Sequence record: NC_031113.1 | DNA: 44,513 nt | Origin: Escherichia phage Gluttony | Reading direction: 5' to 3' (one strand) | Program-made: the position numbers and the translations under genes | Shown: positions 1-44,513 of the stretch, piece after piece | Numbering within the stretch: the first letter of the stretch is position 1 | How the letters are laid out: every line of letters starts with the position of its first letter | Notes under the pieces: generated by a model | Databases searched by the model: none | What the model saw: the letters and a program-made list of their open reading frames with translations, nothing else | Told to the model about the DNA's origin: nothing

Positions 1-127
1 ATGCCGCTGGTGGCCTTAACCTCGTAGGTCCATACGGCATCGATCACATGCTCGCGGAAGTCGGGACCGGACTTCACCTTGCGCTTGCCTACCATGATAA
101 TATCGCCGCGGTCTATGGTATTGGCAC
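1..127. repeat. 127-bp terminal direct repeat, identical to 44387..44513; likely assembly overlap of a circular or permuted genome
   Basis: First 127 nt of the window match the last 127 nt base for base; a minus-strand ORF reads through this junction. Confidence 0.9.
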
Positions 128-344
128 TAAACAAGCCGGTACGCATGAGCAAACCTTGCGGTATACAACTGCGCCCGCCTGCTTGCCCTTCAAGGTACAT
201 GCCCGCAAACATTTCGCCCAGCACACCGACCAGTCGGCTTTGCTTGCACGCGTCGGACTTTAAGCGCCATTGGTCAAACTCGATGCTTGCTACCATTGCC
301 GCCAGGTGGAATTGTTTACCGGATATTTCATATTCGCCGTACAT
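1..344 (-). CDS. 5' part of a wrap-around gene (start codon at 344) encoding a putative PD-(D/E)XK-like nuclease-fold protein, about 191 aa in full
   Basis: Hand translation of the minus strand is open from ATG at 344 down to position 1 and in frame with the ORF at 44155..44481 through the repeat; GAGGA RBS before the ATG at 344; in-frame stop at 381-383; D...EVK-type motif (GDIIMVGKRK...VIDAVWTYEVKATSG). Confidence 0.5.
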   Translation of the reverse strand, partial: MYGEYEISGKQFHLAAMVASIEFDQWRLKSDACKQSRLVGVLGEMFAGMYLEGQAGGRSCIPQGLLMRTGLFSANTIDRGDIIMVGKRKVKSGPDFREHVIDAVWTYEVKATSG

Positions 345-386
345 CGTGTGGTCCTCATTGATGCGGGCCGAAGCCCGCGATTAGAA

Positions 387-965
387 TTATTTCAGTGCGC
401 TACGTACCAGTGTTTTTTCCATGTTGCGGAAGTCTTCCGGCGTCATGAGGATTTTGGACCCATCCTCTCCAGTGAGCACGACCATAGGCTGGACGTCCTG
501 GGCCGCTACGCCGAAATTGGCGGCTTTGACAGTCTTCCCGAACGAGGCCACCACACCTTCGGCAACGCGCATCGCACTGTTATACGCATTAATCTCGCCA
601 TCTAGTCGTACGGACAGGTCTTTGAGGCTGTCGAATTGTGCTGCCGTTGTGTCGATCTGGATCTCGTCATGCACGGTCATGTACGACTCGCCCAGCAGTG
701 CGGCATATGCTACCAGGTCAACGATGTTATCGTCCTGGTGCTTACGGTGCTGGCGTACCAGCTTCAGGCAGATCAAGAAGGTCCAGGCTTCTTGCTCGGT
801 CAGGTCGCGACCGGTAAGCGCGTTAAACACGTCAGCGATCTGTTTAGCGCTACGCTCTTCTTTCGCGTTGTCATAGCCGTTTTCTTTTCCGCGCTGTTCC
901 ATAGTGGTGGCGGCGTTTTTGCAGTATTCGTATGCTTTCATTATGTGGTCCTTTTTAGGGGCCAT
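387..965 (-). CDS. Hypothetical protein, 192 aa (alternative start at 941)
   Basis: ORF track; helical, charged sequence; function not recognised. Confidence 0.5.
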   Translation of the reverse strand: MAPKKDHIMKAYEYCKNAATTMEQRGKENGYDNAKEERSAKQIADVFNALTGRDLTEQEAWTFLICLKLVRQHRKHQDDNIVDLVAYAALLGESYMTVHDEIQIDTTAAQFDSLKDLSVRLDGEINAYNSAMRVAEGVVASFGKTVKAANFGVAAQDVQPMVVLTGEDGSKILMTPEDFRNMEKTLVRSALK

Positions 966-1470
966 ATCGCCCCGACGAGTTAACTATAGTGCAACCAATA
1001 GGTTGGTTGCAAGTAAATTTTGCAACGTTTATCGCATAAATTTTCGAGACCAGATCGCTGCACGCCCGTCGAATGGCCGCGATGTTCTTCGGGCAGTCTT
1101 CAATGATGACCAGTTCCGATACGTCCGCATAGCAGACCATTTTGAACACGGCGCACGCTTTAAACTCTGGCGGCGGGGTATCGTCCAGCATGTGGCGCAT
1201 AAACAACCGGCCTACGGGGAATACTTCCAATTGCTCGACGGTAGTCTCCCAGCATTCTCGCTGCCGGTTGGTCAGATACGCGATCTCGAAGCCTTGCTCT
1301 TTGTACATGGTCAGCAGCGGCAGCATATCCATGTTCAGATCTTCGCGTATATGCGCTTTGTGCCACTTCGCCCAAAAGGTGGATTTTGTTTTTATACCTG
1401 GCACCAGGTCGGCACGCGCATCGCTTGAACCATTAATAACGCCATCAAGATCACAAATCAGTAGTTTCAT
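955..1470 (-). CDS. HAD-superfamily phosphatase-like protein
   Basis: N-terminal LICDLDGVI matches the HAD motif I (DxDG) pattern. Confidence 0.5.
   Translation of the reverse strand: MKLLICDLDGVINGSSDARADLVPGIKTKSTFWAKWHKAHIREDLNMDMLPLLTMYKEQGFEIAYLTNRQRECWETTVEQLEVFPVGRLFMRHMLDDTPPPEFKACAVFKMVCYADVSELVIIEDCPKNIAAIRRACSDLVSKIYAINVAKFTCNQPIGCTIVNSSGRYGP
984..1012 (-). promoter_or_regulatory. Sigma70-like promoter (TTGCAA-17-TATAGT) inside the palindrome TTGCAACCAATAGGTTGGTTGCAA
   Basis: -35/-10 spacing read on the minus strand; contains the recurring ATTGGTTGCA motif; lies inside the 3' end of the upstream ORF. Confidence 0.4.
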
Positions 1471-1691
1471 TTTAATTCCTCAACCAAATCCGAACGAACA
1501 ACTCTGGCGGAAAACTTGTTACACACAAGATGCCAATTTGCGGTTATGACAAGCCAGCCGGTAAGGTCCAGACCCAGGATATATTCTGGACGTGACACTC
1601 GCTTCACACGATCGCGGCGCGGATCGATGTTATAGTCTCTTTGCATTCGGTCTACTACCGCAGGGTCGCGGTCAACGATTAAGATATTCAA
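1467..1691 (-). CDS. Hypothetical protein, 74 aa
   Basis: ORF track; overlaps neighbours in operon fashion. Confidence 0.35.
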   Translation of the reverse strand: MNILIVDRDPAVVDRMQRDYNIDPRRDRVKRVSRPEYILGLDLTGWLVITANWHLVCNKFSARVVRSDLVEELK

Positions 1692-2157
1692 GGAGTTCTC
1701 CTTCGCTCATTATTTCAATTTGTGCGCTGCCGGTTGGTGGCGCTTCGTCAAATATTATCAATTGCTGGCACTTGTTATTGCTCGGCCCGACTTCACCGGT
1801 GACAGCGTGTATAAATCTCACCCGCCAGTCCAGAAGAATTATCATATTGGCAGTCTTCCGGGCCAACTTCGCCCACTTCGTCGACGTGTCCTGATTCAGT
1901 AGCATGACAGTCCGGCGACCGTGCGCTGCGCATTCCACCCACGGCAGCGGGTCGGAATACGGCGGATTGCACCACTTCCACCCTTTCAAATCAGCCCAGT
2001 CCACATCAAGCGCGCTATGTTCTGCTGTGAAGTAACGCGGTAGCAGGTGGTTGGCATCGCTTGCCGCCATATCGTAACGGAATCGGTATTTCCGACGAAG
2101 CGGTTTGAATAAAGCTGGCGGCGTGCGCCAGCTATCTTTTTGCTCACTCTTCTGCAT
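1672..2157 (-). CDS. Phage DNA N6-adenine methyltransferase (Dam-like)
   Basis: WRTPPALF and CNPPY motifs typical of the phage Dam family. Confidence 0.8.
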   Translation of the reverse strand: MQKSEQKDSWRTPPALFKPLRRKYRFRYDMAASDANHLLPRYFTAEHSALDVDWADLKGWKWCNPPYSDPLPWVECAAHGRRTVMLLNQDTSTKWAKLARKTANMIILLDWRVRFIHAVTGEVGPSNNKCQQLIIFDEAPPTGSAQIEIMSEGELLEYLNR

Positions 2158-2608
2158 GACCTGGATCTATCGCGTATAAAGGGACTTTATTGCCGGTTTT
2201 CATAACGCGCTGGACGCGCTTTGACTCCTCGGCGCTCATTGGGCGCATATCAGTGCTATAACCACCGTTTGATGTGTGCCGCCACGCTATCAGCACCAGA
2301 TCTTTCCGGTCGATCTTAGACTGGCGGCCCTTCGGTCGCACGTACGCCTCGGCCCGTTTGCAATGCTCGCGCAGACCTTCGGCAGTGATGCGGTTTAGCG
2401 CGACGGTGGTTGTGTACCCGGTGCGCTGCATAATACCCATCAACCCATACAGCAGTTCGAAGCGCTCCTCTAACTCCTTGCGCATCTTTTCCTCGCCTTC
2501 ATAGCTCGCCAGGTAGGTATCCGCCAGCGCGTTCGCCCGTTCGACCTGTTCGCGGGCTTCGAGGCATTGCGCGGCCCAGTAATTTTTCTCTTCTTGTAAA
2601 ATTTTCAT
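2144..2608 (-). CDS. Hypothetical protein, 154 aa
   Basis: ORF track; coiled-coil-like N-terminus. Confidence 0.45.
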   Translation of the reverse strand: MKILQEEKNYWAAQCLEAREQVERANALADTYLASYEGEEKMRKELEERFELLYGLMGIMQRTGYTTTVALNRITAEGLREHCKRAEAYVRPKGRQSKIDRKDLVLIAWRHTSNGGYSTDMRPMSAEESKRVQRVMKTGNKVPLYAIDPGHAEE

Positions 2609-2655
2609 CGTGTTGTCTCCAGGTATTAAAAAGGGCGTCCAAACCGGACACCCTC

Positions 2656-2684
2656 AATATAAGGCAACCAATATGACTATGCAA
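2656..2684 (-). promoter_or_regulatory. Sigma70-like promoter (TTGCAT-17-TATATT) built from two ATTGGTTGC motif copies
   Basis: Read on the minus strand upstream of the ATG at 2608. Confidence 0.4.
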
Positions 2685-2689
2685 CCAAT

Positions 2690-3013
2690 TTACGCATAAA
2701 AGTTCGGGTCGCGTGCAACGTCTACCAGGTAAAGGTTGCTTATGCGGTTGCCGTAGTGCCCTGGAGTGCGCTGGCGGCACACAACGGCGAAGCCTGGAGG
2801 GATTGTATTGCCCGTCTCAATAATCCACGCCACGCGTGCGCCAGACAGCGTCTTGCCGTTGTATTCGATACGTGTTCCGCCATCGGCGGTATTGAGGTTG
2901 CCAATTTTGCAGCCGGTGGACTTCAGACGAATGACGCCGGTTTTGCTGTCGTAGGAGAATAACTGGTTAGTCATTGCAACCGAAAAATCGATGGCTTCGA
3001 ATGAAGTATTCAT
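2690..3013 (-). CDS. HNH_3-like (NUMOD-type) endonuclease-like protein, possibly degenerate
   Basis: RVAWIIETGNTIPPGF...NRISNLYLV resembles the HRLVW...IDH...NLRLV pattern, but the catalytic D-H is not evident. Confidence 0.45.
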   Translation of the reverse strand: MNTSFEAIDFSVAMTNQLFSYDSKTGVIRLKSTGCKIGNLNTADGGTRIEYNGKTLSGARVAWIIETGNTIPPGFAVVCRQRTPGHYGNRISNLYLVDVARDPNFYA

Positions 3014-3705
3014 TTTAAATTTTCCTCGTTAACCGCTATCGCGAAGCCGCGCGGAGTGAGCGACCGGATTAATTTTGTGCGGGCTGATTTGCCTCCGAGG
3101 CGACTATACTGCTTCGAGTACCCTTTTTCAACGAAAACAGGTCTCTTCTCTGGCATACGGAAGCCGTTGCCGGTCCATAAGCAGGTCAGCTTCGGATATG
3201 AATCGCGGGCGTTGATGTATTCCGGGAAGAGCGGGTGTACGTCATCCTCCGGCAGATATCCCCCATACTCCCACGGGTCGAATGAGTGATCCGGCTTGCG
3301 CCACTGGGTGGAAAGCACACTGCGCGGATTCTCAATCATATACGGCACTTCGAAGAAGTCACCCAGGTACGCGGCGATCTTCGCGGTGCGCACCGCCTTA
3401 AGCTGGAAGGCCGGGTCGCGGGCGCGTTTGCGCGGGAAAGCTGGCGCACCGCTCACCGCCAGATCAGTACACGGCGGGAATGCGTAGATGATATCTGGCG
3501 TACCGAAATCGCCATTCATCGCGCGGTCTACAAAGTCCAGATCAATAAACTCATTGCGATATCGGATCCCGCGACCATAAATCCGGTAGTCCAGGTACGA
3601 CCCGTGATCGGCTTCGGAGTAGTTAAAACAGTAGCACTTATGCCCCATCTCGGCAGCACGCTCAATCATCAAGCCGCTGCCGTCAAACAATGACCAGATT
3701 ATCAT
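3010..3705 (-). CDS. DNA cytosine-C5 methyltransferase-like protein, short at 231 aa
   Basis: Motif I-like LFDGSGL, PC motif FPPCTDLAVSGA, ENV-like IENP. Confidence 0.5.
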   Translation of the reverse strand: MIIWSLFDGSGLMIERAAEMGHKCYCFNYSEADHGSYLDYRIYGRGIRYRNEFIDLDFVDRAMNGDFGTPDIIYAFPPCTDLAVSGAPAFPRKRARDPAFQLKAVRTAKIAAYLGDFFEVPYMIENPRSVLSTQWRKPDHSFDPWEYGGYLPEDDVHPLFPEYINARDSYPKLTCLWTGNGFRMPEKRPVFVEKGYSKQYSRLGGKSARTKLIRSLTPRGFAIAVNEENLK

Positions 3706-5126
3706 TTGCGCGCCTTCTTAGCTTTCATGTATTCCATCAAGTCGTCCTGAATATCCCGCTTACTGTCGCGACGCTCGGCGACCAGTTCGTCCAGTGTTCC
3801 GCGCGCCTGGATAATGTAGACGAATACCGGTCGAGGGTGCCCGGCCTGCATCTGGCGAACCGGCCCGATACGCTCAACGATCTGCGAAAAGTGCTCAAAG
3901 TTCCAGGTATCGGAGAAGATTGCCAGGTGATGACCGCCGTCCTGCAAGTTAAGGCCGTGGCCTGCCGATGCCGGGTGTGCAAACATGATGGGGATCTCAC
4001 CCCTGTTCCACGCTTCCATATCCTTATTGCCCTGCTTACCTTTACCCAACGCAACGCCGTGCGGAAATTTCTTCTTAAGTCGTGCCAGGTCATGCTTATA
4101 CTGATACGCAACGAGCAACGGCGCGCCGTTCAACTCCTCTACGATACTCTCCAGCGCGTCCAGCTTCGCGTCGTGAATCTTCACCCACTCGTCGGTCCGT
4201 TCGCCGTCTTCGTCCACCTTATACACGGCCCCGGATGCAAGCTGAAGGCACTTAATTGTCTTCGACGCCGCGTTCGCCGCTTCCACTGTTCCGCTTTCCA
4301 GTTCTGCAAATAGCTCGCTTTCAAACTGGTCATAAATCTTACGCGCTTTCTTCGGCAGGTCCACAACAACCGGCGTATAGATTGGCTTGTCGCACCCGAA
4401 GTATTCCGCCGCGTCAACGGTGAGGGATACATCTGACAGACGTTGTTGTATCTCTTTCTCGGAGTTCTTTAGCGGAGCGTGCTGCATAGTGAAGCTGCTA
4501 GGCTTAACAGGCTTGCTAATGAACCAGCGGTCGGTAAATGCCTTATAGCTACTGCCGAGGCGTTCGCCACCGTCGACAAACCACGTCTGACCCCATAAGT
4601 CTTTTAGCCCGTTTGGCGCTGGTGTGCCGGTAAGGTTAATCCAGCGCTTGACGTGTTTATGTGCAATCGCTGCCAGTGCGCGGGCGCGCTTGCTCCCCTG
4701 CTTGCTACGATAGCCTTTCAGCTTAGTCGATTCATCGGCAACAACGACCGTAAAGGGCCACGCATCGCCGTAATAGTCGACCAGCCACTCAACCACATCA
4801 TAGTTAACACAAACCACGTTAGCGTCGCTCTCCAGCGCTGCAATGCGGTCCTTCTCTGGACCAGTGCCGTCTACTACCAGCAGGGCTGGGAAGCGCCATT
4901 TCTCCTGCTCCGGGGGCCAGGTGCCGGACGCAACGCGCAGCGGGGCCAGCACCAGTACGCGGTCCTCCTGGTTGGACAGGATACCCGTCTGGAACATTTT
5001 ATTCAGCGCCCACATTGTCGCGCCGGTTTTACCCGATCCCATTGTCGCCCATATATTACATCGCTTATGCTTGAGGATGAACGCGGTTATCAACTTCTGA
5101 TATTCGCGGCGTCGGAATCGTGCCAT
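3702..5126 (-). CDS. Superfamily II (SNF2/DEAD-like) DNA helicase
   Basis: Walker A MGSGKTG, DEST box, helicase C motif HPASAGHGLNLQ; start placed at MARF (5126) after a GGCGGA RBS. Confidence 0.8.
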   Translation of the reverse strand: MARFRRREYQKLITAFILKHKRCNIWATMGSGKTGATMWALNKMFQTGILSNQEDRVLVLAPLRVASGTWPPEQEKWRFPALLVVDGTGPEKDRIAALESDANVVCVNYDVVEWLVDYYGDAWPFTVVVADESTKLKGYRSKQGSKRARALAAIAHKHVKRWINLTGTPAPNGLKDLWGQTWFVDGGERLGSSYKAFTDRWFISKPVKPSSFTMQHAPLKNSEKEIQQRLSDVSLTVDAAEYFGCDKPIYTPVVVDLPKKARKIYDQFESELFAELESGTVEAANAASKTIKCLQLASGAVYKVDEDGERTDEWVKIHDAKLDALESIVEELNGAPLLVAYQYKHDLARLKKKFPHGVALGKGKQGNKDMEAWNRGEIPIMFAHPASAGHGLNLQDGGHHLAIFSDTWNFEHFSQIVERIGPVRQMQAGHPRPVFVYIIQARGTLDELVAERRDSKRDIQDDLMEYMKAKKARK

Positions 5127-5130
5127 ATCT

Positions 5131-5364
5131 TTATTCCGCCTTTTTCCAGACTTCAGTTTCACTGTTCCAGTTCCTTTTTGTGGCGTCGTAGTTGGTGGCG
5201 TGTCCGACGTGGACACCGGTAGCCCGGAAGCTCTTAAATTTTTGCCAGCACACCGTCAACGGCAGCGGATCATTCATGCCTGCGATAAACCATACGCGAT
5301 CGCCCGGTTTACATTCGCCCAGCTTGGTGAGTCGGTAATGTTCTTTCATCGTCATGTCTCCCAA
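5131..5364 (-). CDS. Hypothetical protein, 77 aa
   Basis: ORF track. Confidence 0.4.
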   Translation of the reverse strand: MGDMTMKEHYRLTKLGECKPGDRVWFIAGMNDPLPLTVCWQKFKSFRATGVHVGHATNYDATKRNWNSETEVWKKAE

Positions 5365-5392
5365 AAATGGCGGGACAAGCCCGCCGTATTAA

Positions 5393-5566
5393 TTATTTTT
5401 GTTCTGCACGGTAGCGGCGCTGCCGTTCGCGCTCTTTTTTATTGCGGCACGATTTGCACTCTGCCCGATACCCGTCTGGACTTCGCGCAGTCTTACCGGT
5501 GTATTTGTGGAACTGGGATAGCGGCTTTACACAGCCGCAATTACTACAACGTTTTTCTTCAATCAT
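5393..5566 (-). CDS. Small zinc-ribbon protein
   Basis: CSNCGC...CKSC cysteine pairs; start at MIEEK with a GAGGA RBS. Confidence 0.45.
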   Translation of the reverse strand: MIEEKRCSNCGCVKPLSQFHKYTGKTARSPDGYRAECKSCRNKKERERQRRYRAEQK

Positions 5567-5606
5567 CTCTAAAATCCTCGATATGGCTAACCGGCACACT
5601 ATACCG

Positions 5607-5885
5607 CTATGCGACCAATTCAGCAACCAATAAATCACAGTCGGCTATGCTGTCGATAACGCGAACGTCCGCACCGCGGCGGGCCATTCGCTCATGTTCT
5701 CGTACCTGGTGCGGCTTAGGTTTACCGCCTGGGCGCTTCACTTCGACGAAAACTATCTTGCCGTTGATGATGATAATCAGATCGGGCGCGCCTGCGCGCC
5801 CCTCCCACGCCACTTTACGGCAGAATCCGCCAACCTCTTTAACCCGTTTCATAAGGTGACGCTGCACCTTGCCTTCTGGTGTCAT
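5607..5885 (-). CDS. VRR-NUC domain nuclease
   Basis: VFVEVKRPGGKPKPHQ...E motif; ATG overlaps the upstream stop (ATGA). Confidence 0.7.
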   Translation of the reverse strand: MTPEGKVQRHLMKRVKEVGGFCRKVAWEGRAGAPDLIIIINGKIVFVEVKRPGGKPKPHQVREHERMARRGADVRVIDSIADCDLLVAELVA

Positions 5886-6514
5886 TGTCGGCTTTTCCTT
5901 ACGGCAGCGATGGCAGGTCCGATAAACTTCTTCATTTCGTCCGGGGTAAACCGATCCCCGCGGGCTATGTTGCACTCTACGCAGCACGGCACGCAGTTAT
6001 CTTTCGTATGGCCTACTGCGTTGTCGAGTCGGTCCGCGCCATTGTCGCCGGTGAATCCGCAGTATGCGCACGGCTGAGAAGTAAGGCGCAGCACGTCCTC
6101 TGTAGTAAGGTCGGTGTTTAGCCCCTTCCTTTCGTCTGCCTTACGGTACTGAAAGAGTTTATAGTAAGCGCGGATCTCTGGTGTCCGGTGGTTGTACTCG
6201 CGGCGTGACTTATTAGCGCACGATCGGCATTCTTTACGAATATGTGACCCGTTTGCTTGGCTTCCTGGCCGGAAGTTTTCCGGCGTGAGCGGCTTGCGCT
6301 CACCGCACGTACGACATGTTACGATCTCCCCGGTGTACTCTCGCCATACTTCTCTCGGCGGCGCGCCTCTTTCCTTATCCCGTCTCTCTTTCTTATATGC
6401 CGCCATGCATTTGGCGCACCACGACTGGCCCTTGTTGAAAGCGGACTCATCTTTACCCGTATTACAACGCCCACAATGTTTCATATACACCTCGAAAAAG
6501 AAAACGCCAGACAA
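5882..6514 (-). CDS. HNH endonuclease with N-terminal zinc-finger repeats
   Basis: CAYCGF...GH...N..CCVECN HNH-type motif. Confidence 0.7.
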   Translation of the reverse strand: MSGVFFFEVYMKHCGRCNTGKDESAFNKGQSWCAKCMAAYKKERRDKERGAPPREVWREYTGEIVTCRTCGERKPLTPENFRPGSQANGSHIRKECRSCANKSRREYNHRTPEIRAYYKLFQYRKADERKGLNTDLTTEDVLRLTSQPCAYCGFTGDNGADRLDNAVGHTKDNCVPCCVECNIARGDRFTPDEMKKFIGPAIAAVRKSRQ

Positions 6515-6550
6515 TAATGCCCAACGTTTCCGCTAAAAGCAACATTTCCG

Positions 6551-8842
6551 CTACTTGCGGTAGCGATACATGCAATCGCCCTCTGCGGCAAGTGGGAAGC
6601 CTTTCGCCCAAATAGGCAGGTCGCACATCAGCGCGCAAAGCTCCTCTGTCGTGTAGTCGTCGGTGTCCGGCACTTCTGTGATCAATTCATCATGCACCGA
6701 TAGAACGATTTCATAGCCCGCAGCTTCAACGCCAGGCATTGACCAGGCGAGAATATCACGGCACAACGCCTGTACTATGTTCTCCGTCAGTTTGCCGCCG
6801 TAGGTATACTGGAAGCCCCACTGGCGCGTCGTCTGATTCTCGCCCTGATATTTAATGCGGGTGCTGGTGCGTTTCTTGCCGGTATCTTCGTCGATCTCGG
6901 TCGTCACTGACAGCGCAATGCCTGGATAACTCATAATACGCCCCGACGGCAACTCAATTTTCAACCACCACCCCGCGGCGTTCGGGTCGTCGCGTTCCTC
7001 GTCGAAGGTTGGGTCATGCTTCGCCTTCGTGCGGACTATCTTGAGCGCTTTCTTACCATCCGGGCGAACGTTCGCGCCAGCCCAGTACGCTTTGCCAGGA
7101 TTGCGGATTGCACACAACACCGCGTCCTCAAGCTCGGCCCAAAAGGCTACCGTCTTCGGGTGAGCCTCGCGCCACATGCGTTTAATCGCATCACACGTAA
7201 GCCATACGTTTTTCGGCAGTATGTAAGTCGGGCGCTCGTCCTTCTTGCCAGGCTTTGGCGGTCGCTTCGCTTCGTTAATGCGGGCGTACTCATAACCCCG
7301 TTTAGCCGCTGCCCAAATGTGATCGGGGAATGTGCCCTTCATGACGTCCGCCATCGCGTAAAGGTCGAGGCCCAGGTTTTTAGCGAACTGCAAGAACGCC
7401 GCGACGCCGCCACCATAGCCCAGCCCCAATTCGCACGCCTTACCGATCTGGCGTAAGTCCTTGCGGTTAGCTTTAATGTAGTCCGGGTCCAGGCCGAACA
7501 TCTTACCGGCAGTCTCACAATAGATATCGCGACCGGCCTTAAACACCATTAGCGCGGTTTTCTCGCCTGCGATCCAGGCAAGTCCACGCCCTTCCACGTT
7601 GGAGTAGTCCGCTACGACAAACTTCTTGCCCTTAGCCGGGATAATGCACCCGCGAACGGTCGAGGCTGTTAGCTTAGATATGTCATACGCCCAGTGCGCG
7701 GTCCCGCGTAACAGGGAATTGATGCCGTTGGTGAGCATGTGCGACCGGACCCAAAAAGCAACGTCGCTCTCGCCTTCGCGGCGCTTAATCTTCCCTTCGT
7801 GATCGTCGCTATACTCGCCGCGTGCCAGGTTTTGAGGCTGGAAGCCTTTACCCGCCCAGCGCAGCGTGCGCTTTGCACCACCATACTGAAGACACCCACG
7901 GCGGCGACCATCTGCGGATAAGCCGTTAACTAGCGGATTGTACTTAGTCGATGCCGTTGATGACGCTCCGAGGCGCATTTCTATAAGCGCTTTGCCTTCG
8001 TCGGGGAAGTCCGGGTCTTCAAGCAGGTCGTTAAGTGTGGATTTCTGCGCGTTGTGGATCGTGAACGCCGGGGCGATATCACGTAGGATTGGCAGGAAGT
8101 CATTGCCGGTCAGCTTACCGCCAAATCGCTCCCAGGCTTCCTCTTTCAATTCTTCCTTATGCGCCTGTACCGCTTTGATCGCAGCGCGCGCCAGGTCAAC
8201 GTCCACGTAGAAGCCGCGGTCGTTAATCAATTGGTCGATAAGCAGGATTTCGTCTTCCTTCGGCGTATTACCCCAGTCCGGTATGCGCCAATAGACTTCC
8301 CTCATCGCGATGATATCCAGCGCGGCATAGCGCAGGAATTTAGCCCACTCCTCGGGGTGCGTCTTGCGCGTGTAGCGGCGGATTTTGTAGGTCTTAGGGG
8401 TAGGCTTACAGAATCGTTTAATCAGCGCCTTGCCTGCCTTATCCTTCGCGTGCTCTGCGTCAACGCCCAGCACCTGACACTGCATATCGAGGCTACCCGG
8501 CAGCGCGTGCCGAAAGGCCATAATCATGGTATCTTCGATCTGGCTTACCGGCAGATCTATACCCCACTTCTCGCGAATAACAAGGCGGTCAAACAGGAGG
8601 CCGTTAGCCATCACTATTTTTGCTTTCTTGCGGGATACACGGCGGAGTGCCTTGCGCAGTTCACGCGGCATTGTTGGGGATTCAGTGGCATCCCATGTCT
8701 GCACGCGGCCTTCGTCGATGGCGTAGGTGCAAATCATAATCTCGGTGGTTTGGTGCTCTGCGTAGGCGTACGCCCCTACTTTCTTCAGGTCCACCCCGCT
8801 AAATGTCTCGGTGTCGAGAAACAGACGTTCGAAGTCTTTCAT
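6551..8842 (-). CDS. Family A DNA polymerase with 3'-5' exonuclease domain
   Basis: Exo I LDTETFS; motif A DYSNVEGR; motif B RKDLRQIGKACELGLGYGGG; motif C VHDE. Confidence 0.9.
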   Translation of the reverse strand: MKDFERLFLDTETFSGVDLKKVGAYAYAEHQTTEIMICTYAIDEGRVQTWDATESPTMPRELRKALRRVSRKKAKIVMANGLLFDRLVIREKWGIDLPVSQIEDTMIMAFRHALPGSLDMQCQVLGVDAEHAKDKAGKALIKRFCKPTPKTYKIRRYTRKTHPEEWAKFLRYAALDIIAMREVYWRIPDWGNTPKEDEILLIDQLINDRGFYVDVDLARAAIKAVQAHKEELKEEAWERFGGKLTGNDFLPILRDIAPAFTIHNAQKSTLNDLLEDPDFPDEGKALIEMRLGASSTASTKYNPLVNGLSADGRRRGCLQYGGAKRTLRWAGKGFQPQNLARGEYSDDHEGKIKRREGESDVAFWVRSHMLTNGINSLLRGTAHWAYDISKLTASTVRGCIIPAKGKKFVVADYSNVEGRGLAWIAGEKTALMVFKAGRDIYCETAGKMFGLDPDYIKANRKDLRQIGKACELGLGYGGGVAAFLQFAKNLGLDLYAMADVMKGTFPDHIWAAAKRGYEYARINEAKRPPKPGKKDERPTYILPKNVWLTCDAIKRMWREAHPKTVAFWAELEDAVLCAIRNPGKAYWAGANVRPDGKKALKIVRTKAKHDPTFDEERDDPNAAGWWLKIELPSGRIMSYPGIALSVTTEIDEDTGKKRTSTRIKYQGENQTTRQWGFQYTYGGKLTENIVQALCRDILAWSMPGVEAAGYEIVLSVHDELITEVPDTDDYTTEELCALMCDLPIWAKGFPLAAEGDCMYRYRK

Positions 8843-9009
8843 TGCTTTATCCTCACTACGGCGTCAGCGCTGCCGATCATGGAGAAGATGCCGTCTGACA
8901 GGGCAATCTCTTCGCCGTTGTTGCGAATCTCGGCAACTGTGAAATATTCCCCCAGTAGCTTAGACCATACTTTCATTCCGACTTTTACTTCGCTGGCTTT
9001 AATCCGCAT
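8840..9009 (-). CDS. Small hypothetical protein, 56 aa
   Basis: Hand-translated ORF (MRIKASEVKVGMKVW...) with an AGGA RBS; its stop overlaps the polymerase start. Confidence 0.3.
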
Positions 9010-9020
9010 TTTTCATTGTC

Positions 9021-9049
9021 CTATTAAAAAGCCCGCATTAAGCGGGCTT
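9021..9049 (-). terminator. Rho-independent terminator after the SSB-like gene
   Basis: 8-bp GC stem AAGCCCGC/GCGGGCTT followed by a T-run on the minus strand. Confidence 0.6.
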
Positions 9050-9067
9050 GAATAGTGGGCTTTGCCC

Positions 9068-9841
9068 TTAACGGCGGCGACGTTTACGTGGCGCTTCGTC
9101 TTCGTCGTCGTCCTCATCTTCGTCATCGCGTGGTTTACGACGTTTGCGAGGTTTTTCGTCGTCGTCGTCATCGCTGCGCTTGGACTTTTTGGACTTACGC
9201 GGCTTGTCGTCTTCGTCATCGTCATCACGACGTTTTGACTTTTTGGACTTACGCGGGCTTTCATCTTCGTCATCGTCGCCCAGGTCTTCGTCGGAACATG
9301 AAGACCCGCCACCGCCGAAGGCTTCTCCGTCATCGCGGAAGCGCATACCCAGCAGACCACAGCCTAAGCCTTTGCCGTTGGTATTGTTCCAGGCCCAAAT
9401 ATCTAAGGAAACGTTGCAATAGCAACCGGAATAGATTTCCTTCCCTTCGATTTCGTCGCCGTCGATGGTCAGACCCTGCTCCGTCTGCTTCTCGCCTTCG
9501 GAAGTCTGGATGATCGGCTGTTTGAATGATTTGGCATTGATGTACAGCTTTCCTTCAAACTCTTCCGTCACTTCTTCACGCTCGTCACCATCACGAACTG
9601 CACATTCTTTCGAATCCTGTGCGTAGTGGCGGTCCATCCACTTATCGGCGTTCTTTTCAGACTTCAGCTTTTCGGTGAGCACTGCGCGTGCCGCCGCTTC
9701 CACTTTGTCCACCTGCGGATCTTCTTTATCAAGAATAATCACCGCACGATATGCCGGTTTTTGTCCATCCTGTTTAGGGGTGTCACGCTCCCAAATTTTC
9801 GGGAAGCATACACGTACATTTTTCAGGTTGACTTTAGCCAT
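9068..9841 (-). CDS. Phage ssDNA-binding protein (DUF2815-like) with alternating acidic/basic C-terminal repeats
   Basis: MAKVNLKNVRVCFPKIWE N-terminus with GAGGAA RBS; C-terminal DDDEDE/PRKSKKSKR repeats. Confidence 0.55.
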   Translation of the reverse strand: MAKVNLKNVRVCFPKIWERDTPKQDGQKPAYRAVIILDKEDPQVDKVEAAARAVLTEKLKSEKNADKWMDRHYAQDSKECAVRDGDEREEVTEEFEGKLYINAKSFKQPIIQTSEGEKQTEQGLTIDGDEIEGKEIYSGCYCNVSLDIWAWNNTNGKGLGCGLLGMRFRDDGEAFGGGGSSCSDEDLGDDDEDESPRKSKKSKRRDDDDEDDKPRKSKKSKRSDDDDDEKPRKRRKPRDDEDEDDDEDEAPRKRRRR

Positions 9842-9937
9842 TTTCCAATTCCTCATTTCACATGTATCGGGGTTATTAGAAGCCACCCCGTCCGGCTTGG
9901 TTGCTAATGTACTTGGTTGCGTTTCCGCGGTCAAGTG

Positions 9938-10171
9938 TTATTTATTAAAAAGTTTTAAAATCAGGTCGAGATATTTGTGCAGCCACACCAGTGGCGGGCG
10001 GTGCACGTTGTTTTCCATCCAGTTCAAACAGGCTTCGTTATAGCCGTCGTCCCATAAGCGGGATGGGTGGCGAATCATCCAGGCCAGCGCCAGCAGACCG
10101 CCGCAGGTATGTACTACGAATCCCAGTGCCGCCAACGGCAGCACCATAATCATTGCCAGAATCTTATTCAT
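9938..10171 (-). CDS. Small membrane protein
   Basis: Two hydrophobic segments (ILAMIMVLPLAALGFVV, GGLLALAWMI). Confidence 0.4.
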   Translation of the reverse strand: MNKILAMIMVLPLAALGFVVHTCGGLLALAWMIRHPSRLWDDGYNEACLNWMENNVHRPPLVWLHKYLDLILKLFNK

Positions 10172-11594
10172 CGTTTAAATCCTCGTCGCTTGCTTCTTGC
10201 CATTCCGGGCGCGGGTCGTCAACTGGTGCCAGGACTGGTTTCGCAGGTGCACGCGTGATTTTATCTTGCAGCTTCGCCCACACTTTCGGTTTCTCATCCT
10301 TCAGCACCTTCTCGGCATCAGTAGGGCTGATTAATGATTCCTTGTACATCAGGTCGCGCTTGATCCGGGCCGTTGTGAATACAGCGATAACTTCGCTTTC
10401 ATCCTTCCACTTACGCGCACCTTCACGACCTGCTACCAGCTTCAGGCCCAGCGCTTCGCCGTCACCGGCTAACACTGCTTTGAATACGGCAGCCTCGATC
10501 GCTTTGATGTGCTGGCGCATGGTTTCCAGACCGTCGTAAGCCTTTTTCAATTCTTCCGTGGTCATTGCACCGGCTGGCGCTTCTTTCTCGCCACGCTTCG
10601 CACGTCGGGCCGCTTTCCGGGCTTCGCGGGCCATGTTCCGGTCGTGGTTTTTGCATTCTTCCTCGGTGGCAATGCTTACATCGTCGCCCAGGTCTTCGTC
10701 GGTTGCCGTTGGTGGCGTCATTGTGTCGATGGCGGCTTTAGCGCGGGCACTACATTGATCCGCAAATCGACACCACTGACACGCATCGGCGCTCGGACGG
10801 AAGTCTGCACGGGTGAGATTCTTCTTACCCTTAGCGAAGGCATCCAGGGCGGCTACTGCGCGTTTTGCTGCGTACTTGGCGAAGATTTCCAGTGCTTCCA
10901 CTGAAATATCCCACTCCGATGCGCCGCCGCAATACGGCTGGAAGATGACCAGGCGAACGGTGGTAATGTCGTACATCTTTTGCAGCTTGCGCAGCAGACC
11001 GAGCGCATACAGCATAAGCTGTTTGTTCTCTTTCGCCTCGACCTTATGGCGTCCGGTCTTCAGGTCGCCAACAATCAGCATGTACGTGCCGTCGGTCTTC
11101 TTCATGACCATAACCATATCGGCAGTACCGAAGGTTTTAATCACCTCGCCGTCAATCTCGTAGCCTTTGTGCAGGACGCGTGTCAGATCCGCGCGCATCT
11201 CGAGCTGAACAAACTCCGCCACTTCGAGGAGCGGTCGCCAGTGGTCGATGTACGCGTCGCACTGTTTCACCATATCGTCGTTGACCAGTACGCCGCCTTT
11301 CGGTGCTTTCGGGTGTGCCTTTACTGGCCCCTTTCCTTCGTTCTCGACGTAACACCCTTTATACGTCTTTGCGGTTATCAGCTTTTCACCGGCGATAATG
11401 CGGTTTAGCACGACTTCAGATACGGTGTGCATACTCGTACCGTTAATCGCGGCTTGCCCGGATTCGTTTGGGATATCTTTTTCTACCACCAGAGCGGCAG
11501 GGCAACCCATCCATTTTTTAGCACCGGACGGCCCGAGTAATGAGTGTTCGGTATTGCTACCGGATTGCGTCTTACGTTTTGGTTTAATCGCCAT
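10164..11594 (-). CDS. PD-(D/E)XK (RecB/Cas4-like) exonuclease with Cys cluster and C-terminal extension
   Basis: GTADMVMV, IVGDLKTG, QLMLYA motifs; CQWCRFADQC cluster. Confidence 0.65.
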   Translation of the reverse strand: MAIKPKRKTQSGSNTEHSLLGPSGAKKWMGCPAALVVEKDIPNESGQAAINGTSMHTVSEVVLNRIIAGEKLITAKTYKGCYVENEGKGPVKAHPKAPKGGVLVNDDMVKQCDAYIDHWRPLLEVAEFVQLEMRADLTRVLHKGYEIDGEVIKTFGTADMVMVMKKTDGTYMLIVGDLKTGRHKVEAKENKQLMLYALGLLRKLQKMYDITTVRLVIFQPYCGGASEWDISVEALEIFAKYAAKRAVAALDAFAKGKKNLTRADFRPSADACQWCRFADQCSARAKAAIDTMTPPTATDEDLGDDVSIATEEECKNHDRNMAREARKAARRAKRGEKEAPAGAMTTEELKKAYDGLETMRQHIKAIEAAVFKAVLAGDGEALGLKLVAGREGARKWKDESEVIAVFTTARIKRDLMYKESLISPTDAEKVLKDEKPKVWAKLQDKITRAPAKPVLAPVDDPRPEWQEASDEDLNDE

Positions 11595-11773
11595 TATTCC
11601 ACCCTTGTAAACTGGACAATTACATATTTCACATTAGCCAGGCCCGCTTTTTCGACTCGGCGCTTAACTTCATTTTGCGCGTCCACAAAGCAATTGCTTG
11701 CGTTGGTGTTTTCAACAATAAAAGAAGTGTGATCGTTTAATTCGTGGCAAGTTGCCATGACGAAGAATTTCAT
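11594..11773 (-). CDS. Small hypothetical protein, 59 aa
   Basis: ORF with GGGAGA RBS; start overlaps upstream stop (TAATG). Confidence 0.35.
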   Translation of the reverse strand: MKFFVMATCHELNDHTSFIVENTNASNCFVDAQNEVKRRVEKAGLANVKYVIVQFTRVE

Positions 11774-12024
11774 TATTTTGTCTCCCAGCGGTCGATTGTT
11801 TTTGCTTCGGATGCAACTGCGAAGCGAACATATTCCAGATTTGAATCCGCCCAAATATAAAAGTCGGGATTAATAAAGGTGGTGCGCTTAATTTGCGCGG
11901 GGGTGTTGCGGCGTTTGTCTATTACGGCAACGCGTGACTGAAAGCTGCCGATGCGTTCGAATAGCCAATAGTACGGGCGCTGGTCGCGGGAATCCACCGC
12001 CTCGATTAGCGTGAATCGTGCCAT
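11773..12024 (-). CDS. Hypothetical protein, 83 aa
   Basis: ORF track. Confidence 0.4.
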   Translation of the reverse strand: MARFTLIEAVDSRDQRPYYWLFERIGSFQSRVAVIDKRRNTPAQIKRTTFINPDFYIWADSNLEYVRFAVASEAKTIDRWETK

Positions 12025-12035
12025 TGTCTCGTCCT

Positions 12036-12065
12036 CTAAAAATAGGCCCGCAGATTAGCGGGCCG
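12036..12065 (-). terminator. Rho-independent terminator after the first leftward early gene
   Basis: GGCCCGC/GCGGGCC stem followed by TATTTTT on the minus strand. Confidence 0.55.
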
Positions 12066-12072
12066 GATAATA

Positions 12073-12579
12073 TTAATCTTCCAGTTCGAAATAAGTTTCG
12101 ACGATTTCTTTTAGCTCTTTGTGGAAGTCTTCGACGTCGTCATCTTCCAGCTTAGCGATTGATTTGATTTCGAACGCGTCCAGCAGATCATCAAATTCGT
12201 CGTTCGCGTCGTCGTCATCACCGCCCGCGATAATCGCGGCATACTGTTTGATCTCGTCGCGCATCTCCGCCAGCGGATCGGCATCTTTCTTGCCTTTGCC
12301 CTTCGCCGGTGCTTTTTTAGACTTAGCCGGTTTTGCGTCTTCGGCGTCTTCGTCGTCATCTTCGACTACTTCTTTTTTAGCCTTACCTTTCGCCGGGGCT
12401 TTTTTAGATTTAGCCGGTTTTTCGTCTTCGTCGTCATCTTCGACAACTTCTTTTTTGGCCTTAGACGGCTTCTTGTCTTCCTGCTTACCAACGGCAGCGC
12501 CAACGGTTTCATAATGCTTAGCGATGACTTCCAGTGCTACTACGCCGCGAGTGATCAGGTTTACGATTTGCTCAAACAT
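12073..12579 (-). CDS. Highly charged tandem-repeat protein, first gene of the leftward early operon
   Basis: Start at MFEQIV with GGAG RBS; two copies of KKEVVEDDDEDEKPAKSKKAPAKGK; polyacidic C-terminus. Confidence 0.6.
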   Translation of the reverse strand: MFEQIVNLITRGVVALEVIAKHYETVGAAVGKQEDKKPSKAKKEVVEDDDEDEKPAKSKKAPAKGKAKKEVVEDDDEDAEDAKPAKSKKAPAKGKGKKDADPLAEMRDEIKQYAAIIAGGDDDDANDEFDDLLDAFEIKSIAKLEDDDVEDFHKELKEIVETYFELED

Positions 12580-12775
12580 GGTATATCTCCGATTGGTTAA
12601 GTTTAGGTGTCGGCAGTTAACTTCGTCGGTGGCCTTAACATATTGCCAGGTTACGCGTTCTCCCGTTCGGGTAGTGGACCTGGTTATATAATCACGGTTG
12701 GGAATCCTGACACTTCGATCCGGCCCCTGCGTTGCCCCTCTCCAGTTTGCGTCCTGCATCCTGTCGACGGAGTGA

Positions 12776-12805
12776 ATGATAGATTGGTTGCAGGATGGGT
12801 GTCAA
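12776..12805 (-). promoter_or_regulatory. Leftward early promoter (TTGACA-18-TATCAT)
   Basis: Consensus -35 read on the minus strand, about 190 nt upstream of the ATG at 12579. Confidence 0.5.
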
Positions 12806-12816
12806 CAACTAATTTC

Positions 12817-12851
12817 AAAAAAAAAGCGCCGAGGCAAAATGCGACGGCGCT
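12817..12851 (-). terminator. Orphan minus-strand intrinsic terminator in the divergent control region
   Basis: AGCGCCG/CGGCGCT stem followed by nine T on the minus strand. Confidence 0.45.
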
Positions 12852-12921
12852 AACCAATAAGAGACAATGAGACGGGAATTATTATTACACGCGTGCGCGC
12901 CCGTTTCAATATCCAAAGGAT

Positions 12922-12950
12922 TTGACACCATGCAGTTTTAGGTGTAGTTT
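12922..12950 (+). promoter_or_regulatory. Rightward early promoter (TTGACA-17-TAGTTT)
   Basis: Perfect -35 hexamer about 35 nt upstream of the ATG at 12982. Confidence 0.5.
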
Positions 12951-12981
12951 CGTTGGTCATTAACCAACAGGAGACTGAATT

Positions 12982-13311
12982 ATGAATATCAAAGAAGCAA
13001 TTGAAGTGTTATCTAATGCAATCCGCGGCGAAGCGGGTAAATCCTGGTATTACACAAATGCGGTGGATACTCTGTTATTTGAAGTGTCCAGATTATCGCG
13101 TGCTGAGAAGGAGCTTACCGCGAAGCTGGAATTGCTCAACGGCACGGCAGCAAGCAAGCTGCAAAAACACAATGAAGAAATGGAAGAATACAAAAAACAG
13201 GTTATCCGTCTACGTGAGGAAGGTAAATCCTGGGCGATGATTGCCGAGTTGACCGGAATTAATCAGAGCACAGTGCGCTCCTGGGTACGCAATAATAAAA
13301 CTTCTAAGTAA
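12982..13311 (+). CDS. HTH DNA-binding protein, putative transcriptional regulator
   Basis: C-terminal KSWAMIAELTGINQSTVRSWV helix-turn-helix; coiled-coil middle. Confidence 0.5.
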   Translation: MNIKEAIEVLSNAIRGEAGKSWYYTNAVDTLLFEVSRLSRAEKELTAKLELLNGTAASKLQKHNEEMEEYKKQVIRLREEGKSWAMIAELTGINQSTVRSWVRNNKTSK

Positions 13312-13321
13312 GGCCACGGCA

Positions 13322-15586
13322 ATGAGCTTAATTAAATTCGCTGTAACAAGACCCGCTAAAAAAGGCGAAAAAGCCAGGGCGGAAAACTTCCAGATGACGA
13401 CCGATGAATTTTTCGAATTTATCAAAGATGCGAAAGAGATATCGTCGGTGCATATCAACAAGACGGAAGATAAAGCCGAGTATGCGCGCCGCAAGCGTAA
13501 GGCCGATGGCATCGTAGCGTATACCAGTGACGGCTTACGCCGCAAGACCAGTGCGGTGGACCGCTCGATCCTGTTCTTCGATATTGACCGTACCGACACC
13601 CGCACCCTACGCCGCTGCCGTAAGGCTTTCATCGACGCGGGGCTGGAGCACGTATTTCACACCACAACCGGCGACCGCCACCCGCTGAAAGGCGGCACGC
13701 GTTGCGCTCGTTTCCTGGTGCTCACCGACAAGCCTGTACCGGCTGAAGACCTGGGCCGCGTCCAGTACGCACTATTACACCAACTGGGCCTGTCAGATGT
13801 GGACTTCGATGATTGTACGAAAGACACAAACCGCCTGATGTACCTGCCACACCAGCAGTCTGTTATTAAGTGCCACTACGGCAAGCGTGCCCGCGTCCGT
13901 CGTCTGCTTCGCCTGGCGGATAAGTTGGGCGTGGAGAAGGAGGAAGTACGCCGCGAGCTTACCCAGGGCGACGACGCAGTGGCAGACGGCATTCTGGACT
14001 GGTGCTTCCAGGCAGGATTCGAGGAGTTATCTTCCGGTCGCGGTTATGAAGTGCCGTGCCCGAACGAACATCTGCACAGCGGCGAAGGGTCGACGGCTAT
14101 CATGGTCAAGGATGGCGAGATCCGTTTCAAGTGTATGCACACCGGCAACGAGTGTTGCTCGGAACTGAACAGACACCAGCACCTGGCGCTACGTCTTATC
14201 GGGATCCCGGACCACCTGAACGTCGAGCCGCACAACATGTCACGTAAGCAAATCGCCGCCATCCTTCCGGGACTGGACGATGAGGAAGTGGAATCGTGCT
14301 ATGAACATATCGTTGATGCGGTCGGAGACGGCGACGAGTACGGCGTGTGTACTGATGCAGACCTGGACAACGAGCCGGTCGCACTGTTCAGTAAGCACGA
14401 CCCGATCATCGAAGGCCTGGTCAACTTCAAATCGACCTGGTATCTCGCCGGTGAGTCGAACATTGGCAAGTCGTTCTACGTGCTGGGCCAGATGGCGTCA
14501 GTATCTGCCGGTATTCCGTTCGGCGGTGCGAAGGTCGTCCAGTCTCATTGCTTCTATTTCGATGCGGAAGGTGGTGAGGCCTCCAACCAGCGTAAAGAAG
14601 CACTGCAGATCAAATATGAGCACGACCTGGACAAGCTGCACATTATCGATCTGCAATCACGCGGCTGGGATATCACCAGCAAATCCGGCTTGCGTGAAGT
14701 TATCAGCTTCATCAACCGCACCGCTAACGGCGAGCCGGTTGGCCTGGTGGCGTTCGACTCACTCAACCAGACTGTTGCGCTGCGGTCCGCCGATGCAAAA
14801 CCGTTCGACGAGAATAACGCCAGCGATATGGGTGAAGTGGTCAAAGCGCTGAAGGCCATTGCGGAAAATACAGGCGGCAGTGCGGGCGTCATCCACCACC
14901 CGGCGAAGGGTGCAAACGGCAGCAGATCTCCCCGTGGGTCCGGCGCGCTGCATGGCGCTGTCGATTCTGCGTTCTTCCTGGAACAGCCGGACGACAACCA
15001 GCCAGGTCAACTCAACCTGTATCACGAAAAATCCCGTAACGGCATCAAGCAAGCGCCGCGCGGCTTCGTCCTGCTCAAGTGCAAGGTTAAGGTGGATCTC
15101 CGCAAGTCCGAGGCGTTCGAAGCCCACCAGTCCACCAGCACCGGGCCGGACTTCGGTGACGTCGTTGCCGGTTGGGACGTCAAGCCGATTGCCTCCACGC
15201 CACGCGACGAGACTCTTTACCTCGTACCGGTCGCCCTGGCACCGTTCGCCATTGAGCAGGCAAAGGCCGCTGGCAAGGCCGCAGTTAAGGAAGAGAACGC
15301 CGCAGGACCGCGCAACGAAAAAGAGAAAGTGCTTTATGCAGCGCTGGAAAAACTGATGGAAGATAACCCGGACCATACCGGATTCAGCAAATCGGCAATT
15401 GTCCGCCAGGCTGGGCTTGCGAAAGGTGGCACATCGACGAAGGCAATTGACGATATGGTCGAGCGCGGCGTGCTCGGTTTTTATACCGATCCGCACACCG
15501 GGGCCATCTATGGGTCGTCGAATATCGTCATCAAAACGAAGATACCCATCACGCTTTCGGCGACCGATGACGACTTAAAAGATTAA
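13322..15586 (+). CDS. Primase-polymerase (AEP-like) fused to a RecA/DnaB-like ATPase; replication initiator candidate
   Basis: FFDIDRTD acidic motif, Cys/His zinc cluster, Walker A GESNIGKS, Walker B FYFDAEGG. Confidence 0.7.
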   Translation: MSLIKFAVTRPAKKGEKARAENFQMTTDEFFEFIKDAKEISSVHINKTEDKAEYARRKRKADGIVAYTSDGLRRKTSAVDRSILFFDIDRTDTRTLRRCRKAFIDAGLEHVFHTTTGDRHPLKGGTRCARFLVLTDKPVPAEDLGRVQYALLHQLGLSDVDFDDCTKDTNRLMYLPHQQSVIKCHYGKRARVRRLLRLADKLGVEKEEVRRELTQGDDAVADGILDWCFQAGFEELSSGRGYEVPCPNEHLHSGEGSTAIMVKDGEIRFKCMHTGNECCSELNRHQHLALRLIGIPDHLNVEPHNMSRKQIAAILPGLDDEEVESCYEHIVDAVGDGDEYGVCTDADLDNEPVALFSKHDPIIEGLVNFKSTWYLAGESNIGKSFYVLGQMASVSAGIPFGGAKVVQSHCFYFDAEGGEASNQRKEALQIKYEHDLDKLHIIDLQSRGWDITSKSGLREVISFINRTANGEPVGLVAFDSLNQTVALRSADAKPFDENNASDMGEVVKALKAIAENTGGSAGVIHHPAKGANGSRSPRGSGALHGAVDSAFFLEQPDDNQPGQLNLYHEKSRNGIKQAPRGFVLLKCKVKVDLRKSEAFEAHQSTSTGPDFGDVVAGWDVKPIASTPRDETLYLVPVALAPFAIEQAKAAGKAAVKEENAAGPRNEKEKVLYAALEKLMEDNPDHTGFSKSAIVRQAGLAKGGTSTKAIDDMVERGVLGFYTDPHTGAIYGSSNIVIKTKIPITLSATDDDLKD

Positions 15587-15700
15587 AATTTGCGCGCATT
15601 GGTCGCCGATATGGGGATTCCCATATCGCTAGACGATTAAATTTTGCGCGCATTGGTTGCCATTTTGAGTGTTTTTATCTGGTCGTATTGGTTGCCGTGT
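15584..15700. repeat. Direct repeats TTAAA(A)TTTGCGCGCATTGGT(C/T)GCC x2 flanking the palindrome CGATATGGG-GATT-CCCATATCG
   Basis: Read directly downstream of the primase-helicase stop; a third ATTGGTTGCC copy near 15687. Confidence 0.6.
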
Positions 15701-15744
15701 AGTGTGAATATAGTGAATAGTTATGCAGTTTTATTGCATAAAGT

Positions 15745-15902
15745 AAGCGGGACAAAAAGCGGGACAAACAAGGGGCGGGACAAAGCGGGACAGCACCCCC
15801 GTCCCGCCACGGATGGCGCGGCTTCCAGAGGAGCGGGACAGCGGGACAGCACCCCAGTCTTTCAGACTAGACGGGGGTCAATGGCCCCCCTCGTCTGAGA
15901 CT
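15745..15902. repeat. GCGGGACA iteron-like array A with 3' hairpin module; putative origin or regulatory cassette
   Basis: At least six GCGGGACA copies at about 11-bp spacing, then CAGTCTTTCAGACTAGACGGGGG...CCCCCCTCGTCTGAGACTG; near-identical to 31965..32124. Confidence 0.6.
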
Positions 15903-16062
15903 GAATAAAATCCGGGGATTGCAAAATACACGGCAGCATGATGCTAAGTGCGGTCGTCGATGAACTAGGCAACCAATGCAGGTTGTATTATGCTGAGTGA
16001 AAATGCGGTTTGCAGTCACAGCAGATAGCGATCAACTTTTTCATGCGCGTGATTAATATTGG

Positions 16063-16091
16063 TTGCACCCTGCCTGGCGCCCTGCTATATT
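16063..16091 (+). promoter_or_regulatory. Sigma70-like promoter (TTGCAC-17-TATATT) formed by two TATTGGTTGCAC copies
   Basis: Spacing counted directly; 29 nt upstream of the ATG at 16120. Confidence 0.5.
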
Positions 16092-16119
16092 GGTTGCACA
16101 CCAACAAGAGGACTGAACG

Positions 16120-16425
16120 ATGAAAGCATTAATCTGGAATTACACATCAGCGGTCGCAGCGCTCTATGAAGCGAAGCACACAAACGGCAACGCCGACCAC
16201 GCACGCCAGGCTGTAATGTTCGCGCAGCAGGCAATCTTTGCAGCGTTCGACAACATGGGCGTCAGCCTGGATGAACTGGAACCATTGCGTGTGGCAATCT
16301 GCGAGTATGCGATGAAATTCGCCCGTGAGCGTCTTGCGTACCGGTTTGGCATCGGAGAGACGGCAGTGACTAACATCGCTCGCATCACGGCTCAGCGTGA
16401 GCTACACGCCTTACTTGCGAAATAA
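16120..16425 (+). CDS. Hypothetical early protein, 101 aa
   Basis: ORF track; RBS AGAGGA. Confidence 0.5.
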   Translation: MKALIWNYTSAVAALYEAKHTNGNADHARQAVMFAQQAIFAAFDNMGVSLDELEPLRVAICEYAMKFARERLAYRFGIGETAVTNIARITAQRELHALLAK

Positions 16426-16434
16426 GGGGCTAAA

Positions 16435-16704
16435 ATGGCACGTAGACGCGCTAAATGGTTATCCTGGTATATTCCCCTGCATAGCATCCGTTTATGGGCG
16501 CAGAATGCGATTGAGGGTGATTCTGTGTTCTGGAGCTATCGGGATGACGTCAAGCCGCTGACGCAGACCAAAATGCTGCACCAGTTCATGAACGAACACG
16601 GACTGCCGGTGAAAACATCATTGCAACCAATCGGCATCCGTATTACATTACGCCGTAAGCCAATCGTTGCGCAGGTTGGCAAACACAAGAGACTGAGCAA
16701 ATGA
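16435..16704 (+). CDS. Hypothetical early protein, 89 aa
   Basis: ORF track. Confidence 0.45.
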   Translation: MARRRAKWLSWYIPLHSIRLWAQNAIEGDSVFWSYRDDVKPLTQTKMLHQFMNEHGLPVKTSLQPIGIRITLRRKPIVAQVGKHKRLSK

Positions 16705-16853
16705 CACCAATGCAAAGAGCGCTAATGGCTGGATTCTCGCAGAAGTTTATTTCAGTAGACGACTGCATAGCTGATTATGAGATGGACGGCATCGCTACGG
16801 TATGCGATGGCGACTATAAGACTGTTGACGAGATCGAGGAGACTGAGCAATGA
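16701..16853 (+). CDS. Small hypothetical protein, 50 aa
   Basis: Hand-translated ORF (MTPMQRALMAGF...) with overlapping ATGA junctions at both ends. Confidence 0.3.
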   Translation: MTPMQRALMAGFSQKFISVDDCIADYEMDGIATVCDGDYKTVDEIEETEQ

Positions 16854-17404
16854 AATTACTATTCCGCAATAAACATAACGGGCTATTCTTCACCCCGATC
16901 GAAGTGCTGCCGAACTTTGTGCGCATGTACCATGAAGCCAGCGACCGCGTATACTGGTACAGGAAAGACACCCTGCATGAGCATTTGCAGGTTGTGCATC
17001 ACGACGTACGAGTAGGTGATGTGCTGCGTTGTGATGGCAATGACTACACCTGGGTCGTGAAGTCAGTCGGGAAGGAATGGATTACTATCGACAGCACTCT
17101 GGTTGCGGGCGCAACAATAAACCCCGCCACCCTGGTGAACTACACCCGCGTAGGCCGGAACTATGCACCTAAGCGCCCTGGCGTCGAAGCGAAAGCGATT
17201 ACCCGTACGGAGCACCCATATACCAAATACGACGAGAACAAGGTGCGCCAGCATATCGACAACGCCCGGAAAGCCATCACCCAGCAATGTGATGCGATGC
17301 GCCTGGCTAATCTGGACGCAGAGCGCTTTGGCATTGGTGTGATCCTGGTCTACCCGGACGGCAGCATGAAGTCTACCGATCCGCGCTCGGTGATTCAGAA
17401 ATGA
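16850..17404 (+). CDS. Hypothetical early protein, 184 aa
   Basis: ORF track; RBS GAGGAG. Confidence 0.5.
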   Translation: MKLLFRNKHNGLFFTPIEVLPNFVRMYHEASDRVYWYRKDTLHEHLQVVHHDVRVGDVLRCDGNDYTWVVKSVGKEWITIDSTLVAGATINPATLVNYTRVGRNYAPKRPGVEAKAITRTEHPYTKYDENKVRQHIDNARKAITQQCDAMRLANLDAERFGIGVILVYPDGSMKSTDPRSVIQK

Positions 17405-17541
17405 GTGCGACGGTCCGTGATATGCTAATGCATAACCGCTTTGAGGTTGGCGGTCGTGTATTCCGTAACTACTTCGTTGCGCGCGCCTGGGCGCGCCACA
17501 TTGGCAAACCAGAGGGGGCAATACGATGCTACACGATTTGA
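17401..17541 (+). CDS. Small hypothetical protein, 46 aa
   Basis: Hand-translated; start overlaps previous stop. Confidence 0.3.
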   Translation: MSATVRDMLMHNRFEVGGRVFRNYFVARAWARHIGKPEGAIRCYTI

Positions 17542-17813
17542 TATATTGGTTTGGATTGGGGTGCGCGACACTCTTTGCCACGGTGCTGGCGCTGTTGGTA
17601 TGGGTGTTCCTGATTTGGCCCGCGGTGGAAGCAGCCAGCATTACCCGCATGACGTTCCAGATATACAAGCGCCGTGGCATCACGGAGCACCCTACCAGGT
17701 TGCGCATGTGGTGGCTATGGTATCGCGATATGATCGGCGGGCGAATGTTCGAGGCCGTCCGATCGGAAGGGTGGGAGTGGAAAGGCGTCGGCAAGTGGTC
17801 CATTTTCGATTAA
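17526..17813 (+). CDS. Membrane protein, 95 aa
   Basis: Hydrophobic N-terminus LGCATLFATVLALLVWVFLIW. Confidence 0.4.
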   Translation: MLHDLIYWFGLGCATLFATVLALLVWVFLIWPAVEAASITRMTFQIYKRRGITEHPTRLRMWWLWYRDMIGGRMFEAVRSEGWEWKGVGKWSIFD

Positions 17814-17830
17814 TTATGCAAGCGTGATAT

Positions 17831-17865
17831 AGTCCCAGTGAGCTAAAACTTACTGGGACTTTTTT
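17831..17865 (+). terminator. Intrinsic terminator directly abutting the holin start codon
   Basis: 9-bp stem AGTCCCAGT/ACTGGGACT, 12-nt loop, then TTTTT and ATG at 17866. Confidence 0.5.
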
Positions 17866-18156
17866 ATGGATAAGCTAAACGAGTGGTTATTCGCCCTTGC
17901 GTGTCTTGCTGGTGGCTTCGTAGGCGCACGCATTCATGGCGAGGCAACGAAAGGGCCGCTAAACTTCGTGTTATATATCGTAGTTGGCTTCCTGTGTGCC
18001 ATCTTTGGTGCGCCAGCTATCGCCGAGTGGGCTGGCTTATCTGGCGAGCGCACTGTCGCCGGTTTGGGCTTCGTAACTGCAATCTTCTGGATGCCAATCG
18101 CCGACCGGGTCAGGGGGACTATTGCGTCGTTCCGACTTCCGGGGGGTGCAAAATGA
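17866..18156 (+). CDS. Holin
   Basis: 96 aa with three hydrophobic segments, directly upstream of the endolysin. Confidence 0.6.
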   Translation: MDKLNEWLFALACLAGGFVGARIHGEATKGPLNFVLYIVVGFLCAIFGAPAIAEWAGLSGERTVAGLGFVTAIFWMPIADRVRGTIASFRLPGGAK

Positions 18157-18398
18157 TTATCTCCGTCCTGTTGTTTGTTATCATCGGGGCTTCGTCCCTG
18201 TTTAACGTGTATGCGCCGTCCGTCCGGGATGGCTTTTTCGGTCGGGTGCTGTATCTGTTAACGGCAATGGTCTGTTTTATCGGATTGTTGCAAACCGGAG
18301 ACGTATCTGATACCACCAGGACCGCGTTAATATGGCTGTTTGCATTGCGCACGCTGCGTAATGCTGTTTTGAATGGGGTAAAACATGCGATTCAGTGA
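18153..18398 (+). CDS. Second small membrane protein of the lysis cassette (holin or antiholin-like)
   Basis: 81 aa, two TM-like segments, overlaps both neighbours. Confidence 0.45.
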   Translation: MIISVLLFVIIGASSLFNVYAPSVRDGFFGRVLYLLTAMVCFIGLLQTGDVSDTTRTALIWLFALRTLRNAVLNGVKHAIQ

Positions 18399-18876
18399 CA
18401 ACGGTCTACGATTTACGGCAGCATGGGAGACGTTCAGTCCAGTGCCGTATTTCGCGACTAAGAAAGAGCAGGCACGCGGCCTGTACACCTGGGGCTATGG
18501 GCATACTGGCACAAACCCGCCGCGGAGCATTACCCGCGCGGAAGCGCTTGAACTACTCAAGCGCGATGTGGCGTATGCCGAAAACTGGGTGAACAAGTAC
18601 GCACACCCTAGTATCAATCAGGCGCAATTCGACGCGCTGGTGGACCTGGTTATCAATGCCGGTCCTGGTCCGATCATGCCGGACGACGTCGCCGGAGACT
18701 TCGACGATGCGATCCGCCTGGGTGACTGGGCAAAGGTCCGTGCTACGCTGCCACAATTCCGCAAGCAAGGCGGGGCAGTGCTCAAGGGGCTTGTCCGTCG
18801 TGCAATCGGCAGGCAGGCACTATTTGATGGTAAGCAGTGGGATGTTGCCGAGAAAATCGGGCGAAACGCCGCATAA
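18385..18876 (+). CDS. Endolysin, phage lysozyme (GH24-like) family
   Basis: YTWGYGHTG and QFDALVDLVINAG...GLVRRAIGRQALF signature. Confidence 0.75.
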   Translation: MRFSDNGLRFTAAWETFSPVPYFATKKEQARGLYTWGYGHTGTNPPRSITRAEALELLKRDVAYAENWVNKYAHPSINQAQFDALVDLVINAGPGPIMPDDVAGDFDDAIRLGDWAKVRATLPQFRKQGGAVLKGLVRRAIGRQALFDGKQWDVAEKIGRNAA

Positions 18877-18892
18877 TACGAGGAGACACAGT

Positions 18893-19054
18893 ATGTTAAA
18901 AAGCATTCTTGATCATAACGCCGACGCGCTCGCCGCGCTGGCTAAAACCGAAGACCCAGGCGCTCGCGCCATTATCGCGGACACTATCAGTCATGCTGGC
19001 GTATTTGACGCGAAGCTGCCGAGTCCGCCACCGCCGGAAGATCCAGAAGTGTAA
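18893..19054 (+). CDS. Small hypothetical protein, 53 aa
   Basis: ORF between the endolysin and a strong terminator. Confidence 0.3.
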   Translation: MLKSILDHNADALAALAKTEDPGARAIIADTISHAGVFDAKLPSPPPPEDPEV

Positions 19055-19060
19055 ACTACC

Positions 19061-19090
19061 AAGCCCGGATAATTCCGGGCTTTTTTATTT
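19061..19090 (+). terminator. Rho-independent terminator after the lysis cassette
   Basis: AAGCCCGGA-TAAT-TCCGGGCTT followed by TTTTTTATTT. Confidence 0.75.
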
Positions 19091-19149
19091 CTTGGCCCAG
19101 TACCGTGGTATATTGCCTCCAGGTCATCTCAAACTGGAAGTAAATTAAT

Positions 19150-20292
19150 ATGCACCCGCAAACTAAAATTACCGATGAGCAATTGATCGCAGAATTGCAA
19201 GCAGGCACTACGTCGAAAGATATTGCGAAGAAATACGGCATTGCCCTTCGAAATGTCTACATGCGCAAAGCCCGCCTGTCGAAGAAAGGTATTGGTCACG
19301 GTAACGATGCCGTAATTCGTAAGCGCGTTGCTGATGGCTTCGGTGTTAAACGCGTATCCGCCCTGGTGCGCGGAAATGGCGAAGAGGTCATGTCGTGGGT
19401 TATCACTGAGCAAGACAAGGAGCGCCAGCTTGAAGCAATGCGAGCCGTTGTCGAGGGTATGAACAGCGAAATCACACCGGCAGCGCCAGTAAACGCCCCG
19501 CCAGTACCGATCCAGGCGCTAGACTTGCTCAACCTGTACACCGTGTCCGACTTCCACCTGGGTATGCTGGCATGGGGCGAGGAGACTGGCGAAGATTGGG
19601 ATATGGCGATCGCCGAAGACCTGTTCTACCGCTGGTTTGTCGAAGCCTTCGCCCGCGCACCGGACGCAGGCACTGCCGTGATCAATATCCTCGGCGATAT
19701 GGCGCACTTTGATAGCCTTGATGCCGTCACACCGGCAAGCGGTCACGTATTGGACGCCGACACCCGCTACCAGAAACTGGTACGCTACATGATTCGCATG
19801 GTGCGCAACGTGGTAGACCTGGCGCTGCAAAAACACCACAAAGTCAAACTTCTAATCGTCCAGGGGAATCATGACGAGTCTGGCATGATTTGGCTGGCTG
19901 AAATGTTCAATACACTGTACGAGAACGAGCCACGCGTCGAGGTGGACACGTCCCCGGACGTGTACAAAATGGTGCAACACGGCAAGACCACGCTGTTCTT
20001 CCACCACGGGCACAAAGCGCGCTTCGATGCTATCGAGACCGTCATGATTTCTAAATTCAGACAGGCTTTCGGATCCAGTGAGTACAGCTACGCACACGTA
20101 GGCCACTTGCACCACCAGAAGATTGTAGAATCCCGCAACATGATTGTTGAACAACACCGGACCCTCGCAGCGAAAGACGCATATGCCAGCCGCGGCGGTT
20201 GGATGTCCGGTCGTAGTGCCAACGTCATCACCTACAGCGCCAATTACGGCGAAGTGGCGCGCTTAACCATTAGCCCGGAAATGTTGAAGTAA
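19150..20292 (+). CDS. N-terminal HTH fused to a calcineurin-like metallophosphoesterase domain
   Basis: HTH TTSKDIAKKYGIALRNV; phosphoesterase motifs DFH, GDMAHFD, GNHDE, HHGH, GHLHH. Confidence 0.6.
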   Translation: MHPQTKITDEQLIAELQAGTTSKDIAKKYGIALRNVYMRKARLSKKGIGHGNDAVIRKRVADGFGVKRVSALVRGNGEEVMSWVITEQDKERQLEAMRAVVEGMNSEITPAAPVNAPPVPIQALDLLNLYTVSDFHLGMLAWGEETGEDWDMAIAEDLFYRWFVEAFARAPDAGTAVINILGDMAHFDSLDAVTPASGHVLDADTRYQKLVRYMIRMVRNVVDLALQKHHKVKLLIVQGNHDESGMIWLAEMFNTLYENEPRVEVDTSPDVYKMVQHGKTTLFFHHGHKARFDAIETVMISKFRQAFGSSEYSYAHVGHLHHQKIVESRNMIVEQHRTLAAKDAYASRGGWMSGRSANVITYSANYGEVARLTISPEMLK

Positions 20293-20421
20293 CGGCAACC
20301 AGTAATCCTCCCAGCCTGCCGATTTGGTGGGCTTTTTTGTGCCTGTTATAATCCCCTCAGATGGCAGGGCCGTCTCTTATGTTGCCGATGGTCGGCGCAT
20401 ATGCACAAAAGGGCTTATATC

Positions 20422-20973
20422 ATGGCAGAAATTAAAGTTAAAGGTCGTCGCGCTAAACTGGACGGACGAGTCGCAGTAACCCCGCGCCGTAAACCAGGCG
20501 AGCAAACAGAGCATACCAATCTCGGACCTGAGATCGAATATGGCAAGCGTCGTAAAGGCGGCAAATGCGGACGCCCTACTGACTACAGATCCGTTTACTG
20601 CGACCAGCTTCGCCGCTATTTTGCCGACGCCGACGCCTGGCAGGTCAACTACTCCGATAAAGGCGCTGCGCAAGTAATTCCCCGCAACAAAATGCCAACC
20701 TTCGGTCGATTTGCCGCGGAAATCGGCGTTGGCGTCGCTTGCCTGTATCGCTGGGCGCGTGCACATGAGGAGTTCGCCGAGGCTATGGCGGACGCTATGG
20801 AGCTACAGAAAACTTTCCTGATGGAAGCTGGCGGCGTTACCATCGCGGCGGGCTTCGCCACGTTCCTGCTTAAAGCCAACCACGGCGTCCGCGATGATGT
20901 TCCACTGGATGACGACGAAGATGATAACGGCGACGTCGTTGTCGAACCTACCGGCAAAGGCCAGGGTGAGTAA
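20422..20973 (+). CDS. Terminase small subunit (Terminase_2-like)
   Basis: GGKCGRPTDY and YCDQ motif; acidic C-terminus; directly upstream of the large subunit; start at MAEIK (track ORF begins at 20401). Confidence 0.7.
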   Translation: MAEIKVKGRRAKLDGRVAVTPRRKPGEQTEHTNLGPEIEYGKRRKGGKCGRPTDYRSVYCDQLRRYFADADAWQVNYSDKGAAQVIPRNKMPTFGRFAAEIGVGVACLYRWARAHEEFAEAMADAMELQKTFLMEAGGVTIAAGFATFLLKANHGVRDDVPLDDDEDDNGDVVVEPTGKGQGE

Positions 20974-22358
20974 TGCGTAATTATGCGGCAGAACACCGCG
21001 CCCTGGAACGCGCGATCGCAAAGCGCAACCGACCGCCGCGCCCTACGCGTGTTGCGCAGGCCGTCCGCCTGTATCAGCCTGATTGCCTTCCCCACCAGGT
21101 GGAACTACTGCGCGATACAAAGACCAAAATCCTCGGCCTGTGTTCCGGCTTCGGTGGCGGTAAGTCATGGGTTGCGGCGCGCAAGGTCATCCAGCTTCTG
21201 ACACTGAACCCTGGTCATGACGGCATCGTTACAGAACCGACAATCCCCCTCCTGGTTAAAATCATGTACCCGGAATTGGAAAAGGCGTTTGACGAGGCGG
21301 GCTTCCGGTGGAAGTTCAATAAGCAGGACAAGATCTATAACGTGCTTGTGAAAGGCAAATGGACCCGCGTTATCTGTGAATCAATGGAGAACTATACCCG
21401 CCTGATCGGGGTCAACGCCGCGTGGATTGTTGCCGATGAATTCGACACCACGAAGCAGGACGTTGCGCTGGCGGCGTATCACAAATTGCTCGGCCGTCTG
21501 CGTGCGGGTCTGGTCCGCCAGTTTGTCATCGTGTCCACCCCGGAAGGCTACCGGGCAATGTACCAGATTTTCGAGGTGGAGAAAGACAACCAGAAACGCT
21601 TGATCCGGGCGAAGACCACGGACAACCACCATTTACCGGCAGACTTTATCGACACGCTCCGTAGTCAGTACCCAGCTAACCTGATCGACGCGTACCTGAA
21701 CGGCCTGTTTGTTAACCTTACGTCGGGCGCGGTATACAAGATGTTTAACCGTGAGGAGAACGCCAGCACCGAAGAAGTGCAACCGGACGACACGCTGATT
21801 ATCGGTATGGACTTTAACGTCACGAAAATGGCGGCGGTCGTGTACGTCAGACGGCAGCGCATCACCGAAAACAAGGAGTTCCGCGACGAGATTCACGCAG
21901 TGGATGAATTTGTGGACCTGTTTGATACCCCGGCTATGATTGAGGCGATCGAGGAGCGATACCCCGATCATTGTGCTGCCGGTCGTGTTGTTGTTTACCC
22001 GGATAGCAGCGGCAAGTCTCGCAAGACTGTCAACGCATCGTCGTCCGATATCGCGCAACTGGAAGACGCGGGCTTCGAGGTGGAGTATGACAGCGTTAAC
22101 CCTCCCGTGAAAGACCGATTGATCGCGATGAATACGATGATGTGCAACTCGAAGGGCGTGCGCCAGTATTTTGTCAACCTGGATAAATGCCCTACACTAG
22201 CGAAATGTCTGGAACAGCAGGTCTACGACCTGAAGAAAGGCGAGCCGGATAAAACCGCCGGTGTGGACCACATGAACGATGCCGCGGGCTATCCAATTGC
22301 GCACCTGTTCCCAGTGATTCGTCCGATCGCCGTTGTTCCAACTGTAGACTTCTACTAA
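20973..22358 (+). CDS. Terminase large subunit
   Basis: Walker A-like GFGGGKS; size and position before the portal gene. Confidence 0.8.
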   Translation: MRNYAAEHRALERAIAKRNRPPRPTRVAQAVRLYQPDCLPHQVELLRDTKTKILGLCSGFGGGKSWVAARKVIQLLTLNPGHDGIVTEPTIPLLVKIMYPELEKAFDEAGFRWKFNKQDKIYNVLVKGKWTRVICESMENYTRLIGVNAAWIVADEFDTTKQDVALAAYHKLLGRLRAGLVRQFVIVSTPEGYRAMYQIFEVEKDNQKRLIRAKTTDNHHLPADFIDTLRSQYPANLIDAYLNGLFVNLTSGAVYKMFNREENASTEEVQPDDTLIIGMDFNVTKMAAVVYVRRQRITENKEFRDEIHAVDEFVDLFDTPAMIEAIEERYPDHCAAGRVVVYPDSSGKSRKTVNASSSDIAQLEDAGFEVEYDSVNPPVKDRLIAMNTMMCNSKGVRQYFVNLDKCPTLAKCLEQQVYDLKKGEPDKTAGVDHMNDAAGYPIAHLFPVIRPIAVVPTVDFY

Positions 22359-22368
22359 GGAAACGACC

Positions 22369-23889
22369 ATGACCGTTAACGTTGACAACCAGCACCCTCT
22401 CTATGCGCGCATCGCGCCAGAGTGGAAAATGATTCGTGACTGTGTAGCAGGGGAGCGCGCCGTGAAGGCGTGCGGCCCCTTGTACCTGCCTCATCCCGCC
22501 AGTGGCGACAATACTGACCCAAAAGCACGGGCGCGATATAAGGCGTACAAGCAACGCGCTGTATTCCTGAACGCCACCGCCCGCACACTTAACGCGCTGT
22601 TAGGCGTCGCCTTTGCAAAACCTGTAAGTCTGGACCTTTCTGGGGCGATGGCTGACCTGATTGACGACGTAGACGGCAGCGGTATGCCATTGCCGCAACT
22701 TCTGCGCGGTGCTATGTCGGAAGTTCTGCAATCGGGCCGCGCGGGCTTTATGGTGGACTACGACCGCCAGGCTAACTTTGATGAACTGGGTAACGTAGTT
22801 CCGCAGACAGCCGCCGAGATGGCGTCACACCGCCCGCTTATCCGCCTGTACACGGCAGAACAGATCATCAACTGGCGGCAGACCCACGGCGTCGATACGC
22901 TAATTGTGCTGAAGGAAACGGACGAAATCAGCACCGAAGACCCGGACGACTTCGCAAACCACGAAGTAACAATCTGGACCGAGCTTCGCATGATTGACGG
23001 CAAGGCACACGCCCGCCGCTGGTTTTACAACGCGGACACGTCCGAAGTGCAGATGGACTTGCCGCGTGGATTTACCCGCACCGATCTGGTGCCGTTGGTG
23101 GATGCTTCCGGTAATGCGCTTACGCAACTACCGTTTTGCTGGTGCGGTGCGGTGGACAACAACGCAACGCCTGACGCCGCTCCGCTGGCGGATATCGCAT
23201 CCATCAACATTAAGCACTACAACGCCGAAGCGGACGTCGCCGAGATTGCGCACATCGTGGGCCAGCCTACCCTCGTTGCGACGGGCTTGACCCAATCATG
23301 GGCGGACAAGAACCTGAAGGGCGGCATTGCCCTCGGTGCGACTAAGGGCGTTATCCTGGGCCAGAACATGGACGCTAAACTGATCCAGGCGGAGGAGCGC
23401 AACTTGTCTGTTGCACTGTGTGAGCGTCGCGAATTGCAAATGGCTAAACTTGGCGCGGCCCTGGTCGAGAAGGGGACAGCACCTAAGACGGCAACGGAAG
23501 CGGCCTACGATGCGCAGACTGATAACAGTATCCTGTCACTGATCGCCGGTAACGTCGAGAAGGCTTTCAACCGTGCGCTGCAAATCGTCCAGCTATTCAC
23601 GGGCGACACCGCCGACCAGCGTGTGACGCTGAATAAGTTCTACACCGAAATCACGGTTGATGCGCAGCTTATGACCGCGATGATGTCGGGTGTGCAGACG
23701 GGTACGGTCCGCCTGGCTGACTTCATCAAGTGGATGATGGCGCAGGGTGTCATCGACGACTCGCAAACCGTCGAGCAGGTTGAAGACGAATTGCGGAATC
23801 AGAATCCACTGCCCCAAATGTCCTCCGATGCGGTAGAATCTACCGAAGAAGACCCGGACAAGGTAGCGGACAATGTCGAAGACAATTAA
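22369..23889 (+). CDS. Portal protein
   Basis: 506 aa immediately after the terminase large subunit; acidic C-terminus. Confidence 0.75.
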   Translation: MTVNVDNQHPLYARIAPEWKMIRDCVAGERAVKACGPLYLPHPASGDNTDPKARARYKAYKQRAVFLNATARTLNALLGVAFAKPVSLDLSGAMADLIDDVDGSGMPLPQLLRGAMSEVLQSGRAGFMVDYDRQANFDELGNVVPQTAAEMASHRPLIRLYTAEQIINWRQTHGVDTLIVLKETDEISTEDPDDFANHEVTIWTELRMIDGKAHARRWFYNADTSEVQMDLPRGFTRTDLVPLVDASGNALTQLPFCWCGAVDNNATPDAAPLADIASINIKHYNAEADVAEIAHIVGQPTLVATGLTQSWADKNLKGGIALGATKGVILGQNMDAKLIQAEERNLSVALCERRELQMAKLGAALVEKGTAPKTATEAAYDAQTDNSILSLIAGNVEKAFNRALQIVQLFTGDTADQRVTLNKFYTEITVDAQLMTAMMSGVQTGTVRLADFIKWMMAQGVIDDSQTVEQVEDELRNQNPLPQMSSDAVESTEEDPDKVADNVEDN

Positions 23890-24976
23890 TCAACATTTGG
23901 CGGATCGAATGATTCGCCGTCACATCTTCACCCAGCGCCTGAGCAATGATCAGGCGCGGAGGGTGCTGGCTATGTGGGAGAAGTTCCGGCCCACTTTACT
24001 TGGTAAGCTGACCGAGTTACTTGATGGCAAAAAGTCCATGAGCAACAAGGCACTTACCACACTGTTAACGCAACTCGACAAGACCGTCAAAACGGAACTG
24101 CGCGCCGAGTTTAAAGTGCTGGCGGATAGTCTTCAGGAGTTTGCCGACACCGAGGCCGATTACCTCGCCGACACATTAACGGCAGCGATCCAGCCGGTGG
24201 TCGCCGTACCTGCGGTCGAGGTGGTGGGTGTAGTAACAGGCGCGCAGGTCGCAGCGACTGCGATGAAAAACCCGTTCCAGGGTAACACCATGATGCAATG
24301 GCCGGATTCACTTTCAGAGTGGACAAGGACGCAGATCGGCAATCAGGTGCGCGCCGGATTCATCCAGGGCAAGCCGACTATGGAAATTATCGCGGACGTG
24401 AGGCGCGCGCTCGGCGGTCGTAGTGCGCAAGCAATCTCAAGCGTTGTTAAGTCCGCTGTCAACCACTATGCGGCGACCGCCCGCGAATTAATGGTGAAAG
24501 CTAATGACGATATTCTCGAAGGTCGCCAATGGTTGGCCACATTGGACACTCATACTTCCCCTATGTGCCAGCTACGCGATCGCCTGTTTTATCCTGTTGA
24601 CGTCACTCCCGACACCAAAGGAAAACGCGGCGGGAAAGTGGTGGCGGGATCACAATATGGCGCTGGTCCGGGCAAGCTGCATTATTGCTGCCGTTCGACG
24701 GAGACGTGGAAAGTTAAGGGCATGGAAGACTGGCCCAGTGGTAAGCGTCCGGCACTGAAGGCTGACGCAGGCAGATTGCTGAGTGAGCAGGTAGACGCGC
24801 AGACTGATTTCTTCTCATGGGTGCAGCGCCAGCCGCGCCATATTCTGGAGGAGTTATATGGAGTGCAACGCGCCGACCAGATTATGCGCGGCGTGAAAGT
24901 GCCGAAGATGTTTACCGATTCTGGCGAACTGATGACTATTGCACAGCTTAAAAACCGGGGGTTATGGCGTGATTAA
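23873..24976 (+). CDS. Head morphogenesis / minor head protein (Mu F or SPP1 gp7-like)
   Basis: Position after the portal; 367 aa. Confidence 0.55.
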   Translation: MSKTINQHLADRMIRRHIFTQRLSNDQARRVLAMWEKFRPTLLGKLTELLDGKKSMSNKALTTLLTQLDKTVKTELRAEFKVLADSLQEFADTEADYLADTLTAAIQPVVAVPAVEVVGVVTGAQVAATAMKNPFQGNTMMQWPDSLSEWTRTQIGNQVRAGFIQGKPTMEIIADVRRALGGRSAQAISSVVKSAVNHYAATARELMVKANDDILEGRQWLATLDTHTSPMCQLRDRLFYPVDVTPDTKGKRGGKVVAGSQYGAGPGKLHYCCRSTETWKVKGMEDWPSGKRPALKADAGRLLSEQVDAQTDFFSWVQRQPRHILEELYGVQRADQIMRGVKVPKMFTDSGELMTIAQLKNRGLWRD

Positions 24977-25277
24977 ATATGCAGCGATCGGACTGGTTAT
25001 CGGTCTGGTGGTAGGATTCTGGCAGGGTGATTCCTACCGAGCTGCCGTTGTGGCGAGAGCATCGCAAGAAGCGCAAGCGAAAGCCCAACGGCAGCAAACT
25101 AAGGTTGTCGAGGGGGCTGTGCAGGCAGAACAGGCCCGCGATGTGGAATACCGGACTATCACGAAAGAGGTTGTGAAATATGTTACGCGTCCTAACCGTC
25201 CTGATTGCAGTTTTGATGCTGAGCGCGTGCGGATCAAGCAAAGCGCCATTGATGCCGCTAACCGAGTCGGTCTATAG
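24939..25277 (+). CDS. i-spanin (Rz-like); start may be GTG near 24966
   Basis: N-terminal TM segment IKYAAIGLVIGLVVGFW followed by a coiled-coil region. Confidence 0.65.
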   Translation: MHSLKTGGYGVIKYAAIGLVIGLVVGFWQGDSYRAAVVARASQEAQAKAQRQQTKVVEGAVQAEQARDVEYRTITKEVVKYVTRPNRPDCSFDAERVRIKQSAIDAANRVGL

Positions 25278-25410
25278 ACCGCCTTGCACCTTTGAGAATG
25301 CCTCGGCAGATCCAGACGAAGACTTGCTGGTTGATGTTAAGAATATGGAGTGTGGTGCGAAGCTGCGGGCGCAAGTGCTGGAGTTGCAGAAAATAATTCG
25401 GGGGCCGTGA
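25180..25410 (+). CDS. o-spanin (Rz1-like lipoprotein) in the +1 frame overlapping the i-spanin
   Basis: Signal peptide with lipobox LSAC, proline-rich mature region, conserved Cys. Confidence 0.7.
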   Translation: MLRVLTVLIAVLMLSACGSSKAPLMPLTESVYRPPCTFENASADPDEDLLVDVKNMECGAKLRAQVLELQKIIRGP

Positions 25411-25422
25411 TGGCCCCCTTTT
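25391..25422. terminator. Bidirectional intrinsic terminator between the o-spanin and the minus-strand moron
   Basis: GGGGGCC-GTGAT-GGCCCCC with T-runs on both sides. Confidence 0.7.
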
Positions 25423-25424
25423 CG

Positions 25425-26189
25425 TTAGCGCGGAATACCGCAAATCTCGTTTAGTGTTTTCACGTCCAGCGCCACCGCCGTGGACTTCGGCTTGTCCGGG
25501 TAAGGAATGAACTGTTCAACTTCAGGCCACGCCTTGATCAGCTTCTTATCTGTATTGTGCATATCCAGCACGCCGGTAACAGTTAGTTTGAACGCGTCAT
25601 ACTTAGCACGCAACTCACGGCGGGCCTTGTCGTTACGGTCCAGGCGCTTGCAGAAATCATGACCCGCCGGGTAGTCTATACGACCGCGTGGCTTATATAT
25701 CGGCAGCGCTTTCCCGTCGTCGTCGACTTCGCACACTGACGCTAACAAAATTTCCTCATACCCTGGCACAATATCGCCGAGATCGGGGGATAGTTTATTC
25801 ATGTATTTATACTCCCAGTATCCTCGATGTACTCGGAATCGGTATCCGTCTCCGCTCAATGACACGGTACGGACGTTTCCGCCTGCGTTGATTTCGAAAG
25901 TGGCGTCGTAAACGCTGCCTATACCATATGGGTTGTCGTCGTCATGTCTATACGTCGCCTTGTTGGTGTATACGCTTACTCCGTACATCTGCGACGGGTC
26001 ATCGCCGATTGCTTTAATGCGCGAGAGTAGCTCGGCGAAAGTGCGAATGCCTTCCGGCATACAGTCCAGCGTAATGGCGTACGCCAGATTTCGAGAGTCC
26101 ATCATGATTGATTTGGCTTCGGTCGCGATTTCGTGGTCGCGCAGGATGTTAGCCAGAATCTGGTTTTTAATGTCTTTCGTCAGTCTCAT
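25425..26189 (-). CDS. Moron: 254-aa protein of unknown function on the opposite strand inside the head gene block
   Basis: Start at MRLTKDIKNQ with GAGGA RBS; own promoter and terminator; no recognisable motifs. Confidence 0.6.
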   Translation of the reverse strand: MRLTKDIKNQILANILRDHEIATEAKSIMMDSRNLAYAITLDCMPEGIRTFAELLSRIKAIGDDPSQMYGVSVYTNKATYRHDDDNPYGIGSVYDATFEINAGGNVRTVSLSGDGYRFRVHRGYWEYKYMNKLSPDLGDIVPGYEEILLASVCEVDDDGKALPIYKPRGRIDYPAGHDFCKRLDRNDKARRELRAKYDAFKLTVTGVLDMHNTDKKLIKAWPEVEQFIPYPDKPKSTAVALDVKTLNEICGIPR

Positions 26190-26218
26190 TTGTGTGTCCT
26201 CGTTGTTGGTGTGCAACC

Positions 26219-26248
26219 AATATAGTGCAACCAATACGAGGATTGCAA
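26219..26248 (-). promoter_or_regulatory. Promoter for the moron (TTGCAA-18-TATATT) with two GTGCAACCAATA copies
   Basis: Leader and RBS near-identical to the 16063 promoter cassette (TATATTGGTTGCACACCAACAA-GAGGA). Confidence 0.5.
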
Positions 26249-26255
26249 GCGAATT

Positions 26256-26283
26256 TTGCGATTATTTTTATCGCTGATAATAT
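26256..26283 (+). promoter_or_regulatory. Candidate promoter for the scaffold and capsid genes (TTGCGA-16-TAATAT)
   Basis: Hexamer spacing read directly. Confidence 0.35.
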
Positions 26284-26338
26284 TAGAAGCGTGAAGTCGA
26301 GCGGGTGGCCTGCTCTGCCACAATCCCAGGGGGATAGC

Positions 26339-27043
26339 ATGAAACTTACTAAAGCAGAATATGACGCGTTGCCGGAAGGTATGAAGGCGCTTTTTGTTGC
26401 CGATGGTGACGGGTATAAGTCAACGTTCATGACCGCAGAAGAAGTACAGGCGGAAATCAAGGGTCTGAAAGACAACAACGCGAAGCTGGTGAGCGAGAAG
26501 AAAGCAGAAGCTGAACGCCGCGCCGAAGCTGAGCGCCTTGCGAAAGAGAAAGAGGAAGCCGCCGCGCGCAAAAATGGCGACCTCGAAGCGATCGACAAGT
26601 CCTGGAAGGATAAGTTTGCGAAACACGAAGCAGACACATCGGGAAAAATCGAAGCCTACCGCAAGCAGATCCACGATCTAACCATCGGCAGCGCTGCCAA
26701 AGACCTGGCATCGAAGCTATTCGGTAAGAATGCGGGCATCATGCAACGCCACGTAATGGACCGCCTGACGCTGGAAGACGGCGAAGACGGCAGCTTGAAA
26801 GTGCGTGTCTTGCAGGATGGCAAACCGTCCGCGCTGACTATGGAAGAGCTTGAAAAAGAGTTCCGTAATAACGCCGATTTTGCATCCGTCCTGGCTGGCA
26901 CGCCAGCCGGTGGCGCGCCTAGCAAACCGACGCAGGTTGTCGAAGATGTGAAGTCGAAAATCACTATGGGCCACAGCTTCGGTATCACTGACCTTACGAA
27001 ACAGGCAGGTGAAATCATCGCTAAGATGGGCGACGACGAGTAA
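26339..27043 (+). CDS. Scaffolding protein
   Basis: Coiled-coil-rich 234-aa protein directly upstream of the capsid gene; RBS AGGGGGA. Confidence 0.6.
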   Translation: MKLTKAEYDALPEGMKALFVADGDGYKSTFMTAEEVQAEIKGLKDNNAKLVSEKKAEAERRAEAERLAKEKEEAAARKNGDLEAIDKSWKDKFAKHEADTSGKIEAYRKQIHDLTIGSAAKDLASKLFGKNAGIMQRHVMDRLTLEDGEDGSLKVRVLQDGKPSALTMEELEKEFRNNADFASVLAGTPAGGAPSKPTQVVEDVKSKITMGHSFGITDLTKQAGEIIAKMGDDE

Positions 27044-27047
27044 GCAG

Positions 27048-27073
27048 ATTGCCCGCGAAAGCGGGCAATTTTG
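27048..27073 (+). terminator. Intrinsic terminator or attenuator after the scaffold gene
   Basis: TTGCCCGC-GAAA-GCGGGCAA followed by TTTT. Confidence 0.6.
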
Positions 27074-27140
27074 CGAGCGCGTAAATCTAAGGTAACATTA
27101 ACGTCACTGGGCGAATGCTCACAACTCAAAGGATTTCGAT

Positions 27141-28241
27141 ATGTCTTTAACAGTGTTCCAGCGTAAACTCGTTACCGCGGTTACGCAAATGATCCCCGAC
27201 AACCTGAACGTTTTCAACGCCGCCGCCAATGGCGCTGTTGTTCTCGGTACTGGTGAAGTGCTGAAGGATGTTGTTGAGAAAATGTCCGTAGGCTTGATCG
27301 CCAACCTTGTTACCGACCGTAACGCCTACGCCCCTGTCGGCACTCCGGCAACCGCTAAAGTGCTGGCGCGTATGCTGACCAACTCCGTTAACCTTTCCGC
27401 GAAAGTGGGTCCGGTAGCAATCACTAAGGCCATGATGGCTAAAATCGAAACCAACGTTAACAGCGTTGCGGCTGAGATTGCGGCGCAGGCTACTCAAGCG
27501 ATTTTGCTGCATTACCTAAAAGCTGGTATCGGTGCGGGTAAAGCGGCGATCGAAAGCAACGCAGCGGCAAAATACACCCAACCGGCGCGCGTTGACGGCG
27601 TTGGCGGTCGTACCTTCCCGACCCTGGCAGACTTCCCGCTGGCGGCTTCTAAGTTCGGCGATCAGGCGTCTTTGATTAAGTCCTGGTTTATGGACGGCGT
27701 TACCTGGGCAAACTTCATTGCGTACCAGGCACTCCCTTCCGCTGAACAGGTATTCGCAATTGGCGATCTCCAGGTAATGGGTGATGGCCTGGGCCGTCGC
27801 TTCATTATCTCCGATGCCGCTGCCGATGCTATGGGCGCTGGTAACATGCTGGGTCTGGTCCCTGGCGCGGTTGCAGTTACGACCAACGGCCTCGACATGC
27901 TGGCGCAGGAAAAAGGCGGCAACGAGAACATTGAGCGCTGGTGGCAGGGTGAGTTCGACTTCAACGTGGCTGTTAAAGGCTACCGTCTGAAGGCGTCCGC
28001 TCGTACCCCGATCGAAGGTGTACGCTCGTTCAAACTGGACGATATCACCACTTCCGCTAACTGGGAACTGGATCAGGGCCAGGTAGACAACGCACCGGCA
28101 ACCGTGCAGGATGTTGGCGCTGTGGGTGATGGCGATACTAAAGGCCGTCGTAAGACCCAGGCCGCACAGGCAGTGCCTACCCGCCACATCAAGGAAACCG
28201 CTGGCGTACTGGTTACGCTGACGGCGACTACCGCGTCTTAA
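27141..28241 (+). CDS. Major capsid protein
   Basis: 366 aa between the scaffold gene and a strong terminator. Confidence 0.75.
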   Translation: MSLTVFQRKLVTAVTQMIPDNLNVFNAAANGAVVLGTGEVLKDVVEKMSVGLIANLVTDRNAYAPVGTPATAKVLARMLTNSVNLSAKVGPVAITKAMMAKIETNVNSVAAEIAAQATQAILLHYLKAGIGAGKAAIESNAAAKYTQPARVDGVGGRTFPTLADFPLAASKFGDQASLIKSWFMDGVTWANFIAYQALPSAEQVFAIGDLQVMGDGLGRRFIISDAAADAMGAGNMLGLVPGAVAVTTNGLDMLAQEKGGNENIERWWQGEFDFNVAVKGYRLKASARTPIEGVRSFKLDDITTSANWELDQGQVDNAPATVQDVGAVGDGDTKGRRKTQAAQAVPTRHIKETAGVLVTLTATTAS

Positions 28242-28257
28242 CGGGCGCACATCCCAA

Positions 28258-28285
28258 ATGGGCGGGCTTATGCCCGCCTTTTTTA
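28258..28285 (+). terminator. Strong intrinsic terminator after the capsid gene
   Basis: GGCGGGC-TTAT-GCCCGCC followed by TTTTTTA. Confidence 0.8.
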
Positions 28286-28299
28286 TAGGAGTGAATCTA

Positions 28300-28800
28300 A
28301 TGTATGGCGACCCGCAAACCTTTGTCGATTATGCCGCTGCGCGAGGCGTTGAAGTCACGCTGGGCGATGCAACGCGACACCTTACCATCGTTAATGACTT
28401 TCTTAACGGCATCAACTGGATCGGCGAACAGGCGGACCAGACAGGGATAGACGCATGGCCCCGCGTCAACTACCCGTCAGACGGTAAGCCGGTGCTAAAC
28501 ACGCTTACTGAAGATTTGGCAGTAGTTCCCGCTGGGCAGATTGTAGACTTCGCATCAATCCCCGTTGCCGTTGAGCAAGCTGTTTACAGGCTGGCGTTGT
28601 TGGTGGCGGACGAGATCGATATTTCTCCGGTCGGCGATGGTAAAGAGACTATCCGCGAAACGGTCGGCCCGATCACGATGGAATACGACCCGGCGTCGAT
28701 TGGTAGCGGGGTGTCGTTTCCGTGGTGGGATGGCTTGTTAGGGCACTGGGTTGATTCTGGCGGCAACGCCGCAGGCAATTTCGATGTATTCCGGGGGTGA
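28300..28800 (+). CDS. Head-associated structural protein (putative head-tail connector or completion protein)
   Basis: Position; start at MYGDPQ. Confidence 0.4.
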   Translation: MYGDPQTFVDYAAARGVEVTLGDATRHLTIVNDFLNGINWIGEQADQTGIDAWPRVNYPSDGKPVLNTLTEDLAVVPAGQIVDFASIPVAVEQAVYRLALLVADEIDISPVGDGKETIRETVGPITMEYDPASIGSGVSFPWWDGLLGHWVDSGGNAAGNFDVFRG

Positions 28801-28904
28801 TATGAATCCTGCATTACTGGCGGCTATTATCGCCGCAAATACTAAACGCCAACCAGAACAGGAGCCAGCACCAGAACCAGAACCACCGGTACAGGAGGAT
28901 GATA

Positions 28905-29258
28905 ATGGCGGGCTTTAATTACGCAGGATTAAAGCGGAAAGTGAATCCGCTGATTAAAAAATTCGGCATGACCGTTACGGTTACGCGTCCGGGGTCGGTT
29001 GACCGCGTAGACGGCGACGAAGTGGTAATCCCGCCAACGTCGTTCGACGTCATAGGTCTTCGCGAGGAGTACAAGCCTAGCGAGATCGACGGAACGCGTA
29101 TCGTTGCCGGTGATGTGAAGTTTTTATGTCGGGCGGTTGAGCAATTGCGGGTGGGCGACCTTGTTAACCTGAACGGCACTGACTACCGGGTCGTTAACCC
29201 TAACCCACTGCAACCGGCGGGGACGACCATGCTGTTTCAACTACAGCTAAGGGGCTAA
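28905..29258 (+). CDS. Putative head-tail joining protein
   Basis: Position; start at MAGFNY with RBS CAGGAGG. Confidence 0.4.
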   Translation: MAGFNYAGLKRKVNPLIKKFGMTVTVTRPGSVDRVDGDEVVIPPTSFDVIGLREEYKPSEIDGTRIVAGDVKFLCRAVEQLRVGDLVNLNGTDYRVVNPNPLQPAGTTMLFQLQLRG

Positions 29259-29259
29259 C

Positions 29260-29853
29260 GTGGCTGAAGTCTACTCATTCGCCGCCACTATTGCTACGTG
29301 GGTGGATAAGACGAAGGAGAACAACGATAAGGCGGTGCGGGCGTACGGGATGCAAATACTCGGACGCCTTATTGAGATCTCCCCGGTGGGCGACCCTCGC
29401 CGGTGGAAAATTAACAGGGCTTACGCGCTGGCCCGCCAGCACGCGAACAAGGTGAACGCCGCGCAGCGTCGCAAGAATGGCGGCAAACTGAAGCGCGGGC
29501 AGAAAAAGCACGCTGGCGTGCTGGTGTCATTCAAGACTAAAAACGGCAACGTCACGTTCCGCCAGCGTGGCTGGGCTGCGAAGAATTACACCGGCGGACG
29601 CTTCCGGGGTAACTGGCAGGTTACGTTCGACCAACCGGCTGTAGGCGCTATCGACCGCGTGGATAAGGCCGGAACGGCAACACTAGCCGCAGGGCGTGAA
29701 GTGCTGGCGCATTATGATTCAGGTGAATACGGGTCGATCTGGTTTACTAACAATGTGCCGTATGCGCAGCGACTTGAGTATGGTTGGAGTAAACAAGCGC
29801 CCGCGGGGGTTGTTCGCGTCGTAGCGGCAGAAATTAATTCTAAGGTGAAATAA
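29260..29853 (+). CDS. Putative neck / tail-completion protein (GTG start)
   Basis: Position; tightly packed between neighbours. Confidence 0.4.
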   Translation: MAEVYSFAATIATWVDKTKENNDKAVRAYGMQILGRLIEISPVGDPRRWKINRAYALARQHANKVNAAQRRKNGGKLKRGQKKHAGVLVSFKTKNGNVTFRQRGWAAKNYTGGRFRGNWQVTFDQPAVGAIDRVDKAGTATLAAGREVLAHYDSGEYGSIWFTNNVPYAQRLEYGWSKQAPAGVVRVVAAEINSKVK

Positions 29854-30275
29854 TGAGCAATACTCTAATCCGCAAGGCGCTTAACAGCGTTGTAGAAGAA
29901 TTATCGGTAAGCCTGAGCACTAACCAGCGCCCGATAAAGGTTAACTGGGAGAACGTGAGCGGCGACCACGCAAACGGCAGCGGTGTCTACCTGGAACCGT
30001 ACCTGCTTCCGGCCCCTACCCAGTTTGTGGGCTTCCAGCAGAAGGGCCGTATCTATGCCGGTGTGTATCAGGTTGCCGTGGTGTTTCCTGCAGGCACTGG
30101 CACACAGTATGCGAGCGAACTGGCGGACGCCATCGCGACGTCTGACAAGTGGCAGGCCGTAAGGCTTACCGGCGCTGCGTTCCAGCTTCAGGACGCGCCA
30201 TACACCAGTTCGGTGATTGAGGATGTTGATCGCGCCCGCATCGTGGTTACAGTGCCCTATTCCTGTTGTGCCTGA
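29853..30275 (+). CDS. Putative tail terminator protein
   Basis: Position directly upstream of the major tail protein. Confidence 0.4.
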   Translation: MSNTLIRKALNSVVEELSVSLSTNQRPIKVNWENVSGDHANGSGVYLEPYLLPAPTQFVGFQQKGRIYAGVYQVAVVFPAGTGTQYASELADAIATSDKWQAVRLTGAAFQLQDAPYTSSVIEDVDRARIVVTVPYSCCA

Positions 30276-30335
30276 TTTGGCGCAATTCTGCGCGTGCTGT
30301 ATCATTAAACCGTATATCTAAACAGGAGCTTTATT

Positions 30336-31061
30336 ATGGGTTATCAACTCCCCAACGGGTCCAGCGTCCAGATCGGGTCCGTATTAGGCAGCGGCATCGC
30401 TGTTACGGCAGCTACCAACGCCACCGCATCAATCTCTGACCTTACGCAAGGTTGCGTAATTACCTGCGCGGCATCGCATGGCCTGGTTGTTGGCGACGTT
30501 GTTATGTTCACTAAAACCCCGTGGGTCCGAGCGCTTAACCGCGCATTCATCGTGGGTAAAGTAGCCGAGAACGACGTGACGCTGGCGCGCTTCGACTCCT
30601 CTGACGTCACAAAATACCCGACCGGCGCTTTCAGCGTAGGCACTCCGGGCGAAGTGGTGAAGGTGTCGAGCTTTATCGACTTCCCTTTCATTACTAACGT
30701 TGCCGTGTCGGGTGGCGACCAGCAGACTACTACCTTCCAGCCGTTGCAGGTGAACACCGCAATCAGTCTTAACACCACGAAAAACCCGTTGGTACAGACT
30801 TACACCTTCACCCACGACGAAGAAGACCCGATCCGCCCAATCCTGGAAGACCTGGACGACACACAGAAAACCACTGTGATCAAGTTCACTAACCCAGCGG
30901 CAGCAAGTGGCAAAGGTGAAATTCGTATTTACCCGGCTAAGGTATCTTTCCAGAAGATTCCTTCCGCTGAAGTAAACAACGTGGAAACGGTACAGTCTAC
31001 TCTGACCATGCAGTCTGATATGGTTATCTACCGTAAGGATCTGGTCGAGGCATTGTCTTAA
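30336..31061 (+). CDS. Major tail (tube) protein
   Basis: 241 aa immediately upstream of the chaperone pair; followed by a terminator. Confidence 0.65.
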   Translation: MGYQLPNGSSVQIGSVLGSGIAVTAATNATASISDLTQGCVITCAASHGLVVGDVVMFTKTPWVRALNRAFIVGKVAENDVTLARFDSSDVTKYPTGAFSVGTPGEVVKVSSFIDFPFITNVAVSGGDQQTTTFQPLQVNTAISLNTTKNPLVQTYTFTHDEEDPIRPILEDLDDTQKTTVIKFTNPAAASGKGEIRIYPAKVSFQKIPSAEVNNVETVQSTLTMQSDMVIYRKDLVEALS

Positions 31062-31091
31062 TTTGGTCGCTTAAATAGCGAGTGTTAATAT

Positions 31092-31116
31092 GGGGCCAGC
31101 ACGGCCCCTTTTTTAT
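31092..31116 (+). terminator. Intrinsic terminator or attenuator after the major tail gene
   Basis: GGGGCC-AGCAC-GGCCCC followed by TTTTTTA. Confidence 0.65.
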
Positions 31117-31493
31117 TGGAGAATACTACAATGGCTAAAGCACCACTCTTCACTCTTGACCCTAAGCCGACCTTTAAGCTGCCGATTGAGATCCCGCGCC
31201 CTGGTGAGAACGAACCCGGCAAGATGACGTTTACCGTCCGTCACCGCCCGATCGACGAATTTTCGCAGACCATGCAGGACACCGAACGCAAGCTGTCGGA
31301 ATATGACGACAATGACCCGGACGGCTTTAACGTTATGGTCGAGGCCATCATGCACGTCGCAGAAGGCTGGAATCTGCCAGACGAATTTAACGCGGAGAAC
31401 GTCCGCCGCCTGGTGGTCAACTATCCTCGCGCGTTCGGTGTGTTCCATACGTCGTACTATCTCGAACTGATGGGCTTGCGTGAAAAAAACTAA
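31116..31493 (+). CDS. Tail assembly chaperone (lambda gpG-like)
   Basis: 125 aa, acidic, position before the tape measure; ends just after a slippery heptamer. Confidence 0.75.
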   Translation: MENTTMAKAPLFTLDPKPTFKLPIEIPRPGENEPGKMTFTVRHRPIDEFSQTMQDTERKLSEYDDNDPDGFNVMVEAIMHVAEGWNLPDEFNAENVRRLVVNYPRAFGVFHTSYYLELMGLREKN

Positions 31494-31810
31494 TTGAGGC
31501 GGCGCGACGCTTTTATGGCCCGCCGCCACCCTCCGAAGATTTAGCCGCAAGTTTATGGGGTGCGTCCCCCGAAGATGTTTGTCCGCCTGTTGCGTTATGG
31601 CCTGACAACGCGAAGATAGTCGCAGTATTCACGGATTGTGCCACGCAATGGCGCACCGGATTTGGTGGCGCATACGGCATCGATTACGGCGTGCTGGAGT
31701 GGTTATTTAAGATGCACGGTATCGAAAACGAGCAGCGCGCGTTTAAAGATATCAAGCTAATGGAACGAATCGCGCTTGATGAAATGGCGCAGCAGAACCA
31801 CGCACAGTGA
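31116..31810 (+). CDS. Tail assembly chaperone frameshift product (gpGT-like) via programmed -1 frameshift at 31484..31490
   Basis: Slippery A_AAA_AAC in the 0 frame; the -1 frame is open for 106 codons from 31490 to the TGA at 31808..31810. Confidence 0.7.
31484..31490 (+). other. Programmed -1 ribosomal frameshift slippery heptamer A_AAA_AAC
   Basis: Codons gaA AAA AAC TAA; fits the X_XXY_YYZ pattern. Confidence 0.7.
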
Positions 31811-32124
31811 AGCGGGACAAAGCGGGATGTCCCGTTTTGTCCCGCCTCTGTAAAACTGCATATCTAATCACTCCCATTGCATAAACCAAAAGAGGGACAG
31901 GCGGGACGTCCCGTTTTGTCCCACCCCATAAATGTGCATATCTATTCGCATTTCGTGCATAAAACAAACGGGACAAAAAGCGGGACAGACCAGGGGCGGG
32001 ACAAAGCGGGACAGCACCCCGTCCCCGCCAGTGCTGCCGCTGGTTTCAGCCGATCGGGACAGCGGGACAGCACCCCAGTCTTTCAGACTAGACGGGGGTC
32101 TGGCACCCCCCTCGTCTGAGACTG
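31811..32124. repeat. GGGACA iteron-like array B with palindromic units and the same 3' hairpin module as array A
   Basis: About 14 GGGACA copies including palindromes GGGACAAAGCGGGA-TG-TCCCGTTTTGTCCC; 32055..32124 near-identical to 15833..15902. Confidence 0.65.
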
Positions 32125-32192
32125 CATAGGGTTTGTTTGAAATTCGCTGATACAATGTCAATCGGCAACTGAATAAAAAAGGGGACTGCATA

Positions 32193-34835
32193 ATGGCAGA
32201 TCAGGCAGCAGGCATCACGCTAAAGGCGGATGTTGCACAAATCAGAACGGCGAATACTGTGCTTGATTCATTCGCACAGAAATCCGAGAACACAGAAAAC
32301 AAGGTTAAGAAATTAAACGACACCCTCGGCAAATCCAAAAAGGTGACGAGTGACGCCGCGGGCGGAATGGAGAAGCTGGCGACTGAATCGCAGCGCGCTG
32401 CCGATGGCATGACGAAACAGGAGCGACTTGCCAACAGGTTAGGCATGTCGACCAAAAACCTGGGCTTTGCCTCGCGTAACGCCGCATTCCAGTTACAGGA
32501 TATCGCAGTTACGCTTGAGATGGGGATGCCGGTACACCGCGTTATGCTTCAGCAGTTACCGCAGTTAACTGGGGCGTTCGGGGGATTGGGTAACACGCTG
32601 CGTTATGTGGCGGGATTCCTCGGCCCAGTAGGGATCGGCATTGCCGCACTAACGGCAACGTTAGGCGTCGGCGTGGCAGTTACGACCCGAGCAGAAAACC
32701 AGGTCGCAGCGCTTAACAAGACGCTGGCGCTGTCGGGTAACATTTCCGGCCTCACCGCTAACCAGATCCTTGTGCTGTCTGAGAACGCTGAGCGCATGGG
32801 CTGGTCATTCCGCAAGACGCGAGACACCATTCAGGCACTGGCGGCGGCGGGCGTTAAAGCGGGTGCGGACTTCGGCGCGCTGGCGAAAGTGGTGAATGAC
32901 TTTGCGAAGGCGTCTAATCAGCCGATCTCTGACGTGGTTGAATCCATCTCAAAATTGTCGAACGACCCGGTCGGTGGACTGCGCGCACTGGCGGACCAGT
33001 ATCACGTCGTTACCGAGGCGCAGATCCAGCAGGTGCAATCACTAGTGACGGCTGGTCGAGAAACCGAAGCGGTGGCGCTGGCGAACAAAACCGCCGCTGC
33101 GTCGTTCTCCAGCATGACCAATGAGATCAAGTCCAACATGGGTACGCTCGAGCGGTCTATGAACGTCGTCACATCTGCAGCCAAATCCATGTGGGACGCC
33201 ATCCTGGATGTAGGACGCGCGCAGTCATCGAATGAGTCCGAGATGAAAGCGCGTGAATCCTTGCAGCGCATGACCACGGCTTACTATGCCGAGATGAAAG
33301 CGGTAAACGCTGCCGGTGGGGTGATGACCGAGGCGCAGAAAGCGCGTATTAACATGCTTTACAGCGAACTGGTCGCCCAGGAAAAGGTGGTGGCGTCGCT
33401 CACCCTGCGCAACCGCGCCGAGCGAGACAACGCCAGCGCCGCTGACGAAGCAGCAAAGGCGAACGAGGAGGCAAACCGCACCGCCCGCGACCGCGCCGCG
33501 TTTGAGAAGGAGTACGCAACCAACGCGAAGCGGCGAGCCGACGAGATCGCCCGCCTCAATTTGCTGAATAAGCGCGGTGTTATTAACGAGAAAGAACTAG
33601 CCGAGGCGGTGAAGCAGGTCAACGAGCGCTACAAAGACCCAGCACCGAAAAAGGCGGCGGCAATTCGAGTCGATGCCGGGCTGAAAATGCTGGAAGTCGC
33701 GCGAAGCGAATTAGCCCAGCTTCGTGAGTCTGGAAAGCAGATCGAAGCCAACGCATCGACGCAGACCCGCACGCAACGCGCGCAAGCGGCCCTTAACAAG
33801 CTGATCGCGGACCATGAACAGTTAATCGCGGCGAGCAAAGAAAGGGCGCTGACGGCAGCAGAAAAGCAGCAAATGGCGGAGTTCGAGTCGGTTAAATCGG
33901 TACGCGAGCAGATCGTCGAAGAAGCCAAATTGCTGGACGCGAAAGAGAAGCAGATCAAGGCACACGCCCAGGTCGAAGCATTCATCAAGAACCAGAACGC
34001 CGAGCTAAAAGCCACCGCGGCGGGCTATGCGCTTTCTACTCGCGAAGCGGCTAACCTGCGCGAAGAGTTGCAGCTAATTGACCGCCTTCAGCGTGCCGGT
34101 GCTAACGATACTGATATTGACAAGGCGGTGTATAAGCTGCGTGAGGTTCAGGAAGCACAGACCGGTGCTAACGCCTCATTATGGGATGGATTCAGTCGCG
34201 GGCTTCGCGATAGTGTGGATGAAATGGGTAACGGATACACGCAGATGTCGTCACTCACAAAATTCACGTTCGGTGCTATGCAGGACACGATGAACGAGTT
34301 TTTCGAGACTGGCAAGCTGAACGCAAAAGATATGGTTAAGTCCATTCTGAGCGAATTAATAAAGCTGGCTACCTCGCAGGCGTTCAAGTCCATCGTTAGC
34401 GCTTTCGGTGGCGACGGCGGCAAAAACGGATTGTTCGGCGCTATCTTCTCGGGCCTCACTAAGAATGCGGACGGCGGAGCGTACACCGGAGGCAATCTCG
34501 CGGCCTATTCGGGGCAAGTGGTGAGCCAGCCTACCTTTTTCAGTTATGGCGTCCAGGCGTTCGCTAAGGGCGCTGGGTTGATGGGTGAGGCTGGACCCGA
34601 GGCCATCATGCCACTGAAGCGCGGGCCGGACGGGAAACTGGGCGTTGCCGCGTCTGGCGCAGGCGGTGGTATGGTCGTGACGACTAACGTTTACACGGGG
34701 ACCGGTAAGACGGATACCAGTGTTGGCGGGCCGGACCCACGTACCGCGCAGGCGTTCGGCAAGCAAATCACCGAGGCGGTGAAGGCCGAGATCGTGAAGG
34801 CGATGAAACCGGGTGGTGTACTTTACAAACGATGA
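32193..34835 (+). CDS. Tape measure protein
   Basis: 880 aa, Ala-rich with coiled-coil regions, downstream of the chaperone pair. Confidence 0.85.
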   Translation: MADQAAGITLKADVAQIRTANTVLDSFAQKSENTENKVKKLNDTLGKSKKVTSDAAGGMEKLATESQRAADGMTKQERLANRLGMSTKNLGFASRNAAFQLQDIAVTLEMGMPVHRVMLQQLPQLTGAFGGLGNTLRYVAGFLGPVGIGIAALTATLGVGVAVTTRAENQVAALNKTLALSGNISGLTANQILVLSENAERMGWSFRKTRDTIQALAAAGVKAGADFGALAKVVNDFAKASNQPISDVVESISKLSNDPVGGLRALADQYHVVTEAQIQQVQSLVTAGRETEAVALANKTAAASFSSMTNEIKSNMGTLERSMNVVTSAAKSMWDAILDVGRAQSSNESEMKARESLQRMTTAYYAEMKAVNAAGGVMTEAQKARINMLYSELVAQEKVVASLTLRNRAERDNASAADEAAKANEEANRTARDRAAFEKEYATNAKRRADEIARLNLLNKRGVINEKELAEAVKQVNERYKDPAPKKAAAIRVDAGLKMLEVARSELAQLRESGKQIEANASTQTRTQRAQAALNKLIADHEQLIAASKERALTAAEKQQMAEFESVKSVREQIVEEAKLLDAKEKQIKAHAQVEAFIKNQNAELKATAAGYALSTREAANLREELQLIDRLQRAGANDTDIDKAVYKLREVQEAQTGANASLWDGFSRGLRDSVDEMGNGYTQMSSLTKFTFGAMQDTMNEFFETGKLNAKDMVKSILSELIKLATSQAFKSIVSAFGGDGGKNGLFGAIFSGLTKNADGGAYTGGNLAAYSGQVVSQPTFFSYGVQAFAKGAGLMGEAGPEAIMPLKRGPDGKLGVAASGAGGGMVVTTNVYTGTGKTDTSVGGPDPRTAQAFGKQITEAVKAEIVKAMKPGGVLYKR

Positions 34836-34869
34836 TAAAATGGCCCTCACTACAACGTGGGGGCTTTTT

Positions 34870-35469
34870 ATGTCACAAGGTACAATCACACTAACGAAAG
34901 GAAGTAAGACCGTCACGGGCGCGGGAACGGCGTTCCTTAGCGAGATCGGGAAGGTACTCGTATTCGCCCGCATCGACGGCAACGACTACACCGGCAAAAT
35001 TGCGGCATTCAACTCGAACACGGTCATTACTCTGAAAGATAACTGGGCTGGGCCAACGAAATCCGGTGCGGCATATGAGCTAATCGAAGCACACGACCCG
35101 CGATCAAACGAATGGCCATATTACTGGCACATGCAATTGCAGGGCGGTGGCGACGTGCAGTTAGCTTTCCGGTCGGAGGAATTGCAATTCGGTAATGGCT
35201 ACGGACAGAACATCGCGGACGGCCCGAACGCCGAAACGAAACAGTTCCCCGTGCAATTCGTCGGGCTGACTACGGACAAATGGTGCAATCCTAAACTGGT
35301 TTACAACTTCCTTCGCGGTCACTTCGTAAAACCGTTTGTCGTCACCGCGCCGGATGGCGAAACAGGTTTATTCGTGGTCGAGCGTTCGAGCTTGTCGTAC
35401 ACGGACAACGGGCACTACACGGCAACGGTATCCGCCACCCTTAAGACTGCTATTGGATTCGTAAGATGA
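34870..35469 (+). CDS. Minor tail protein with lambda gpM-like C-terminal domain and a fibre-like N-terminal extension
   Basis: QFGNGYGQ resembles lambda M RFGDGYSQ as recalled; N-terminal ~70 aa resemble the tail fibre N-terminus. Confidence 0.65.
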   Translation: MSQGTITLTKGSKTVTGAGTAFLSEIGKVLVFARIDGNDYTGKIAAFNSNTVITLKDNWAGPTKSGAAYELIEAHDPRSNEWPYYWHMQLQGGGDVQLAFRSEELQFGNGYGQNIADGPNAETKQFPVQFVGLTTDKWCNPKLVYNFLRGHFVKPFVVTAPDGETGLFVVERSSLSYTDNGHYTATVSATLKTAIGFVR

Positions 35470-36254
35470 ATAAACTCTATCGTGAAGCGACGCGCTTTGA
35501 CCCCTCAGGACGCGTTCGCCTGATTCACATTGACGCGCAGGACGTGGAACCCGGAGACGGCGCGATCGGCGCGGGCCACCACTATTTTCATTACTGCTTT
35601 ATCCCACACACTGCGGAGGATATCGCTGCCGCGGGTGGTGACGAGGATAAGCTAAAACCTAAATCAATCTTCTTCGGCGGGCAGGAGTTCGAATTTTGGC
35701 CCTTCGATTTGTCCGGCCTTAACTTTTCCACATCGACGGCAGCAGAACCGCAACTAACAATCGTCGATATTGGCGGCATAATAACCCGGCTGTCACTGAA
35801 TCACGACCAGCTACTGGGCGCGAAGGTTGAAATAATCGACACATTCGCGAAGTTCCTGGATAACGGGTCGGACCCAGACCCGACGCAGAAACGAGTGCAG
35901 GAGTATTACATCGACTCGCAGGTCGGGCGCAATCCAGGCAAGCAAATCACCTTCGCACTATCCTCCCCCGCGGATATGGAAGGGCAGGTCGTTCCCCGTC
36001 GCCAGATCATGAACATGTGCGAATGGGCGCTCAACGGGAAGTACGCCAGCGGGGACGGTTGCACATGGAACCTTGCACAGCCTGGAATAAAGTATTACGA
36101 CGAGCGAGGTAATGAAGTCATCGCAATGAATATGGACCGATGCGGCGGCTGTTTGTCCGACTGCTATCTTCGTTTTGGGCAAGGGCTTGCGGATCCTAAA
36201 GCTGCGGTGCTGGACTTCGGTGGTTTTCCTGGGTCCAAATTAATCAAGGGGTAG
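35466..36254 (+). CDS. Minor tail protein, lambda gpL-like
   Basis: C-terminal Cys cluster GCTW...DRCGGCLSDC similar to the lambda L iron-sulfur region as recalled. Confidence 0.75.
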   Translation: MNKLYREATRFDPSGRVRLIHIDAQDVEPGDGAIGAGHHYFHYCFIPHTAEDIAAAGGDEDKLKPKSIFFGGQEFEFWPFDLSGLNFSTSTAAEPQLTIVDIGGIITRLSLNHDQLLGAKVEIIDTFAKFLDNGSDPDPTQKRVQEYYIDSQVGRNPGKQITFALSSPADMEGQVVPRRQIMNMCEWALNGKYASGDGCTWNLAQPGIKYYDERGNEVIAMNMDRCGGCLSDCYLRFGQGLADPKAAVLDFGGFPGSKLIKG

Positions 36255-36256
36255 CC

Positions 36257-36997
36257 ATGTTAACGAAAAAGGTTAAAAGCGATATCGCCGCGCACGTTGC
36301 GGCATGTCTGCCTGAAGAAGCCTGTGGCCTTGTTGTCATGGTGGGCCGCAAACAAGTATTTGTCCCGTGCATGAACGTATTCGAAGACCCGACCGGCGTG
36401 CGCTCACGCAGAGACGCATTCACGATTAGTGATATGGCCTGGATGGATGCCGAGGATATGGGCGACGTCGTGCGAGTAGTCCACTCGCATCCAGGCCAGC
36501 GAGAGCTTACACCCTCACTTGGCGACGTTAACGGATGCAACGGCAGCGGCGTAGTCTGGACCATCACTAACGAATATGGCGACTTTATCGAGATCGACCC
36601 TGAAGACCCGCCGCTGGTAGGCCGCCGATTTGTTCTCGGAATTACAGATTGTTATGGCCTCGTCATGGACTGGCACAAAAAGCAGGGTGTAAACCTGCCA
36701 GACTTCCGCGTGCCGTATAACTGGTGGGAGACAGGCGAAAATCTGTATATGGATAATTGGTACGGTGCTGGCTTCAGGGAATGCGAGGAGAATACGCCGG
36801 GGGCAATGGTCATCATGCAGATTAGCGCGCCTGTGCCTAACCACGCTGGGATATTCCTTCCGGGCAACCAACTACTACACCATATCTACGGCAGCCTGTC
36901 GAGCGTGATTCCCTTCCGGGCAGGATTTTTCCGGGACAATGTGGTTAAATGGGTACGTCATAAAGACCTACCGGGGAATATAACAGAATGGCAATGA
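36257..36997 (+). CDS. Tail assembly protein, lambda gpK-like (JAMM/MPN plus NlpC/P60-like)
   Basis: HSHP...D JAMM-type motif; position. Confidence 0.7.
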   Translation: MLTKKVKSDIAAHVAACLPEEACGLVVMVGRKQVFVPCMNVFEDPTGVRSRRDAFTISDMAWMDAEDMGDVVRVVHSHPGQRELTPSLGDVNGCNGSGVVWTITNEYGDFIEIDPEDPPLVGRRFVLGITDCYGLVMDWHKKQGVNLPDFRVPYNWWETGENLYMDNWYGAGFRECEENTPGAMVIMQISAPVPNHAGIFLPGNQLLHHIYGSLSSVIPFRAGFFRDNVVKWVRHKDLPGNITEWQ

Positions 36998-37605
36998 CCA
37001 CATTTAAATTATACGGCGTTTTAGGACGTCGATTCGGTAAAGTGCATAAGCTGGACTGCTTCACTCCGGGCGAGGGTATTACCGGCCTGTGCGTGAAGTT
37101 ACCCGGCTTACAGGACTTTCTAATGTCAGCCCACCTGGACAATATGATGTTCAAGGTGCGCAAAGGCGACCACACGATGACCGGCTATGATGAGCTGGGT
37201 GAGTTCCACGGCAACCGCGTCGTCACCATCGCGCCGGTTATGACTGGCGCAAAAAGAGGGTTGGGACAATTGCTGGCGGGTGTCGCGATCGTAGTGGCGT
37301 CGTTCTATACGGGCGGACTTGCTACTGCCGCTTTCGGGGCTTCGGCTGCAACCGCTGCCGCTATCGGGACGGCGACGTTTTCGTTCGGGATGTCGATGGC
37401 GCTGGGTGGCGTTATGCAATTGCTGTCGCCACAACCGAAAGGATTGCAGACAAGGCAGGACGTGGATAACAAAGCGTCGTATGCGTTCGGAGGCCCAGTA
37501 AACACTACCGCGCAAGGCACGGCTCTTGGTGTATTATGGGGCGAGCGTGAGATCGGCGGCGCTATTATTTCAGCCGGAATCGTAACCGAGGACTTGAACG
37601 AATGA
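36988..37605 (+). CDS. Tail assembly protein, lambda gpI-like
   Basis: Gly/Ala-rich hydrophobic C-terminus; position before the J-like gene. Confidence 0.65.
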   Translation: MAMTTFKLYGVLGRRFGKVHKLDCFTPGEGITGLCVKLPGLQDFLMSAHLDNMMFKVRKGDHTMTGYDELGEFHGNRVVTIAPVMTGAKRGLGQLLAGVAIVVASFYTGGLATAAFGASAATAAAIGTATFSFGMSMALGGVMQLLSPQPKGLQTRQDVDNKASYAFGGPVNTTAQGTALGVLWGEREIGGAIISAGIVTEDLNE

Positions 37606-40600
37606 CGATTATCTACGACGTCACAGGGCATAAAGGCGGCGGCGGCAAACAGCACACCCCACAGGAGACGCCAGATAGCCTGCATTCGCTGGCTAAAATC
37701 CGCATCTTGCTTGCGCTGGGGGAAGGGGAATTCGAAAGTATTACCAGCGCCAGCGAATTGCGGCAGCGTGTTTACCTTGATGGAACACCGATCCAGAACG
37801 CGGACTTGTCCGAAAACTTCCCCGGCGCGCGGGTGGAGTTCCGCCCAGGCACACAGCACCAGGACGTGATCCACGGATTTTCAGCGGTGGAAAGTGAGCA
37901 ATCCATCGGTGTAAAACTGGAAAACGGCACGCCGTGGGTGCGCCAGATTAACGACACCAGTTTGGACGCCGTGCGCATTCGCATCGGCATTCCGGCCCTG
38001 TACACAAACGAAGATAATGGCGACCTGGTGGGCGGGCGCATCGACTATAAGATCGTTGTGTATACGGATAACGCCGACCCGCGTGAGTTCAGATTCGCCG
38101 CCGTTGGTAAAACAATGTCGCTGTATGAGCGCGACCACCGCATCGAATTACCGCCGAACGTGAATACCGGCTGGCGCGTGGAGGTGCACCGCATAACGGC
38201 AGACTCCACATCGGCGAAAGTGGTTAATGATATCCGGGTGCAGTCCATCACTGAGATTATTGACGCCCGCCTGCGTTACCCGCTAACCGCGCTGTTGTTT
38301 GTGGAGTTCGACGCCAAAGCGTTCCAGAACATCCCGCGCGTGTCCATCAAGTGCAAAGGCCGCAAAGTTCTAATACCGAACAACTACGACCCGATTAATC
38401 ATACCTATTCCGGGGACTGGGACGGCACGTTTAAACGCGCATGGACGGATAACCCTGCGTGGCACTGGTACGATATTTGTATTACTGAGCGCTTCGGCCT
38501 CGGTCGGCGTATCAAACCGCAAATGTTAAACCGGTACGCGCTCTACCAGATTGCGCAGCGCTGCGATCAGTTGGTCAGCGACGGCAACGGTGGTCGAGAA
38601 ATCCGCTTTAAGAATGATATGTACATTCAGTCACAGACGGATGCCTGGACCGTGCTTAAGGATTTAGCCGCCATCTTCGCCGGAATGACCTGGTGGGGCA
38701 ACCAGATGTTGAATATCGTCAGTGACCAACCGGTCGCAGCAGTGTCGCACACTATCACCAACGCCTCGGTTATTGATGGTCGATTCGACTACGCGTCCGG
38801 TAGCCAGAAAACTCGGTATTCCACATTCGCGGTAGCATACGGCAACCCGAAGAACCACTATGAAGATGCCATCGCAACGGGGCAACGTGTCGAACTGGTA
38901 CGCCGCCATAAGATTAACCGTCTTGATATAACGGCGATCGGCTGTACGCGTGAGTCAGAAGCGCAACGACGTGGGCACTGGGCGCTAATCTCCAACCAGC
39001 TTGACCAGCAAGTTAGCTTTAAGGTGGGCATGGAGGGACTTTTCTTTATTCCTGGTAGCGTAGTCGCGATCGCCGATACAAACATTTCTGGCGGCTTCGA
39101 GACACGCGGCGGTCGCCTGTTGTCGGACCCTGGCACGCGTACCGTGCTTAACACGGACAGCGAAATCACATTCCGCCCAGGTGATAAATTCCTGGTACGC
39201 ACCGATAGTGGTAATGTAGAGACTCGCGAGATCGCCAGCGTCAACGGCAACAAGGTTACGCTAAAAACCGCACTGGACGCCGACCCGATTCCTGATCAGC
39301 CGTTTTGCGTCGATGGCAACGATATCCAGTTGCAGAAGTTCCGCATCACCGACCTGGAATATGACGACTCTACGAGCACTTTCTCGGTGCGCGGGATTGA
39401 ATACAACGATAGCAAATATGATGCCGTTGATAATGGCGCGCGCCTAGACCCGGGCATCTTTACGCAAGTGCCTGACGGGGTAATGAAGGGGCCGGAATCC
39501 GTGACCATCACCCCGTCGCAGATTTCATCGCAAGGACAGCTAATCACCAACGTGGATATTGTATTCCCTCCGGTGAAGGATGCCGTGGTGTATGAAATCC
39601 AGTGGAGGCGTACCAGCCTTCAGAATATGGAAATCCAGTGGGGTAACGACTGGGTGAATATCCCACGCACGGCGTCGAACGGCGCGCACATCCCTAACGT
39701 GTTCTCCGGTAACTACCAGGCACGCGTCCGCGCGATCGGTATGGGCGAGATTTCATCTCCGTGGGTGTCGTCCGCCATCACGCCGGTGGAAGGTCGTCTC
39801 GGTGGGCTTAACGCACCAATCATCACCAACGCTATTTCGGGCCTTCACCAGATCTTGTGGAAGTGGAACCACAACAACGCCGCTACTGATATCTCGTACA
39901 CCGAGCTTGAAGTGCGCAAGACCGGTGAGACTGAATGGAAATTCCTTACCAACGTCCCATATCCGGGGGCGGAGTATGCGCAAACATCGCTGGAGTTCGG
40001 AATTTACCAGCAGTTGCGCGCCCGTGTAGCGGATAAAATCGGCAACCGGTCGGACTGGTCGGCCCCGTTTGAAGGGCAGGTGAGTGACAAAGTTGACGAG
40101 TACATGAAGGGGCTTGATGACGAGTTCTTGACTTCCGAGGATGGTAAACACTTCCAGGAAGCTATTAACACGATCCCGCAAGGCATTTATGAGTCAATGC
40201 TCACCGACGCCCAGCAGCTATTCAACGCCCGCGCCGAGTACAAAGGGATTTATGCGGAAATCAAGGTGACGTATAACGTGGCGGCGGACGCCCACAAGGC
40301 GGTCGCTCAACTGGAGACGTTGATCGGCACGCGACTTGATGACGCGGAAGCTGCGATCCGCACGTTGCAGACCGCGCAGAGCACACAGGAACAAGCGTTC
40401 GCCCAGTACCAGCAAACTGTTGCCGCTAAGTTCGGGGAACAGGAAGCCGCCATCCAGCAGGTACAAACGGCAACCGCAGACGTGGCGGGAGCGCTGGCGG
40501 AATATAAGACCCAGGTCGCTACACAGTTCGGTCAGCAGTCCGCCGCTATCGAGCAGAAGATGACGTCCTCGTTTAACCACTCTGGTGGTAGCGCCACGTA

Positions 40601-41021
40601 TAGCCTTAAGGCTGGCGTGACATATAACGGGACTTATTATGATGCGGGTATGCAGCTTTCCGTTGTGACGTCTGGCAACGCGGTTAAATCGCGTATTGCG
40701 TTCAAGGCGGACCAGTTCTACATCATGCATCCGTCCAATGGGACGCTGTCGTCTGCGTTTATTGTGGACGGTGGCGCGGTGTATATCGACACGGCACGCA
40801 TCAAGAACGCGTCCATCAACTTCGCGCAGATAACAGACACGCTGCAATCGAATAACTACGACGGCAGCACGCGCGGCTGGCGCTTAGGGAAAGATGGAAC
40901 GTTTATCAACCTGGGCACCGGTAGCGGCGGCGGGATGAAACAGACGAACACAAGAATCAGCGTGAAGGACGGAAACGGCGTTCTCCGCGTGCAGATTGGT
41001 GAGCTTACTGGTAGCTGGTAG
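37602..41021 (+). CDS. Central tail fibre / host specificity protein, lambda gpJ-like
   Basis: 1139 aa; N-terminal third resembles lambda J as recalled (YSGxWDGTF, YxIxQxCDQ, DGxGGxExR). Confidence 0.85.
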   Translation: MTIIYDVTGHKGGGGKQHTPQETPDSLHSLAKIRILLALGEGEFESITSASELRQRVYLDGTPIQNADLSENFPGARVEFRPGTQHQDVIHGFSAVESEQSIGVKLENGTPWVRQINDTSLDAVRIRIGIPALYTNEDNGDLVGGRIDYKIVVYTDNADPREFRFAAVGKTMSLYERDHRIELPPNVNTGWRVEVHRITADSTSAKVVNDIRVQSITEIIDARLRYPLTALLFVEFDAKAFQNIPRVSIKCKGRKVLIPNNYDPINHTYSGDWDGTFKRAWTDNPAWHWYDICITERFGLGRRIKPQMLNRYALYQIAQRCDQLVSDGNGGREIRFKNDMYIQSQTDAWTVLKDLAAIFAGMTWWGNQMLNIVSDQPVAAVSHTITNASVIDGRFDYASGSQKTRYSTFAVAYGNPKNHYEDAIATGQRVELVRRHKINRLDITAIGCTRESEAQRRGHWALISNQLDQQVSFKVGMEGLFFIPGSVVAIADTNISGGFETRGGRLLSDPGTRTVLNTDSEITFRPGDKFLVRTDSGNVETREIASVNGNKVTLKTALDADPIPDQPFCVDGNDIQLQKFRITDLEYDDSTSTFSVRGIEYNDSKYDAVDNGARLDPGIFTQVPDGVMKGPESVTITPSQISSQGQLITNVDIVFPPVKDAVVYEIQWRRTSLQNMEIQWGNDWVNIPRTASNGAHIPNVFSGNYQARVRAIGMGEISSPWVSSAITPVEGRLGGLNAPIITNAISGLHQILWKWNHNNAATDISYTELEVRKTGETEWKFLTNVPYPGAEYAQTSLEFGIYQQLRARVADKIGNRSDWSAPFEGQVSDKVDEYMKGLDDEFLTSEDGKHFQEAINTIPQGIYESMLTDAQQLFNARAEYKGIYAEIKVTYNVAADAHKAVAQLETLIGTRLDDAEAAIRTLQTAQSTQEQAFAQYQQTVAAKFGEQEAAIQQVQTATADVAGALAEYKTQVATQFGQQSAAIEQKMTSSFNHSGGSATYSLKAGVTYNGTYYDAGMQLSVVTSGNAVKSRIAFKADQFYIMHPSNGTLSSAFIVDGGAVYIDTARIKNASINFAQITDTLQSNNYDGSTRGWRLGKDGTFINLGTGSGGGMKQTNTRISVKDGNGVLRVQIGELTGSW

Positions 41022-41057
41022 TATAGGGGCTTCGGCCCCTTTTTAACGAGGTTATTT

Positions 41058-41360
41058 ATGGCATTCGGTATCGCAACGTGGGACGCGCAAGGACGCCCAA
41101 ACAACTACGGCATTAAACCGGTAAGCGTGATCGGAAGGATTCATCTTGCGGAAGGACAAAAATCAGGCGCATGGTCATTCCCTGTACCGGCGGGGATGAA
41201 GGTCGGATACGTGGTCGCACTGGATAAAGGCGCGGTCGGGCCAGGCCGCAGAATAACCGCCAGCGGGAACACTATCACGGTTTCCGCGGCAAGTGCGGTA
41301 GGTGGCGGGGTTTACTCCGCATCTGAATGTGACGTTATTGTTTTTGTGGAGCGAGCATAA
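41058..41360 (+). CDS. Hypothetical tail-associated protein, 100 aa
   Basis: ORF track; position after the J-like gene. Confidence 0.4.
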   Translation: MAFGIATWDAQGRPNNYGIKPVSVIGRIHLAEGQKSGAWSFPVPAGMKVGYVVALDKGAVGPGRRITASGNTITVSAASAVGGGVYSASECDVIVFVERA

Positions 41361-42034
41361 TGGCTAATTACGGCGCGTTGATTGACTTACCAAACGGCAA
41401 CCCGTTTATCACGCCAGAATCGACGCCGTTTTGTCTATTCCGCCGTGTGGTTGTTGGGTCTTCGGCTAACGGCACTGCGCAGTCGGCGGCTGCCGATATT
41501 AATTTGGGCGGTGACTACCCTGCAATAGCGTTTGTGAAAACTACGCACACCGCCCAGCCGACCGTCGTAGGGTCTTCTCGCGTTGGTAATGTGGTGAAGG
41601 TGAGCGCCAGCAATCCATTCGGGCAAGGCTTCACGATGACGGCTTACATCTTTGCCATATTCCCACAGACCCTTCCGCGGTGGGGCTTCGCTATTTGGGA
41701 TAAGACGGGGAAGCTAGTGCTTACTAATGAGAGTCGCGTACTGAGCGATTTAGTTACCGTCGGGTCGCCTGGCGCTAACGGGGGGATTAACATTGATCAG
41801 ACGCTAAACGGCAGCTACGCCGTCGCACCGGGAATATTGGGGTCTACGCTGATCCGGTTTTTTGTGCAGGGCCAGCCGCAGGTAATATCGGTAACGGCGT
41901 ACACGGGGGCCAGATTTGATGGGTCGCGAACGCGTATATCGGCAGCGTCGTCAGGGAACGCCACGGGGGATGTGGTGGGGTATACTAACAACGGCAACGC
42001 GATTATGGCGATTAACACTGCCAATTATGATTGA
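41360..42034 (+). CDS. Hypothetical tail-associated protein, 224 aa
   Basis: ORF track; followed by a terminator. Confidence 0.45.
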   Translation: MANYGALIDLPNGNPFITPESTPFCLFRRVVVGSSANGTAQSAAADINLGGDYPAIAFVKTTHTAQPTVVGSSRVGNVVKVSASNPFGQGFTMTAYIFAIFPQTLPRWGFAIWDKTGKLVLTNESRVLSDLVTVGSPGANGGINIDQTLNGSYAVAPGILGSTLIRFFVQGQPQVISVTAYTGARFDGSRTRISAASSGNATGDVVGYTNNGNAIMAINTANYD

Positions 42035-42036
42035 AG

Positions 42037-42060
42037 AAAGCCCCGAAAGGGGCTTATTTG
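42037..42060. terminator. Bidirectional intrinsic terminator
   Basis: AAGCCCC-GAAA-GGGGCTT with T-rich flanks. Confidence 0.6.
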
Positions 42061-42272
42061 CAGGTTGTGCTTTTGAAATGGTCTACAGACACGTACTGGA
42101 AGCTAAACGGATAACCCGCCCTTAGCATTTTATGCCCGGAGAAGTCCGCAACACCATACACAGGTACCGCATAATCCATGCCGCTATTCTGGTATGTGGC
42201 GTCGCAGACTTTAGCGGGCATGTTGGCACAACCGGACAAAAGAACCGCACAAATCATAATTAAAGTTTTCAT
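42054..42272 (-). CDS. Moron: small secreted lipoprotein, candidate superinfection-exclusion (receptor-blocking) protein
   Basis: MKTLIMICAVLLSGC signal peptide with lipobox; AGGAGA RBS; own promoter and terminator; opposite strand between tail genes and tail fibre. Confidence 0.65.
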   Translation of the reverse strand: MKTLIMICAVLLSGCANMPAKVCDATYQNSGMDYAVPVYGVADFSGHKMLRAGYPFSFQYVSVDHFKSTTCK

Positions 42273-42303
42273 GGTATCATCTCCTATATTTGGTCGAGTT
42301 TCA

Positions 42304-42331
42304 GTATTACACCGCTCAACCAGGATTGCAA
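42304..42331 (-). promoter_or_regulatory. Promoter for the lipoprotein moron (TTGCAA-16-TAATAC) containing AATTGGTTGCA
   Basis: Hexamer spacing read on the minus strand. Confidence 0.45.
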
Positions 42332-42352
42332 CCAATTTATGAGGATTTAGCT

Positions 42353-44131
42353 ATGGCAGCGGGCACACTATCCGTAACGAATAACAGCAAGGCGGTTGTA
42401 GGGGTCGGCACAACGTTTACCTCGTTTAACGCTGGCGACTTCTTAACGCTGGTGGTAGGACAAGTCCCCTACACCGTAGCAATCGCGTCCATTGAAAGCG
42501 AAACCGCGCTTACGCTGGTGTTGCCGTTCGACGGCCCAACGGCAACCGGCCTCGCGTGGGATGGCGTTAAGCGCGATACCATGTCACTGGCGACGATGGG
42601 TGTAACCGTACAGGCACAGAAAGCATTGCGCTTGATGATTGCAGATGAAAACAACTGGCGTGCAATCTTCGGCGACGCTGAAGAAATCACCGTGACGCTG
42701 CCTAACGGGCAGGTAATGCAGGGTATGTCATGGGGCTACCTGTCGCAGTTGATGAAACAGATCGACCCCGTTGAGATGCTAAACCTGCAACAACAAGCCG
42801 CCGCATCGGAAGCAGCCGCGCAAGGATACCGCGACCAGGCCGAAGGCATTAAAACCGAGACGGCAGGCATCCGCGACGACACCAGGTTGATTAATGCTGA
42901 TACGCTGGCGATCCGCAACGACACCGATGCCATCAGGACGAATACCAACCAGATTAAATCAGATACGCAGGCCATTAAGGACCAGACGAACCAGATCAAG
43001 ACGGACACCGGCGTTATTCGCGACGAAGCCAATACCGCGAAGACGGACGCGCAATCCGCCCGCGATGCTGCGCTGGGATACCGGAACGAGGCCGAACAGT
43101 TCAAGAATGAGATCGACCCGTCGAAACTTCTGGCAAAGGCCAACAACCTTAGCGACGTTGCCGACCCCGCGGCAGCGCGCGACCACTTAGGCATCGGGCC
43201 TGACGACACCCTTAACCTTGGTGGCCTGGTAACGTCCGGCAGTATCTCCGCGGGCCGCAACACATGGGATGGGTCTAACTGGGGGAGCCAGGGACTTCTC
43301 GCCTCATTAGTGGTCCTATACCCGGACGGAAGCTCAGCCCCAGGCTTATACGTGCGAAAATCCAACGGCGACAGCGGATATGCGGCGGGATGGTTGTATA
43401 ACGAGAACAGTATCAGTTGGGCTACTAACGCGCGTATTGCGGGCTTTCAGTTCCGGTCCCCTAAAGGCGCGATGGGGTATAACCAGCTATGGTCAGAGGC
43501 TGTGGTGCGTGCGGACGACTTCATGGCACAGAATGGCGCGGAAAACTATAAGTCGTTAATCGCGGGGGCCGCTACAACGCAAGGTCACGGATACTCGGGC
43601 GGTGTCTCGTTCGGGATAATGACAACTGGCATAAACAACTGGCCCCGGGCGCAGATCTCGATCGGCACAGCAGACCGTGACGCCGCTGGGAATATGGCTT
43701 CGCAGATGCACTTCCGCTTTAATGAATATGGGCAGATTTCTTACACAGGGCCACTGGGGACGGGGTCGTTCCAGCAAGTACCTGCGTCGGATCGCAACCT
43801 GAAGCATGACATTGCCGATGACGCAAGCAGCACCGCCTACGACAATATCAAGGCTTTGCGGTTCCGCACGTTCGTATTCAACAACGATGAACAGGAACGG
43901 CAGCGTCGCGGTATTATTGCGCAGGAAGCGGAAGAAATCGACCCGCTGTATGTGAAGCACCGCGTGTATAACAATCACGAATTAAATGGGCCTCTGGTGC
44001 ACCAGCTTGAACTGGATACGACACCGCTGTTACTCGACACTATGCGAGCGTTGCAGGATACGATTAAGCAGGTGGAGGATTTGAAGGCGGAGATCGCAGC
44101 GATGAAGCAGGCGGAAGAGTTGAAGAAATAA
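42353..44131 (+). CDS. Tail fibre with DT-rich repeat shaft and C-terminal intramolecular chaperone (Peptidase_S74-like) domain
   Basis: Start at MAAGTLSV with GAGGA RBS; repeats DT..I..; C-terminal SDRNLKHDIADDASSTAYDNIKALRFRTFVFNN. Confidence 0.75.
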   Translation: MAAGTLSVTNNSKAVVGVGTTFTSFNAGDFLTLVVGQVPYTVAIASIESETALTLVLPFDGPTATGLAWDGVKRDTMSLATMGVTVQAQKALRLMIADENNWRAIFGDAEEITVTLPNGQVMQGMSWGYLSQLMKQIDPVEMLNLQQQAAASEAAAQGYRDQAEGIKTETAGIRDDTRLINADTLAIRNDTDAIRTNTNQIKSDTQAIKDQTNQIKTDTGVIRDEANTAKTDAQSARDAALGYRNEAEQFKNEIDPSKLLAKANNLSDVADPAAARDHLGIGPDDTLNLGGLVTSGSISAGRNTWDGSNWGSQGLLASLVVLYPDGSSAPGLYVRKSNGDSGYAAGWLYNENSISWATNARIAGFQFRSPKGAMGYNQLWSEAVVRADDFMAQNGAENYKSLIAGAATTQGHGYSGGVSFGIMTTGINNWPRAQISIGTADRDAAGNMASQMHFRFNEYGQISYTGPLGTGSFQQVPASDRNLKHDIADDASSTAYDNIKALRFRTFVFNNDEQERQRRGIIAQEAEEIDPLYVKHRVYNNHELNGPLVHQLELDTTPLLLDTMRALQDTIKQVEDLKAEIAAMKQAEELKK

Positions 44132-44133
44132 GA

Positions 44134-44157
44134 GAGGGGCCATACAGCCCCTTTTTA
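44134..44157. terminator. Intrinsic terminator after the tail fibre gene
   Basis: AGGGGC-CATACA-GCCCCT followed by TTTTT. Confidence 0.65.
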
Positions 44158-44513
44158 GTTTGAGTTTTCCCAGTCCATTTTGCGCCGCACCAGCGGGCTT
44201 TCGTAATATTCCTTTCCTTCCACTTCCACCAAAGGCCAGTCGTTCACAATCACGTATGGCTCCGCGATATCCTCAATCACGCCGTGCGCGCTTTGCGGCC
44301 CTAACGACACACCAACCAGGATAACACCGGCAACGCGACGGGTCAGATATTCGCGAGCGCAACGTGCCTCAACCAGCCCACGACGGATGCCGCTGGTGGC
44401 CTTAACCTCGTAGGTCCATACGGCATCGATCACATGCTCGCGGAAGTCGGGACCGGACTTCACCTTGCGCTTGCCTACCATGATAATATCGCCGCGGTCT
44501 ATGGTATTGGCAC
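44155..44513 (-). CDS. 3' part of the same wrap-around gene (44387..44513 duplicates 1..127)
   Basis: ORF track 44155..44481; the Met at 44481 has no RBS and the frame stays open upstream in the other repeat copy. Confidence 0.5.
   Translation of the reverse strand, partial: ANTIDRGDIIMVGKRKVKSGPDFREHVIDAVWTYEVKATSGIRRGLVEARCAREYLTRRVAGVILVGVSLGPQSAHGVIEDIAEPYVIVNDWPLVEVEGKEYYESPLVRRKMDWENSN
44387..44513. repeat. Second copy of the 127-bp terminal direct repeat
   Basis: Identical to 1..127. Confidence 0.9.

Follow-up and report, generated by a model that had tools for sequence, protein, structure and literature searches.

The intergenic stretch at positions 15700-15903 of the genome of Escherichia phage Gluttony is probably an origin of replication of a known type, one served by a self-loading initiator-helicase, a reading to which we assign a probability of about 0.68 on comparative evidence. 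The GCGGGACA repeats within it are most likely the sites at which the helicase-primase encoded directly upstream binds for the start of replication. The window, i.e., the whole stretch of DNA that was analysed (NC_031113.1; 44,513 nt), is a complete Dhillonvirus genome and matches those of Lust and Pride identically over the compared stretch. An earlier note on this DNA had proposed an origin from the presence of iterons beside a replication-initiator gene, and this is still the reading best supported by comparison with relatives. A literature search retrieved no published account of a Dhillonvirus replication origin or of these repeats. A near-duplicate of the whole module, overlooked in the earlier note, is located further downstream; the two modules are referred to here as region A (at 15.7 kb) and region B. 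The features discussed are the following:

13322..15586, plus strand: helicase-primase gene (754 aa), encoding the proposed initiator
15317..15532, plus strand: coding region of the predicted C-terminal winged-helix domain (aa 666-737), which is proposed to recognise the iterons
15576..15661, plus strand: 54-bp duplication, two copies of AAATTT(T)GCGCGCATTGGT(C/T)GCC around a 9-bp inverted repeat
15687..15695, plus strand: M1 motif ATTGGTTGC, genome-wide and promoter-associated, directly 5' of the AT-rich box
15700..15746, no strand assigned: AT-rich box (72% AT against 45.5% in the genome), abutting the array and containing GTGAATA twice and GTGAATAGTTATGCAG
15747..15848, plus strand: iteron array of four direct GCGGGACA copies, one inverted copy, a 24-bp spacer and two abutting direct copies
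15855..15903, no strand assigned: long, imperfect GC-rich dyad or hairpin of about 19-20 pairs
15928..15938, plus strand: box ACACGGCAGCA, its sole exact copy in the genome
16063..16091, plus strand: promoter-like TTGCAC-17 nt-TATATT, read from the sequence, for the downstream genes, at the right edge of the region
31812..32124, plus strand: second origin-like module (region B), between the tail-chaperone ORF and the tape-measure gene

Between the end of the helicase ORF (15586) and the start of the next one (16120) lies an intergenic gap of 533 bp, in agreement with the roughly 530 bp noted before. The array begins 161 bp past the helicase stop codon and is built from an 8-bp unit, GCGGGACA. 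At least six copies had been reported in the gap, and six exact ones were indeed found, starting at 15747, 15759, 15775, 15785, 15833 and 15841; the first four span 15747-15792 and the two abutting ones 15833-15848, while the inverted copy (GTCCCGCC) is located at 15801-15808. The spacing of about 11 bp, or one helical turn, that had been ascribed to them holds as an average only, as successive starts are 12, 16, 10, 48 and 8 bp apart and exhibit no helical phasing. Throughout the window, 13 copies of GCGGGACA were observed against 2.1 expected, a number reached in none of 100 shuffles, and 12 of the 13 fall in two clusters, both on the plus strand, at 15747-15848 and 31812-32069.

The AT-rich box that abuts the array is a candidate DNA-unwinding element. 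At 15703-15711 it contains TGTGAATAT, which resembles a DnaA box in that it agrees at 8/9 positions with TGTGNATAA, which we take to be the consensus. Its GTGAATAGTTATGCA stretch is kept in the Cornellvirus FSL SP-031 and in IMG/VR lineages with differing repeats. Similarly, the core of the ACACGGCAGCA box, ACGGCAGCA, is conserved 40-70 bp past the dyad in lineages with different repeats, and this box is possibly a priming or host-factor site.

Two 25-bp direct repeats flanking a perfect 9-bp inverted repeat had also been counted among the parts of the origin. A pair of direct repeats is present, but its members measure 32 nt and are 88% identical rather than exact 25-mers (15576-15607 and 15630-15661, offset by 54 bp); the inverted repeat between them (CGATATGGG/CCCATATCG, 15607-15615 and 15620-15628) is perfect, as described. 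Both lie in a variable duplication outside the conserved module. One 54-bp unit is missing in many Dhillonviruses, which is seen either as query coverage beginning at base 76 or as a match that is 54 bp shorter, and the dyad is found at position 5481 or 5535 across the genus when the helicase start is set to 3001. The duplication, absent from many Dhillonviruses, carries a different, genome-wide motif (M1), and neither the direct repeats nor the inverted repeat belong to the conserved module. Further M1 copies in the gap are located at 15598 (one mismatch), 15652, 15969 (minus strand), 16058 and 16089, and relatives carry GTTGGCTG as its counterpart at the equivalent position. Two M1 copies overlap the promoter-like sequence at 16063-16091, whose score lies under the threshold of the consensus scan.

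The GC-rich hairpin reported after the repeats corresponds to the dyad at 15855-15903, for which a single-stranded DNA folding energy of -13.4 kcal/mol was calculated (z = -3.8 against shuffles). Dyad conservation was scored by per-lineage folding and z-scores: the structure is kept across 10 lineages (z = -1.9 to -5.9) and the sequence is not, with compensatory changes in two of the lineages (L049 and L047), while RNAalifold recovered just 5 pairs from lineages that MAFFT could not align. As folding of the minus strand equals or surpasses that of the plus strand, and only 0-2 of about 20 pairs are G-T pairs, symmetry at the DNA level is suggested.

It is conceivable, albeit unlikely, that the module instead governs transcription or RNA fate at operon boundaries, with bound repeats blocking or modulating read-through and the hairpin terminating the transcript, offering a site for RNase III or stabilising the 3' end; region A would then separate early from late genes and region B would tune tape-measure expression. 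Both modules lie between genes and in line with rightward transcription, both are followed by promoter-like sequences (16063-16091, and TGaTACAAT at 32148-32156), the dyad would fold as RNA with -28 kcal/mol, and in one lineage (L054-57, L061 and L063) true terminators and convergent genes occupy the equivalent position after the helicase gene, with no array in the sequence covered. However, an intrinsic terminator at the dyad was rejected, as TGAATAAAATCC follows it in place of a T-run and a terminator scan of 15300-16400 was empty; a consensus scan of region A for promoters and terminators likewise gave nothing above threshold. Two weak minus-strand matches to the terminator consensus in region B lie inside an iteron dyad and were treated as chance. 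The equal folding of both strands also speaks against an RNA element, as does an Rfam 15 scan of the whole window, in which no family reached the gathering score, and a purely transcriptional role would leave it unexplained that the repeat type tracks the C-terminal domain of the helicase (see below). A transcriptional role could nevertheless coexist with an origin, as initiator binding sites often autoregulate, and since the whole module is situated inside transcription units it could act on transcription too.

The proposed initiator combines several putative activities. Its N-terminal 340 aa contain a conserved Cys/His cluster and may represent a primase, and its core (aa 357-531) is a RepA-like RecA fold (Pfam AAA_25) that resembles RSF1010 RepA in fold, placing it with the RepA family; a sequence search against the PDB returned only a marginal RepA match. 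In an AF2 model with a pLDDT of about 80, the C-terminal domain shows the order H-b-H-H-b-b, and its Foldseek neighbours include linker histone, MarR family proteins and the ORC2 WH (probability 0.9-1.0, but weak E-values, 0.016 at best). Thus, the domain models as a winged helix, a match at the level of the fold. Past this domain, the protein has an acidic tail that ends in D-D-L-K-D, in which D and L are invariant. Among the neighbouring ORFs scanned with Pfam, a DNA-binding family was matched only by a 109-aa HTH protein, and no RepC-like protein was detected.

Helicase homologues at 43-49% identity exhibit the same layout of array and dyad after the stop codon, each with a lineage-specific repeat unit, and the order of direct copies, inverted copy, spacer and two direct copies recurs in other lineages with other units. 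The unit is GCGGGACA in Dhillonvirus and GGGGAGA in FSL SP-031, where 7/9 of the copies in the genome fall within 146 bp, whereas the IMG/VR lineages carry TTGCGAG, CGGACAA, CCGACA, GGGATA or GGGGAT. In the 530 bp downstream of the IMG/VR helicase genes, the top 7-mer is present in 5-7 copies (top 6-mer, 6-11), compared to at most 4 copies of any 7-mer elsewhere in the locus. In FSL SP-031 and related lineages, one or two repeats are placed ahead of the AT box. Two unrelated contigs (L014 and L019) also have GGGACA arrays where their AAA_25 helicase genes end, and the encoded helicases carry C-terminal HTH or winged-helix domains.

Among relatives whose helicase cores are 96-99% identical, the C-terminal domains can share only 43-51% identity, and the repeats then differ. 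For L067 and L064-66, the N-terminal region and core are 98-99% identical and the C-terminal domains 51%, with CCGACA and CGGACAA as the respective repeats. For L058/62 compared with L069/L053, the corresponding values are 94-98% and 96-98% against 43-46%, and CGGACAA is replaced by GGGGAGA. In both pairs, homology at the DNA level ends near codon 665; it returns just past the array in the first and only about 1 kb downstream in the second. The C-terminal domains cluster by repeat type, and so do the recognition helices predicted within them. The small HTH protein encoded upstream was considered as repeat binder and excluded as the specificity partner, since identical 73-aa versions accompany three different repeat types. 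As the coding region of the C-terminal domain adjoins the repeats, a single recombination event could swap both without a functional link between them. A search for a sequenced phage with the L067-type cassette gave no match.

Region B, in turn, begins with two head-to-head iteron dyads, one at about 31812-31846 and the other at about 31893-31926, and an AT-rich stretch follows each of them. Between 31968 and 32070, the block of region A recurs, with four direct copies, then an inverted one, a spacer and two further direct ones, and the dyad at 32076-32124 is the same as that of region A. The module was found in two places per record in nearly all of the 157 Dhillonvirus records. Position-specific spacers of the two regions are kept in all Dhillonviruses, and their sequences change in parallel per lineage, as exemplified by CGGGACGTCCCG(C/T)CGTCCC, which is found in both regions of the LM40P1 phages.

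Two copies per genome could also be explained without a dedicated function, by a duplicated element of selfish or neutral nature or by a recombination hot spot. Repeat-mediated changes would fit this explanation, namely a 56-bp deletion in region A of phage EE09, which removes the inverted copy and two repeats, and the variable 54-bp unit. However, a layout that persists between such distant helicases (43-49% identity) despite replacement of the repeat unit, two copies that retain their own spacers yet change in parallel, and compensatory changes that maintain the dyad structure render this explanation highly improbable.

A packaging site (pac or cos), at which the small terminase subunit would bind the repeats with the genome end just downstream, was also considered; terminase-binding sites typically contain arrays of repeats. 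Several records open close to region A (PTXU06, WFI, Zar3M and BMA1 at window position 16018/16019, and 22664B1 about 26 bp earlier), and some thus put a physical end of the genome about 115 bp past the module; according to their authors, the cuts were made at abrupt read ends. The phiEap-2 record stops about 590 bp past the helicase gene, but it does so at the stop codon of a small ORF, and this is uninformative as to termini. Packaging is nonetheless a very unlikely function, as a second full module lies 16 kb away inside the tail operon, the small terminase gene is located more than 4 kb downstream, the repeat type follows the helicase domain, and the array of FSL SP-031 occupies the same place beside the helicase gene. 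In addition, circular permutation was reported in four of five Dhillonviruses (PMC8407724), and the cos reported for EE09 (ATCTTAAGGG; PMC10673088) is absent from the Gluttony window, where no exact match and a single one-mismatch site in the tail genes, at chance level, were found.

A replication origin at region A is further supported by comparison with known systems. The C-terminal domain of SaPI Rep is a winged helix, and directly past rep lie 6-12 short iterons that surround a region rich in AT (PMC9371898). Gluttony shares a predicted C-terminal winged helix and the short repeats downstream of the ORF by an AT-rich region, some of them inverted; its six direct copies and one inverted copy of GCGGGACA lie within the range of 6-12 repeats of 5-8 bp directly downstream that is seen in SaPIs. 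In both, specificity appears to pair the C-terminal domain with the repeats, for which their physical linkage is a caveat here. The core of SaPI Rep is related to the SF3/MCM AAA+ helicases, whereas that of Gluttony is the AAA_25 RepA-like RecA fold, and the Gluttony system would thus be SaPI-like in function but outside that protein family. The SaPI iterons occur on both sides of the AT region and point in opposite directions, whereas the AT box of region A is upstream of all repeats; region A has one inverted repeat, while region B alternates head-to-head dyads and AT-rich stretches. The Gluttony module additionally has a conserved GC dyad and is present in two copies.

In P4, as is proposed for Gluttony, primase, helicase and winged-helix origin binding are combined in one polypeptide, the alpha protein, whose helicase is of the SF3 type; one cis region is located near the 3' end of its gene, and ori and crr are about 4.5 kb apart. 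As in P4, the short repeats of Gluttony are spread over two separate cis regions, both conserved genus-wide, although these are 16 kb apart. No homology of the Gluttony initiator to P4 alpha was found: its core is RepA-like, the PDB sequence search gave a marginal match to RepA only, and the P4 origin-binding domain was absent among the top 50 fold matches of the C-terminal domain. P4 alpha contains a bacterial Toprim-type primase, and its origin repeats are bound by the winged helix (PMC4234260).

The oriV of RSF1010 (IncQ) depends on separate RepA, RepB' and RepC proteins, whereas Gluttony apparently uses one protein; in RSF1010 the RepC-bound iterons measure about 20 bp and two ssi hairpins, which serve a separate primase, lie on opposite strands, compared to 8-bp repeats and a single dyad in Gluttony. 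In pRN1, a stem-loop origin is located 3' of the replication gene and is conserved in structure and not in sequence (PMC4234260), as is the Gluttony dyad. Similar stem-loops are found 3' of the replication genes of phages such as BIP-1, and the pRN1 protein, ORF904, has a C-terminal winged helix, as is predicted for the Gluttony helicase. However, pRN1 has no iterons and its protein joins a prim-pol to an SF3 helicase, whereas the Gluttony dyad accompanies an iteron array.

Several observations weigh against an origin, namely the lineage with no array in the sequence covered, the deletion in region A of EE09, the AT box of region A with repeats on one side only, the physical linkage of domain and repeats, the position of the module inside transcription units and the genome ends that some records place nearby. 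The following course of events is proposed. The helicase-primase would bind GCGGGACA via its C-terminal winged helix, and several protomers would gather on the four direct, one inverted and two direct copies. The neighbouring 72% AT box would then melt and permit loading of the RepA-like hexamer, while the GC-rich dyad, extruded or as a hairpin in single-stranded DNA, would have an auxiliary role in assembly or priming. Region B would provide a second binding and loading site for the same protein, either as a second origin or as a cis partner like P4 crr. A more specific and clearly tentative possibility is a two-site origin, in which the helicase-primase loads at both of the concertedly evolving modules, perhaps with looping like P4 ori/crr, and in which winged helix and repeats have been exchanged as one cassette across Dhillonvirus, Cornellvirus and related phages.

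Should this last possibility apply, cassette exchange would define replication-specificity groups among near-identical virulent phages, and co-infecting relatives would consequently be unable to use each other's initiator. The cassette pattern provides a testable rule, namely that replication specificity shifts by a swap of winged helix and repeats while the core stays near-identical. It would also extend the self-loading initiator-helicase logic, described for the SF3-type systems of SaPI, P4 and pRN1, to a helicase with a RepA-like RecA fold. Common among E. coli phages, Dhillonviruses form part of the BASEL collection and are therapy and biocontrol candidates. A defined origin, together with a defined pairing of domain and repeats, would be useful for minimal replicons and engineered phages, for reading coverage profiles of infected cells and for origin-decoy plasmids designed to interfere with infection.

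A switch in GC skew had been suggested as a check of the origin. Cumulative skew over the whole genome has its minimum at 12546 and its maximum at 44139, which are both switch points of gene orientation, and shows nothing at 15.7 kb; since skew in Gluttony follows the direction of transcription, this test decides nothing about the origin. A scan of the whole window for tRNA and tmRNA genes detected none. The placement of region B within the tail operon is unusual. GenBank GQ502199 labels the 31812-32124 module 'region A'; the labels 'region A' and 'region B' are used solely in the GenBank record of Sodalis phage SO-1, in a note that breaks off at 'possible ...'.

The gap between the helicase-primase gene (13322-15586, plus strand) and the next ORF at 16120 measures 533 bp, close to the 530 bp given in the earlier note, and everything that the note had listed was found within it, including the perfect 9-bp inverted repeat between two direct repeats. 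These direct repeats had been described as 25-bp units; they were measured as 32 nt, are 88% identical and lie 54 bp apart. Comparative evidence supports the proposed interpretation of the gap module as a putative replication origin of a known kind, with corrections as to which repeats matter and with a second module added. The conserved core of the gap consists of one copy of an ATTGGT(T/C)GCC-type motif, followed in order by:

15700-15746, AT-rich box, 72% AT
15747-15848, array with six exact GCGGGACA copies (iterons), in line with the minimum of six in the note
15855-15903, GC-rich dyad, folding z = -3.8
15928-15938, ACACGGCAGCA box, the single exact copy in the genome

The six exact copies are spaced by 12, 16, 10, 48 and 8 bp, and one inverted copy lies at 15801-15808; the window as a whole contains 13 GCGGGACA copies compared to 2.1 expected from shuffles.

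The direct repeats contain the sequence ATTGGT(T/C)GCC. Genome-wide, 14 exact copies of ATTGGTTGC were identified, and 27 copies with at most one mismatch compared to 12 expected.

Exact ATTGGTTGC copies: 991, 2664, 2681, 5623, 12783, 15652, 15687, 15969, 16058, 16089, 16623, 26213, 26227, 42328

As the copies often occur in pairs upstream of transcription units, in matching orientation, and mostly adjoin a TATA(T/G)T hexamer, they have the appearance of promoter- or operator-associated sequences without specificity for the gap, and the motif resembles a promoter or operator specific to the phage. Two transcription units with the motif share the leader GGTTGCACACCAACAA(C)GAGGA. Cornellvirus-like relatives carry GTTGGCTG instead of ATTGGTTGC at equivalent places, and the 54-bp unit that produces the two 32-nt repeats is missing in many Dhillonviruses. 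A candidate for binding the ATTGGTTGC motif is the product of the following gene:

12982-13311, plus strand, 109-aa HTH protein, opens the rightward operon; HTH located C-terminally (HTH_23, Sigma70_r4_2, E ~1e-6)

Public records label this product as Gam nuclease inhibitor, transposase or resolvase, none of which was backed by the Pfam scan.

The window represents a complete Dhillonvirus genome, to which Escherichia phages Lust and Pride show 100% identity over 13300-16500 and more than 140 further records 90-97% identity. Positions 1-127 and 44387-44513 are identical, so that the assembly closes to a circle of 44,386 bp; the identity stems from overlapping ends in the assembly of a genome that is circular or circularly permuted, and is no terminal repeat of biological origin. 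Going by the annotated phage JLBYU60, the leftward genes (1 to ~12760) comprise replication and recombination genes, a DNA polymerase and methylases, while the rightward genes from 12982 run from the 109-aa HTH protein and the helicase-primase across the gap to small genes, lysis, terminase, head and tail. The extremes of the GC skew, which had been proposed as a check, are located at 12546 and 44139; these are switch points of gene orientation and the skew is therefore uninformative. The leftward ORF 12073-12759 (minus strand) codes for a highly acidic and lysine-rich protein of 228 aa in which the internal tandem repeat KKEVVEDDDED..PAKSKKAPAKGK occurs twice, and matches PHROG 3127, a family without known function.

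Homologous helicase loci were taken from IMG/VR and from annotated phages. Lineages with a helicase 43-49% identical to that of the window again exhibit short-repeat arrays in the first 500 bp past the stop codon, and the repeat unit is lineage-specific: GGGGAGA in Cornellvirus FSL SP-031, where seven of nine genome copies fall inside 146 bp and no second GGGGAGA cluster was found in the genome, and TTGCGAG, CGGACAA, CCGACA, GGGATA and GGGGAT in the IMG/VR lineages. In the downstream stretch, the most frequent 7-mer is present in 5-7 copies, compared to at most 4 elsewhere in the same locus. Most of these lineages share an order of parts in which zero to two repeats are followed by a GTTGGCTG-type motif, a box GTGAATAGTTATGCA..AAAAAGTGAATA, three to five direct repeats, one or two inverted ones, a spacer, two direct repeats, a long GC dyad, ACGGCAGCA and a promoter. 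The TTGCGAG lineage shows another arrangement, yet it retains the repeats, the long dyad and the box. The core of the ACACGGCAGCA box, ACGGCAGCA, is kept 40-70 bp past the dyad where lineages differ in repeats and dyad sequence, and may serve priming or the binding of a host factor. Eiauvirus eiAU-183, whose helicase C-terminus cannot be aligned with that of the window, has a 900-bp gap full of TGGTTGC copies. One lineage of six contigs (L054-57, L061, L063) differs past the helicase: two canonical intrinsic terminators (about 5295-5370 in L054 and L057) are present there together with convergent genes, and no repeat array was found in the contig sequence examined.

A role of the module in transcription or at the RNA level is the main rival explanation, and one that is compatible with an origin. 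The sequence of the dyad differs between lineages while its folding is constant (z -1.9 to -5.9 with DNA parameters, and -2.6 or lower in eight of ten lineages), and compensatory changes separate the close relatives L049 and L047. Folding is about equal on both strands, G-T pairs are rare, and neither a terminator signature nor an Rfam match was found for the module. Folding without strand bias and with few G-T pairs suits a dyad acting at the DNA level better than an RNA element, although the latter may still be at work.

The helicase-primase itself belongs to the PHROGs family “replicative helicase-primase,” its primase assignment being putative: the N-terminal 340 residues contain a conserved Cys/His cluster and gave no match to Pfam. 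Residues 666-737 form a winged helix in the predicted model (pLDDT ~80), and the nearest solved folds are all winged-helix DNA binders, with weak E-values. At its C-terminus the protein carries the acidic tail D-D-L-K-D (coding 15572-15583); in a sample of 23 homologues, its L and final D never vary, and the residues before them are mostly acidic. This tail resembles those through which T7 gp4 and SSB bind their partners. Two sets of close relatives show which part of the protein changes with the repeats.

Protein identity between loci that differ in repeat type
L067 vs L064/65/66 (CCGACA vs CGGACAA): N-terminal region 98-99%, helicase core 98-99%, C-terminal domain 51%
L058/L062 vs L069 (FSL SP-031)/L053 (CGGACAA vs GGGGAGA): N-terminal region 94-98%, helicase core 96-98%, C-terminal domain 43-46%

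The C-terminal domain of L067 clusters with those of L059 and L070 (69-70% identity), which have the same repeat type, and the C-terminal domains of two separate CGGACAA lineages are 62-64% identical. DNA homology ends at about codon 665 of the helicase in both the L067 and L058 pairs, and restarts directly past the array in the former and only ~1 kb downstream in the latter. Signatures that follow the repeat type are likewise seen where the predicted recognition helix begins: KGGT-ST for GCGGGACA, GGGN-RRR for CGGACAA, DGGRRRP for CCGACA and KGG(D/G)RY for both GGGGA-type repeats. Upstream of the helicase lies a small XRE-type HTH gene; its product was rejected as repeat partner, as an identical 73-aa protein accompanies CGGACAA, GGGGAGA and CCGACA. 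Since the repeat type follows the C-terminal domain and not the core or the XRE-type HTH protein, winged helix and repeats appear to behave as one specificity cassette, whose adjacency means that a single recombination event would shift both. A transcription or RNA role leaves this cassette unexplained. Between the XRE-type HTH and helicase genes, L067 contains an extra 81-aa ORF (2628-2873) with a winged-helix-like C-terminus, which is missing in the near-identical phiEap-2 (L065); different small ORFs occupy this slot in each lineage.

As a replication origin, the module would operate by binding of the helicase-primase to the repeats via its winged helix and oligomerization of the bound protein, upon which the AT-rich box would be melted and the helicase would load itself; the dyad may aid assembly or priming. 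This pattern has experimental precedents. SaPI Rep is a self-loading protein with a winged-helix C-terminal domain, and its 6-12 penta- or hexanucleotide iterons are grouped around an AT-rich region directly past the rep gene (PMC9371898). The origin repeats of P4 alpha are bound by its winged helix, and the origin of pRN1, a stem-loop on the 3' side of the replication gene, is conserved in its structure but not its sequence (PMC4234260). By analogy, the Dhillonvirus system appears to follow the same working pattern with other protein families: its helicase core is of a superfamily other than those of SaPI Rep, P4 alpha and pRN1, and is closest to RSF1010 RepA. No publication describing a Dhillonvirus origin module was found. 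Unrelated viral contigs (L014 3356-4042, L019 6375-6555, also L010 and L016) exhibit arrays with 9-19 GGGACA/TGTCCC copies, organized as inverted blocks with 8-10 bp spacing, each at the 3' end of a gene for an AAA_25 helicase whose C-terminal tail is of the HTH or winged-helix type; these contigs came from the same exact-match scan as the Dhillonvirus relatives, so that the presence of the hexamer was given by the search and the position of the array beside such genes was not. The product combines Prim-Pol, PriCT_2, AAA_25 and a winged-helix-like tail in L019, and AAA_25 with HTH_23 in L014. In these other elements, the arrays probably serve as origins that follow the same logic.

Six of the seven GCGGGACA copies outside the gap array are located at 31812-32069, within a second module (region B) that fills a 380-bp non-coding gap between a tail-chaperone ORF and the 880-aa tape-measure gene. 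About 165 bp of region B, dyad included, are a near-duplicate of 15735-15903 in the first module (region A). In GenBank, the 2009 entry for Sodalis phage SO-1 already annotates both sites, under the names repeat regions A and B, and marks the two as similar to each other. In every phage examined, A and B differ from each other in their spacers, which are specific to the position, and this indicates a duplication older than the genus. Repeat and dyad changes are common to both copies within a lineage (CGGGACGTCCCG(C/T)CGTCCC in A and B of the LM40P1 phages vs GCGGGACAGCACCCC(C)GTCCCGCC in the main lineage), and this concerted change argues that both serve one and the same factor. Of the two, region B has the more elaborate make-up: its common block is preceded by two iteron dyads in head-to-head orientation, and an AT-rich stretch comes after each of these dyads. 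In phage EE09, region B is intact but 56 bp of region A are missing.

A packaging site is a further rival reading of the module, suggested by the ends of several records. Records of PTXU06, WFI, Zar3M and BMA1 begin and end at window position 16018/16019 and that of 22664B1 ends ~26 bp earlier; as the PTXU06 authors linearized contigs where most reads ended abruptly (PMC6563267), a physical genome end may exist ~115 bp past the dyad. However, Dhillonvirus genomes are reported to be circularly permuted (PMC8407724), the cos sequence given by another report is absent from the window, and a packaging site is a poor fit for the second complete module, 16 kb away. An extended -10-like sequence, TGaTACAAT (32148-32156), was observed after the dyad of region B and ahead of the start codon of the tape-measure gene (32193), and may be an internal promoter of the distal tail genes.

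Follow-up and report, generated by a model that had tools for sequence, protein, structure and literature searches.

Module organisation of the probable replicative primase-helicase of Escherichia phage Gluttony and a candidate origin downstream of its gene

Results

The gene and its neighbours

The window analysed here is the whole 44,513-nucleotide stretch of Escherichia phage Gluttony (NC_031113.1). The following genes were used to place the primase-helicase in its surroundings.

6551-8842, - strand: full-length family A polymerase (PolA)
9068-9934, - strand: ORF containing an Enc34/gp2.5-type SSB
12982-13311, + strand: 109-aa helix-turn-helix (HTH) protein, counterpart of HK578 gp45, with Pfam HTH_23 and Sigma70_r4_2 at aa 65-105
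13322-15586, + strand: whole primase-helicase ORF, from the ORF list, ATG to stop, 754 aa, ortholog of HK578 gp46

The frame at 13322-15586 is far beyond chance and runs exactly from ATG to stop, as the earlier note on this DNA had it. By megablast, Escherichia phages Lust and Pride carry a gene of 100% identical DNA, annotated there as "DNA primase/helicase". The protein is 87% identical to gp46 of phage HK578, with shared synteny, and PHROG 3228, "replicative helicase-primase", aligns with all of it (E = 0). Megablast found the gene in 155 phage records, and tblastn with the N-terminal 350 residues returned 242. It is the already known replication primase-helicase of a common group of E. coli phages, Dhillonvirus, and because public records carry the same label, the primase-helicase reading is correct but ordinary. 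The AEP (archaeo-eukaryotic primase) domain of HK578 (aa 1-190) is a different allele, with 57% identity to that of Gluttony, and the remaining protein is 97% identical.

A gap of 10 nt lies between the stop codon of the HTH gene and the ATG of the primase-helicase, and Salmonella phage FSL SP-031 likewise has an HTH gene upstream. In HK578 the corresponding genes have been described as the gp45-gp46 operon; a point mutation in gp46 and a deletion within the gp45-gp46 promoter each escape P2 OLD, from which the authors conclude that there is a connection with the initiation of replication (bioRxiv 10.64898/2026.07.10.737580). The HK578 record also carries promoter features and annotates gp40 as 'Gp2.5-like'. 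In Gluttony, sigma-70-like promoters lie in the divergent early region at about 12.78-12.93 kb, genes for a DUF2800 nuclease and an SNF2 helicase lie close by, and the family A polymerase is indeed a separate gene, as had been claimed.

The N-terminal domain

The features assigned within the 754-aa protein are as follows, all on the + strand.

13322-13900, +: AEP catalytic domain, aa 1 to ~193, assigned by fold
13574-13588, +: AEP motif I, FFDID (D87, D89)
13688-13711, +: AEP motif II region, KGGTRCAR, aa 123-130
13802-13849, +: AEP motif III (D163) and motif IV (R171-L), followed by PHQ
14057-14158, +: putative Cys/His zinc-binding module, aa 246-279 (C246, H252, C271, H273, C278/279), conserved columns
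14351-14374, +: acidic linker motif TDADLDNE
14384-15136, +: RepA-type (SF4, RecA-fold) hexameric-helicase ATPase domain, aa 355 to ~605
14450-14473, +: Walker A, GESNIGKS, aa 377-384
14747-14764, +: Walker B, VAFDSL, aa 476-481
14891-14911, +: HH (H3)
14933-14950, +: RGSGAL (H4 / Arg finger)
15308-15541, +: C-terminal winged-helix domain, aa 663 to ~740
15563-15583, +: acidic C-terminal tail TDDDLKD, the last seven residues

The AEP catalytic fold was found in the N-domain of the predicted structure, a full-length AlphaFold model built from a 17-sequence alignment only and the one on which the structural evidence rests; its best structural match was the PrimPol of cyanophage S-2L (PDB 6ZP9), of the All3500-like AEP family. 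A single-sequence AlphaFold model of aa 1-350 was unusable (pLDDT 44). The motifs were judged by published definitions (PMC5862659). Motif I, hhhDhD, is present as ILFFDID (aa 83-89). Its two aspartates, which belong to the FFDIDRTD (aa 85-92) earlier singled out as an AEP-like acidic motif, are invariant in all 17 relatives, at identities down to about 16%, and lie opposite E85 and D87 of S-2L. Motif III, hD, is F162-D163; D163 is likewise invariant and lies opposite D146 of S-2L. The stretch RLMYLPHQ aligned with RVMRL..PHQ of S-2L, and R171 of motif IV is kept in 14 of the 17 relatives and replaced by Asn in HK578.

Motif II is less regular. Profile-profile alignment sets the invariant R130 opposite S-2L H118, ie at the canonical His position. 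The alignments disagree, the single-sequence one giving another register in which T115 is paired with S-2L T112 and H120 is close by; H120 is His in just 11 of 17 relatives. Motif II (sxH) serves nucleotide binding, and some families have Gln, Arg or Lys there; replacement of its His by Arg or Lys is known in the DR0530-like family (PMC5862659). Together with the three metal-binding acids D87, D89 and D163, the basic residues K58, R73 and R130 are invariant among relatives down to about 16% identity, the pattern that an active site under constraint leaves.

Searches with curated models were empty at this end of the protein. No primase HMM in Pfam or NCBIfam, Prim-Pol (PF09250) included, matched aa 1-350, and searches of the PDB by sequence and by profile gave nothing for this region and no AEP. 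Comparison with S-2L by hhalign gave weak probabilities of 5% and 19% (pairwise E 0.007 and 0.001), with power limited because the profiles were shallow, the homologue search having yielded one protein for the N-terminal 350 residues and four for the S-2L seed. The earlier note had proposed a domain HMM search as the check on its reading, with absence of a primase domain as the refutation. That search found the helicase domain and missed the primase, and would have misled, because the fold, the motifs and the domain architectures all indicate an AEP; "no primase domain" is rejected on the same grounds. Membership of BT4734-like_N (PF08800) was considered and set aside, its matches being sub-threshold, in three relatives only, with E 0.005 or worse.

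As to architecture, relatives join the same N-domain to AAA_25, D5_N/DUF5906/Pox_D5, VapE, DUF3987 or PriCT_2, and such variety of helicase partners has been published for the AEP families All3500 and PrimQH (PMC5862659). Many phage proteins with Prim_Pol/PriCT_2 and AAA_25 aligned over the full length in BFVD. The domain may belong to the All3500-like family (PrimPol-PV1 supergroup), which is marked by sequence clustering, a motif IV Arg and variable helicase partners (RepA, DUF3987, VirE, D5): the best structural match, S-2L PrimPol, is a member, the spectrum of partners agrees and R171 is kept in 14 of 17 relatives, but the higher hhalign probability is just 19%. These phages are not named in the text or supplements of Kazlauskas 2018.

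The zinc module, helicase and C-terminal domain

The Cys/His positions of the zinc module, a cluster that the earlier note had also seen, are kept in the 11-14 relatives possessing it, and the AlphaFold model has a three-stranded sheet at aa 242-270. The pattern of conserved residues suggests that the module may bind metal. PriCT_2 takes its place in relatives P0015 and P0016. Between module and helicase lies TDADLDNE, with D-L-x-D-E kept family-wide. It belongs to a recurring acidic motif that has five copies, all in replication and recombination proteins. The tail TDDDLKD, found at the extreme C-terminus in all close relatives, is another member.

The claim of a RecA/DnaB-like ATPase with Walker A and B holds. 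Pfam AAA_25 matches aa 357-531 with E 3.5e-20 (72.9 bits against a cut-off of 27), and Walker A, Walker B, H3 and H4 are all present on a RecA fold, which places the domain with the SF4 helicases of RepA/DnaB type. By analogy with these, the protein would form a hexameric ring and unwind DNA 5' to 3'.

The C-terminal region is modelled as helix-helix-helix-strand-strand. Its profile matches MarR/SlyA structures weakly (E 0.009-0.05), and family members have weak matches to Pfam RPA_C, HTH_24, HTH_27 and MarR_2. Neither the winged helix nor the conserved acidic tail figured in the earlier note. For AEP-helicase-winged-helix proteins a role of the winged helix in origin recognition has been predicted (PMC5862659).

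The downstream iterons

The gene is followed by a non-coding stretch with these features.

15587-16009, no strand: non-coding stretch after the primase-helicase gene, candidate origin, with ATTGGTTGC copies, iterons and hairpin
15712-15727: GTGAATAGTTATGCAG, within the stretch after the gene
15747-15848: six direct GCGGGACA iterons
near 15801: inverted GTCCCGC
15856-15902: 47-nt hairpin

The adjacent iteron array of the earlier note is confirmed. The window has 13 copies of GCGGGACA against 2.1 expected, and six of them lie at 15747-15848, in the 530-bp gap after the gene. HK578 has the same array after gp46. FSL SP-031, whose primase-helicase is 34% identical to that of Gluttony, has at the same position a different iteron, GGGGGAGA, all five exact copies of which lie no more than 90 bp after the gene and which occurs nowhere else in its genome. 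In the relative Bas70 there is no such array after the primase-helicase gene; TGTGAATAG, which adjoins the iterons in Gluttony, lies in promoter-like sequences there. A second iteron and hairpin element, 87% identical, is located in the tail module of Gluttony at 31965-32135. Origin recognition by the protein at the downstream GCGGGACA iterons is plausible because lineage-specific iterons directly follow the gene in two genera.

Several other candidate signals came to nothing. As a window-wide motif GTGAATAGT is not enriched (7 found, 6.6 expected, one mismatch allowed). A scan of the + strand after the gene gave no intrinsic terminator, and the hairpin at 15856-15902 is without a T-run. The fold of 15735-15905 is just marginally more stable than that of shuffled sequences (z = -1.78). 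A turn of the cumulative GC skew near 13 kb is uninformative as an origin marker because gene orientation also switches there.

Discussion

We read the product of 13322-15586 as the replicative primase-helicase of the phage, a single polypeptide with four modules, and put the probability of this reading at roughly 0.87. In order the modules are an AEP primase (aa ~1-190), the Cys/His zinc module with a short helical region (~240-335), an SF4 helicase of the RSF1010 RepA type (~355-605), and a winged helix (~663-740) with the acidic tail. The analysis shows which folds the domains are assigned to and in what order they lie, that the residues for catalysis and NTP binding are conserved, and that the protein is kept across phages and has an operon partner. 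Hexamer formation, polarity, the chemistry of the primers (RNA or DNA), zinc binding and contacts with partners are what we infer for such a protein.

On the pattern of RepA, DnaB and T7 gp4, a ring of ATPase domains would form on the template of the lagging strand and open the duplex 5' to 3' at the expense of ATP. The tethered AEP domain would then make primers on the displaced strand, with the zinc module aiding template recognition, and the primers would be extended by the family A polymerase of the phage while the Enc34/gp2.5-type SSB coats the single strand. The net result would be a T7-like replisome with an AEP primase in place of the Toprim primase that gp4 carries.

Comparison with known systems

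HK578 gp46 and the other members of PHROG 3228 (Dhillonvirus, Kagunavirus, Guernseyvirinae and related siphophages) represent the same gene, with no substantial difference beyond the AEP allele. The fusion of an AEP to a RepA-like helicase is a recurrent phage architecture (Kazlauskas 2016, PMC4889955). Going by its description there, gp43 of corynephage BFK20, like similar fusions, has an N-terminal AEP primase and a RepA-type SF4 helicase as in Gluttony; the AEP domain of the Gluttony family is missed by Pfam Prim-Pol and the other curated models. The S-2L PrimPol combines PriCT-2 with a VirE-type helicase and is the only polymerase candidate of that phage, whereas Gluttony has the zinc module, a RepA-type helicase, the winged helix and a separate PolA, and sequence similarity between the two is marginal. 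In RSF1010 the helicase RepA, the primase RepB' and the iteron-binding initiator RepC are three proteins, and in Gluttony these functions are, or may be, on one chain. T7 gp4 has a primase of Toprim/DnaG type and no C-terminal winged helix.

The resemblance to P4 alpha noted earlier holds for the logic of the protein and fails as kinship. In both, one polypeptide has a primase, a helicase and a C-terminal winged helix, which in P4 alpha is the origin binder, and the P4 origin is made of iterons. P4 alpha, however, has a DnaG/Toprim-type primase and an SF3 helicase (PMC4889955) and is therefore an analogue and not a homologue. Pfam finds neither Toprim nor zf-CHC2 in the Gluttony protein, its N-domain is an AEP by fold, and its helicase is AAA_25/RepA-like SF4 and not SF3, D5_N/DUF5906 occurring only in distant relatives of the N-domain. 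Homology is thus ruled out, both enzymatic folds being different. Similar in layout is the archaeal plasmid pRN1, where a small repressor-like gene (ORF56) precedes an AEP primase-helicase-winged-helix gene (ORF904) and the origin is just downstream; it differs in the SF3 helicase of ORF904, in an origin that has no iterons and consists of a long stem-loop, and in its use of host polymerases.

Role in replication

What the protein does beyond priming and unwinding can be read in several ways. There is a real possibility, somewhat short of an even chance, that it works only at moving forks, like T7 gp4, and that initiation is set by another agent, for example transcription from the divergent early promoters, the HTH protein encoded upstream, replication that depends on recombination, or a factor of the host; in that case the iterons would bind a regulator or mark transcription termination. 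The T7-like set of parts (PolA, gp2.5/Enc34-type SSB, SF4 helicase-primase), the sigma-70-like promoters of the divergent region, the duplication of the iteron element among the late genes and the position of TGTGAATAG inside promoter-like sequences in Bas70 are all consistent with this, but it leaves unexplained both the family-wide C-terminal winged helix and the lineage-specific iterons directly after the gene in two genera.

These two features are what a self-contained initiator would account for, a possible reading that extends the earlier note and that we hold tentatively: in addition to its work at the fork, the protein would bind the GCGGGACA iterons through its C-terminal winged helix, the ring would assemble and melt the DNA there, and the AEP domain would lay the first primers, after the manner of P4 alpha or pRN1 ORF904. 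The domain is present and its class is predicted to act in origin recognition (PMC5862659), the iterons cluster directly after the stop codon, and those of FSL SP-031 occupy the same place with another sequence. HK578, with a divergent gp45 and AEP allele and a 97%-identical zinc-helicase-winged-helix part, retains the GCGGGACA iterons; iteron identity therefore tracks the C-terminal part and neither gp45 nor the AEP domain. The minimal replicon of pRN1 has the same layout of repressor gene, primase-helicase gene and downstream origin. Against this, the matches behind the winged helix are weak, none better than E 0.009, many further proteins conserved between HK578 and Gluttony could read the iterons, the second element at 31965-32135 fits a regulatory or termination role equally well, Bas70 is without the array, and the skew turn does not discriminate.

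A wider proposal, which we regard as doubtful in its entirety, joins three parts. The winged helix may read lineage-specific iterons after its own gene, of which Dhillonviruses have a second, 87%-identical copy in the tail module, making the protein an initiator in the style of P4 alpha and pRN1 within a T7-like lytic replisome. The AEP domain may represent a family outside the curated models, with an invariant Arg at the site of the motif II His, and may be exchanged among phages as a cassette with the upstream HTH gene. The acidic motif [ST]D-x-DL, which the protein has in common with the exonuclease and the SSB, may dock all three proteins on one replisome hub.

That the AEP domain is a true primase-polymerase with substantial DNA synthesis (DNA primers, origin extension or translesion), in analogy with the NrS-1 and S-2L PrimPols, is unlikely. 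The PrimPol that comes closest among solved structures has DNA polymerase activity, and 12 of 17 relatives have an aromatic residue at the position of the S-2L steric gate, Tyr63; in Gluttony, however, this position is Gly63, which would not exclude rNTPs. Bulk synthesis by the domain is moreover unnecessary, priming alone being enough, because the phage encodes a full-length family A polymerase. An inactive relic, with a structural or DNA-binding role and priming left to host DnaG, would fit the empty primase HMM searches and the atypical motif II but is very improbable given the invariance of D87, D89, D163, K58, R73 and R130 in distant relatives.

Implications

For the replicative primase-helicase as read here, the value of the analysis is mainly one of annotation hygiene, and knowledge of phage replication is unchanged. 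Because the AEP domain is invisible to Pfam and NCBIfam, automated pipelines give it the name 'ATP-dependent helicase', 'AAA family ATPase' or 'hypothetical protein', and a curated model for the domain would correct several hundred phage annotations. Genetic work has recently connected HK578 gp46 with the activation of the P2 OLD defence, and for this the residue-level domain map and the candidate origin offer concrete mutants.

Gene, identity and distribution

The 754-aa ATG-to-stop ORF claimed in the earlier note was located in the ORF listing at exactly 13322-15586 on the plus strand, and all of the motifs attributed to it were present (FFDIDRTD, a Cys/His cluster, Walker A and Walker B). 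The primase-helicase observation is confirmed as real, far beyond chance, and the domains were read correctly. The window is the genome of a Dhillonvirus (an HK578-like E. coli siphophage). Escherichia phages Lust and Pride carry the gene with 100% DNA identity, annotated as 'DNA primase/helicase'. Megablast placed it in 155 phage records, while tblastn with the N-terminal 350 aa returned 242, including Kagunavirus-like coliphages and Salmonella Guernseyvirinae at 34-39% identity. PHROG 3228, 'replicative helicase-primase', was matched end to end (E = 0). HK578 gp46, 87% identical at the protein level, is termed 'helicase-primase' in a 2026 preprint, in which a gp46 point mutation and a deletion of the gp45-gp46 promoter each escape P2 OLD (bioRxiv 10.64898/2026.07.10.737580). 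A literature search for biochemistry on HK578 gp46-type primase-helicases found none. The protein is already known, in that public records carry the same functional label and its architecture is of a known kind. In many records the same gene is nevertheless labelled 'ATP-dependent helicase', 'AAA family ATPase', 'replicative DNA helicase' or 'hypothetical protein', an inconsistency explained by an AEP (archaeo-eukaryotic primase) domain that has no curated model. The upstream helix-turn-helix gene appears as 'transposase', 'resolvase' or 'DNA recombination nuclease inhibitor gamma'. In phage bob the gene is 24 nt longer, and a 155-nt 'repeat_region' is annotated inside its 3' part (5038-5192 of that record).

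Helicase module

The RecA/DnaB-like ATPase was borne out by several searches. Pfam AAA_25 matched aa 357-531 (E 3.5e-20, 72.9 bits against a cut-off of 27), and the sole match in a PDB sequence search, a weak one, was RSF1010 RepA. RepA (1nlf) was also the top Foldseek match of a full-length AlphaFold model built from a 17-sequence alignment (mean pLDDT 75.9). The H1a, H3 (IHHPAKG) and H4/Arg-finger (RGSGAL) motifs are conserved in relatives, and the region is an SF4 RepA-type ring-helicase module. Its nucleotide-binding motifs are:

aa 377-384, Walker A, GESNIGKS
aa 476-481, Walker B, VAFDSL

N-terminal AEP domain

No match to aa 1-350 was found in the curated HMM libraries Pfam and NCBIfam, and a PDB profile search gave no primase for the N-terminal region. 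The primase-domain HMM search proposed in the earlier note was therefore negative, and taking that outcome at face value as grounds for abandoning the primase call would have discarded a correct one. The domain is a predicted AEP primase on four lines of evidence, among them conserved residues, register with an established active site and the architectures of relatives. When 1.84 billion representatives were searched exhaustively with HMMER, it turned up in only 26 clusters. In the 17 of these that were examined, down to about 16% identity, K58, R73, D87, D89, R130 and D163 never vary and T115 hardly does; D87 and D89 lie in the acidic motif FFDIDRTD (aa 85-92), which had been correctly read as AEP-like.

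Alignment by hhalign with the primase-polymerase of cyanophage S-2L (PDB 6ZP9; active-site residues from PMC8065100) was collinear and weak, with pairwise E of 0.007 and 0.001 and probabilities of 5% and 19%. In these weak alignments D87/D89 fall opposite the metal ligands E85/D87, D163 opposite D146, and RLMYLPHQ opposite RVMRL..PHQ. Motif II is atypical: the weak profile-profile alignment sets the invariant R130 at the canonical His position, a register that differs in the single-sequence alignment. In the DR0530-like AEP family this His is replaced by Arg or Lys (PMC5862659).

The partner behind the N-terminal domain is AAA_25 in 12 of the 17 relatives, others having D5_N/DUF5906/Pox_D5 SF3 helicases, VapE or DUF3987, and two carry PriCT_2 instead of the zinc module. 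This is the helicase-swapping pattern of the All3500 and PrimQH AEP families described by Kazlauskas et al., as is the domain order of AEP, PriCT or zinc domain, helicase and winged helix (PMC5862659). BFVD has many phage entries under the names Prim_Pol or PriCT_2 plus AAA_25, and these align over the whole length of the model.

Predicted zinc module, C-terminal winged helix and acidic motifs

The Cys/His cluster was located at C246, H252, C271, H273 and C278/C279, with C246, H252, C271, H273 and C279 conserved in those relatives that have the module; the AlphaFold model places a small three-stranded sheet at aa 242-270, and we infer that the module binds zinc. The last 90 residues, predicted to fold into three helices and then a beta hairpin, include a winged helix absent from the earlier note. 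A profile of this region matches MarR/SlyA winged-helix structures (E 0.009-0.05), and single family members weakly match Pfam RPA_C, HTH_24, HTH_27 and MarR_2.

Two acidic motifs, TDADLDNE in the linker ahead of the helicase and TDDDLKD as the final seven residues, are conserved across the family. Scanning all six reading frames of the entire window for [ST]D[ADEN]D[LI]x[DENK] gave exactly five copies, all in replication or recombination proteins; over 1000 residue shuffles the mean was 0.06 and none reached five.

14351-14374, plus strand, primase-helicase linker (motif scan)
15563-15583, plus strand, extreme C-terminus of the primase-helicase (motif scan)
10680-10703, 10167-10190 and 9272-9295, minus strand, further copies (motif scan)

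Of the further copies, two belong to the DUF2800 exonuclease, TDEDLGDD internally and SDEDLNDE at its C-terminus, and one, SDEDLGDD, to the Enc34-type SSB. In Salmonella phage FSL SP-031, ATDSDLDD ends the exonuclease and EEDDLEN the primase-helicase. The motif may be a common docking peptide for one replisome partner, and can be likened to the acidic tails of T7 gp4 and gp2.5. Past SDEDLGDD, in the stretch 9068-9300 (minus strand), the SSB carries repeats that are alternately acidic and basic (DDDDEDDKPRKSKKSKR...), encoded by 54-nt and 6-nt tandem repeats at 9094-9277, and it ends in RKRRRR; such a tail is unusual for a gp2.5/Enc34-type SSB.

Operon and cassette swap

The primase-helicase is the second gene of a two-gene operon. 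The first, 10 nt upstream, encodes a 109-aa protein with a C-terminal helix-turn-helix, the counterpart of HK578 gp45. Comparison of 12982-13900 with HK578 (7576-8590 of its record) revealed a cassette swap within the operon: identity is 44% for the helix-turn-helix protein and 57% for the AEP domain (aa 1-190), against 97% for the protein from aa 191 on and 94% for the upstream promoter region. The 3' breakpoint falls at the end of the AEP domain, and most Dhillonviruses carry the window's allele.

Candidate origin

The stop codon is followed by a stretch of some 420-530 bp that lacks a convincing ORF and holds six direct copies of GCGGGACA, one inverted copy and a 47-nt hairpin. The primase-helicase may act solely at forks, a reading we put at somewhat under even odds. 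Recognition of this iteron array by the protein itself, via its conserved C-terminal part, is tentative (probability about 0.35). The same array follows gp46 in HK578, beside the 97%-identical remainder and despite the diverged gp45 and AEP domain. FSL SP-031, with a primase-helicase 34% identical, has another repeat instead, GGGGGAGA; its 42-kb genome contains five exact copies (0.64 expected), every one of them in the 90 bp 3' of the gene. In the pRN1 minimal replicon the origin is likewise just downstream of the primase-helicase gene. These comparisons make the conserved C-terminal part a plausible origin recogniser, but phage Bas70 has no such array after its gene, and a second iteron and hairpin copy, 87% identical over about 170 nt to 15735-15905, lies in the tail module (31965-32135).

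This second element is situated between tail genes just upstream of an 880-aa ORF at 32193. A 79-bp tandem repeat (31819-31986) with palindromes such as GCGGGACGTCCCGTTTTGTCCCAC comes before it, the whole region spanning 31812-32135, and the element might serve as another origin, as a site for a regulator or in termination. Other repeats were noted. The 16-nt GTGAATAGTTATGCAG at 15712-15727 is identical in FSL SP-031 (6333-6348 of its record), just 3' of a primase-helicase gene whose protein is merely 34% identical. TGTGAATAG, found twice in Bas70 within sigma-70-like promoters (6436-6490 of its record), fits the DnaA-box consensus, TGTGnATAA, at 8/9 positions; no enrichment of it was found across the whole window. 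ATTGGTTGC has 14 sites in the window (0.57 expected), mostly intergenic and mostly on the strand of local transcription, and probably acts as a promoter or operator of the phage; its analogue in FSL SP-031 is the repeated ATGTTGGCTG. Among the 14 are:

12783, 15652, 15687, 16058 and 16089, plus strand, ATTGGTTGC
991, 2664, 2681, 5623, 26213 and 26227, minus strand, ATTGGTTGC

Relation to known systems

The resemblance to P4 alpha suggested in the earlier note holds as an analogy of logic and not as kinship, because P4 alpha joins a DnaG-type primase to an SF3 helicase (PMC4889955). Fusion of an AEP primase to a RepA-like SF4 helicase is a described phage architecture, as in BFK20 gp43, and AEP with SF4 makes up about 19% of phage helicase-primase pairings (PMC4889955). 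The opposite strand encodes a DUF2800/PD-(D/E)XK nuclease, an Enc34/gp2.5-type SSB, a family A polymerase and an SNF2 helicase. Except for the primase, the replication parts list is T7-like. In function the protein is best pictured as a T7 gp4 in which an AEP has taken the place of the Toprim primase and a winged helix has been added.

Follow-up and report, generated by a model that had tools for sequence, protein, structure and literature searches.

A recurrent ten-base box in the promoters of a Dhillonvirus genome, most likely the mark of one regulon switched by a small phage DNA-binding protein

A ten-base box, ATTGGTTGCA, generalised as (A/G)TTGGTYGC(A/C/G), recurs in the window, by which the whole 44,513-nt stretch analysed here is meant, and is most likely the hallmark of a regulon under the control of one small DNA-binding protein of the phage. 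The boxes are found genus-wide and are non-random; they are located in the core DNA of promoters, where selection maintains them. In the reading put forward here, to which we give about an even chance, the box would be an asymmetric operator present in some ten sigma-70 promoters and bound in trans by a phage-encoded protein, most likely the 109-residue gp12982. We infer the binding of a protein to the boxes, the identity of this binder and the sign of the regulation from the comparisons described below.

Genome layout and recurrence of the box

The stretch is essentially a complete Dhillonvirus genome, a genus whose members are described as lytic and to which 157 records of the phage collection were matched. 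Between 14000 and 18000 it is 100% identical to the Escherichia phages Lust and Pride, and Pride aligns with the full stretch at 98-100%; the gene map is the Pride annotation carried over to window coordinates. Neither an integrase nor a CI-like gene is present in the annotations of Pride, SO-1, EP23 and HK578 or in the Pfam scans, and Rfam and tRNA scans across the window returned no matches. The layout is the following:

12579 to 387, leftward, continuing across the window start: early/replication operon
12580-12981: divergent control region
From 12982, rightward: operon with the gene of the 109-residue protein and the primase/helicase gene
12982-13311, plus strand: gene for the 109-residue protein gp12982, first of the rightward early operon
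15587-16119: intergenic repeat region
16120-17813: small genes, followed by the lysis genes and the structural genes
25425-26189, reverse-oriented within the structural region: moron, Nmad5-domain gene
42054-42272, reverse-oriented within the structural region: moron, cor, a superinfection-exclusion lipoprotein gene

The form ATTGGTYGCM has 15 exact matches on the two strands. In 100 dinucleotide shuffles, the count was 0.53 +/- 0.66 and never attained 15. The recurrent and non-random character of the motif, which was claimed in the earlier note, is thereby borne out, its frequency being far from that of a shuffled background. With up to one mismatch, ATTGGTTGCA has 16 matches for 3.7 expected, and ATTGGTTGC(A) stands first among the 9-mers and 10-mers of the window for over-representation relative to a second-order Markov expectation. 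Besides, 12 of the 15 exact copies are non-coding, though non-coding DNA makes up only 6.7% of the window (binomial estimate of about 4e-12). The positions given in the earlier note were correct to within about 5-15 bp: the pair flagged at 16047-16092 actually occupies 16058-16067 and 16089-16098. An intragenic copy at 16622-16631 (minus strand) and a weak pair at 9896-9905 and 9912-9921 (plus strand) had been overlooked. Another over-represented sequence of the window, the heptamer G[CT]TGCCG, has no strand bias and was treated as compositional.

Position of the box in promoters and around the iteron region

Promoters were called by a consensus scan and by our own -35/-10 PWM scan. The copies, together with a palindrome at P_R, are distributed as follows:

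990-999 (minus strand) and 1002-1011 (plus strand, GTTGGTTGCA): everted pair of P1012, TGCAACCAA-TAGG-TTGGTTGCA
2663-2672 and 2680-2689, minus strand: box pair of P2684, 17 bp apart, one over the -35, one in the spacer adjoining the -10
5610-5619 and 5622-5631, minus strand: box pair of P5626, with ATTGGTTGCT covering the -35 and ATTGGTCGCA, 12 bp away, within the spacer
9896-9921, plus strand: weak reversed box pair of P9934, CTTGGTTGCT and CTTGGTTGCG, flanking the -10
12783-12792, plus strand: box of P12805, reversed, in the spacer at about -23 to -14
12953-12967: palindrome TTGGTCATTAACCAA at P_R, just 3' of the -10
15598-15607, 15652-15661 and 15687-15696, plus strand: three ATTGGTYGCC boxes, left flank of iteron region B
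15968-15977, minus strand: ATTGGTTGCC box, right flank of iteron region B
16058-16067, plus strand: first box of P16063, ATTGGTTGCA, in which TTGCA(C) forms the -35 at 16063-16068
16089-16098, plus strand: second box of P16063, overlapping the predicted +1 and the three 3'-terminal nucleotides of the -10 (TATATT, 16086-16091)
16622-16631, minus strand: box of P16621, reversed, over the -35, internal to gene 16435-16704
26212-26221 and 26226-26235, minus strand: box pair of P26248, 14 bp apart, with one box on the -10/+1 and the other in the spacer
42327-42336, minus strand: box of P42331, the cor promoter, over the -35

In agreement with the earlier note, the motif is concentrated at sigma-70-like promoters of the early operons, i.e. 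those of replication and of the small genes, and of the two reverse-oriented morons (Nmad5 gene and cor). All the box promoters have -35 and -10 hexamers 16-18 nt apart and lie upstream of co-oriented genes. P12805, P9934, P1012 and P26248 pass the consensus scan, while P16063, P2684, P5626, P16621 and P42331 have PWM scores of 9.5-12.6 with a -35 match of only 3-4/6. A box is present in 8 of the 22 strongest promoter-like sites of the window, and such sites carry it in 9 of 37 cases in Ioannina and 11 of 30 in HK578, to be compared with 1 of 23 in Smarc3 and 0 of 41 in VSiA, the two outgroup phages. In the same line, of the 20 TTGCN located within the motif, 5 have a strong -10 at a distance of 16-18 nt, as against 4 of the 363 other TTGCN (Fisher p = 2.6e-5).

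Two classes of promoters can be distinguished. In the first one, the -35 derives from a forward box and matches the consensus at 3-4/6 (TTGCAC, TTGCAT, TTGCTG, TTGCAA). P16063 (TTGCAC-17-TATATT) is upstream of gene 16120-16425, and its second box is the left portion of the palindrome TTGGTTGCACACCAA (16090-16104); P2684 (TTGCAT-17-TATATT) is upstream of gene 2144-2608, and P5626 (TTGCTG-17-TATAGT) upstream of the Lar-like gene 5393-5566. Among the other promoters with a box, P1012 (minus strand, TTGCAA-18-TATAGT) precedes gene 387-941, with its pair located within the 3' end of gene 955-1470, the reversed copy covering the -35 and the forward copy being in the spacer. The moron promoter P26248 (TTGCAA-18-TATATT), upstream of the reverse-oriented Nmad5 gene 25425-26189, includes a palindrome at 26206-26220, and P16621 is a plus-strand internal promoter (TTGCAA-17-TACATT, 16621-16649).

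The second class has a consensus -35 (TTGACA, TTGACC) together with either a spacer box in reversed orientation or a +1 palindrome. P12805, or P_L, the leftward main early promoter (TTGACA-18-TATCAT, -35 at 12805-12800, -10 at 12781-12776), is the best promoter-like site of the window by both scans and points into the replication operon. Since this strongest promoter is leftward and the rightward gene has a promoter of its own, the box at 12783 is better read as a P12805 operator than as a rightward -35. P9934, also leftward, is TTGACC-17-TACATT (9934-9906). Finally, P_R (TTGACA-17-TAGTTT, hexamers at 12922-12927 and 12945-12950) is the promoter of the HTH gene 12982-13311, and its palindrome is a candidate autoregulatory site. 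Exact TTGGT-N5-ACCAA palindromes occur three times in the window, at P_R, P16063 and P26248, in each case just 3' of the -10.

The register of the box relative to the promoter is variable, with copies at -40 to -31, -34 to -25, -28 to -19, -24 to -14, -9 to +1 and -6 to +4. Forward boxes lie at -40 to -31, with TTGCA as the -35, in P16063, P2684, P5626 and P42331; in the spacer, between -28 and -14, in P5626, P2684, P1012 and P26248; and on the -10/+1, at -9 to +1, in P16063 and P26248. In P1012 and P16621, it is a reversed box that covers the -35; P12805 and P9934 each have one in the spacer, and another is at the +1 of P9934. The overlap with the -35 described in the earlier note therefore holds for several promoters, where TTGCA is the -35, i.e. 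for about one third of the copies. Likewise, the -10 that a second copy was said to supply is found only in P16063 and P26248, where just the ATT of the box overlaps TATATT, the second copy being in the spacer in P2684, P5626 and P1012. As to the view that each copy precedes a gene in the matching orientation, it does not stand for the copies at 1002, 12783, 16622 and 9896/9912, which are reversed relative to their promoters, and four ATTGGTYGCC copies between 15598 and 15977 have no recognisable promoter at all.

This variability in register and orientation argues for an operator rather than for a promoter-class signature read by RNA polymerase. The latter explanation, which we consider unlikely, would have an extended -35/discriminator spread by duplication or on cassettes and used by the host sigma-70 RNA polymerase without any dedicated factor. 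It would account for TTGCA being the start of a -35 with a good -10 at 16-18 nt in 5-8 copies, for the flanks of P1012, P26248 and P16063, which are alike beyond the box and suggest paralogy, and for the presence of one cassette ahead of different morons. However, about half of the copies are off the -35 register (spacer, -10/+1 or reversed), reversed copies are found in consensus TTGACA/TTGACC promoters that have no need of them, four copies are at no promoter, and an 8-10-mer is kept while positions and copy numbers turn over between lineages. The operator reading itself has to accommodate the spacing of the box pairs (12, 14, 17, 31 or 35 bp, or everted), since such variable spacings and an everted pair fit poorly with a rigid dimer.

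The copies around the iteron region also count against the operator reading, as four copies that bracket this region without a promoter point to an additional or different role. The boxes at 15598, 15652 and 15687 lie just downstream of the primase/helicase gene, where no convincing promoter was seen, and the 15598 copy is part of a 54-bp tandem duplication present only in some genomes. On the other side, positions 15650-15661 and the 15968 box form a perfect 12-nt inverted repeat, GCATTGGTTGCC / GGCAACCAATGC. The three copies and the single one thus flank the GCGGGACA iteron region next to the primase/helicase gene, while at least 13 copies are in promoters elsewhere; no boxes flank iteron region A (31956-32128), the sister of region B, in the window.

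The boxes could primarily be replication or packaging sites, recognised for instance by the primase/helicase or the small terminase, their overlap with promoters being secondary; we regard this as very unlikely. The bracketing of the GCGGGACA iterons after the primase/helicase gene, which persists in the L266 lineage, speaks for it, as do the four copies in the 3' end of the primase/helicase gene of Smarc3 and four GenBank records whose linearisation point, about 16018, falls halfway between two copies of inverted orientation, at 15968 and 16058. Against it, two thirds of the copies are in core promoters spread over 40 kb and iteron region A is devoid of flanking boxes. The small terminase is P22 gp3 / Sf6-like, resembling the headful-packaging type, and in phage EE09 a different 5' cos, which does not map to about 16018, was reported (PMC10673088).

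Conservation of the boxes and the candidate binder

The boxes have the same positions in 14 IMG/VR loci and in EP23, HK578 and Ioannina, no named Dhillonvirus being more divergent than the last. Alignments of P16063, P12805, P9934, P5626 and P_R show invariant boxes next to freely varying promoter spacers. More precisely, in 8 distinct genomes the P16063 box is unchanged despite variation of the 17-bp spacer; the P12805 box is invariant in 11 genomes and both GCAACCAAG copies of P9934 in 13. The P2684 boxes are retained in EP23, HK578 and Ioannina around a variable inter-box spacer. Within gene 16435-16704, TTGCAACCAAT and the -10 of P16621 are invariant in 14 genomes, the surrounding coding sequence being split into two alleles. 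The P_R palindrome is invariant in 9 genomes in which the promoter spacer and the RBS region vary, and the cor promoter of Ioannina has two boxes and a TATATT -10.

The L266 lineage, of only about 71% nucleotide identity, still has boxes in the orthologous promoters, with altered number, spacing and position. Its P_L carries two tandem reversed boxes instead of one, the pair of its P16063 orthologue is 16 bp apart instead of 31, a canonical reversed box takes the place of the palindrome at P_R, and the bracket after the primase gene is kept around a different, unrelated inner sequence. Such maintenance combined with turnover is the pattern that selection on the binding sites of a trans-acting factor gives, and that simple inheritance of promoter sequences does not. 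In other words, boxes kept while spacers, copy number and spacing change fit with sites for a trans-acting factor and not merely with an extended -35. Binding by a phage factor, already evoked in the earlier note, is the best reading of the motif. A scan of viral contigs for paired boxes gave mainly matches due to chance or to an unrelated coding tandem repeat of 27 bp, and is uninformative on taxonomic spread.

Beyond the genus, two outgroup phages whose primase is about 45% identical to that of the window were considered. The Cornellvirus VSiA, a Salmonella phage, has zero copies of the 8-mer TTGGTTGC. In the Serratia phage Smarc3, TTGGTTGC occurs 13 times for 1.95 expected; only one of these copies touches a promoter, several are in coding repeats, and four are in the 3' end of the primase/helicase gene. 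The 109-residue HTH protein is absent from both phages, and Smarc3 encodes an XRE-family regulator at the equivalent position. The enrichment of TTGGTTGC in a phage lacking the HTH protein counts against gp12982 as the protein for which the box is an operator.

This same enrichment in Smarc3 would be in line with a host factor, namely an enterobacterial transcription factor or nucleoid protein that binds the box and is exploited by the phage, although this is the least probable of the explanations considered. The TTGGT...ACCAA half-sites presumably resemble GntR-family operators such as those of PdhR; nevertheless, the palindromes have an N5 spacing as against N3 in PdhR-type sites, VSiA is without any TTGGTTGC although it infects Salmonella, and the motif is in only 1 of 23 strong Smarc3 promoters. 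Paired boxes were also looked for in 185,579 species genomes. Their count was about at chance level, and the matches listed came from scattered unrelated taxa with no Enterobacterales among them, which constitutes weak evidence against a host factor.

With respect to a phage-encoded binder, gp12982 is the only HTH protein among about 50 proteins scanned with Pfam and PHROG. It matches the Pfam families HTH_23, Sigma70_r4_2 and HTH_28, all above their cut-offs (29.1 bits for Sigma70_r4_2, cut-off 25.7). Its AF2 model (pLDDT 84) comprises a long helix followed by a C-terminal three-helix HTH, which superposes at 0.4-1.2 A on the HTHs of resolvase, IstA, LuxR/NarL and sigma region 4; these foldseek matches are weak (E > 0.6) and of a generic small-HTH kind, as expected for a 35-residue domain. 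A search of PDB sequences returned nothing informative. All the homologues found, that of HK578 and metagenomic variants among them, have a nearly invariant C-terminal part of about 60 residues and a hypervariable N-terminal part of about 45 residues, and in all of them the HTH recognition helix and the box are both invariant. In the phage collection, the protein is confined to Dhillonvirus records. As the sole HTH protein found, with a near-invariant C-terminus, a genus-restricted distribution and a gene located at the divergent early control region, gp12982 is the best candidate for binding the box. These sequence features are consistent with a Cro-like early regulator that would recognise it, and small proteins without a Pfam or PHROG function could instead be the binder.

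The likeness of gp12982 to sigma region 4 also opens the way to a positive element, an unlikely explanation on the whole. A sigma-70 region 4-like HTH bound at -40 to -31 would replace or recruit sigma region 4 at poor -35s, giving delayed-early or middle activation of the kind exerted by T4 MotA or lambda CII, while reversed boxes would repress P_L, P9934 and P_R. The existence of two promoter classes, one with a weak -35 made by a forward box and the other with a consensus -35 and a reversed box or palindrome, is in keeping with this, together with the above-cut-off Sigma70_r4_2 match and the presence of a sigma factor and LuxR-type activators among the foldseek matches. Yet most of the promoters that would be activated have a second box in the spacer or on the -10/+1, where a bound protein should block the polymerase; their -10 elements (5/6) are strong enough for factor-independent activity, and small HTH domains match many Pfam families simultaneously.

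A more elaborate proposal, distinctly unlikely in our opinion, makes gp12982, with hardly more than a long helix and a sigma-70 region 4-like HTH, a portable '-35 reader', for which forward boxes would mean on and reversed boxes off, and whose iteron copies would couple the switch to replication. It would replace or recruit sigma region 4 at the delayed-early and moron promoters and shut the consensus immediate-early promoters. If true, this would represent a one-protein early-to-middle switch in a lytic siphovirus, and the hypervariable N-terminus of gp12982 might be a surface under arms-race selection.

Proposed mode of action and known systems

Coming back to the preferred reading, i.e. an operator bound by one phage protein, the operator set would comprise the two divergent early promoters, the internal promoters of both early operons and the two reverse-oriented moron promoters. 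Since each box falls on the -35, in the spacer, or on the -10 or +1 of its promoter, the bound protein would occlude, compete with or reposition the host RNA polymerase, and early and moron transcription would thereby be tied to the level of a single factor. The simplest outcome would be repression, as a negative feedback or an early shut-off in the manner of Cro; alternatively, activation may take place at the promoters whose weak -35 comes from the box.

In its way of working, the box is most like the dispersed operators of P1 C1 and L5 gp71 and like lambda Cro, without being a member of those families. The P1 C1 operators are asymmetric 17-bp sites present in many scattered copies, each over a different promoter, in either orientation and some of them paired. 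The likeness lies in dispersed asymmetric operators that place many unlinked transcription units under one factor. However, those of P1 serve lysogenic immunity, while here the box has 10 bp, no integrase or CI-type repressor is present and the binder is only a candidate. The box is thus short, enriched and promoter-overlapping, as multi-copy asymmetric operators are, but its phage lacks the temperate, lysogenic-immunity side of such systems.

The L5 gp71 stoperators are short asymmetric sites with a -35-like hexamer, present in about 20-30 copies, some of them at the early promoter and others in small gaps between genes. The box is similar in being short and asymmetric and in including such a hexamer, but stoperators have a single orientation and block elongation, whereas the boxes are in both orientations and nearly all in core promoters; besides, the mycobacteriophage L5 is temperate and the phage studied here is not. 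An L5-type stoperator was rejected on the basis of the reversed copies at 1002, 9896/9912, 12783 and 16622.

As for lambda, gp12982 recalls Cro as a small HTH protein encoded by the first rightward early gene, adjoining divergent early promoters, and the sites over the -35, -10 and +1, with a probable autoregulatory site at its own promoter, recall OR/OL. Nevertheless, the lambda operators are 17-bp pseudo-palindromes in two clusters, instead of asymmetric 10-mers over about ten promoters, and the HTH of gp12982 is of the resolvase / LuxR / sigma-4 type and not of the Cro/CI type. With T4 MotA, the box shares the replacement of the -35 by a phage-specific 9-10-bp element next to a good -10 (P16063, P2684, P5626, P42331), but the MotA box, which requires both MotA and AsiA, keeps to one register, centred at -30, while the register varies here.

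Several other assignments were considered and rejected. A MotA-box middle promoter is at odds with the six registers seen, and no match to the MotA or AsiA families was obtained in the Pfam and PHROG scans. Lambda CII sites (TTGC-N6-TTGC straddling the -35) do not correspond to pairs that are 12, 14, 17, 31 or 35 bp apart or everted. In a sigma-54 promoter (TGGCAC-N5-TTGCA), GG and GC are 10 nt apart, but they are separated by 2 nt in TTGGTTGC, and no pair has the -24/-12 spacing. Finally, for a GntR/PdhR operator (TTGGT-N3-ACCAA), the three palindromes have N5 and most boxes are without a second half-site.

A phage-specific operator common to many promoters is a well-known principle, of which the box is a new instance, undescribed for Dhillonvirus. 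Searches of bioRxiv and of the open-access part of PubMed Central, for the motif string as well as for the promoters, transcriptomes or transcription programme of Dhillonvirus, returned nothing relevant, and the GenBank record of HK578 annotates only three promoters, of the consensus type, in the divergent region. Dhillonviruses are common E. coli phages, present in the BASEL collection, widely used in studies of defence systems and regarded as therapy candidates. For these phages, the box provides a map of about ten promoters, a hypothesis of a one-factor regulon and a candidate regulator. A conserved promoter cassette would moreover drive a variable moron cargo (Nmad5, a beta-clamp-like gene, cor), and may be of use both for engineering and for predicting the expression timing of anti-defence and exclusion genes; that of P26248 is found ahead of different cargo genes in EP23 and HK578.

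Leader, predicted small RNA and HTH protein around P12805

The leftward main early promoter, P12805, is separated from its first gene by a leader which, among 11 genomes, is about 99% conserved and thereby exceeds coding DNA. Directly upstream of this promoter lies a second unit (12816-12909), kept in every aligned genome.

12580-12770, minus strand: leader of about 190 nt that separates P12805 from the first leftward gene
12909-12881, minus strand: promoter-like site TTGAAA-17-AATAAT with TG
12850-12816, minus strand: strong hairpin and T9 terminator, about 30 nt after the promoter-like site

One base pair of the leader is found in three compensatory states (CCAGG/CCTGG, CCCGG/CCGGG and CCTGG/CCAGG); in folding energy the leader has no advantage over shuffled sequence (z = +0.8), nor did the Rfam search give a match for it. 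The leader may be a structured one or an element acting at the DNA level. As for the upstream unit, its layout is such that it could produce a predicted small RNA of about 55 nt.

Besides, the HTH protein encoded at 12982-13311, a candidate binder of the 10-base box, combines a near-invariant stretch of 60 C-terminal residues with a hypervariable N-terminus of about 45 residues, which exists in many unrelated variants, the HK578 form of the protein being 142 aa long. Diversifying selection may act on this N-terminus, or it may be exchanged as a module.

Moron cassette, box-like sites and outgroup repeats

A single two-box promoter cassette drives different reverse-oriented cargo genes depending on the phage, and a further box-like element is located shortly past the end of the major tail protein gene.

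Window 25425-26248: cassette cargo, Nmad5-domain protein (likewise Nmad5 in Ioannina)
EP23 (L005) 5926-6483: cassette cargo, annotated as 'DNA polymerase III beta subunit'
HK578 (L006) 5078-5536: cassette cargo, unrelated 140-aa protein
Window 31063-31108: TTTGGTCGCT, TAATAT at 17 nt, then a strong terminator hairpin, directly 3' of the major tail protein gene

The latter element is kept in EP23 and HK578; it would be either a box-like promoter, though a weak one, or a match that arose by chance.

In the outgroup Serratia phage Smarc3, TTGGTTGC occurs in 13 copies although this phage is devoid of the Dhillonvirus HTH protein. Four of them lie within the 3' end of the primase/helicase gene, and one reversed copy sits at +1 of a consensus promoter whose position is orthologous to that of P5626, the box-bearing promoter upstream of the Lar-like gene.

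Smarc3 (L128) 39418-39532 and 30740-30779: stretches with these copies

In addition, G[CT]TGCCG(T) heptamers and octamers are strongly over-represented in the window (103 copies), and likewise in both outgroups, Smarc3 and Salmonella phage VSiA (L129). No strand bias relative to genes was found for this word, and its excess is therefore probably compositional or codon-related.

Iteron repeats, flipped palindromes and genome ends

A 175-bp direct repeat is present in two copies that are 87.5% identical, both dense in GCGGGACA iterons and inverted repeats.

15735-15907: iteron repeat copy, 3' of the primase/helicase gene
31956-32128: iteron repeat copy, 5' of the tape-measure gene

The two repeats are labelled 'region A/B' in the record of Sodalis phage SO-1, and Ioannina has iterons of other sequence, AACGGGACAA / GGGACGTCCC. 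Phage P4 has a two-site ori/crr arrangement, which the paired repeats would, by analogy, resemble.

Two palindromic elements differ in orientation among genomes. The one at 990-1011 reads TGCAACCAA-TAGG-TTGGTTGCA, its centre being CCTA in EP23, HK578 and Ioannina, and in the hairpin at 15717-15737 (TTATGCA-GTTTTAT-TGCATAA) the loop is ATAAAAC in many of the genomes. These flipped centres and loops suggest that whole palindromes have been inverted, possibly via cruciform formation or template switching.

Finally, four GenBank records (PTXU06, Zar3M, 101114B2 and PEC9) are opened at a point corresponding to about 16018, the exact midpoint of the inverted boxes 15968-15977 and 16058-16067. The 5' cos reported for phage EE09, ATCTTAAGGG (PMC10673088), finds its best match in the window not at this point but at 20353-20362, which lies 5' of the gene for the small terminase, a protein that resembles P22 gp3 / Sf6.

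Follow-up and report, generated by a model that had tools for sequence, protein, structure and literature searches.

Six small genes between the primase/helicase and lysis genes of a Dhillonvirus: a candidate accessory host-interaction unit with an exchangeable cassette slot

What do six tightly packed small genes do in the genome of a lytic Escherichia coli siphophage, and do they act together? An earlier note on this DNA had pointed out a run of ORFs of 46-184 aa at 16120-17813, behind a promoter at 16063, and had considered it the kind of early small-gene region where host-takeover and anti-defence proteins usually reside. All six ORFs (here p1 to p6) were recovered with exactly the coordinates claimed for them (Table 1), and the analysis supported the picture of a plausible promoter followed by a tightly packed run of genes with no known function. 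The window, i.e. the whole 44.5-kb stretch of DNA that was analysed, is a Dhillonvirus genome, and the part of it that was searched for identity (15600-18200) matches Escherichia phages Lust and Pride at 100% of its nucleotides (GenBank records KX534338 and KX534341). In Lust and Pride, p1-p6 are labelled "hypothetical". Judged by their sequences, p1-p6 are the same genes as those of Lust and Pride and as hypothetical genes of about 150 other Dhillonviruses, and they are already in the databases.

Table 1. Coordinates of the features discussed (positions in the window).
Feature	Position	Strand	Remarks
Putative promoter region	16058-16097	+	two direct ATTGGTTGC copies, 16058-16066 and 16089-16097
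Putative -35, TTGCAC	16063-16068	+	inside first ATTGGTTGC box
Putative -10, TATATT	16086-16091	+	overlaps second ATTGGTTGC box; 17-nt spacer after -35
p1	16120-16425	+	101 aa; phrog_9839, E 2e-53
p2	16435-16704	+	89 aa; phrog_12533, E 1.4e-58
p3	16701-16853	+	50 aa; phrog_15977, E 5.3e-35
p4	16850-17404	+	184 aa; phrog_10243, E 9.8e-99
p5	17401-17541	+	46 aa; phrog_13628, E 8.4e-38
p6	17526-17813	+	95 aa; phrog_2531, E 3e-37
Junction motif GAGACTGAGCAA, copy 1	16689-16700	+	p2 3' end; ribosome-binding context for the gene that follows
Junction motif GAGACTGAGCAA, copy 2	16839-16850	+	p3 cassette 3' end; its final A begins the p4 ATG
Intrinsic terminator	17831-17865	+	12-bp stem, 6-nt loop, U-tract; scanner call
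anti-Tmn homologue	2144-2608	-	leftward operon; 81% identical to SM_S22 ORF35

Orthologues of p4 and p2 were present in 150-155 Dhillonvirus records, and the other ORFs recur over the 25 loci that were compared. Since there are orthologues in about 150 Dhillonvirus genomes and pairwise dN/dS was below 1 for each of the five ORFs tested, we regard p1, p2, p4, p5, and p6 as genuine genes under purifying selection. Two further ORFs were rejected as genes. The first is a 37-aa ORF annotated in Pride (16010-16123, upstream of p1), which spans the promoter; moreover, a 1-nt indel in Lust, Pride, and Envy breaks the frame that is kept in relatives from an upstream ATG. The second is an antisense ORF of 246 aa (17063-17803, minus strand), and across relatives the longest antisense stop-free stretch varied from 88 to 338 aa.

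The sequence has the features of an operon: the genes lie on one strand with short or overlapping junctions, a Shine-Dalgarno-like sequence precedes every start (that of p3 being the weakest), and the terminator scanner detected no plus-strand terminator-like site in 16120-17830. The claim that most of the ORFs are joined by ATGA start/stop overlaps (-4 nt) was borne out for three of the five junctions (p2/p3, p3/p4, and p4/p5), while p5 and p6 overlap by 16 nt and p1 and p2 are 9 nt apart, with p2 having its own AAGGGG Shine-Dalgarno. Translational coupling of p1-p6 is therefore likely from this layout. ATGA overlaps are frequent in the genus, with 13 among the 69 junctions of the annotated SM_S22 genome, and four of these 13 fall within the p1-p6 run.

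Two hexamers upstream of p1 form the candidate promoter of the run. They match the consensus at 8 of 12 positions and were missed by the consensus promoter scanner; yet the hexamers, their distance of 17 nt, and the ATTGGTTGC boxes are conserved across all 17 related loci that were aligned, with the spacer sequence free to vary. The promoter proposed at 16063 is plausible on these grounds, and is likely to be of a weak sigma-70 type. The ATTGGTTGC box itself is found genus-wide. In the window it has 14 exact copies (about 0.3 expected from length alone), nearly all of which are located at promoters and point along transcription. Promoters with this box also precede DNA-metabolism genes, the anti-Tmn homologue, and the Cor and phrog_1965 genes, and the box spacing differs between promoters (12, 14, 17, 31, or 35 bp). 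A full-text literature search for ATTGGTTGC returned only primers from unrelated papers.

At its other end, the run is separated from the lysis genes by an intrinsic terminator, the U-tract of which runs straight into the holin ATG at 17866. Its fold energy is -24.1 kcal/mol (z -5.5), and it is kept in all 17 loci examined, including L005, where an extra C-G pair leaves the stem paired. The left arm of this terminator is overlapped by a possible extended -10 element, TGATATAGT (17825-17833), which suggests a separate lysis promoter. Because of this overlap, lysis transcripts starting at TGATATAGT would probably be without the hairpin, and expression of the lysis genes from this element could do without an antiterminator. 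Since the ATTGGTTGC box is common to non-structural promoters and a terminator precedes the lysis genes, p1-p6 would be transcribed apart from the late genes, i.e. before the late structural genes or independently of them. The literature searched contained no Dhillonvirus expression time course or start-site mapping, and the EE09 proteomics and bov25_1D transcriptome held nothing usable on this point.

We next consider what the proteins themselves reveal. For all six, a PHROG profile match spans essentially the entire protein, and all six families are labelled "unknown function"; none of the PHROG matches was to a structural-protein family. The absence of a recognisable motif held up as well, with nothing significant in Pfam or NCBIfam and nothing below E 0.5 in PDB sequence searches with the six proteins. 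No homologue of known function emerged for any of the six, and the structural matches were to generic folds. Five of the six families, p2 among them, were seen only in Dhillonvirus-type sequences. This is most rigorously shown for p4, for which an exhaustive HMMER search of 1.84 billion representative proteins yielded 23 hits and no homologue outside the genus.

We also compared the evolution of these genes with that of their flanks. Amino acid identity of the flanking genes was 93-99% in most comparisons, against 48-93% for p1 and mostly 34-42% for the mosaic and highly divergent p4. The corresponding dN/dS values were 0.40 for p1, 0.32 for p4, 0.20 for both p2 and p6, and 0.08 for p5, with flank values of 0.04 (primase), 0.06-0.12 (holins), and 0.06 (lysozyme). 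Protein divergence of p1 and p4, at 35-84% identity in most comparisons when the two are taken together, far outpaces that of the genes around them. Positive selection is not claimed, because no sub-region had a median dN/dS above 1. Each of p2, p3, p4, and p5 is absent or truncated in some viable isolate, and hardly any genome is without p1, p2, p5, or p6. An accessory signature (fast evolution, presence/absence, dispensability) was found in p1, p3, and p4 and in part in p2 and p6, but not in p5 or the C-terminal domain of p6, which are strongly conserved (dN/dS 0.08-0.09) and do not look arms-race-like. This pattern gives indirect support to the view that the run consists of accessory host-interaction genes. 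The retention of p1, p2, p5, and p6, together with the constraint on p5 and the p6 C-terminal domain, would fit a conserved phage-internal role equally well.

Individually, the proteins differ widely. p1 was found in 25 of 25 loci, and its AF2 model shows, with confidence, a bundle of four helices. The N-terminal half of the protein is hypervariable and the C-terminal half (…FARERLAYRFGIGETAVTNVARIKAQRELFAQLAK) almost invariant. A PDB profile search with p1 returned nothing, and a weak Pfam match to HTH_Tnp_4 (E 0.052, residues 70-87) was rejected, as in the model it covers the end of one long bundle helix, a turn, and the start of the next helix rather than a helix-turn-helix. p2 is very basic (pI 11.3, net charge +12) and is N-terminally truncated in slur05 and slur06 and fused with the next cassette in JLBYU60. 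p3 is very acidic (pI 4.05, net charge -9.5) and is an optional cassette; many relatives lack it or have unrelated ORFs in its place. The smallest protein, p5, is again basic (pI 10.8) and is the most conserved of the six (80-98% identity, mostly above 90%); both p2 and p5 may bind nucleic acid.

p4 was modeled as two small SH3/Tudor-like beta-barrels (residues 1-51 and 52-102), then a linker that is disordered, and after it a long helix (residues 129-160) and a beta-hairpin. Such tandem barrels suggest binding of protein or nucleic acid, with RNA polymerase as one candidate target. The gene is truncated in several viable isolates: JLBYU60 has a TAG at codon 134, PNS1 retains only residues 1-68 and has no p5 match, and JL1 retains only residues 119-184. 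p6 occurs in 25 of 25 loci. A single transmembrane segment is predicted near its N-terminus (hydropathy peak, residues 16-34), and its C-terminal two-thirds form a conserved Trp/Arg-rich domain; dN/dS of these two parts was 0.33 and 0.09, respectively. We infer from the predicted segment that p6 would be membrane-anchored. It is the sole member of the run with relatives beyond the genus, in Jerseyvirus and Erwinia jumbo phages, and tblastn with p6 returned 464 records, of which 302 are Salmonella phages.

A further feature of the run is the motif GAGACTGAGCAA at its internal junctions, a 12-nt sequence that combines stop, Shine-Dalgarno, and start. There are exactly two copies of it in the window, each right before a start codon (about 0.005 expected from length alone), and with up to two mismatches allowed it matched at 8 sites, compared with 2.4 on average in shuffled sequence. 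The earlier note had credited several ORFs with a repeated GAGACTGAGCAA-ATG context; this stands for the two exact copies and for the similar ribosome-binding site of p1, GAGGACTGAACG-ATG, which is a degenerate third copy. At the end of p2 the motif is found with at most one mismatch in 23 of 25 loci (22 exact), and mckay has no copy within one mismatch. In most of the 25 genomes, copy number goes in step with the cassettes inserted, mckay being among the exceptions. There is one copy where p2 adjoins p4 directly (SO-1, EP23, rolling, and Gluttony), two copies flank either p3, an unrelated 50-aa basic ORF, or a 114-aa p4-domain paralogue, depending on the genome, and L015 has three copies. Across the whole SM_S22 genome the motif is present in only two copies, both at the p2-p4 slot. 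As far as the compared genomes tell, this slot is a cassette hotspot in which inserted ORFs are bracketed by GAGACTGAGCAA(A)TG. A scan of IMG/VR for the 15-mer junction apparently returned mostly unrelated contigs.

The breakpoints are consistent with a process in which co-infecting relatives would exchange cassettes by recombination at this short conserved junction. Since the junction also provides the ribosome-binding site of the next gene, any cassette swap would leave downstream translation intact. Against recombination, it can be argued that GAGACTGAGCAA is kept merely as a good coupling ribosome-binding site. The cassette-junction rule offers a simple way of listing the accessory gene pool of the genus.

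Altogether, the explanation that we favor, with a probability of roughly 55%, is that p1-p6 of this Dhillonvirus, a lytic siphophage of E. coli, are transcribed together as a single unit of about 1.8 kb that serves host interaction in an accessory way and exchanges cassettes at its junction. A weak sigma-70-type promoter with its ATTGGTTGC box would be followed by six packed and probably coupled genes and by a strong terminator before the lysis cassette, and host RNA polymerase would transcribe this unit along with the other box-promoter genes. The products would be accessory factors for takeover, counter-defence, or exclusion rather than replication, lysis, or virion proteins. Apart from the neat feature of its swapped cassettes, the run is phage "dark matter" of an ordinary kind.

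A different explanation, possible but in our view unlikely, is that p1-p6 are the phage's own regulatory module, in which p2, p5, or p1, the last with invariant C-terminal helices, would bind the ATTGGTTGC boxes or p4 would act on RNA polymerase, to shut off early genes or to switch on late and lysis genes past the terminator. The over-representation of the box, with two copies at the operon's own promoter, speaks for this, as do the high pI values of p2 and p5, the retention of p1, p2, p5, and p6 in almost all genomes, and the position of the operon directly upstream of the terminator that abuts the holin ATG, which is reminiscent of lambda Q before PR'/tR'. However, no helix-turn-helix or other DNA-binding family was found among the six, the variable spacing of the boxes means that there is no single operator geometry, and TGATATAGT could serve the lysis genes without an antiterminator. 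Moreover, p4 as the sole candidate for binding RNA polymerase is hypervariable and truncated in viable isolates, whereas the host polymerase is conserved.

A bolder form of the cassette idea, which we consider doubtful, combines two propositions. One is that the p2/p4 junction is a promoter-less "mini-integron without an integrase", where the 12-15-nt GAGACTGAGCAA(A)TG microhomology would serve phage recombination for the capture, loss, and swap of small host-interaction genes; the other is that at least one fast-evolving product, p4 with its two barrels or p1, is directed at RNA polymerase or at a part of the host's defences. If the mini-integron reading is true, each newly captured cassette would be expressed automatically.

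It is improbable, we think, that p6, together with an optional hydrophobic peptide, belongs to lysis or the envelope instead of a takeover module, as an antiholin, a lysis-timing protein, or a superinfection-exclusion protein. The predicted transmembrane segment, the distance of only 52 nt to two holin genes, and the extra hydrophobic ORF of 33 aa between p5 and p6 in some relatives would agree with such a function, but a strong conserved terminator lies between p6 and the holins. The Jerseyvirus relatives can be read both ways: in the two genomes inspected, the p6 homologue is downstream of the lysozyme gene, yet several small ORFs away from it and adjoining terminase genes, not a holin gene. 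In addition, p6 bears no likeness to known holin, antiholin, or spanin families, and PHROG labels the next two genes "holin" and p6 "unknown". Finally, it is very improbable that p1-p6 are accessory replication or origin factors acting with the primase/helicase on the upstream iteron-rich element: the 533-bp region between primase/helicase and p1, with six GCGGGACA iterons and conserved hairpins, the repeat of its iteron element of about 170 bp at 31960-32130, an arrangement like that of ori and crr in phage P4, and the basic p2 and p5 would suit such a role, but p1-p6 have no likeness to any replication protein in Pfam, NCBIfam, or PHROG, several of the genes can be lost or exchanged, the hypervariable p1 and p4 contrast with a nearly invariant primase and iterons, and the p1-p6 promoter lies downstream of the iteron element, which makes the operon a separate unit.

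Dhillonviruses (SECphi18, BASEL Bas14-18, and Lust) serve widely as probes of anti-phage systems in E. coli. Two of their small proteins, genus-specific and encoded in other parts of the genome, are already known as a defence inhibitor (anti-Tmn, which is SM_S22 ORF35; PMC11846954) and a defence trigger (Ksap1 of SECphi18; PMC11564622). The p1-p6 run is not the site of either gene. SM_S22 ORF35 is a CDS that SM_A8 lacks and that has the Dam methylase gene on one side and the HNH gene on the other, and its homologue in the window is in a leftward operon far from p1 (Table 1); Ksap1 is placed elsewhere by the description in its paper (PMC11564622). In the literature searched, SECphi18 escape mutants affect SSB, DNA polymerase, the portal protein, and Ksap1, and none is in p1-p6. 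The Dhillonvirus defence literature that we searched did not tie p1-p6 to any defence system, and in Pfam, NCBIfam, and PDB searches they showed no relationship with proteins known for anti-defence or takeover; none of the six is a characterised Dhillonvirus protein of this type. p1-p6 are the other concentrated block of fast-evolving, swappable, and uncharacterised small genes in these phages, and therefore make a sensible short list for screening against defence panels, with p1, p3, and p4 first. If they prove to be ordinary phage-internal factors, the gain would be a tidier annotation only.

With regard to known systems, anti-Tmn and Ksap1 resemble p1-p6 in being small, genus-restricted, and variable proteins of the same phage genus, but they are other genes in other places. 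The barrel fold predicted for p4 is that of the UvrD/PcrA C-terminal domain and of CarD, which are Tudor/SH3-like and interact with RNA polymerase. Sequence identity to these is only 9-17%, however, and unrelated SH3-like barrels (ribosomal eL14, L27, FeoA, DUF1653, Kid, and VapX) fit p4 about equally; p4 also varies greatly while the host polymerase is conserved. In phage lambda, the order is Q gene, PR', tR', and lysis genes. The present locus is similar in having a small-gene region right upstream of a strong terminator that precedes the holin gene, but its promoter and terminator are 1.8 kb apart instead of about 200 nt, and no antiterminator or Q-like fold was seen among the fold matches listed. 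The closest parallel to the cassette slot is found in the PeSL-shuffled hyperplastic regions of T4-type phages (PMC2839356, PMC4122927), where small lineage-specific ORFs of unknown function likewise lie between conserved core genes and whole ORFs are inserted, deleted, or replaced, with boundaries at a short conserved regulatory repeat on both sides of the cassette. A PeSL is a composite unit of promoter and stem-loop, whereas here the repeat is a 12-15-nt stop/Shine-Dalgarno/start junction within one operon, with no promoter-like or terminator-like site reported at the GAGACTGAGCAA positions, and all cassettes rely on a single upstream promoter. As the host of this junction is a 44.5-kb siphophage rather than a T4-type myovirus, the locus adds an example, outside the T4-type phages, of short regulatory repeats that would guide modular exchange.

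The six small ORFs (p1 to p6) reported by the earlier note were found exactly where it had placed them (see the table). Its claim that most junctions are overlapping start and stop codons was borne out for three of the five, which are ATGA overlaps; p5 and p6 overlap by 16 nt, p1 and p2 are separated by 9 nt, and a Shine-Dalgarno-like sequence lies upstream of each of the six starts, that of p3 being the weakest. Since ATGA overlaps are common in Dhillonvirus (in the annotated SM_S22 genome they make up 13 of 69 junctions, and the run contributes four of these), this packing is typical rather than special. The 2.6 kb at 15600-18200 match Escherichia phages Lust (KX534338) and Pride (KX534341) at 100% identity and many further Dhillonvirus members at 84-90%; the genus comprises HK578/SO-1-like lytic siphophages with genomes of ~44-45 kb. 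All six ORFs are already annotated in the Pride record, each as "hypothetical protein". Searches of Pfam, NCBIfam and PDB sequences with p1-p6 found relatives of none, in agreement with the claimed lack of recognisable motifs, and all six matched PHROG families (E 2e-53 to 3e-35), which without exception carry the label "unknown function".

Orthologues of p2 and p4 occur in 150-155 Dhillonvirus records. Pairwise dN/dS, computed over 16-17 loci for five of the ORFs, was 0.40 for p1, 0.20 for p2, 0.32 for p4, 0.08 for p5 and 0.20 for p6, and these five are genuine genes. The run is a compact set of small genes that are probably co-transcribed. Two other ORFs are probably spurious: a 246-aa antisense ORF over p4-p6, whose reading frame is not kept open in relatives, and a 37-aa ORF annotated in Pride across the promoter, whose frame is broken by an indel in Lust/Pride/Envy.

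Positions of the run, its signals and neighbouring features in the window
Feature	Position	Strand	Remark
DNA-metabolism genes	1-12759	-	leftward; then divergent promoter region
ATTGGTTGC	991-999	-	near 999 pairs with inverted copy, forming a palindrome
Anti-Tmn homologue	2144-2608	-	154 aa
ATTGGTTGC	2664-2689	-	promoter of anti-Tmn homologue
ATTGGTTGC	5611-5631	-
ATTGGTTGC	12783-12791	+
109-aa gene	12982-13311		variously annotated gam-like, transposase or resolvase
Primase/helicase gene	13322-15586		754 aa
Non-coding region			533 bp, between primase/helicase and six ORFs
ATTGGTTGC	15598-15695	+
Hairpin TTATGCA-N7-TGCATAA	15716-15736
~170-bp element, copy 1	15736-15905	+	between primase/helicase gene and p1 promoter
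ATTGGTTGC	15969-15977	-
37-aa ORF	16010-16123	+	probably spurious
ATTGGTTGC, two copies	16058-16097	+	enclose p1-p6 promoter
-35, TTGCAC	16063-16068
-10, TATATT	16086-16091
p1	16120-16425		101 aa
p2	16435-16704		89 aa
GAGACTGAGCAA	16689, 16839		two exact copies
p3	16701-16853		50 aa
p4	16850-17404		184 aa
246-aa ORF	17063-17803	-	probably spurious
p5	17401-17541		46 aa
p6	17526-17813		95 aa
Extended -10 TGATATAGT	17825-17833		overlaps left arm of terminator hairpin
Terminator	17831-17865		abuts holin ATG
Holins, two	17866-18156, 18153-18398		after six ORFs
Lysozyme	18385-18876		after holins; then terminase and structural genes
ATTGGTTGC	26213-26235	-
~170-bp element, copy 2	31960-32130	+	between tail-chaperone and tape-measure genes
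ATTGGTTGC	42328-42336	-

The promoter claimed upstream of p1 was likewise present, its hexamers being separated by a 17-nt spacer and matching 8 of 12 consensus positions; a consensus scanner did not list it. Hexamers and spacing are kept in 17 related loci while the spacer sequence varies freely, as would be expected of a real promoter or of paired binding sites. The 9-mer ATTGGTTGC that flanks it has 14 exact copies in the window, against ~0.3 expected from length alone. Nearly all of them lie at promoters, where they usually form paired direct repeats pointing in the direction of local transcription, and in a typical pair one copy supplies the -35 (TTGCAx) and the second lies in the spacer or beside the -10 (TATATT or TATAGT). 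The genes behind such promoters are all non-structural: the anti-Tmn homologue, the helicase operon, the 109-aa gene with the primase, p1-p6, a phrog_1965 gene (probably nmad5) and the Cor exclusion gene. This shared type of promoter places p1-p6 in one class with the DNA-metabolism and "moron" genes, and the class, together with the terminator before the holin, indirectly supports "early or middle" expression. The box might act as a promoter element specific to the phage, or as an operator for some regulator. No Dhillonvirus transcriptome was found in the literature, and p1-p6 are not reported in the one proteomics study that we examined. The p1 leader CTATATTGGTTGCACACCAACAAGAGGAC nearly matches that of a minus-strand gene starting near 26190.

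Upstream of the run lies one of two copies (~88% identity) of a ~170-bp element, each with six GCGGGACA iterons per cluster and a long hairpin, CAGTCTTTCAGACTAGACGGGGG…CCCCCCTCGTCTGAGACTG, whose stems are invariant and loops variable; in SM_S22 the upstream copy is tandemly duplicated. RNAalifold found no covariation in the element, because of this invariance of the stems. Possible roles are an RNA element or a replication origin that has a second site in cis, an arrangement seen in ori/crr of phage P4. In the adjacent 21-nt hairpin the 7-nt loop is reverse-complemented between strains (GTTTTAT vs ATAAAAC) with the stem unchanged, and this palindrome has apparently flipped orientation in evolution.

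The run is closed by a terminator with a 12-bp stem and U-tract (-24.1 kcal/mol, z -5.5), kept in 17 of 17 loci examined; in the most divergent locus (L005) an extra C-G pair keeps the stem paired. An extended -10, TGATATAGT, is conserved together with the hairpin that it overlaps. Transcripts from it would start ~7 nt downstream and lack the left arm, so that they would neither terminate there nor have the GGGA Shine-Dalgarno-like sequence of the holin sequestered; the pair could form a terminator-insulated lysis promoter.

Across the genus, the primase, holins, lysozyme and phosphoesterase show 93-99% protein identity in most comparisons (dN/dS 0.04-0.12), against 48-93% for p1 and mostly 34-42% for p4. 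Because synonymous divergence is alike throughout (pS 0.29-0.47 for all genes except holin 2), the excess in p1 and p4 lies in amino-acid change; no sub-region reached a median dN/dS >1 that would indicate positive selection. Gene content varies as well: p3 is missing or swapped out in many genomes, and further ORFs are optional, namely one of 59 aa before p1 (of a different type in mckay and Maverick), one of 56 aa lying between p4 and p5, and a hydrophobic peptide of 33 aa that some relatives have between p5 and p6. Several viable isolates carry altered genes: codon 134 of p4 is TAG in JLBYU60, p4 is reduced to residues 1-68 in PNS1 (where p5 has no match) and to residues 119-184 in JL1, Maverick has p4 annotated as two CDS, and in slur05 p2 is missing its N-terminal 35 residues. 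Of the six, p1 and p6 alone are intact in 25 of 25 loci. The run carries an accessory, fast-evolving signature, and the interpretation in the earlier note is partly supported.

Of the proteins, p2 (pI 11.3) is very basic, p5 (10.8) basic and p3 (4.05) very acidic, and a single N-terminal transmembrane segment is predicted in p6. Only p6 has relatives elsewhere, in ~300 Salmonella phage records, mostly Jerseyvirus-like, and in Erwinia jumbo phages; in the two Jerseyvirus genomes inspected it again lies within a small-ORF run between lysozyme and terminase genes.

Defence roles are known for two small Dhillonvirus proteins, anti-Tmn, ORF35 of SM_S22 (PMC11846954), and Ksap1, the trigger of KpAvs2 (PMC11564622). 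Comparing the SM_S22 and SM_A8 annotations placed ORF35 between the Dam methylase and HNH genes, and SM_S22 CDS0035 was identified with it because SM_A8, unlike SM_S22, lacks this CDS; the homologue in the window is 81% identical. By synteny with SECphi18 and SM_S22, a Ksap1 homologue would be expected at ~1470-1672 (-), between the polynucleotide kinase/phosphatase and Dam methylase genes. The mutations by which SECphi18 is reported to escape Retron-Eco8, Borvo and RAZR lie in SSB, DNA polymerase and the portal protein, and no published work on p1-p6 was found in the accessible literature.

Altogether, we favor the view, with a probability of roughly 0.55, that p1-p6 form an operon of accessory genes for host interaction, including a slot for cassette exchange, "early" and "anti-defence" being hypotheses. 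The main rival is a regulatory module internal to the phage, with the ATTGGTTGC boxes or the terminator upstream of lysis as its target, and appears unlikely. Public records already contain the locus, which is a familiar kind of phage region; the modest new observations are the ATTGGTTGC promoter box and a rule for cassette junctions.

This rule concerns the 12-mer GAGACTGAGCAA, whose two copies each lie immediately 5' of a start codon. These account for the repeated initiation context claimed earlier, to which the p1 ribosome-binding site is only a degenerate relative. The motif is found at the p2 end within one mismatch in 23 of 25 genomes (exact in 22). Where p4 directly follows p2 (SO-1, EP23, rolling, Gluttony), a single copy is present, fused to ATGAAATTACTA at the p4 start; where the slot is filled, the 3' end of the inserted cassette bears a second copy, and one locus (L015) has three inserted ORFs and three copies. 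In the whole SM_S22 genome (44.8 kb) the only two copies are at this site. Since copy number follows the inserts in most of the genomes, homology breakpoints coincide with the motif. The insert may be p3 or a variant of it, an unrelated basic ORF of 50-54 aa, or, in one relative, an ORF of 114 aa (L012 1268-1612, IMGVR_UViG_3300045988_011231). This last is a paralogue of the middle barrel domain of p4 and matches phrog_10243 positions 44-109 (E 6e-11), and therefore domain-level duplication feeds the cassette pool. The motif is translated in two frames, …RLSK* and …ETEQ*, and a one-base junction variant (CAATGA or CAAATGA) preserves the ATGA overlap. We infer that GAGACTGAGCAA would both provide the following gene with its ribosome-binding site and act as microhomology for cassette exchange. 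Convergence of unrelated cassettes on the same ribosome-binding site seems less likely, as the identity spans 12 nt. The closest precedent for such exchange is PeSL-mediated shuffling in the hyperplastic regions of T4-type phages (PMC2839356, PMC4122927), where, unlike the GAGACTGAGCAA junction, the repeat is a promoter plus stem-loop unit.

Follow-up and report, generated by a model that had tools for sequence, protein, structure and literature searches.

The genome of Escherichia phage Gluttony raises the question of why two small overlapping genes, predicted to encode an inner-membrane and an outer-membrane spanin (i-spanin and o-spanin), lie far from the holin and endolysin genes, and whether this separation matters for lysis. 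We analysed the whole genome (NC_031113.1; 44,513 nt, the window), which is a complete Dhillonvirus genome of an HK578-like E. coli siphovirus. The pair was found 6.1 kb 3' of the holin-holin-endolysin cassette (17866-18876) and immediately behind the head-morphogenesis gene (Table 1). The endolysin stop and the i-spanin start are separated by 6,092 nt, filled by six genes: a 53-aa ORF, an exonuclease-like gene, terS, terL, the portal gene and the head-morphogenesis gene. The terS, terL and portal genes (20401..23889) are closely packed between cassette and spanins, and the head-morphogenesis gene runs 8 nt into the i-spanin gene (GTGATTAA). A canonical contiguous holin-endolysin-spanin cassette was not found, as the spanin genes adjoin neither the endolysin nor the holin. 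Past the o-spanin stop lies an Nmad5 gene that is convergent to the o-spanin gene.

A first-pass annotation had described an overlapping i-/o-spanin pair, apart from a holin and endolysin at 17866..18876 and after a head-morphogenesis gene. All of this was borne out: the pair by PHROG Rz-like matches, a transmembrane segment, a lipobox and the 98-nt overlap; the holins and endolysin by phrog_2359, phrog_2508 and PF00959; and the placement by the distance from the endolysin stop and by the stop/start overlap with the phrog_241 gene.

Table 1. Features of the lysis cassette, the packaging/head genes and the spanin pair in the Gluttony genome.
Feature	Position	Strand	Remarks
Holin	17866-18156	+	phrog_2359, 4e-31
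Second holin	18153-18398	+	phrog_2508, 3e-27
Endolysin, soluble GH24	18385-18876	+	PF00959, 1.7e-20; no transmembrane segment
Terminator-like hairpin closing the lysis cassette	19061-19082	+	kept in 5 aligning Dhillonvirus sequences, Gluttony included
Terminator-like hairpin	20313-20333	+	before the promoter-like site
Extended -10-like motif TGTTATAAT	20344-20352	+	49 nt 5' of the terS start
terS	20401-20973	+	phrog_3064
terL	20973-22358	+	phrog_10250/phrog_2
Portal gene	22369-23889	+	phrog_145
Head-morphogenesis gene (Mu-F/SPP1 gp7-like)	23873..24976	+	phrog_241, 1e-116
i-spanin	24969..25277	+	102 aa; phrog_2536 Rz-like spanin, 7e-34
Dual-coding overlap	25180..25277	+	98 nt, different frames; 'overlapped' spanin architecture, i-spanin first
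o-spanin	25180..25410	+	ATG start, 76 aa; phrog_5672 1e-25, phrog_1267 5e-12
Bidirectional terminator-like GC-rich hairpin, T-runs on both strands	25400..25418	both	at the o-spanin stop, shared with Nmad5

The maximal i-spanin ORF (24939..25277) opens at an upstream TTG, which had been taken as the start. GTG 24969 is the best start: it is annotated in relatives (in the close relative MZ501095 the i-spanin is given as 4548..4856, with an equivalent start), 13/13 Dhillonvirus copies have a GTG there, and it is preceded by GGGGG at a distance of 7 nt, whereas TTG 24939 has no such motif. The earlier start is therefore probably 30 nt too far upstream. A hydropathy scan of the i-spanin gave a single N-terminal transmembrane segment at about residues 5-19 (mean Kyte-Doolittle 1.76-1.93) and no other segment, and an N-terminal hydrophobic segment was common to all seven aligned homologues. 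The protein has a single conserved cysteine, Cys80, which is invariant in its alignment (A1). An AF2 single-sequence model of low confidence (pLDDT 60) predicted a helix at 5-72, a loop at 73-83 and a helix at 84-99.

The o-spanin ATG at 25180 has AGAGG 9 nt 5' of it. Its product begins with the signal peptide MLRVLTVLIAVLMLSA followed by CG..., with the lipobox LSAC, Cys17 and Gly at +2, leaving a mature protein of 60 aa with Cys36 and Cys58. Because the residue at +2 is Gly, not Asp, outer-membrane sorting is expected. The three cysteines are invariant in the o-spanin alignment (A2); among relatives, the lipobox was present in 85/85 and three cysteines in 83/85. A transmembrane domain and a lipobox, proposed earlier as a check on the pair, were thus both present, as called by a hydropathy and regular-expression script.

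We asked whether one or both ORFs might be chance frames or annotation artefacts. They are short (102 and 76 aa), overlap in different frames and have no Pfam or NCBIfam match: Pfam gave none at E<=0.01, and relaxing the limit to E<=5 brought up no Rz-type family; NCBIfam gave none above threshold, P2_Rz1 scoring 14.5 bits against a cut-off of 27. Against a chance origin, the PHROG E-values were 7e-34 and 1e-25, and searches of the two proteins found relatives in 675 and 644 phage records. Neither ORF was broken in any of the 13/13 Dhillonvirus copies (83-96% DNA identity), and each single-coding part varied in excess at third positions: 35/70 against 14/71 and 6/70 for the i-spanin, and 26/44 against 8/43 and 4/43 for the o-spanin. 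The dual-coding overlap varied at 0.18 of sites, compared with 0.26 and 0.29 in the single-coding parts. At 31-36% (i-spanin) and 20-43% (o-spanin) identity to the homologues of K1G, SETP13, pYD38-A, AH01 and VLCpiS11a, the alignments retained the motifs ITxEVVKYV..P.R..C.FD and D.DEDL..DV.N.EC, and i-spanin C80 and o-spanin C17/C36/C58 were invariant across Dhillonvirus, Kagunavirus, Jerseyvirus, Roufvirus, Pantoea and Klebsiella phages. Both ORFs are far beyond chance by their PHROG matches, their relatives and the codon-position variation in each frame; the probability of chance ORFs is close to nil, and this explanation is effectively refuted already. The pair would work in an Rz/Rz1-like manner, yet by Pfam and NCBIfam it falls outside the lambda Rz/Rz1 and P2 LysB/LysC sequence families.

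The Gluttony genome was screened for another spanin, a unimolecular spanin or a decayed copy near the endolysin, both with a strict lipoprotein filter and with a lenient tblastn search using 146 spanin sequences. This returned noise only (E >= 0.03); no other lipoprotein or spanin candidate was found, the o-spanin being the sole credible lipoprotein ORF. As a candidate spanin or disruptin, the 53-aa ORF behind the endolysin (18893-19054, phrog_11068) was rejected: it is acidic and has neither a transmembrane segment nor a lipobox.

The transcription signals around the pair were then compared. The -10-like motif upstream of terS was invariant in 8/8 aligned Dhillonvirus sequences (Gluttony and seven others), and the hairpin before it was kept in the same eight with paired stem substitutions, even where the upstream gene differs. 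The hairpin at the o-spanin stop was kept in 9/9 aligned sequences of the genus (Gluttony and eight others), with varying outermost stem positions and a shorter stem in some of the nine; its fold had an energy of -17.3 kcal/mol (z -1.9). The + strand from 20375 to 25400 contained no terminator-like site, and an Rfam scan of 16500-27500 gave no match. Because a sigma-70 scan was not enriched (9 sites versus 9.4 in shuffled sequence), the promoter was assigned by the conservation of TGnTATAAT-like sites only. The motif at 20344-20352 is the putative start of a unit that ends with the spanins, and these would close a terS-terL-portal-head-morphogenesis-spanin unit reaching from the promoter-like site to the terminator. 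Co-transcription with the late packaging and head genes, in line with the first-pass proposal of transcription with late structural genes, is plausible given the start/stop overlap, the lack of a + strand terminator within 20375-25400 and the conserved terminator at the o-spanin stop. Probably, the spanins are expressed along with the packaging and head proteins and not from the holin-endolysin transcript.

IMG/VR yielded 531 relatives. To see how the layout is distributed, we compared the 80 closest IMG/VR loci: 19 were split, 58 had the endolysin immediately upstream of the spanins, and 3 were cut off. The layout was split in every Dhillonvirus locus checked and in every Guernseyvirinae locus examined, the full layout being read in K1G (Kagunavirus) and SETP13 (Jerseyvirus), and close relatives such as MZ501095 already annotate the two genes at the same position. 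In a neighbour-joining tree (174 columns, midpoint-rooted, without bootstrap support), all split-type spanins fell in one clade. The claim that a split lysis module is less common therefore stands across the wider spanin family but not within Dhillonvirus and Guernseyvirinae. The 6-kb separation is an inherited layout of these two groups and no rearrangement particular to Gluttony.

Contiguous relatives connect the pair to lysis. Temperate phage-like contigs of Klebsiella/E. coli (e.g. L034, PHB10-like) and Vibrio phage pYD38-A encode homologous i-/o-spanins (38-49% identity), in pYD38-A also directly after the endolysin. The endolysins adjoining contiguous spanins were GH24, probable SAR (membrane-anchored) GH24 and apparent GH19, the latter two types being assigned from sequence motifs. 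Since the same family adjoins endolysins of at least three types, the pair is functionally tied to lysis. The temperate contigs have a related terL (50% to K1G) and portal and head-morphogenesis proteins with 32-35% identity to those of Gluttony; their order is holin-endolysin-i/o-spanin, then terS-terL-portal-head morphogenesis-capsid, whereas the Gluttony spanins follow the head-morphogenesis gene. In pYD38-A, the whole lysis cassette sits between the head-morphogenesis and capsid genes. Its head-morphogenesis protein showed no significant BLASTP similarity to that of Gluttony, so this position may be convergent.

We consider it very likely that the pair is a Jersey-family two-component spanin in a late packaging/head unit, whose split layout was inherited and has little functional consequence. 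The two genes would be the last of a 5-kb unit of terS, terL, portal, head morphogenesis, i-spanin and o-spanin. The i-spanin would be anchored in the inner membrane by its N-terminal helix, a mostly helical domain reaching into the periplasm, while the o-spanin would be cut between LSA and C, receive its lipid on Cys17 and go to the outer membrane. Analogy with lambda Rz/Rz1 predicts that the two proteins interact through their C-terminal parts, and the conserved periplasmic cysteines are probably linked by intermolecular disulfide bonds. Such bonds have been shown for the spanins of lambda and T4. The complexes would thread through the cell-wall meshwork until holin triggering lets the soluble endolysin break down the wall; fusion of inner and outer membrane by the complexes would then set the progeny free. 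The results establish the reality of the two genes, their topology signals, their family, the conserved gene order and the contiguous order in relatives; the transcription unit, the disulfides, complex formation and membrane fusion are inferred. Gluttony would possess a lysis system complete in its three steps. According to the published spanin model, complexes accumulate in the intact peptidoglycan meshwork and become active only after endolysin removes the wall (Kongari et al., 2018; PMC6139136). Because they wait for the endolysin, lysis timing would be set by holin triggering and not by the position of the spanin genes, and with their activity controlled after translation, by wall degradation, the separation should be of little functional consequence.

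The first-pass annotation had read the split as changing when the outer-membrane disruption step is expressed, which would give the spanins another temporal programme that retimes or regulates this step. The conserved hairpins at 19061-19082 and 20313-20333 and the promoter-like site at 20344-20352 do intervene between the cassette and the spanin unit, so separate transcripts are plausible. However, in the model of PMC6139136, earlier or later synthesis would leave the lysis time unchanged provided that the spanins are there in time; cassette and spanin unit share one strand of the late region; and T4 too keeps its spanins apart from t and e. In Kagunavirus RNA-seq, the lysozyme, a Mu-F-like gene and the capsid gene fell in one temporal class (PMC12645636), a coarse comparison with three temporal classes for 42/57 genes and unnamed spanin genes, linked to Gluttony by the split layout read in K1G of that genus and not in the RNA-seq phage itself. 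The altered timing is unsupported, since in the published model spanins wait for endolysin (PMC6139136), and we regard such a programme as unlikely. Another reading is that the pair does not serve lysis, or not only, being a membrane protein plus a lipoprotein carried as cargo, e.g. a superinfection-exclusion or receptor-blocking lipoprotein. The slot between head-morphogenesis and scaffold genes does vary and houses accessory genes (Nmad5, a Hoc-like gene, endonuclease VII and small reverse-strand genes), the pair is closed by a terminator of its own, and the family function was assigned bioinformatically. But homologues stand directly after the endolysin in 58 loci and adjoin endolysins of at least three types; both the paired topology and the conserved cysteines fit the description of spanins; the genome has no other spanin candidate; and a siphovirus that infects a Gram-negative host and makes a soluble endolysin should require a spanin. 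A cargo role is thus very improbable.

As the junction between head-morphogenesis and scaffold genes has the entire cassette in pYD38-A and only the spanins in Dhillonvirus and Guernseyvirinae, it might be a recurrent landing site for lysis genes, in which case the 8-nt overlap with the head-morphogenesis gene in Dhillonvirus could be adaptive and couple spanin dosage to head assembly. We think this quite unlikely; if it were true, holin firing before assembly (e.g. under abortive-infection stress) would leave the cell without spanins and its outer membrane unopened. Under the preferred reading of an inherited split of little consequence, a spanin family contiguous with the endolysin in related temperate phages was relocated behind the head-morphogenesis gene in one clade. 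This relocation would show that the spanin module can be freely uncoupled from holin and endolysin, which fits gating by wall degradation and not by transcription. The significance is small beyond correct annotation, and the comparative result is of modest value. Pipelines that seek spanins only beside the endolysin miss the pair, and many of the listed phage records say 'hypothetical protein'.

The pair, its family and its position are already known (Kongari et al., 2018; MZ501095 annotation). The Jersey family of overlapped two-component spanins was defined by Kongari et al. (2018; PMC6139136), who list HK578, EK99P-1, JL1, SSL-2009a and SO-1 among the Jersey i- and o-spanin families and describe a short subfamily (EP23...SO-1, with HK578, EK99P-1, JL1 and SSL-2009a among its members) and two constant o-spanin cysteines; the secondary structure given for this subfamily agrees with our low-confidence i-spanin model (pLDDT 60). 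The Gluttony pair shares phrog_2536 with phrog_5672/1267 and the overlapped architecture with the family, and, with the short subfamily, two periplasmic o-spanin cysteines and a short i-spanin, for which two helices and a linker are weakly predicted in Gluttony. Dhillonvirus, Kagunavirus and Jerseyvirus all have the spanins behind the head-morphogenesis gene, as Gluttony does. The Gluttony genes overlap by 98 nt, those of Jersey and K1G by 155 nt and those of FSL SP-031 and AH01 by 8 nt; the Gluttony i-spanin has 102 aa, that of other Dhillonviruses 109 aa and that of Guernseyvirinae about 128 aa. Judged by sequence, the pair is an already known Jersey-family member with nothing of substance to set it apart. 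Family assignment in the literature is bioinformatic, and we found no report of a functional test of any Jersey-family spanin; a literature text search likewise yielded no useful general statement on scattered lysis genes.

As predicted for the Gluttony pair, lambda Rz/Rz1 consist of an inner-membrane type II protein and an outer-membrane lipoprotein with periplasmic cysteines; the lambda i-spanin is helical, which is weakly predicted for that of Gluttony, and membrane fusion gated by cell-wall removal is presumed to be common to both. Rz1 is fully embedded in Rz, straight after S and R, whereas the Gluttony genes are overlapped and outside the cassette; the lambda proteins have 153/60 aa, compared with 102/76 aa. 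Rz1 has one cysteine in a proline-rich coil; in the Gluttony o-spanin there are two periplasmic cysteines, and a helix region is predicted at the C-terminus. Precedents for spanins unlinked from holin and/or endolysin are provided by T7 and T4. The T7 spanins gp18.5/18.7 are encoded between the genes for the terminase subunits, a long way from lysozyme 3.5. In T4, PseT.3/PseT.2 lie away from t and e (PMC6139136). Both phages differ from Gluttony in spanin family, architecture (separated in T4, embedded in T7, overlapped in Gluttony) and phage morphotype.

On sequence evidence, both spanin genes are real. The i-spanin matched the PHROG Rz-like spanin family phrog_2536 (7e-34) and the o-spanin matched phrog_5672 (1e-25); tblastn found their relatives in 675 and 644 phage records, respectively, mostly Salmonella Jerseyvirus, Escherichia Dhillonvirus or Kagunavirus. 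Both frames were unbroken in 13 Dhillonvirus copies (83-96% DNA identity), and variable sites in the single-coding parts of these copies were concentrated at the third codon position (35/70 vs 14/71 and 6/70 for the i-spanin; 26/44 vs 8/43 and 4/43 for the o-spanin). The overlap was more constrained, with 0.18 of its sites variable vs 0.26 and 0.29 in the single-coding parts.

The first-pass annotation had described the two ORFs as they stand, with the i-spanin frame open from TTG 24939; its start codon was revised, and the gene likely starts at GTG 24969, giving a product of 102 aa. GGGGG lies 7 nt 5' of this GTG, and TTG 24939 has no such motif. The start codon is GTG in 13/13 Dhillonvirus copies, and records of close relatives give the equivalent start (MZ501095, 4548..4856). 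The spanin genes share 98 nt, read in different frames. By hydropathy scan, the i-spanin has a single N-terminal hydrophobic segment, and a single-sequence AlphaFold model with a pLDDT of only 60 gave a helix (5-72), a loop (73-83) and a helix (84-99). The lipoprotein signal peptide of the o-spanin ends in the lipobox LSAC, with Cys17 and a Gly at +2. Dhillonvirus i-spanins show two C-terminal forms, one of 102 aa (...AANRVGL; the window and loci L001, L007 and L008) and one of 109 aa (...AANGVGTATAVQVR); the difference (window 25255-25277; loci L009-L018) maps where the start of the mature o-spanin is also encoded.

Cys80 of the i-spanin and Cys17 (the predicted lipid-modified residue), Cys36 and Cys58 of the o-spanin were invariant across seven genomes (Dhillonvirus, Kagunavirus, Jerseyvirus, Roufvirus and unclassified Guernseyvirinae). 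Among 85 pairs, the lipobox was found in 85/85 o-spanins and exactly three mature-part cysteines in 83/85. Kongari et al. (2018; PMC6139136) assign HK578, EK99P-1, JL1, SSL-2009a, SO-1, EP23, Jersey, SETP3, K1G and others to the Jersey family, whose two-component spanin genes overlap; the i-spanins from EP23 to SO-1 form a subfamily of shorter proteins, and two cysteines of the o-spanin are constant. The pair has every sequence-testable feature of a two-component spanin and of this family (PHROG 2536 and 5672), and its function is predicted. Profile searches did not place it in the lambda Rz/Rz1 or P2 LysB/LysC families, and we found no experimental test of any Jersey-family spanin in the literature.

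Lysis genes and terminator-like hairpins in the window
Feature	Position	Strand	Remarks
Holin	17866-18156		confirmed
Second holin	18153-18398		confirmed
Soluble GH24 endolysin	18385-18876		confirmed
o-spanin gene	25180..25410		ATG start; 76 aa; AGAGG 9 nt upstream of ATG
Terminator-like hairpin	17831-17860	+	immediately before holin ATG
Terminator-like hairpin	19061-19082	+	after lysis cassette
Terminator-like hairpin	20313-20333	+	before terS
Terminator-like hairpin	25400-25418	+	at o-spanin stop; bidirectional, common to convergent Nmad5 gene
Terminator-like hairpin	28260-28279	+	after capsid gene

The spanin pair lies outside any contiguous lysis cassette. Its proposed separation from the holin-endolysin genes was borne out, with 6,092 nt between the endolysin stop and the i-spanin start, as was its place after the head-morphogenesis gene; the stop of that gene and the start of the i-spanin overlap (GTGATTAA). 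Within the gap lie a 53-aa ORF, a 380-aa exonuclease-like gene, terS, terL, portal and the head-morphogenesis gene, and no spanin relic remains beside the window's endolysin. The 53-aa ORF (18893-19054; phrog_11068, 3e-38), directly 3' of the endolysin, is conserved and acidic with a proline-rich C-terminus; it was rejected as a spanin, having no membrane signal. The 380-aa metallophosphoesterase/DNA-repair-exonuclease-like gene (19150-20292; phrog_704, 3e-161), between the lysis cassette and terS, has terminator-like hairpins on both flanks; its K1G counterpart is on the opposite strand within the tail region, and Dhillonvirus locus L010 lacks it.

Window 23800-25500 was 100% identical to Escherichia phage Lust and 93-96% identical to many further Dhillonvirus (HK578-like) genomes, and phage Pride matched the first 25 kb at 98%. 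These matches indicate that the 44.5-kb window is the complete genome of a virulent E. coli siphovirus from a well-sampled genus. K1G (Kagunavirus) and SETP13 (Jerseyvirus) share its split order: holin-holin-endolysin ... terS-terL-portal-head morphogenesis-(Hoc)-spanins-scaffold-capsid. The spanins also sit between head-morphogenesis and scaffold genes in Pantoea phage AH01 and Klebsiella phage VLCpiS11a, where the stretch examined carries no annotated endolysin.

We mapped reference proteins onto the best 80 IMG/VR loci with i-spanin relatives (10-kb flanks). The order was split in 12 Dhillonvirus and 7 Guernseyvirinae-like loci, 3 loci were cut off at the i-spanin, and in 58 an endolysin gene lay directly upstream of it. 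The endolysins of these contiguous loci were GH24 or, by sequence motifs, probable SAR (membrane-anchored) GH24 and, in some, apparent GH19 types. In many contiguous loci, terL (50% identity with K1G), portal and a head-morphogenesis gene follow, the last with a protein that shares 32-35% identity with the window's (E 1e-45 to 1e-56); one locus, L034, is similar to temperate phages of Klebsiella and E. coli, for example PHB10. In a midpoint-rooted neighbour-joining tree of concatenated i- and o-spanins (174 columns, no bootstrap support), all split-type pairs formed one clade apart from every contiguous pair. Together with the 58 contiguous relatives and the lack of a relic by the endolysin, this argues that the split is clade-wide and probably a single-origin rearrangement relative to the lambda-like contiguous layout.

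In four loci (L019, L021, L044 and L075), the endolysin about 1.3 kb before the i-spanin is of the apparent GH19 type (sequence motifs), not GH24; three of these loci have two predicted holin genes. The presence of this endolysin beside Jersey-family spanins suggests that the spanin module combines freely with different endolysin types. The junction after the head-morphogenesis gene may be a favoured slot for lysis genes. Vibrio phage pYD38-A has a complete endolysin-holin-spanin cassette between its head-morphogenesis and capsid genes; this may be convergence, because its head-morphogenesis protein has no detectable similarity to the window's. A convergent Nmad5 gene (nucleotide-modification-associated domain 5, PF18757, 5e-54; 25425-26234, - strand) lies between the spanins and the scaffold gene; present in 8/12 and absent from 4/12 IMG/VR Dhillonvirus loci, it is variable cargo in the head-morphogenesis/scaffold slot.

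The genes from terS through the o-spanin overlap or are separated by ≤10 nt, and no + strand terminator-like site was found between 20375 and 25400. All four hairpins flanking the lysis and spanin genes are kept in the Dhillonviruses aligned with the window (8 relatives at the holin leader and at the o-spanin terminator, 7 at the terS region, 4 at the post-lysis terminator). The terS-upstream terminator and TGTTATAAT motif are kept even where the upstream gene differs, and the -10-like motif is invariant (window plus 7). This is most simply read as one 5-kb unit, terS-terL-portal-head morphogenesis-i-spanin-o-spanin, separate from the holin-endolysin unit. Promoter function is putative, since sites in a generic sigma-70 scan were not enriched over shuffled sequence. 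The 20313-20400 element, which also has a second small hairpin (20359-20375) and varies at only a few bases in 8/8 Dhillonvirus sequences, may act as a late promoter with its leader or belong to a packaging recognition site. At 17822-17868, an extended -10-like TGATATAGT runs directly into a 12-bp hairpin (-19.8 kcal/mol, z -5.3), then six U and the holin AUG; a free Shine-Dalgarno sequence is not obvious. Save for loop bases, this element is unchanged in 9/9 aligned Dhillonvirus sequences. It could be a terminator that shields the lysis cassette from transcription entering from upstream, with the cassette's own promoter overlapping it, or alternatively a translational control element for the holin.

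The first-pass annotation presumed the spanins to be transcribed with late structural genes and held that the split alters the timing of expression of the outer-membrane disruption step. The spanin pair, its separate position and a plausible distinct late unit stand; the altered timing is not supported. By homology and topology, the pair would act as a two-component spanin. In the published model, spanin complexes build up within the peptidoglycan meshwork, and are freed for lateral diffusion, conformational change and fusion of the inner and outer membranes only after endolysin removes the wall (PMC6139136). The time of outer-membrane disruption would thus be set by holin triggering, and the spanins need only be present by then. 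In coarse Kagunavirus RNA-seq, lysozyme, a Mu-F-like gene and the capsid gene share a temporal class, in a phage whose gene order may differ (PMC12645636).

Records of BASEL phages carry 'i-spanin' and 'o-spanin' labels at exactly the window's position, after the minor capsid/head-morphogenesis gene; counting across the genome ends, holin-holin-endolysin lies about 6 kb upstream in them. Dhillonvirus and Jerseyvirus isolate papers give spanin gene numbers far from those of holin and endolysin, without remark. With the family list of Kongari et al., these place the feature already in the public record. Both spanins are labelled 'hypothetical protein' in many Dhillonvirus records; the SETP13 o-spanin (L003 6480-6743) is annotated from an internal ATG (6600), losing its signal peptide, and that of pYD38-A (L004 9212-9457; lipobox ISGC), overlapping an annotated Rz-like gene, is unannotated. 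The split layout is the norm for this phage group and so of low significance. T7 is a further precedent for unlinked spanins. T4 is likewise one (PMC6139136).

Follow-up and report, generated by a model that had tools for sequence, protein, structure and literature searches.

The genome of Escherichia phage Gluttony (NC_031113.1) carries a stand-alone gene among head genes that are encoded on the opposite strand, and the question raised by this locus is what such a gene is and how it came to stand there. The whole 44,513-nucleotide stretch of DNA that was analysed is referred to here as the window. The first-pass annotation, which was made from the sequence without database searches, had described a 254-aa minus-strand open reading frame flanked by spanin and scaffold genes, and this description was borne out. 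The coding sequence, assigned from the open reading frame and its translation and from matches to PF18757 and phrog_1965, occupies positions 25425–26189 (254 aa and a stop codon, minus strand), between the o-spanin gene, which ends at 25410, and the scaffold gene, which starts at 26339. Its ATG is at 26189, with a GAGGA Shine–Dalgarno sequence (26197–26201, minus strand, read in the sequence) 7 nt before it. The longest possible N-terminal extension of the protein, limited by an in-frame stop, is 269 aa, and every homologue compared starts with the residues MRLTK. In GenBank, the gene of phage SM_S22 starts 80 codons too early and yields a product of 334 aa; this longer form was rejected as an over-extended start, since the homologues all begin with MRLTK. 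The over-extension accounts for the 80-residue offset between residue 216 of the window protein and residue 296 of the SM_S22 protein.

The protein matches the Pfam family Nmad5 (PF18757) over its full length, with a score of 184.2 bits (E = 4.2e-54, gathering cutoff of 27 bits) and an alignment of residues 1–253 to model positions 1–206 of 206, and it also matches PHROG 1965 (phrog_1965, E = 6.8e-62). The earlier statement that the protein could be matched to no family is therefore superseded. No match was obtained in NCBIfam or in PADLOC, the latter being a library of defence rather than anti-defence proteins. At the DNA level, Escherichia phages Lust and Pride (Dhillonvirus) share the 2.3-kb region compared with 100% identity and many other members of the genus share it with 93–99% identity, and some Dhillonvirus records already carry the Nmad5 or nucleotide-modification-associated name on this gene. 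The SM_S22 protein is 96% identical to that of the window, and its residue 296, the equivalent of residue 216, is a lysine in both; the window protein is thus wild type at K216. On these sequence comparisons, the minus-strand gene is almost certainly nmad5, an accessory gene of the Nmad5 family in Dhillonvirus coliphages. Both the gene and its family are already known, from Pfam, PHROGs, PGAP and one experimental paper on Dhillonvirus, so that its nomination as a candidate for an undescribed function does not stand: it belongs to PF18757 and has been studied experimentally in that genus. Two other identities were considered and rejected. Ksap1, the activator of KpAvs2 from the Dhillonvirus SECphi18, is a protein of 74 aa encoded elsewhere, and the trigger of RAZR is the portal.

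The gene possesses predicted transcription signals of its own. A sigma-70-type promoter with the arrangement TTGCAA-18 nt-TATATT was located at 26219–26248 (minus strand) by a promoter scan and by motif enrichment; its hexamers, TTGCAA at 26248–26243 and TATATT at 26224–26219, score 9/12 in the consensus scan. Two direct copies of the 12-mer TATTGGTTGCAC (26236–26225 and 26222–26211, minus strand) overlap the spacer and the −10/+1 region. This 12-mer occurs five times in the window against an expectation of 0.22, and the 9-nt core TTGGTTGCA occurs ten times against an expectation of 0.45. Most copies of the core, as read by eye, lie at or beside a −35-like hexamer that is followed 16–18 nt downstream by a TATAnT-like hexamer, and for the copy at 16622 a −10 hexamer is not evident. 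Apart from the two copies at the nmad5 promoter, the core is found upstream of the DUF6378 gene (990/1003), upstream of the gene at 2144–2608 (2680), in front of an HTH gene and the gene of the AAA_25 primase-helicase (12784), in front of the gene that opens the long rightward block (16059/16090), and upstream of a minus-strand gene for a small lipoprotein that lies among the tail genes (42327). From these contexts, the motif marks a set of predicted host-type promoters, which comprises those of the replication side and those of the two genes that stand in the late block on the opposite strand.

A 23-nt −10/leader element, CTATATTGGTTGCACACCAACAA (26203–26225, minus strand), is identical to 16085–16107 on the plus strand; these are two exact copies in the window where none is expected, and both are followed by GAGGA, 7 nt and an ATG. 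The sister promoter and leader, which lie outside nmad5 and serve here for comparison, span 16057–16119 (plus strand) and consist of TTGCAC-17 nt-TATATT, the shared element and GAGGA, leading to the ATG at 16120. The 23-nt element is kept in LM40P1, in which Nmad5 is 63% identical to that of the window, and a promoter of the same design, with the duplicated motif retained, is present in a relative whose Nmad5 shares 41% protein identity. The intergenic promoter region is conserved in 156 phage records. At the other end of the gene, a terminator scan and folding energies identified a GC-rich hairpin, GGGGGCC-loop-GGCCCCC (25400–25418, both strands), which folds at −18.4 kcal/mol on one strand and −17.6 kcal/mol on the other (z-scores of −2.9 and −2.0). 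It is predicted to be terminator-like in both directions and common to the convergent spanin and nmad5 transcripts. The own promoter, the recurring motif, the leader and ribosome-binding site resembling those at 16 kb, and the bidirectional terminator, all of which the first-pass annotation had read from the sequence, were thus recovered and go beyond what chance would give. Because the TTGGT/ACCAA hairpin of the leader shows no gain in stability over shuffled versions (z of about −0.4 and 0.05), a structured RNA leader was dropped as a candidate, and Rfam gave no match within 25000–26600 at E ≤ 1.

The same annotation had called the unit a moron, and the distribution of the gene bears on this term. 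Dhillonvirus-type Nmad5, counted at a protein identity of at least 60%, is present in about 148 of the 156 promoter-bearing records. The opposite-strand site beside head-morphogenesis, portal and terminase genes is kept in two IMG/VR loci with Nmad5 identities of only 41% (L012) and 37% (L028). The GC content of the gene is 0.515, compared with 0.545 for the genome, and its GC3 of 0.612 compares with 0.61–0.62 in the adjacent head genes. On the strength of this near-universal presence, the deep synteny, the retained promoter and the native GC3, nmad5 is, as far as comparative sequence data can say, a long-resident, near-core gene and not recently imported cargo. The type phage HK578 has no Nmad5 homologue anywhere in its genome (tblastn); it possesses the same head genes, with a 140-aa gene in the slot in place of nmad5. 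No relative with an empty nmad5 slot was seen among the records compared. The comparison of gene presence across relatives that had been proposed as a check therefore gave a divided answer, with HK578 lacking the gene and about 148 of 156 records carrying it. Taken together with the published genetics described below, nmad5 is a dispensable, opposite-strand accessory gene with predicted independent transcription, and not a head gene.

A second, more variable slot lies between the promoter-leader and the ribosome-binding site of nmad5. Empty in the window, it is occupied in about 61 Dhillonvirus records by a gene of 104–109 aa (phrog_24635), in seven records by a gene of 140–172 aa whose other relatives are found in Serratia and Erwinia phages, and in a more distant relative by a third type of gene. 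Among the 11 Dhillonvirus-type loci from IMG/VR, eight have an nmad5-to-capsid distance that exceeds that of the window by 176–587 bp. By sequence comparison, what behaves as moron-like, exchangeable cargo is not nmad5 itself but the small gene that many relatives carry upstream of it. Of the moron claim, the part that stands is that of an autonomous accessory unit with its own predicted promoter and terminator; the near-core distribution and native GC3 speak against the rest.

Outside the Dhillonviruses, the family is found in several other genomic settings. A group of phages of approximately 41–49 kb shares the replication module of the window, comprising the AAA_25 primase-helicase, DUF2800 nuclease, Enc34-type SSB, PolA, SNF2 and Dam, with 47–67% identity to the window proteins; in these phages, the Nmad5 gene is co-directional within the replication operon, about 1 kb upstream of DUF2800. 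It lies between helicase and Holliday-junction resolvase genes in phage Bas97, and precedes the gene of replication protein O in Vibrio phage Athena1. The lambdoid phage mEp235 encodes a canonical Nmad5 (PF18757 E = 3.7e-72) in its pL operon, where the gene is flanked by N and kil/erf, and of 5426 complete E. coli genomes, 211 carry this allele, annotated by PGAP, at a nucleotide identity of at least 90%. A sample of 54 Nmad5 loci from IMG/VR, which is biased by the peptide patterns with which it was collected, comprises 11 loci of the Dhillonvirus type and six of the replication-operon type; in about 15 of the 54, a cI-like repressor gene lies within 1–3 kb of Nmad5, and several further loci adjoin kil, erf/SSB, exonuclease or replication-protein O genes.

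The family takes its name from its neighbours in thymidine-hypermodifying phages, and Iyer et al. (2013) is reportedly its founding paper; in PGAP, the homologues are called 'Nmad5 family putative nucleotide modification protein'. In Sphaerotilus SN1 (M6-like) and Bordetella CN2, Nmad5 indeed lies between the genes of aGPT-Pplase1 and a 5-hmdU kinase on one side and that of a thymidylate-synthase-like hydroxymethylase on the other. Within the IMG/VR sample, thymidine-hypermodification genes occur at one of the 54 loci (L071), in an SN1-like arrangement. The window encodes no homologues of the SN1 hypermodification proteins (tblastn, E ≤ 1e-3), and no aGPT-Pplase1/2, 5-hmdU kinase, hydroxymethylase, rSAM or PLP enzyme was found in it by tblastn or by Pfam searches of the scanned open reading frames. 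The only modification gene found in the window encodes a Dam-type methylase (1672–2157), about 23 kb from nmad5.

An AlphaFold2 model of the protein, built on an alignment of 42 sequences, is confident (pLDDT of 90.1 and pTM of 0.83) and shows a long antiparallel helical hairpin (helices 20–42 and 178–209), a β-rich middle domain composed of residues 79–173, and short C-terminal helices. A fold search with this model detected no relative among solved structures and no match to an enzyme, and a search of BFVD returned only other unannotated Nmad5 proteins. Only three residues, L217, W221 and N247, are invariant in an alignment of 107 family members, with P222, L246, T213, P229, G104, E223, P253, R2, L3 and G251 conserved at 85–98%; H177 and C250 occur in 47% and 45% of the members, respectively. 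At all positions with a conservation of at least 85%, the window protein has the conserved residue, and the family-wide residues R2-L3-T4, G104, T213, L217, W221-P222-E223, L246-N247, G251 and P253 are all present in it. The conserved polar set is small by this alignment, consisting of R2, T213, E223 and N247, and the conserved residues do not resemble a catalytic set. These four residues could also form a minimal active or ligand site, in which case an enzyme would be possible. The model summary lists a DSSP β-bridge between residues 2 and 213, which suggests a single patch in the modelled fold, in which the T-x3-L-x3-WPE motif and the conserved N-terminus would come together. Among Dhillonvirus-type sequences, variability is concentrated in residues 51–90 (about 1.0–1.2 bits per site), and residues 1–20 and 181–254 are almost invariant.

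The published genetics of the gene concern Tmn, a defence system with a transmembrane KAP NTPase (PMC11846954). Dhillonviruses SM_A8 and SM_S22 that escape Tmn carry Nmad5 K216E or K296E (Yamashita et al., Commun Biol 2025, PMC11846954). Reversion of the lysine-to-glutamate change restores sensitivity to Tmn, and the engineered change confers resistance (PMC11846954). Deletion of nmad5 yields a viable phage that is still sensitive to Tmn and does not escape (PMC11846954). Removal of a trigger sensed by Tmn should abolish sensing, and the nmad5-deleted phage stays sensitive (PMC11846954). Attempts to clone the gene failed, for which toxicity is the authors' explanation (PMC11846954). The role in defence or host interaction that the first-pass annotation had anticipated is to this extent upheld, by the escape through K216E and the dispensability of the gene (PMC11846954), although it falls to a gene that had already been described. 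Activity against Tmn is a property of another gene, ORF35 of SM_S22, whose homologue in the window lies at 2144–2608 (minus strand, 81% identity). K216 is invariant in 38 Dhillonvirus-type sequences, and the corresponding column of the family alignment contains K in 61 sequences, Q in 23, R in 10 and A in eight, is never acidic, and adjoins the invariant L217. Judged from the alignment, K216E is a non-natural charge reversal at a conserved site of the family, which fits the published behaviour of an altered-function allele rather than a null allele.

The explanation towards which we lean, with somewhat better than even confidence in it as a whole, is that nmad5 is an early-expressed, non-catalytic binding factor among the accessory genes of Dhillonvirus. 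Early expression is its more secure component and is probable, because of the type of promoter and the company in which the motif is found; nmad5 would be transcribed early by host RNA polymerase, alongside the DNA-replication genes. The gene may then be regarded as a member of the replication module lodged in the head block, since Nmad5 lies inside the orthologous replication operon elsewhere and in the early-left operon of lambdoid phages. For the non-catalytic component, which is drawn from the pattern of conservation, we regard the case as evenly balanced. In this component, Nmad5 would bind some component of DNA metabolism, either of the host or of the phage, rather than catalyse a reaction, through a putative binding site made up of the N-terminal R-L-T, T213-x3-L217-x3-W221-P-E and the C-terminal L-N-x3-G-x-P. 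Because K216 lies within this conserved patch, K216E would alter the interaction that makes the infection visible to Tmn. The association with hypermodification genes is real in the SN1/M6-like and CN2-like genomes, and it counts against a non-catalytic reading. A bolder version, which we hold to be quite improbable, makes Nmad5 a new fold and, in place of any modification enzyme, a widespread early phage factor, spanning Dhillonviruses, lambdoid prophages, PolA/DUF2800 siphophages and M6-like phages, whose patch (R2, T213, K216-L217, W221-P-E223 and N247) binds a component of host DNA metabolism or of the envelope and is guarded by Tmn. Such guarding of the patch interaction would explain escape by K216E without escape by deletion.

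The Pfam name and Yamashita et al. (PMC11846954) imply instead that Nmad5 serves in the modification of DNA bases, either as the enzyme itself or as a cofactor that the enzyme requires, and that Tmn senses or is affected by modified phage DNA. The location of Nmad5 among thymidine-hypermodification genes in SN1/M6-like and CN2-like phages, the same arrangement at L071, the name given to homologues by PGAP and the Dam-type methylase gene of the window (1672–2157) all agree with this proposal, but we consider it unlikely, given that homologues of the SN1 hypermodification proteins are absent from the window by the searches described above, that the hypermodification genes accompany Nmad5 at that one locus of 54 and most loci are lambdoid early-left or PolA/DUF2800 operons, and that neither a catalytic-looking invariant constellation (107 members) nor an enzyme fold match was found. 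The unchanged Tmn sensitivity of the deletion phage (PMC11846954) is, moreover, hard to reconcile with the sensing by Tmn of a modification made by Nmad5. A literature search found no published nucleotide-modification activity of an Nmad5 protein.

Could nmad5 be moron-type anti-defence or counter-defence cargo, directed at a host system other than Tmn, or at a nuclease? To our knowledge, no defence system is inhibited by Nmad5, and such a role seems improbable, the more so for a gene that is near-core in Dhillonvirus, native in composition, and kept by sister lineages in replication operons rather than in accessory islands. The features that would suit it are the predicted promoter and terminator of the gene, the pL accessory region with kil and anti-RecBCD genes in which the lambdoid homologues reside, and the combination of a hypervariable surface segment (residues 51–90) with near-invariant termini, a pattern typical of arms-race proteins. 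Its dispensability and its absence from HK578 (PMC11846954; tblastn), as well as the cloning failure apparently due to toxicity (PMC11846954), point the same way, but deletion neither sensitised nor desensitised the phage to Tmn (PMC11846954); the lack of a PADLOC match is weak evidence against it, as that library covers defence only. For a head-assembly or virion protein, the one argument is position, namely the site between the head-morphogenesis and spanin genes and the scaffold gene that is kept down to 37–41% identity. That reading is effectively refuted by the opposite strand and the promoter type of replication-side genes, by homologues in other phages that lie in early or replication regions and never in head modules, and by a gene that is dispensable (PMC11846954) and missing from HK578 despite the same head genes.

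That Nmad5 is labelled a 'DNA modification enzyme' is probably an artefact of guilt by association, in view of the early, replication and recombination operons in which most Nmad5 genes reside, the absence of hypermodification genes here, the conserved residues that appear non-catalytic, the fold unmatched among solved structures, and the location of the escape residue in the predicted patch. What remains of interest is the biochemistry of the Nmad5 family and this doubtful label, and the comparative results direct experiments to the binding partners of the protein. The matter is also of practical importance, as alleles of nmad5 decide whether Tmn stops therapeutic Dhillonviruses.

The closest characterized counterparts are the nmad5 genes of SM_S22 and SM_A8 (PMC11846954), which are the same gene at the same locus, with the promoter region and terminator position of the window. 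Within PF18757 and PHROG 1965 as a whole, the window protein shares the R-L-T, G104/G113, T-x3-L-x3-W-P-E and L-N-x3-G-x-P motifs, whereas the Dhillonvirus proteins are approximately 40 residues longer than the family median (212 aa) and possess lineage-specific insertions at about residues 75–90 and 122–156. The neighbours in nucleotide modification from which PF18757 was named do not accompany nmad5 in the window. The Nmad5 proteins of lambdoid prophages (such as mEp235 and Stx-converting phages) belong to the same family and are likewise stand-alone, with about 207 aa, and are encoded by early-expressed accessory genes of the pL operon; BLAST aligns only the C-terminal ~100 residues with the window protein, at 31–32% identity. 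These are temperate phages in which the gene is co-directional with its operon, whereas nmad5 of the window is an opposite-strand insert in the late region. The proteins of Pseudomonas M6, Sphaerotilus SN1 (SN1_019) and Bordetella CN2 (gp15) are also of this family, with 37–42% identity in the C-terminal 80 residues, but they are encoded inside an aGPT-Pplase/5-hmdU kinase/hydroxymethylase cluster, genes that the window phage does not have. Classical morons of lambdoid phages, in the sense of Hendrix and colleagues, are autonomous units in late genes. Like them, nmad5 forms an opposite-strand unit of promoter, gene and terminator, by its predicted signals, between two late genes; unlike them, it is near-universal in Dhillonvirus, native in composition, and syntenic in distant relatives.

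In the related phages, a variable cargo slot is bounded by the nmad5 promoter-leader on one side and the nmad5 ribosome-binding site on the other. At least three small genes, unrelated to one another and of unassigned function, occupy it upstream of nmad5, and the same slot is present upstream of nmad5 in the window in an empty form. Slot genes are found, in the coordinates of each locus, in SM_W22 (L005, 1533..2051), welsh (L006, 1530..1844), HK578 (the type phage, which lacks nmad5; L014, 1747..2169), Bas85 (L015, 1748..2077) and locus L012 (403..723). The type A gene encodes 140–172 aa, and phages of Serratia and Erwinia carry it too; type B corresponds to phrog_24635 and occurs in approximately 61 Dhillonvirus records, and the third type is phrog_2510-like. 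The SM_W22 slot gene contains an internal tandem duplication of approximately 105 bp.

The public annotation of SM_S22 gives nmad5 a length of 334 aa (L007, 726..1730; GenBank PP627283.1 CDS0006). This form is very likely the product of a mis-called start; its 80-codon N-terminal extension crosses the intergenic promoter and reaches into the start of the scaffold gene. The longer annotation accounts for the Tmn-escape change being numbered both K296E and K216E (PMC11846954).

The hairpin at 25400..25418, shared by the convergent spanin and nmad5 transcripts, looks like a terminator of the rightward late transcript as well. The promoter scan detected no sigma-70-like promoter on the plus strand between this hairpin and the scaffold gene, including 26190..26338. 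Transcription of the scaffold and capsid genes may proceed by read-through, or from a late promoter of a type outside the scope of the scan.

A second opposite-strand gene, within the late (tail) block, encodes a small lipoprotein (MKTLIMICAVLLSGC...; 42054..42335, minus strand). Like nmad5, it has a TTGGTTGCA-type promoter in front of it (motif at 42327..42335), and its annotation in phage UDS3lw reads 'superinfection exclusion protein'. HK578 carries other genes at this position. The TTGGTTGCA promoters could be regulated by a 109-aa protein with an HTH, sigma-70 region-4-like domain (12982..13311, plus strand), the gene of which lies just downstream of a motif-type promoter (motif at 12784..12792) and upstream of an AAA_25 primase-helicase gene. 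An inverted repeat of the motif at 990/1003, TTGCAACCAA-cctA-TTGGTTGCA, looks like an operator.

Directly downstream of the Dam methylase gene, a 154-aa ORF (2144..2608, minus strand) encodes a protein with 81% identity to SM_S22 CDS0035; by its number and its description, the latter corresponds to ORF35, the anti-Tmn gene reported in PMC11846954. The window therefore combines an anti-Tmn homologue with wild-type K216 of Nmad5 in one phage. Because small sequence differences alter anti-Tmn efficacy (PMC11846954), activity of this homologue is not to be assumed. On the other side of the methylase gene (1672..2157), between it and a HAD-type phosphatase gene (955..1470), lies a 74-aa ORF (1467..1691, minus strand). 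Compared by description only, this ORF matches in length and position Ksap1 of SECphi18, an activator of the Klebsiella Avs2 defence (bioRxiv 10.1101/2024.01.31.578182).
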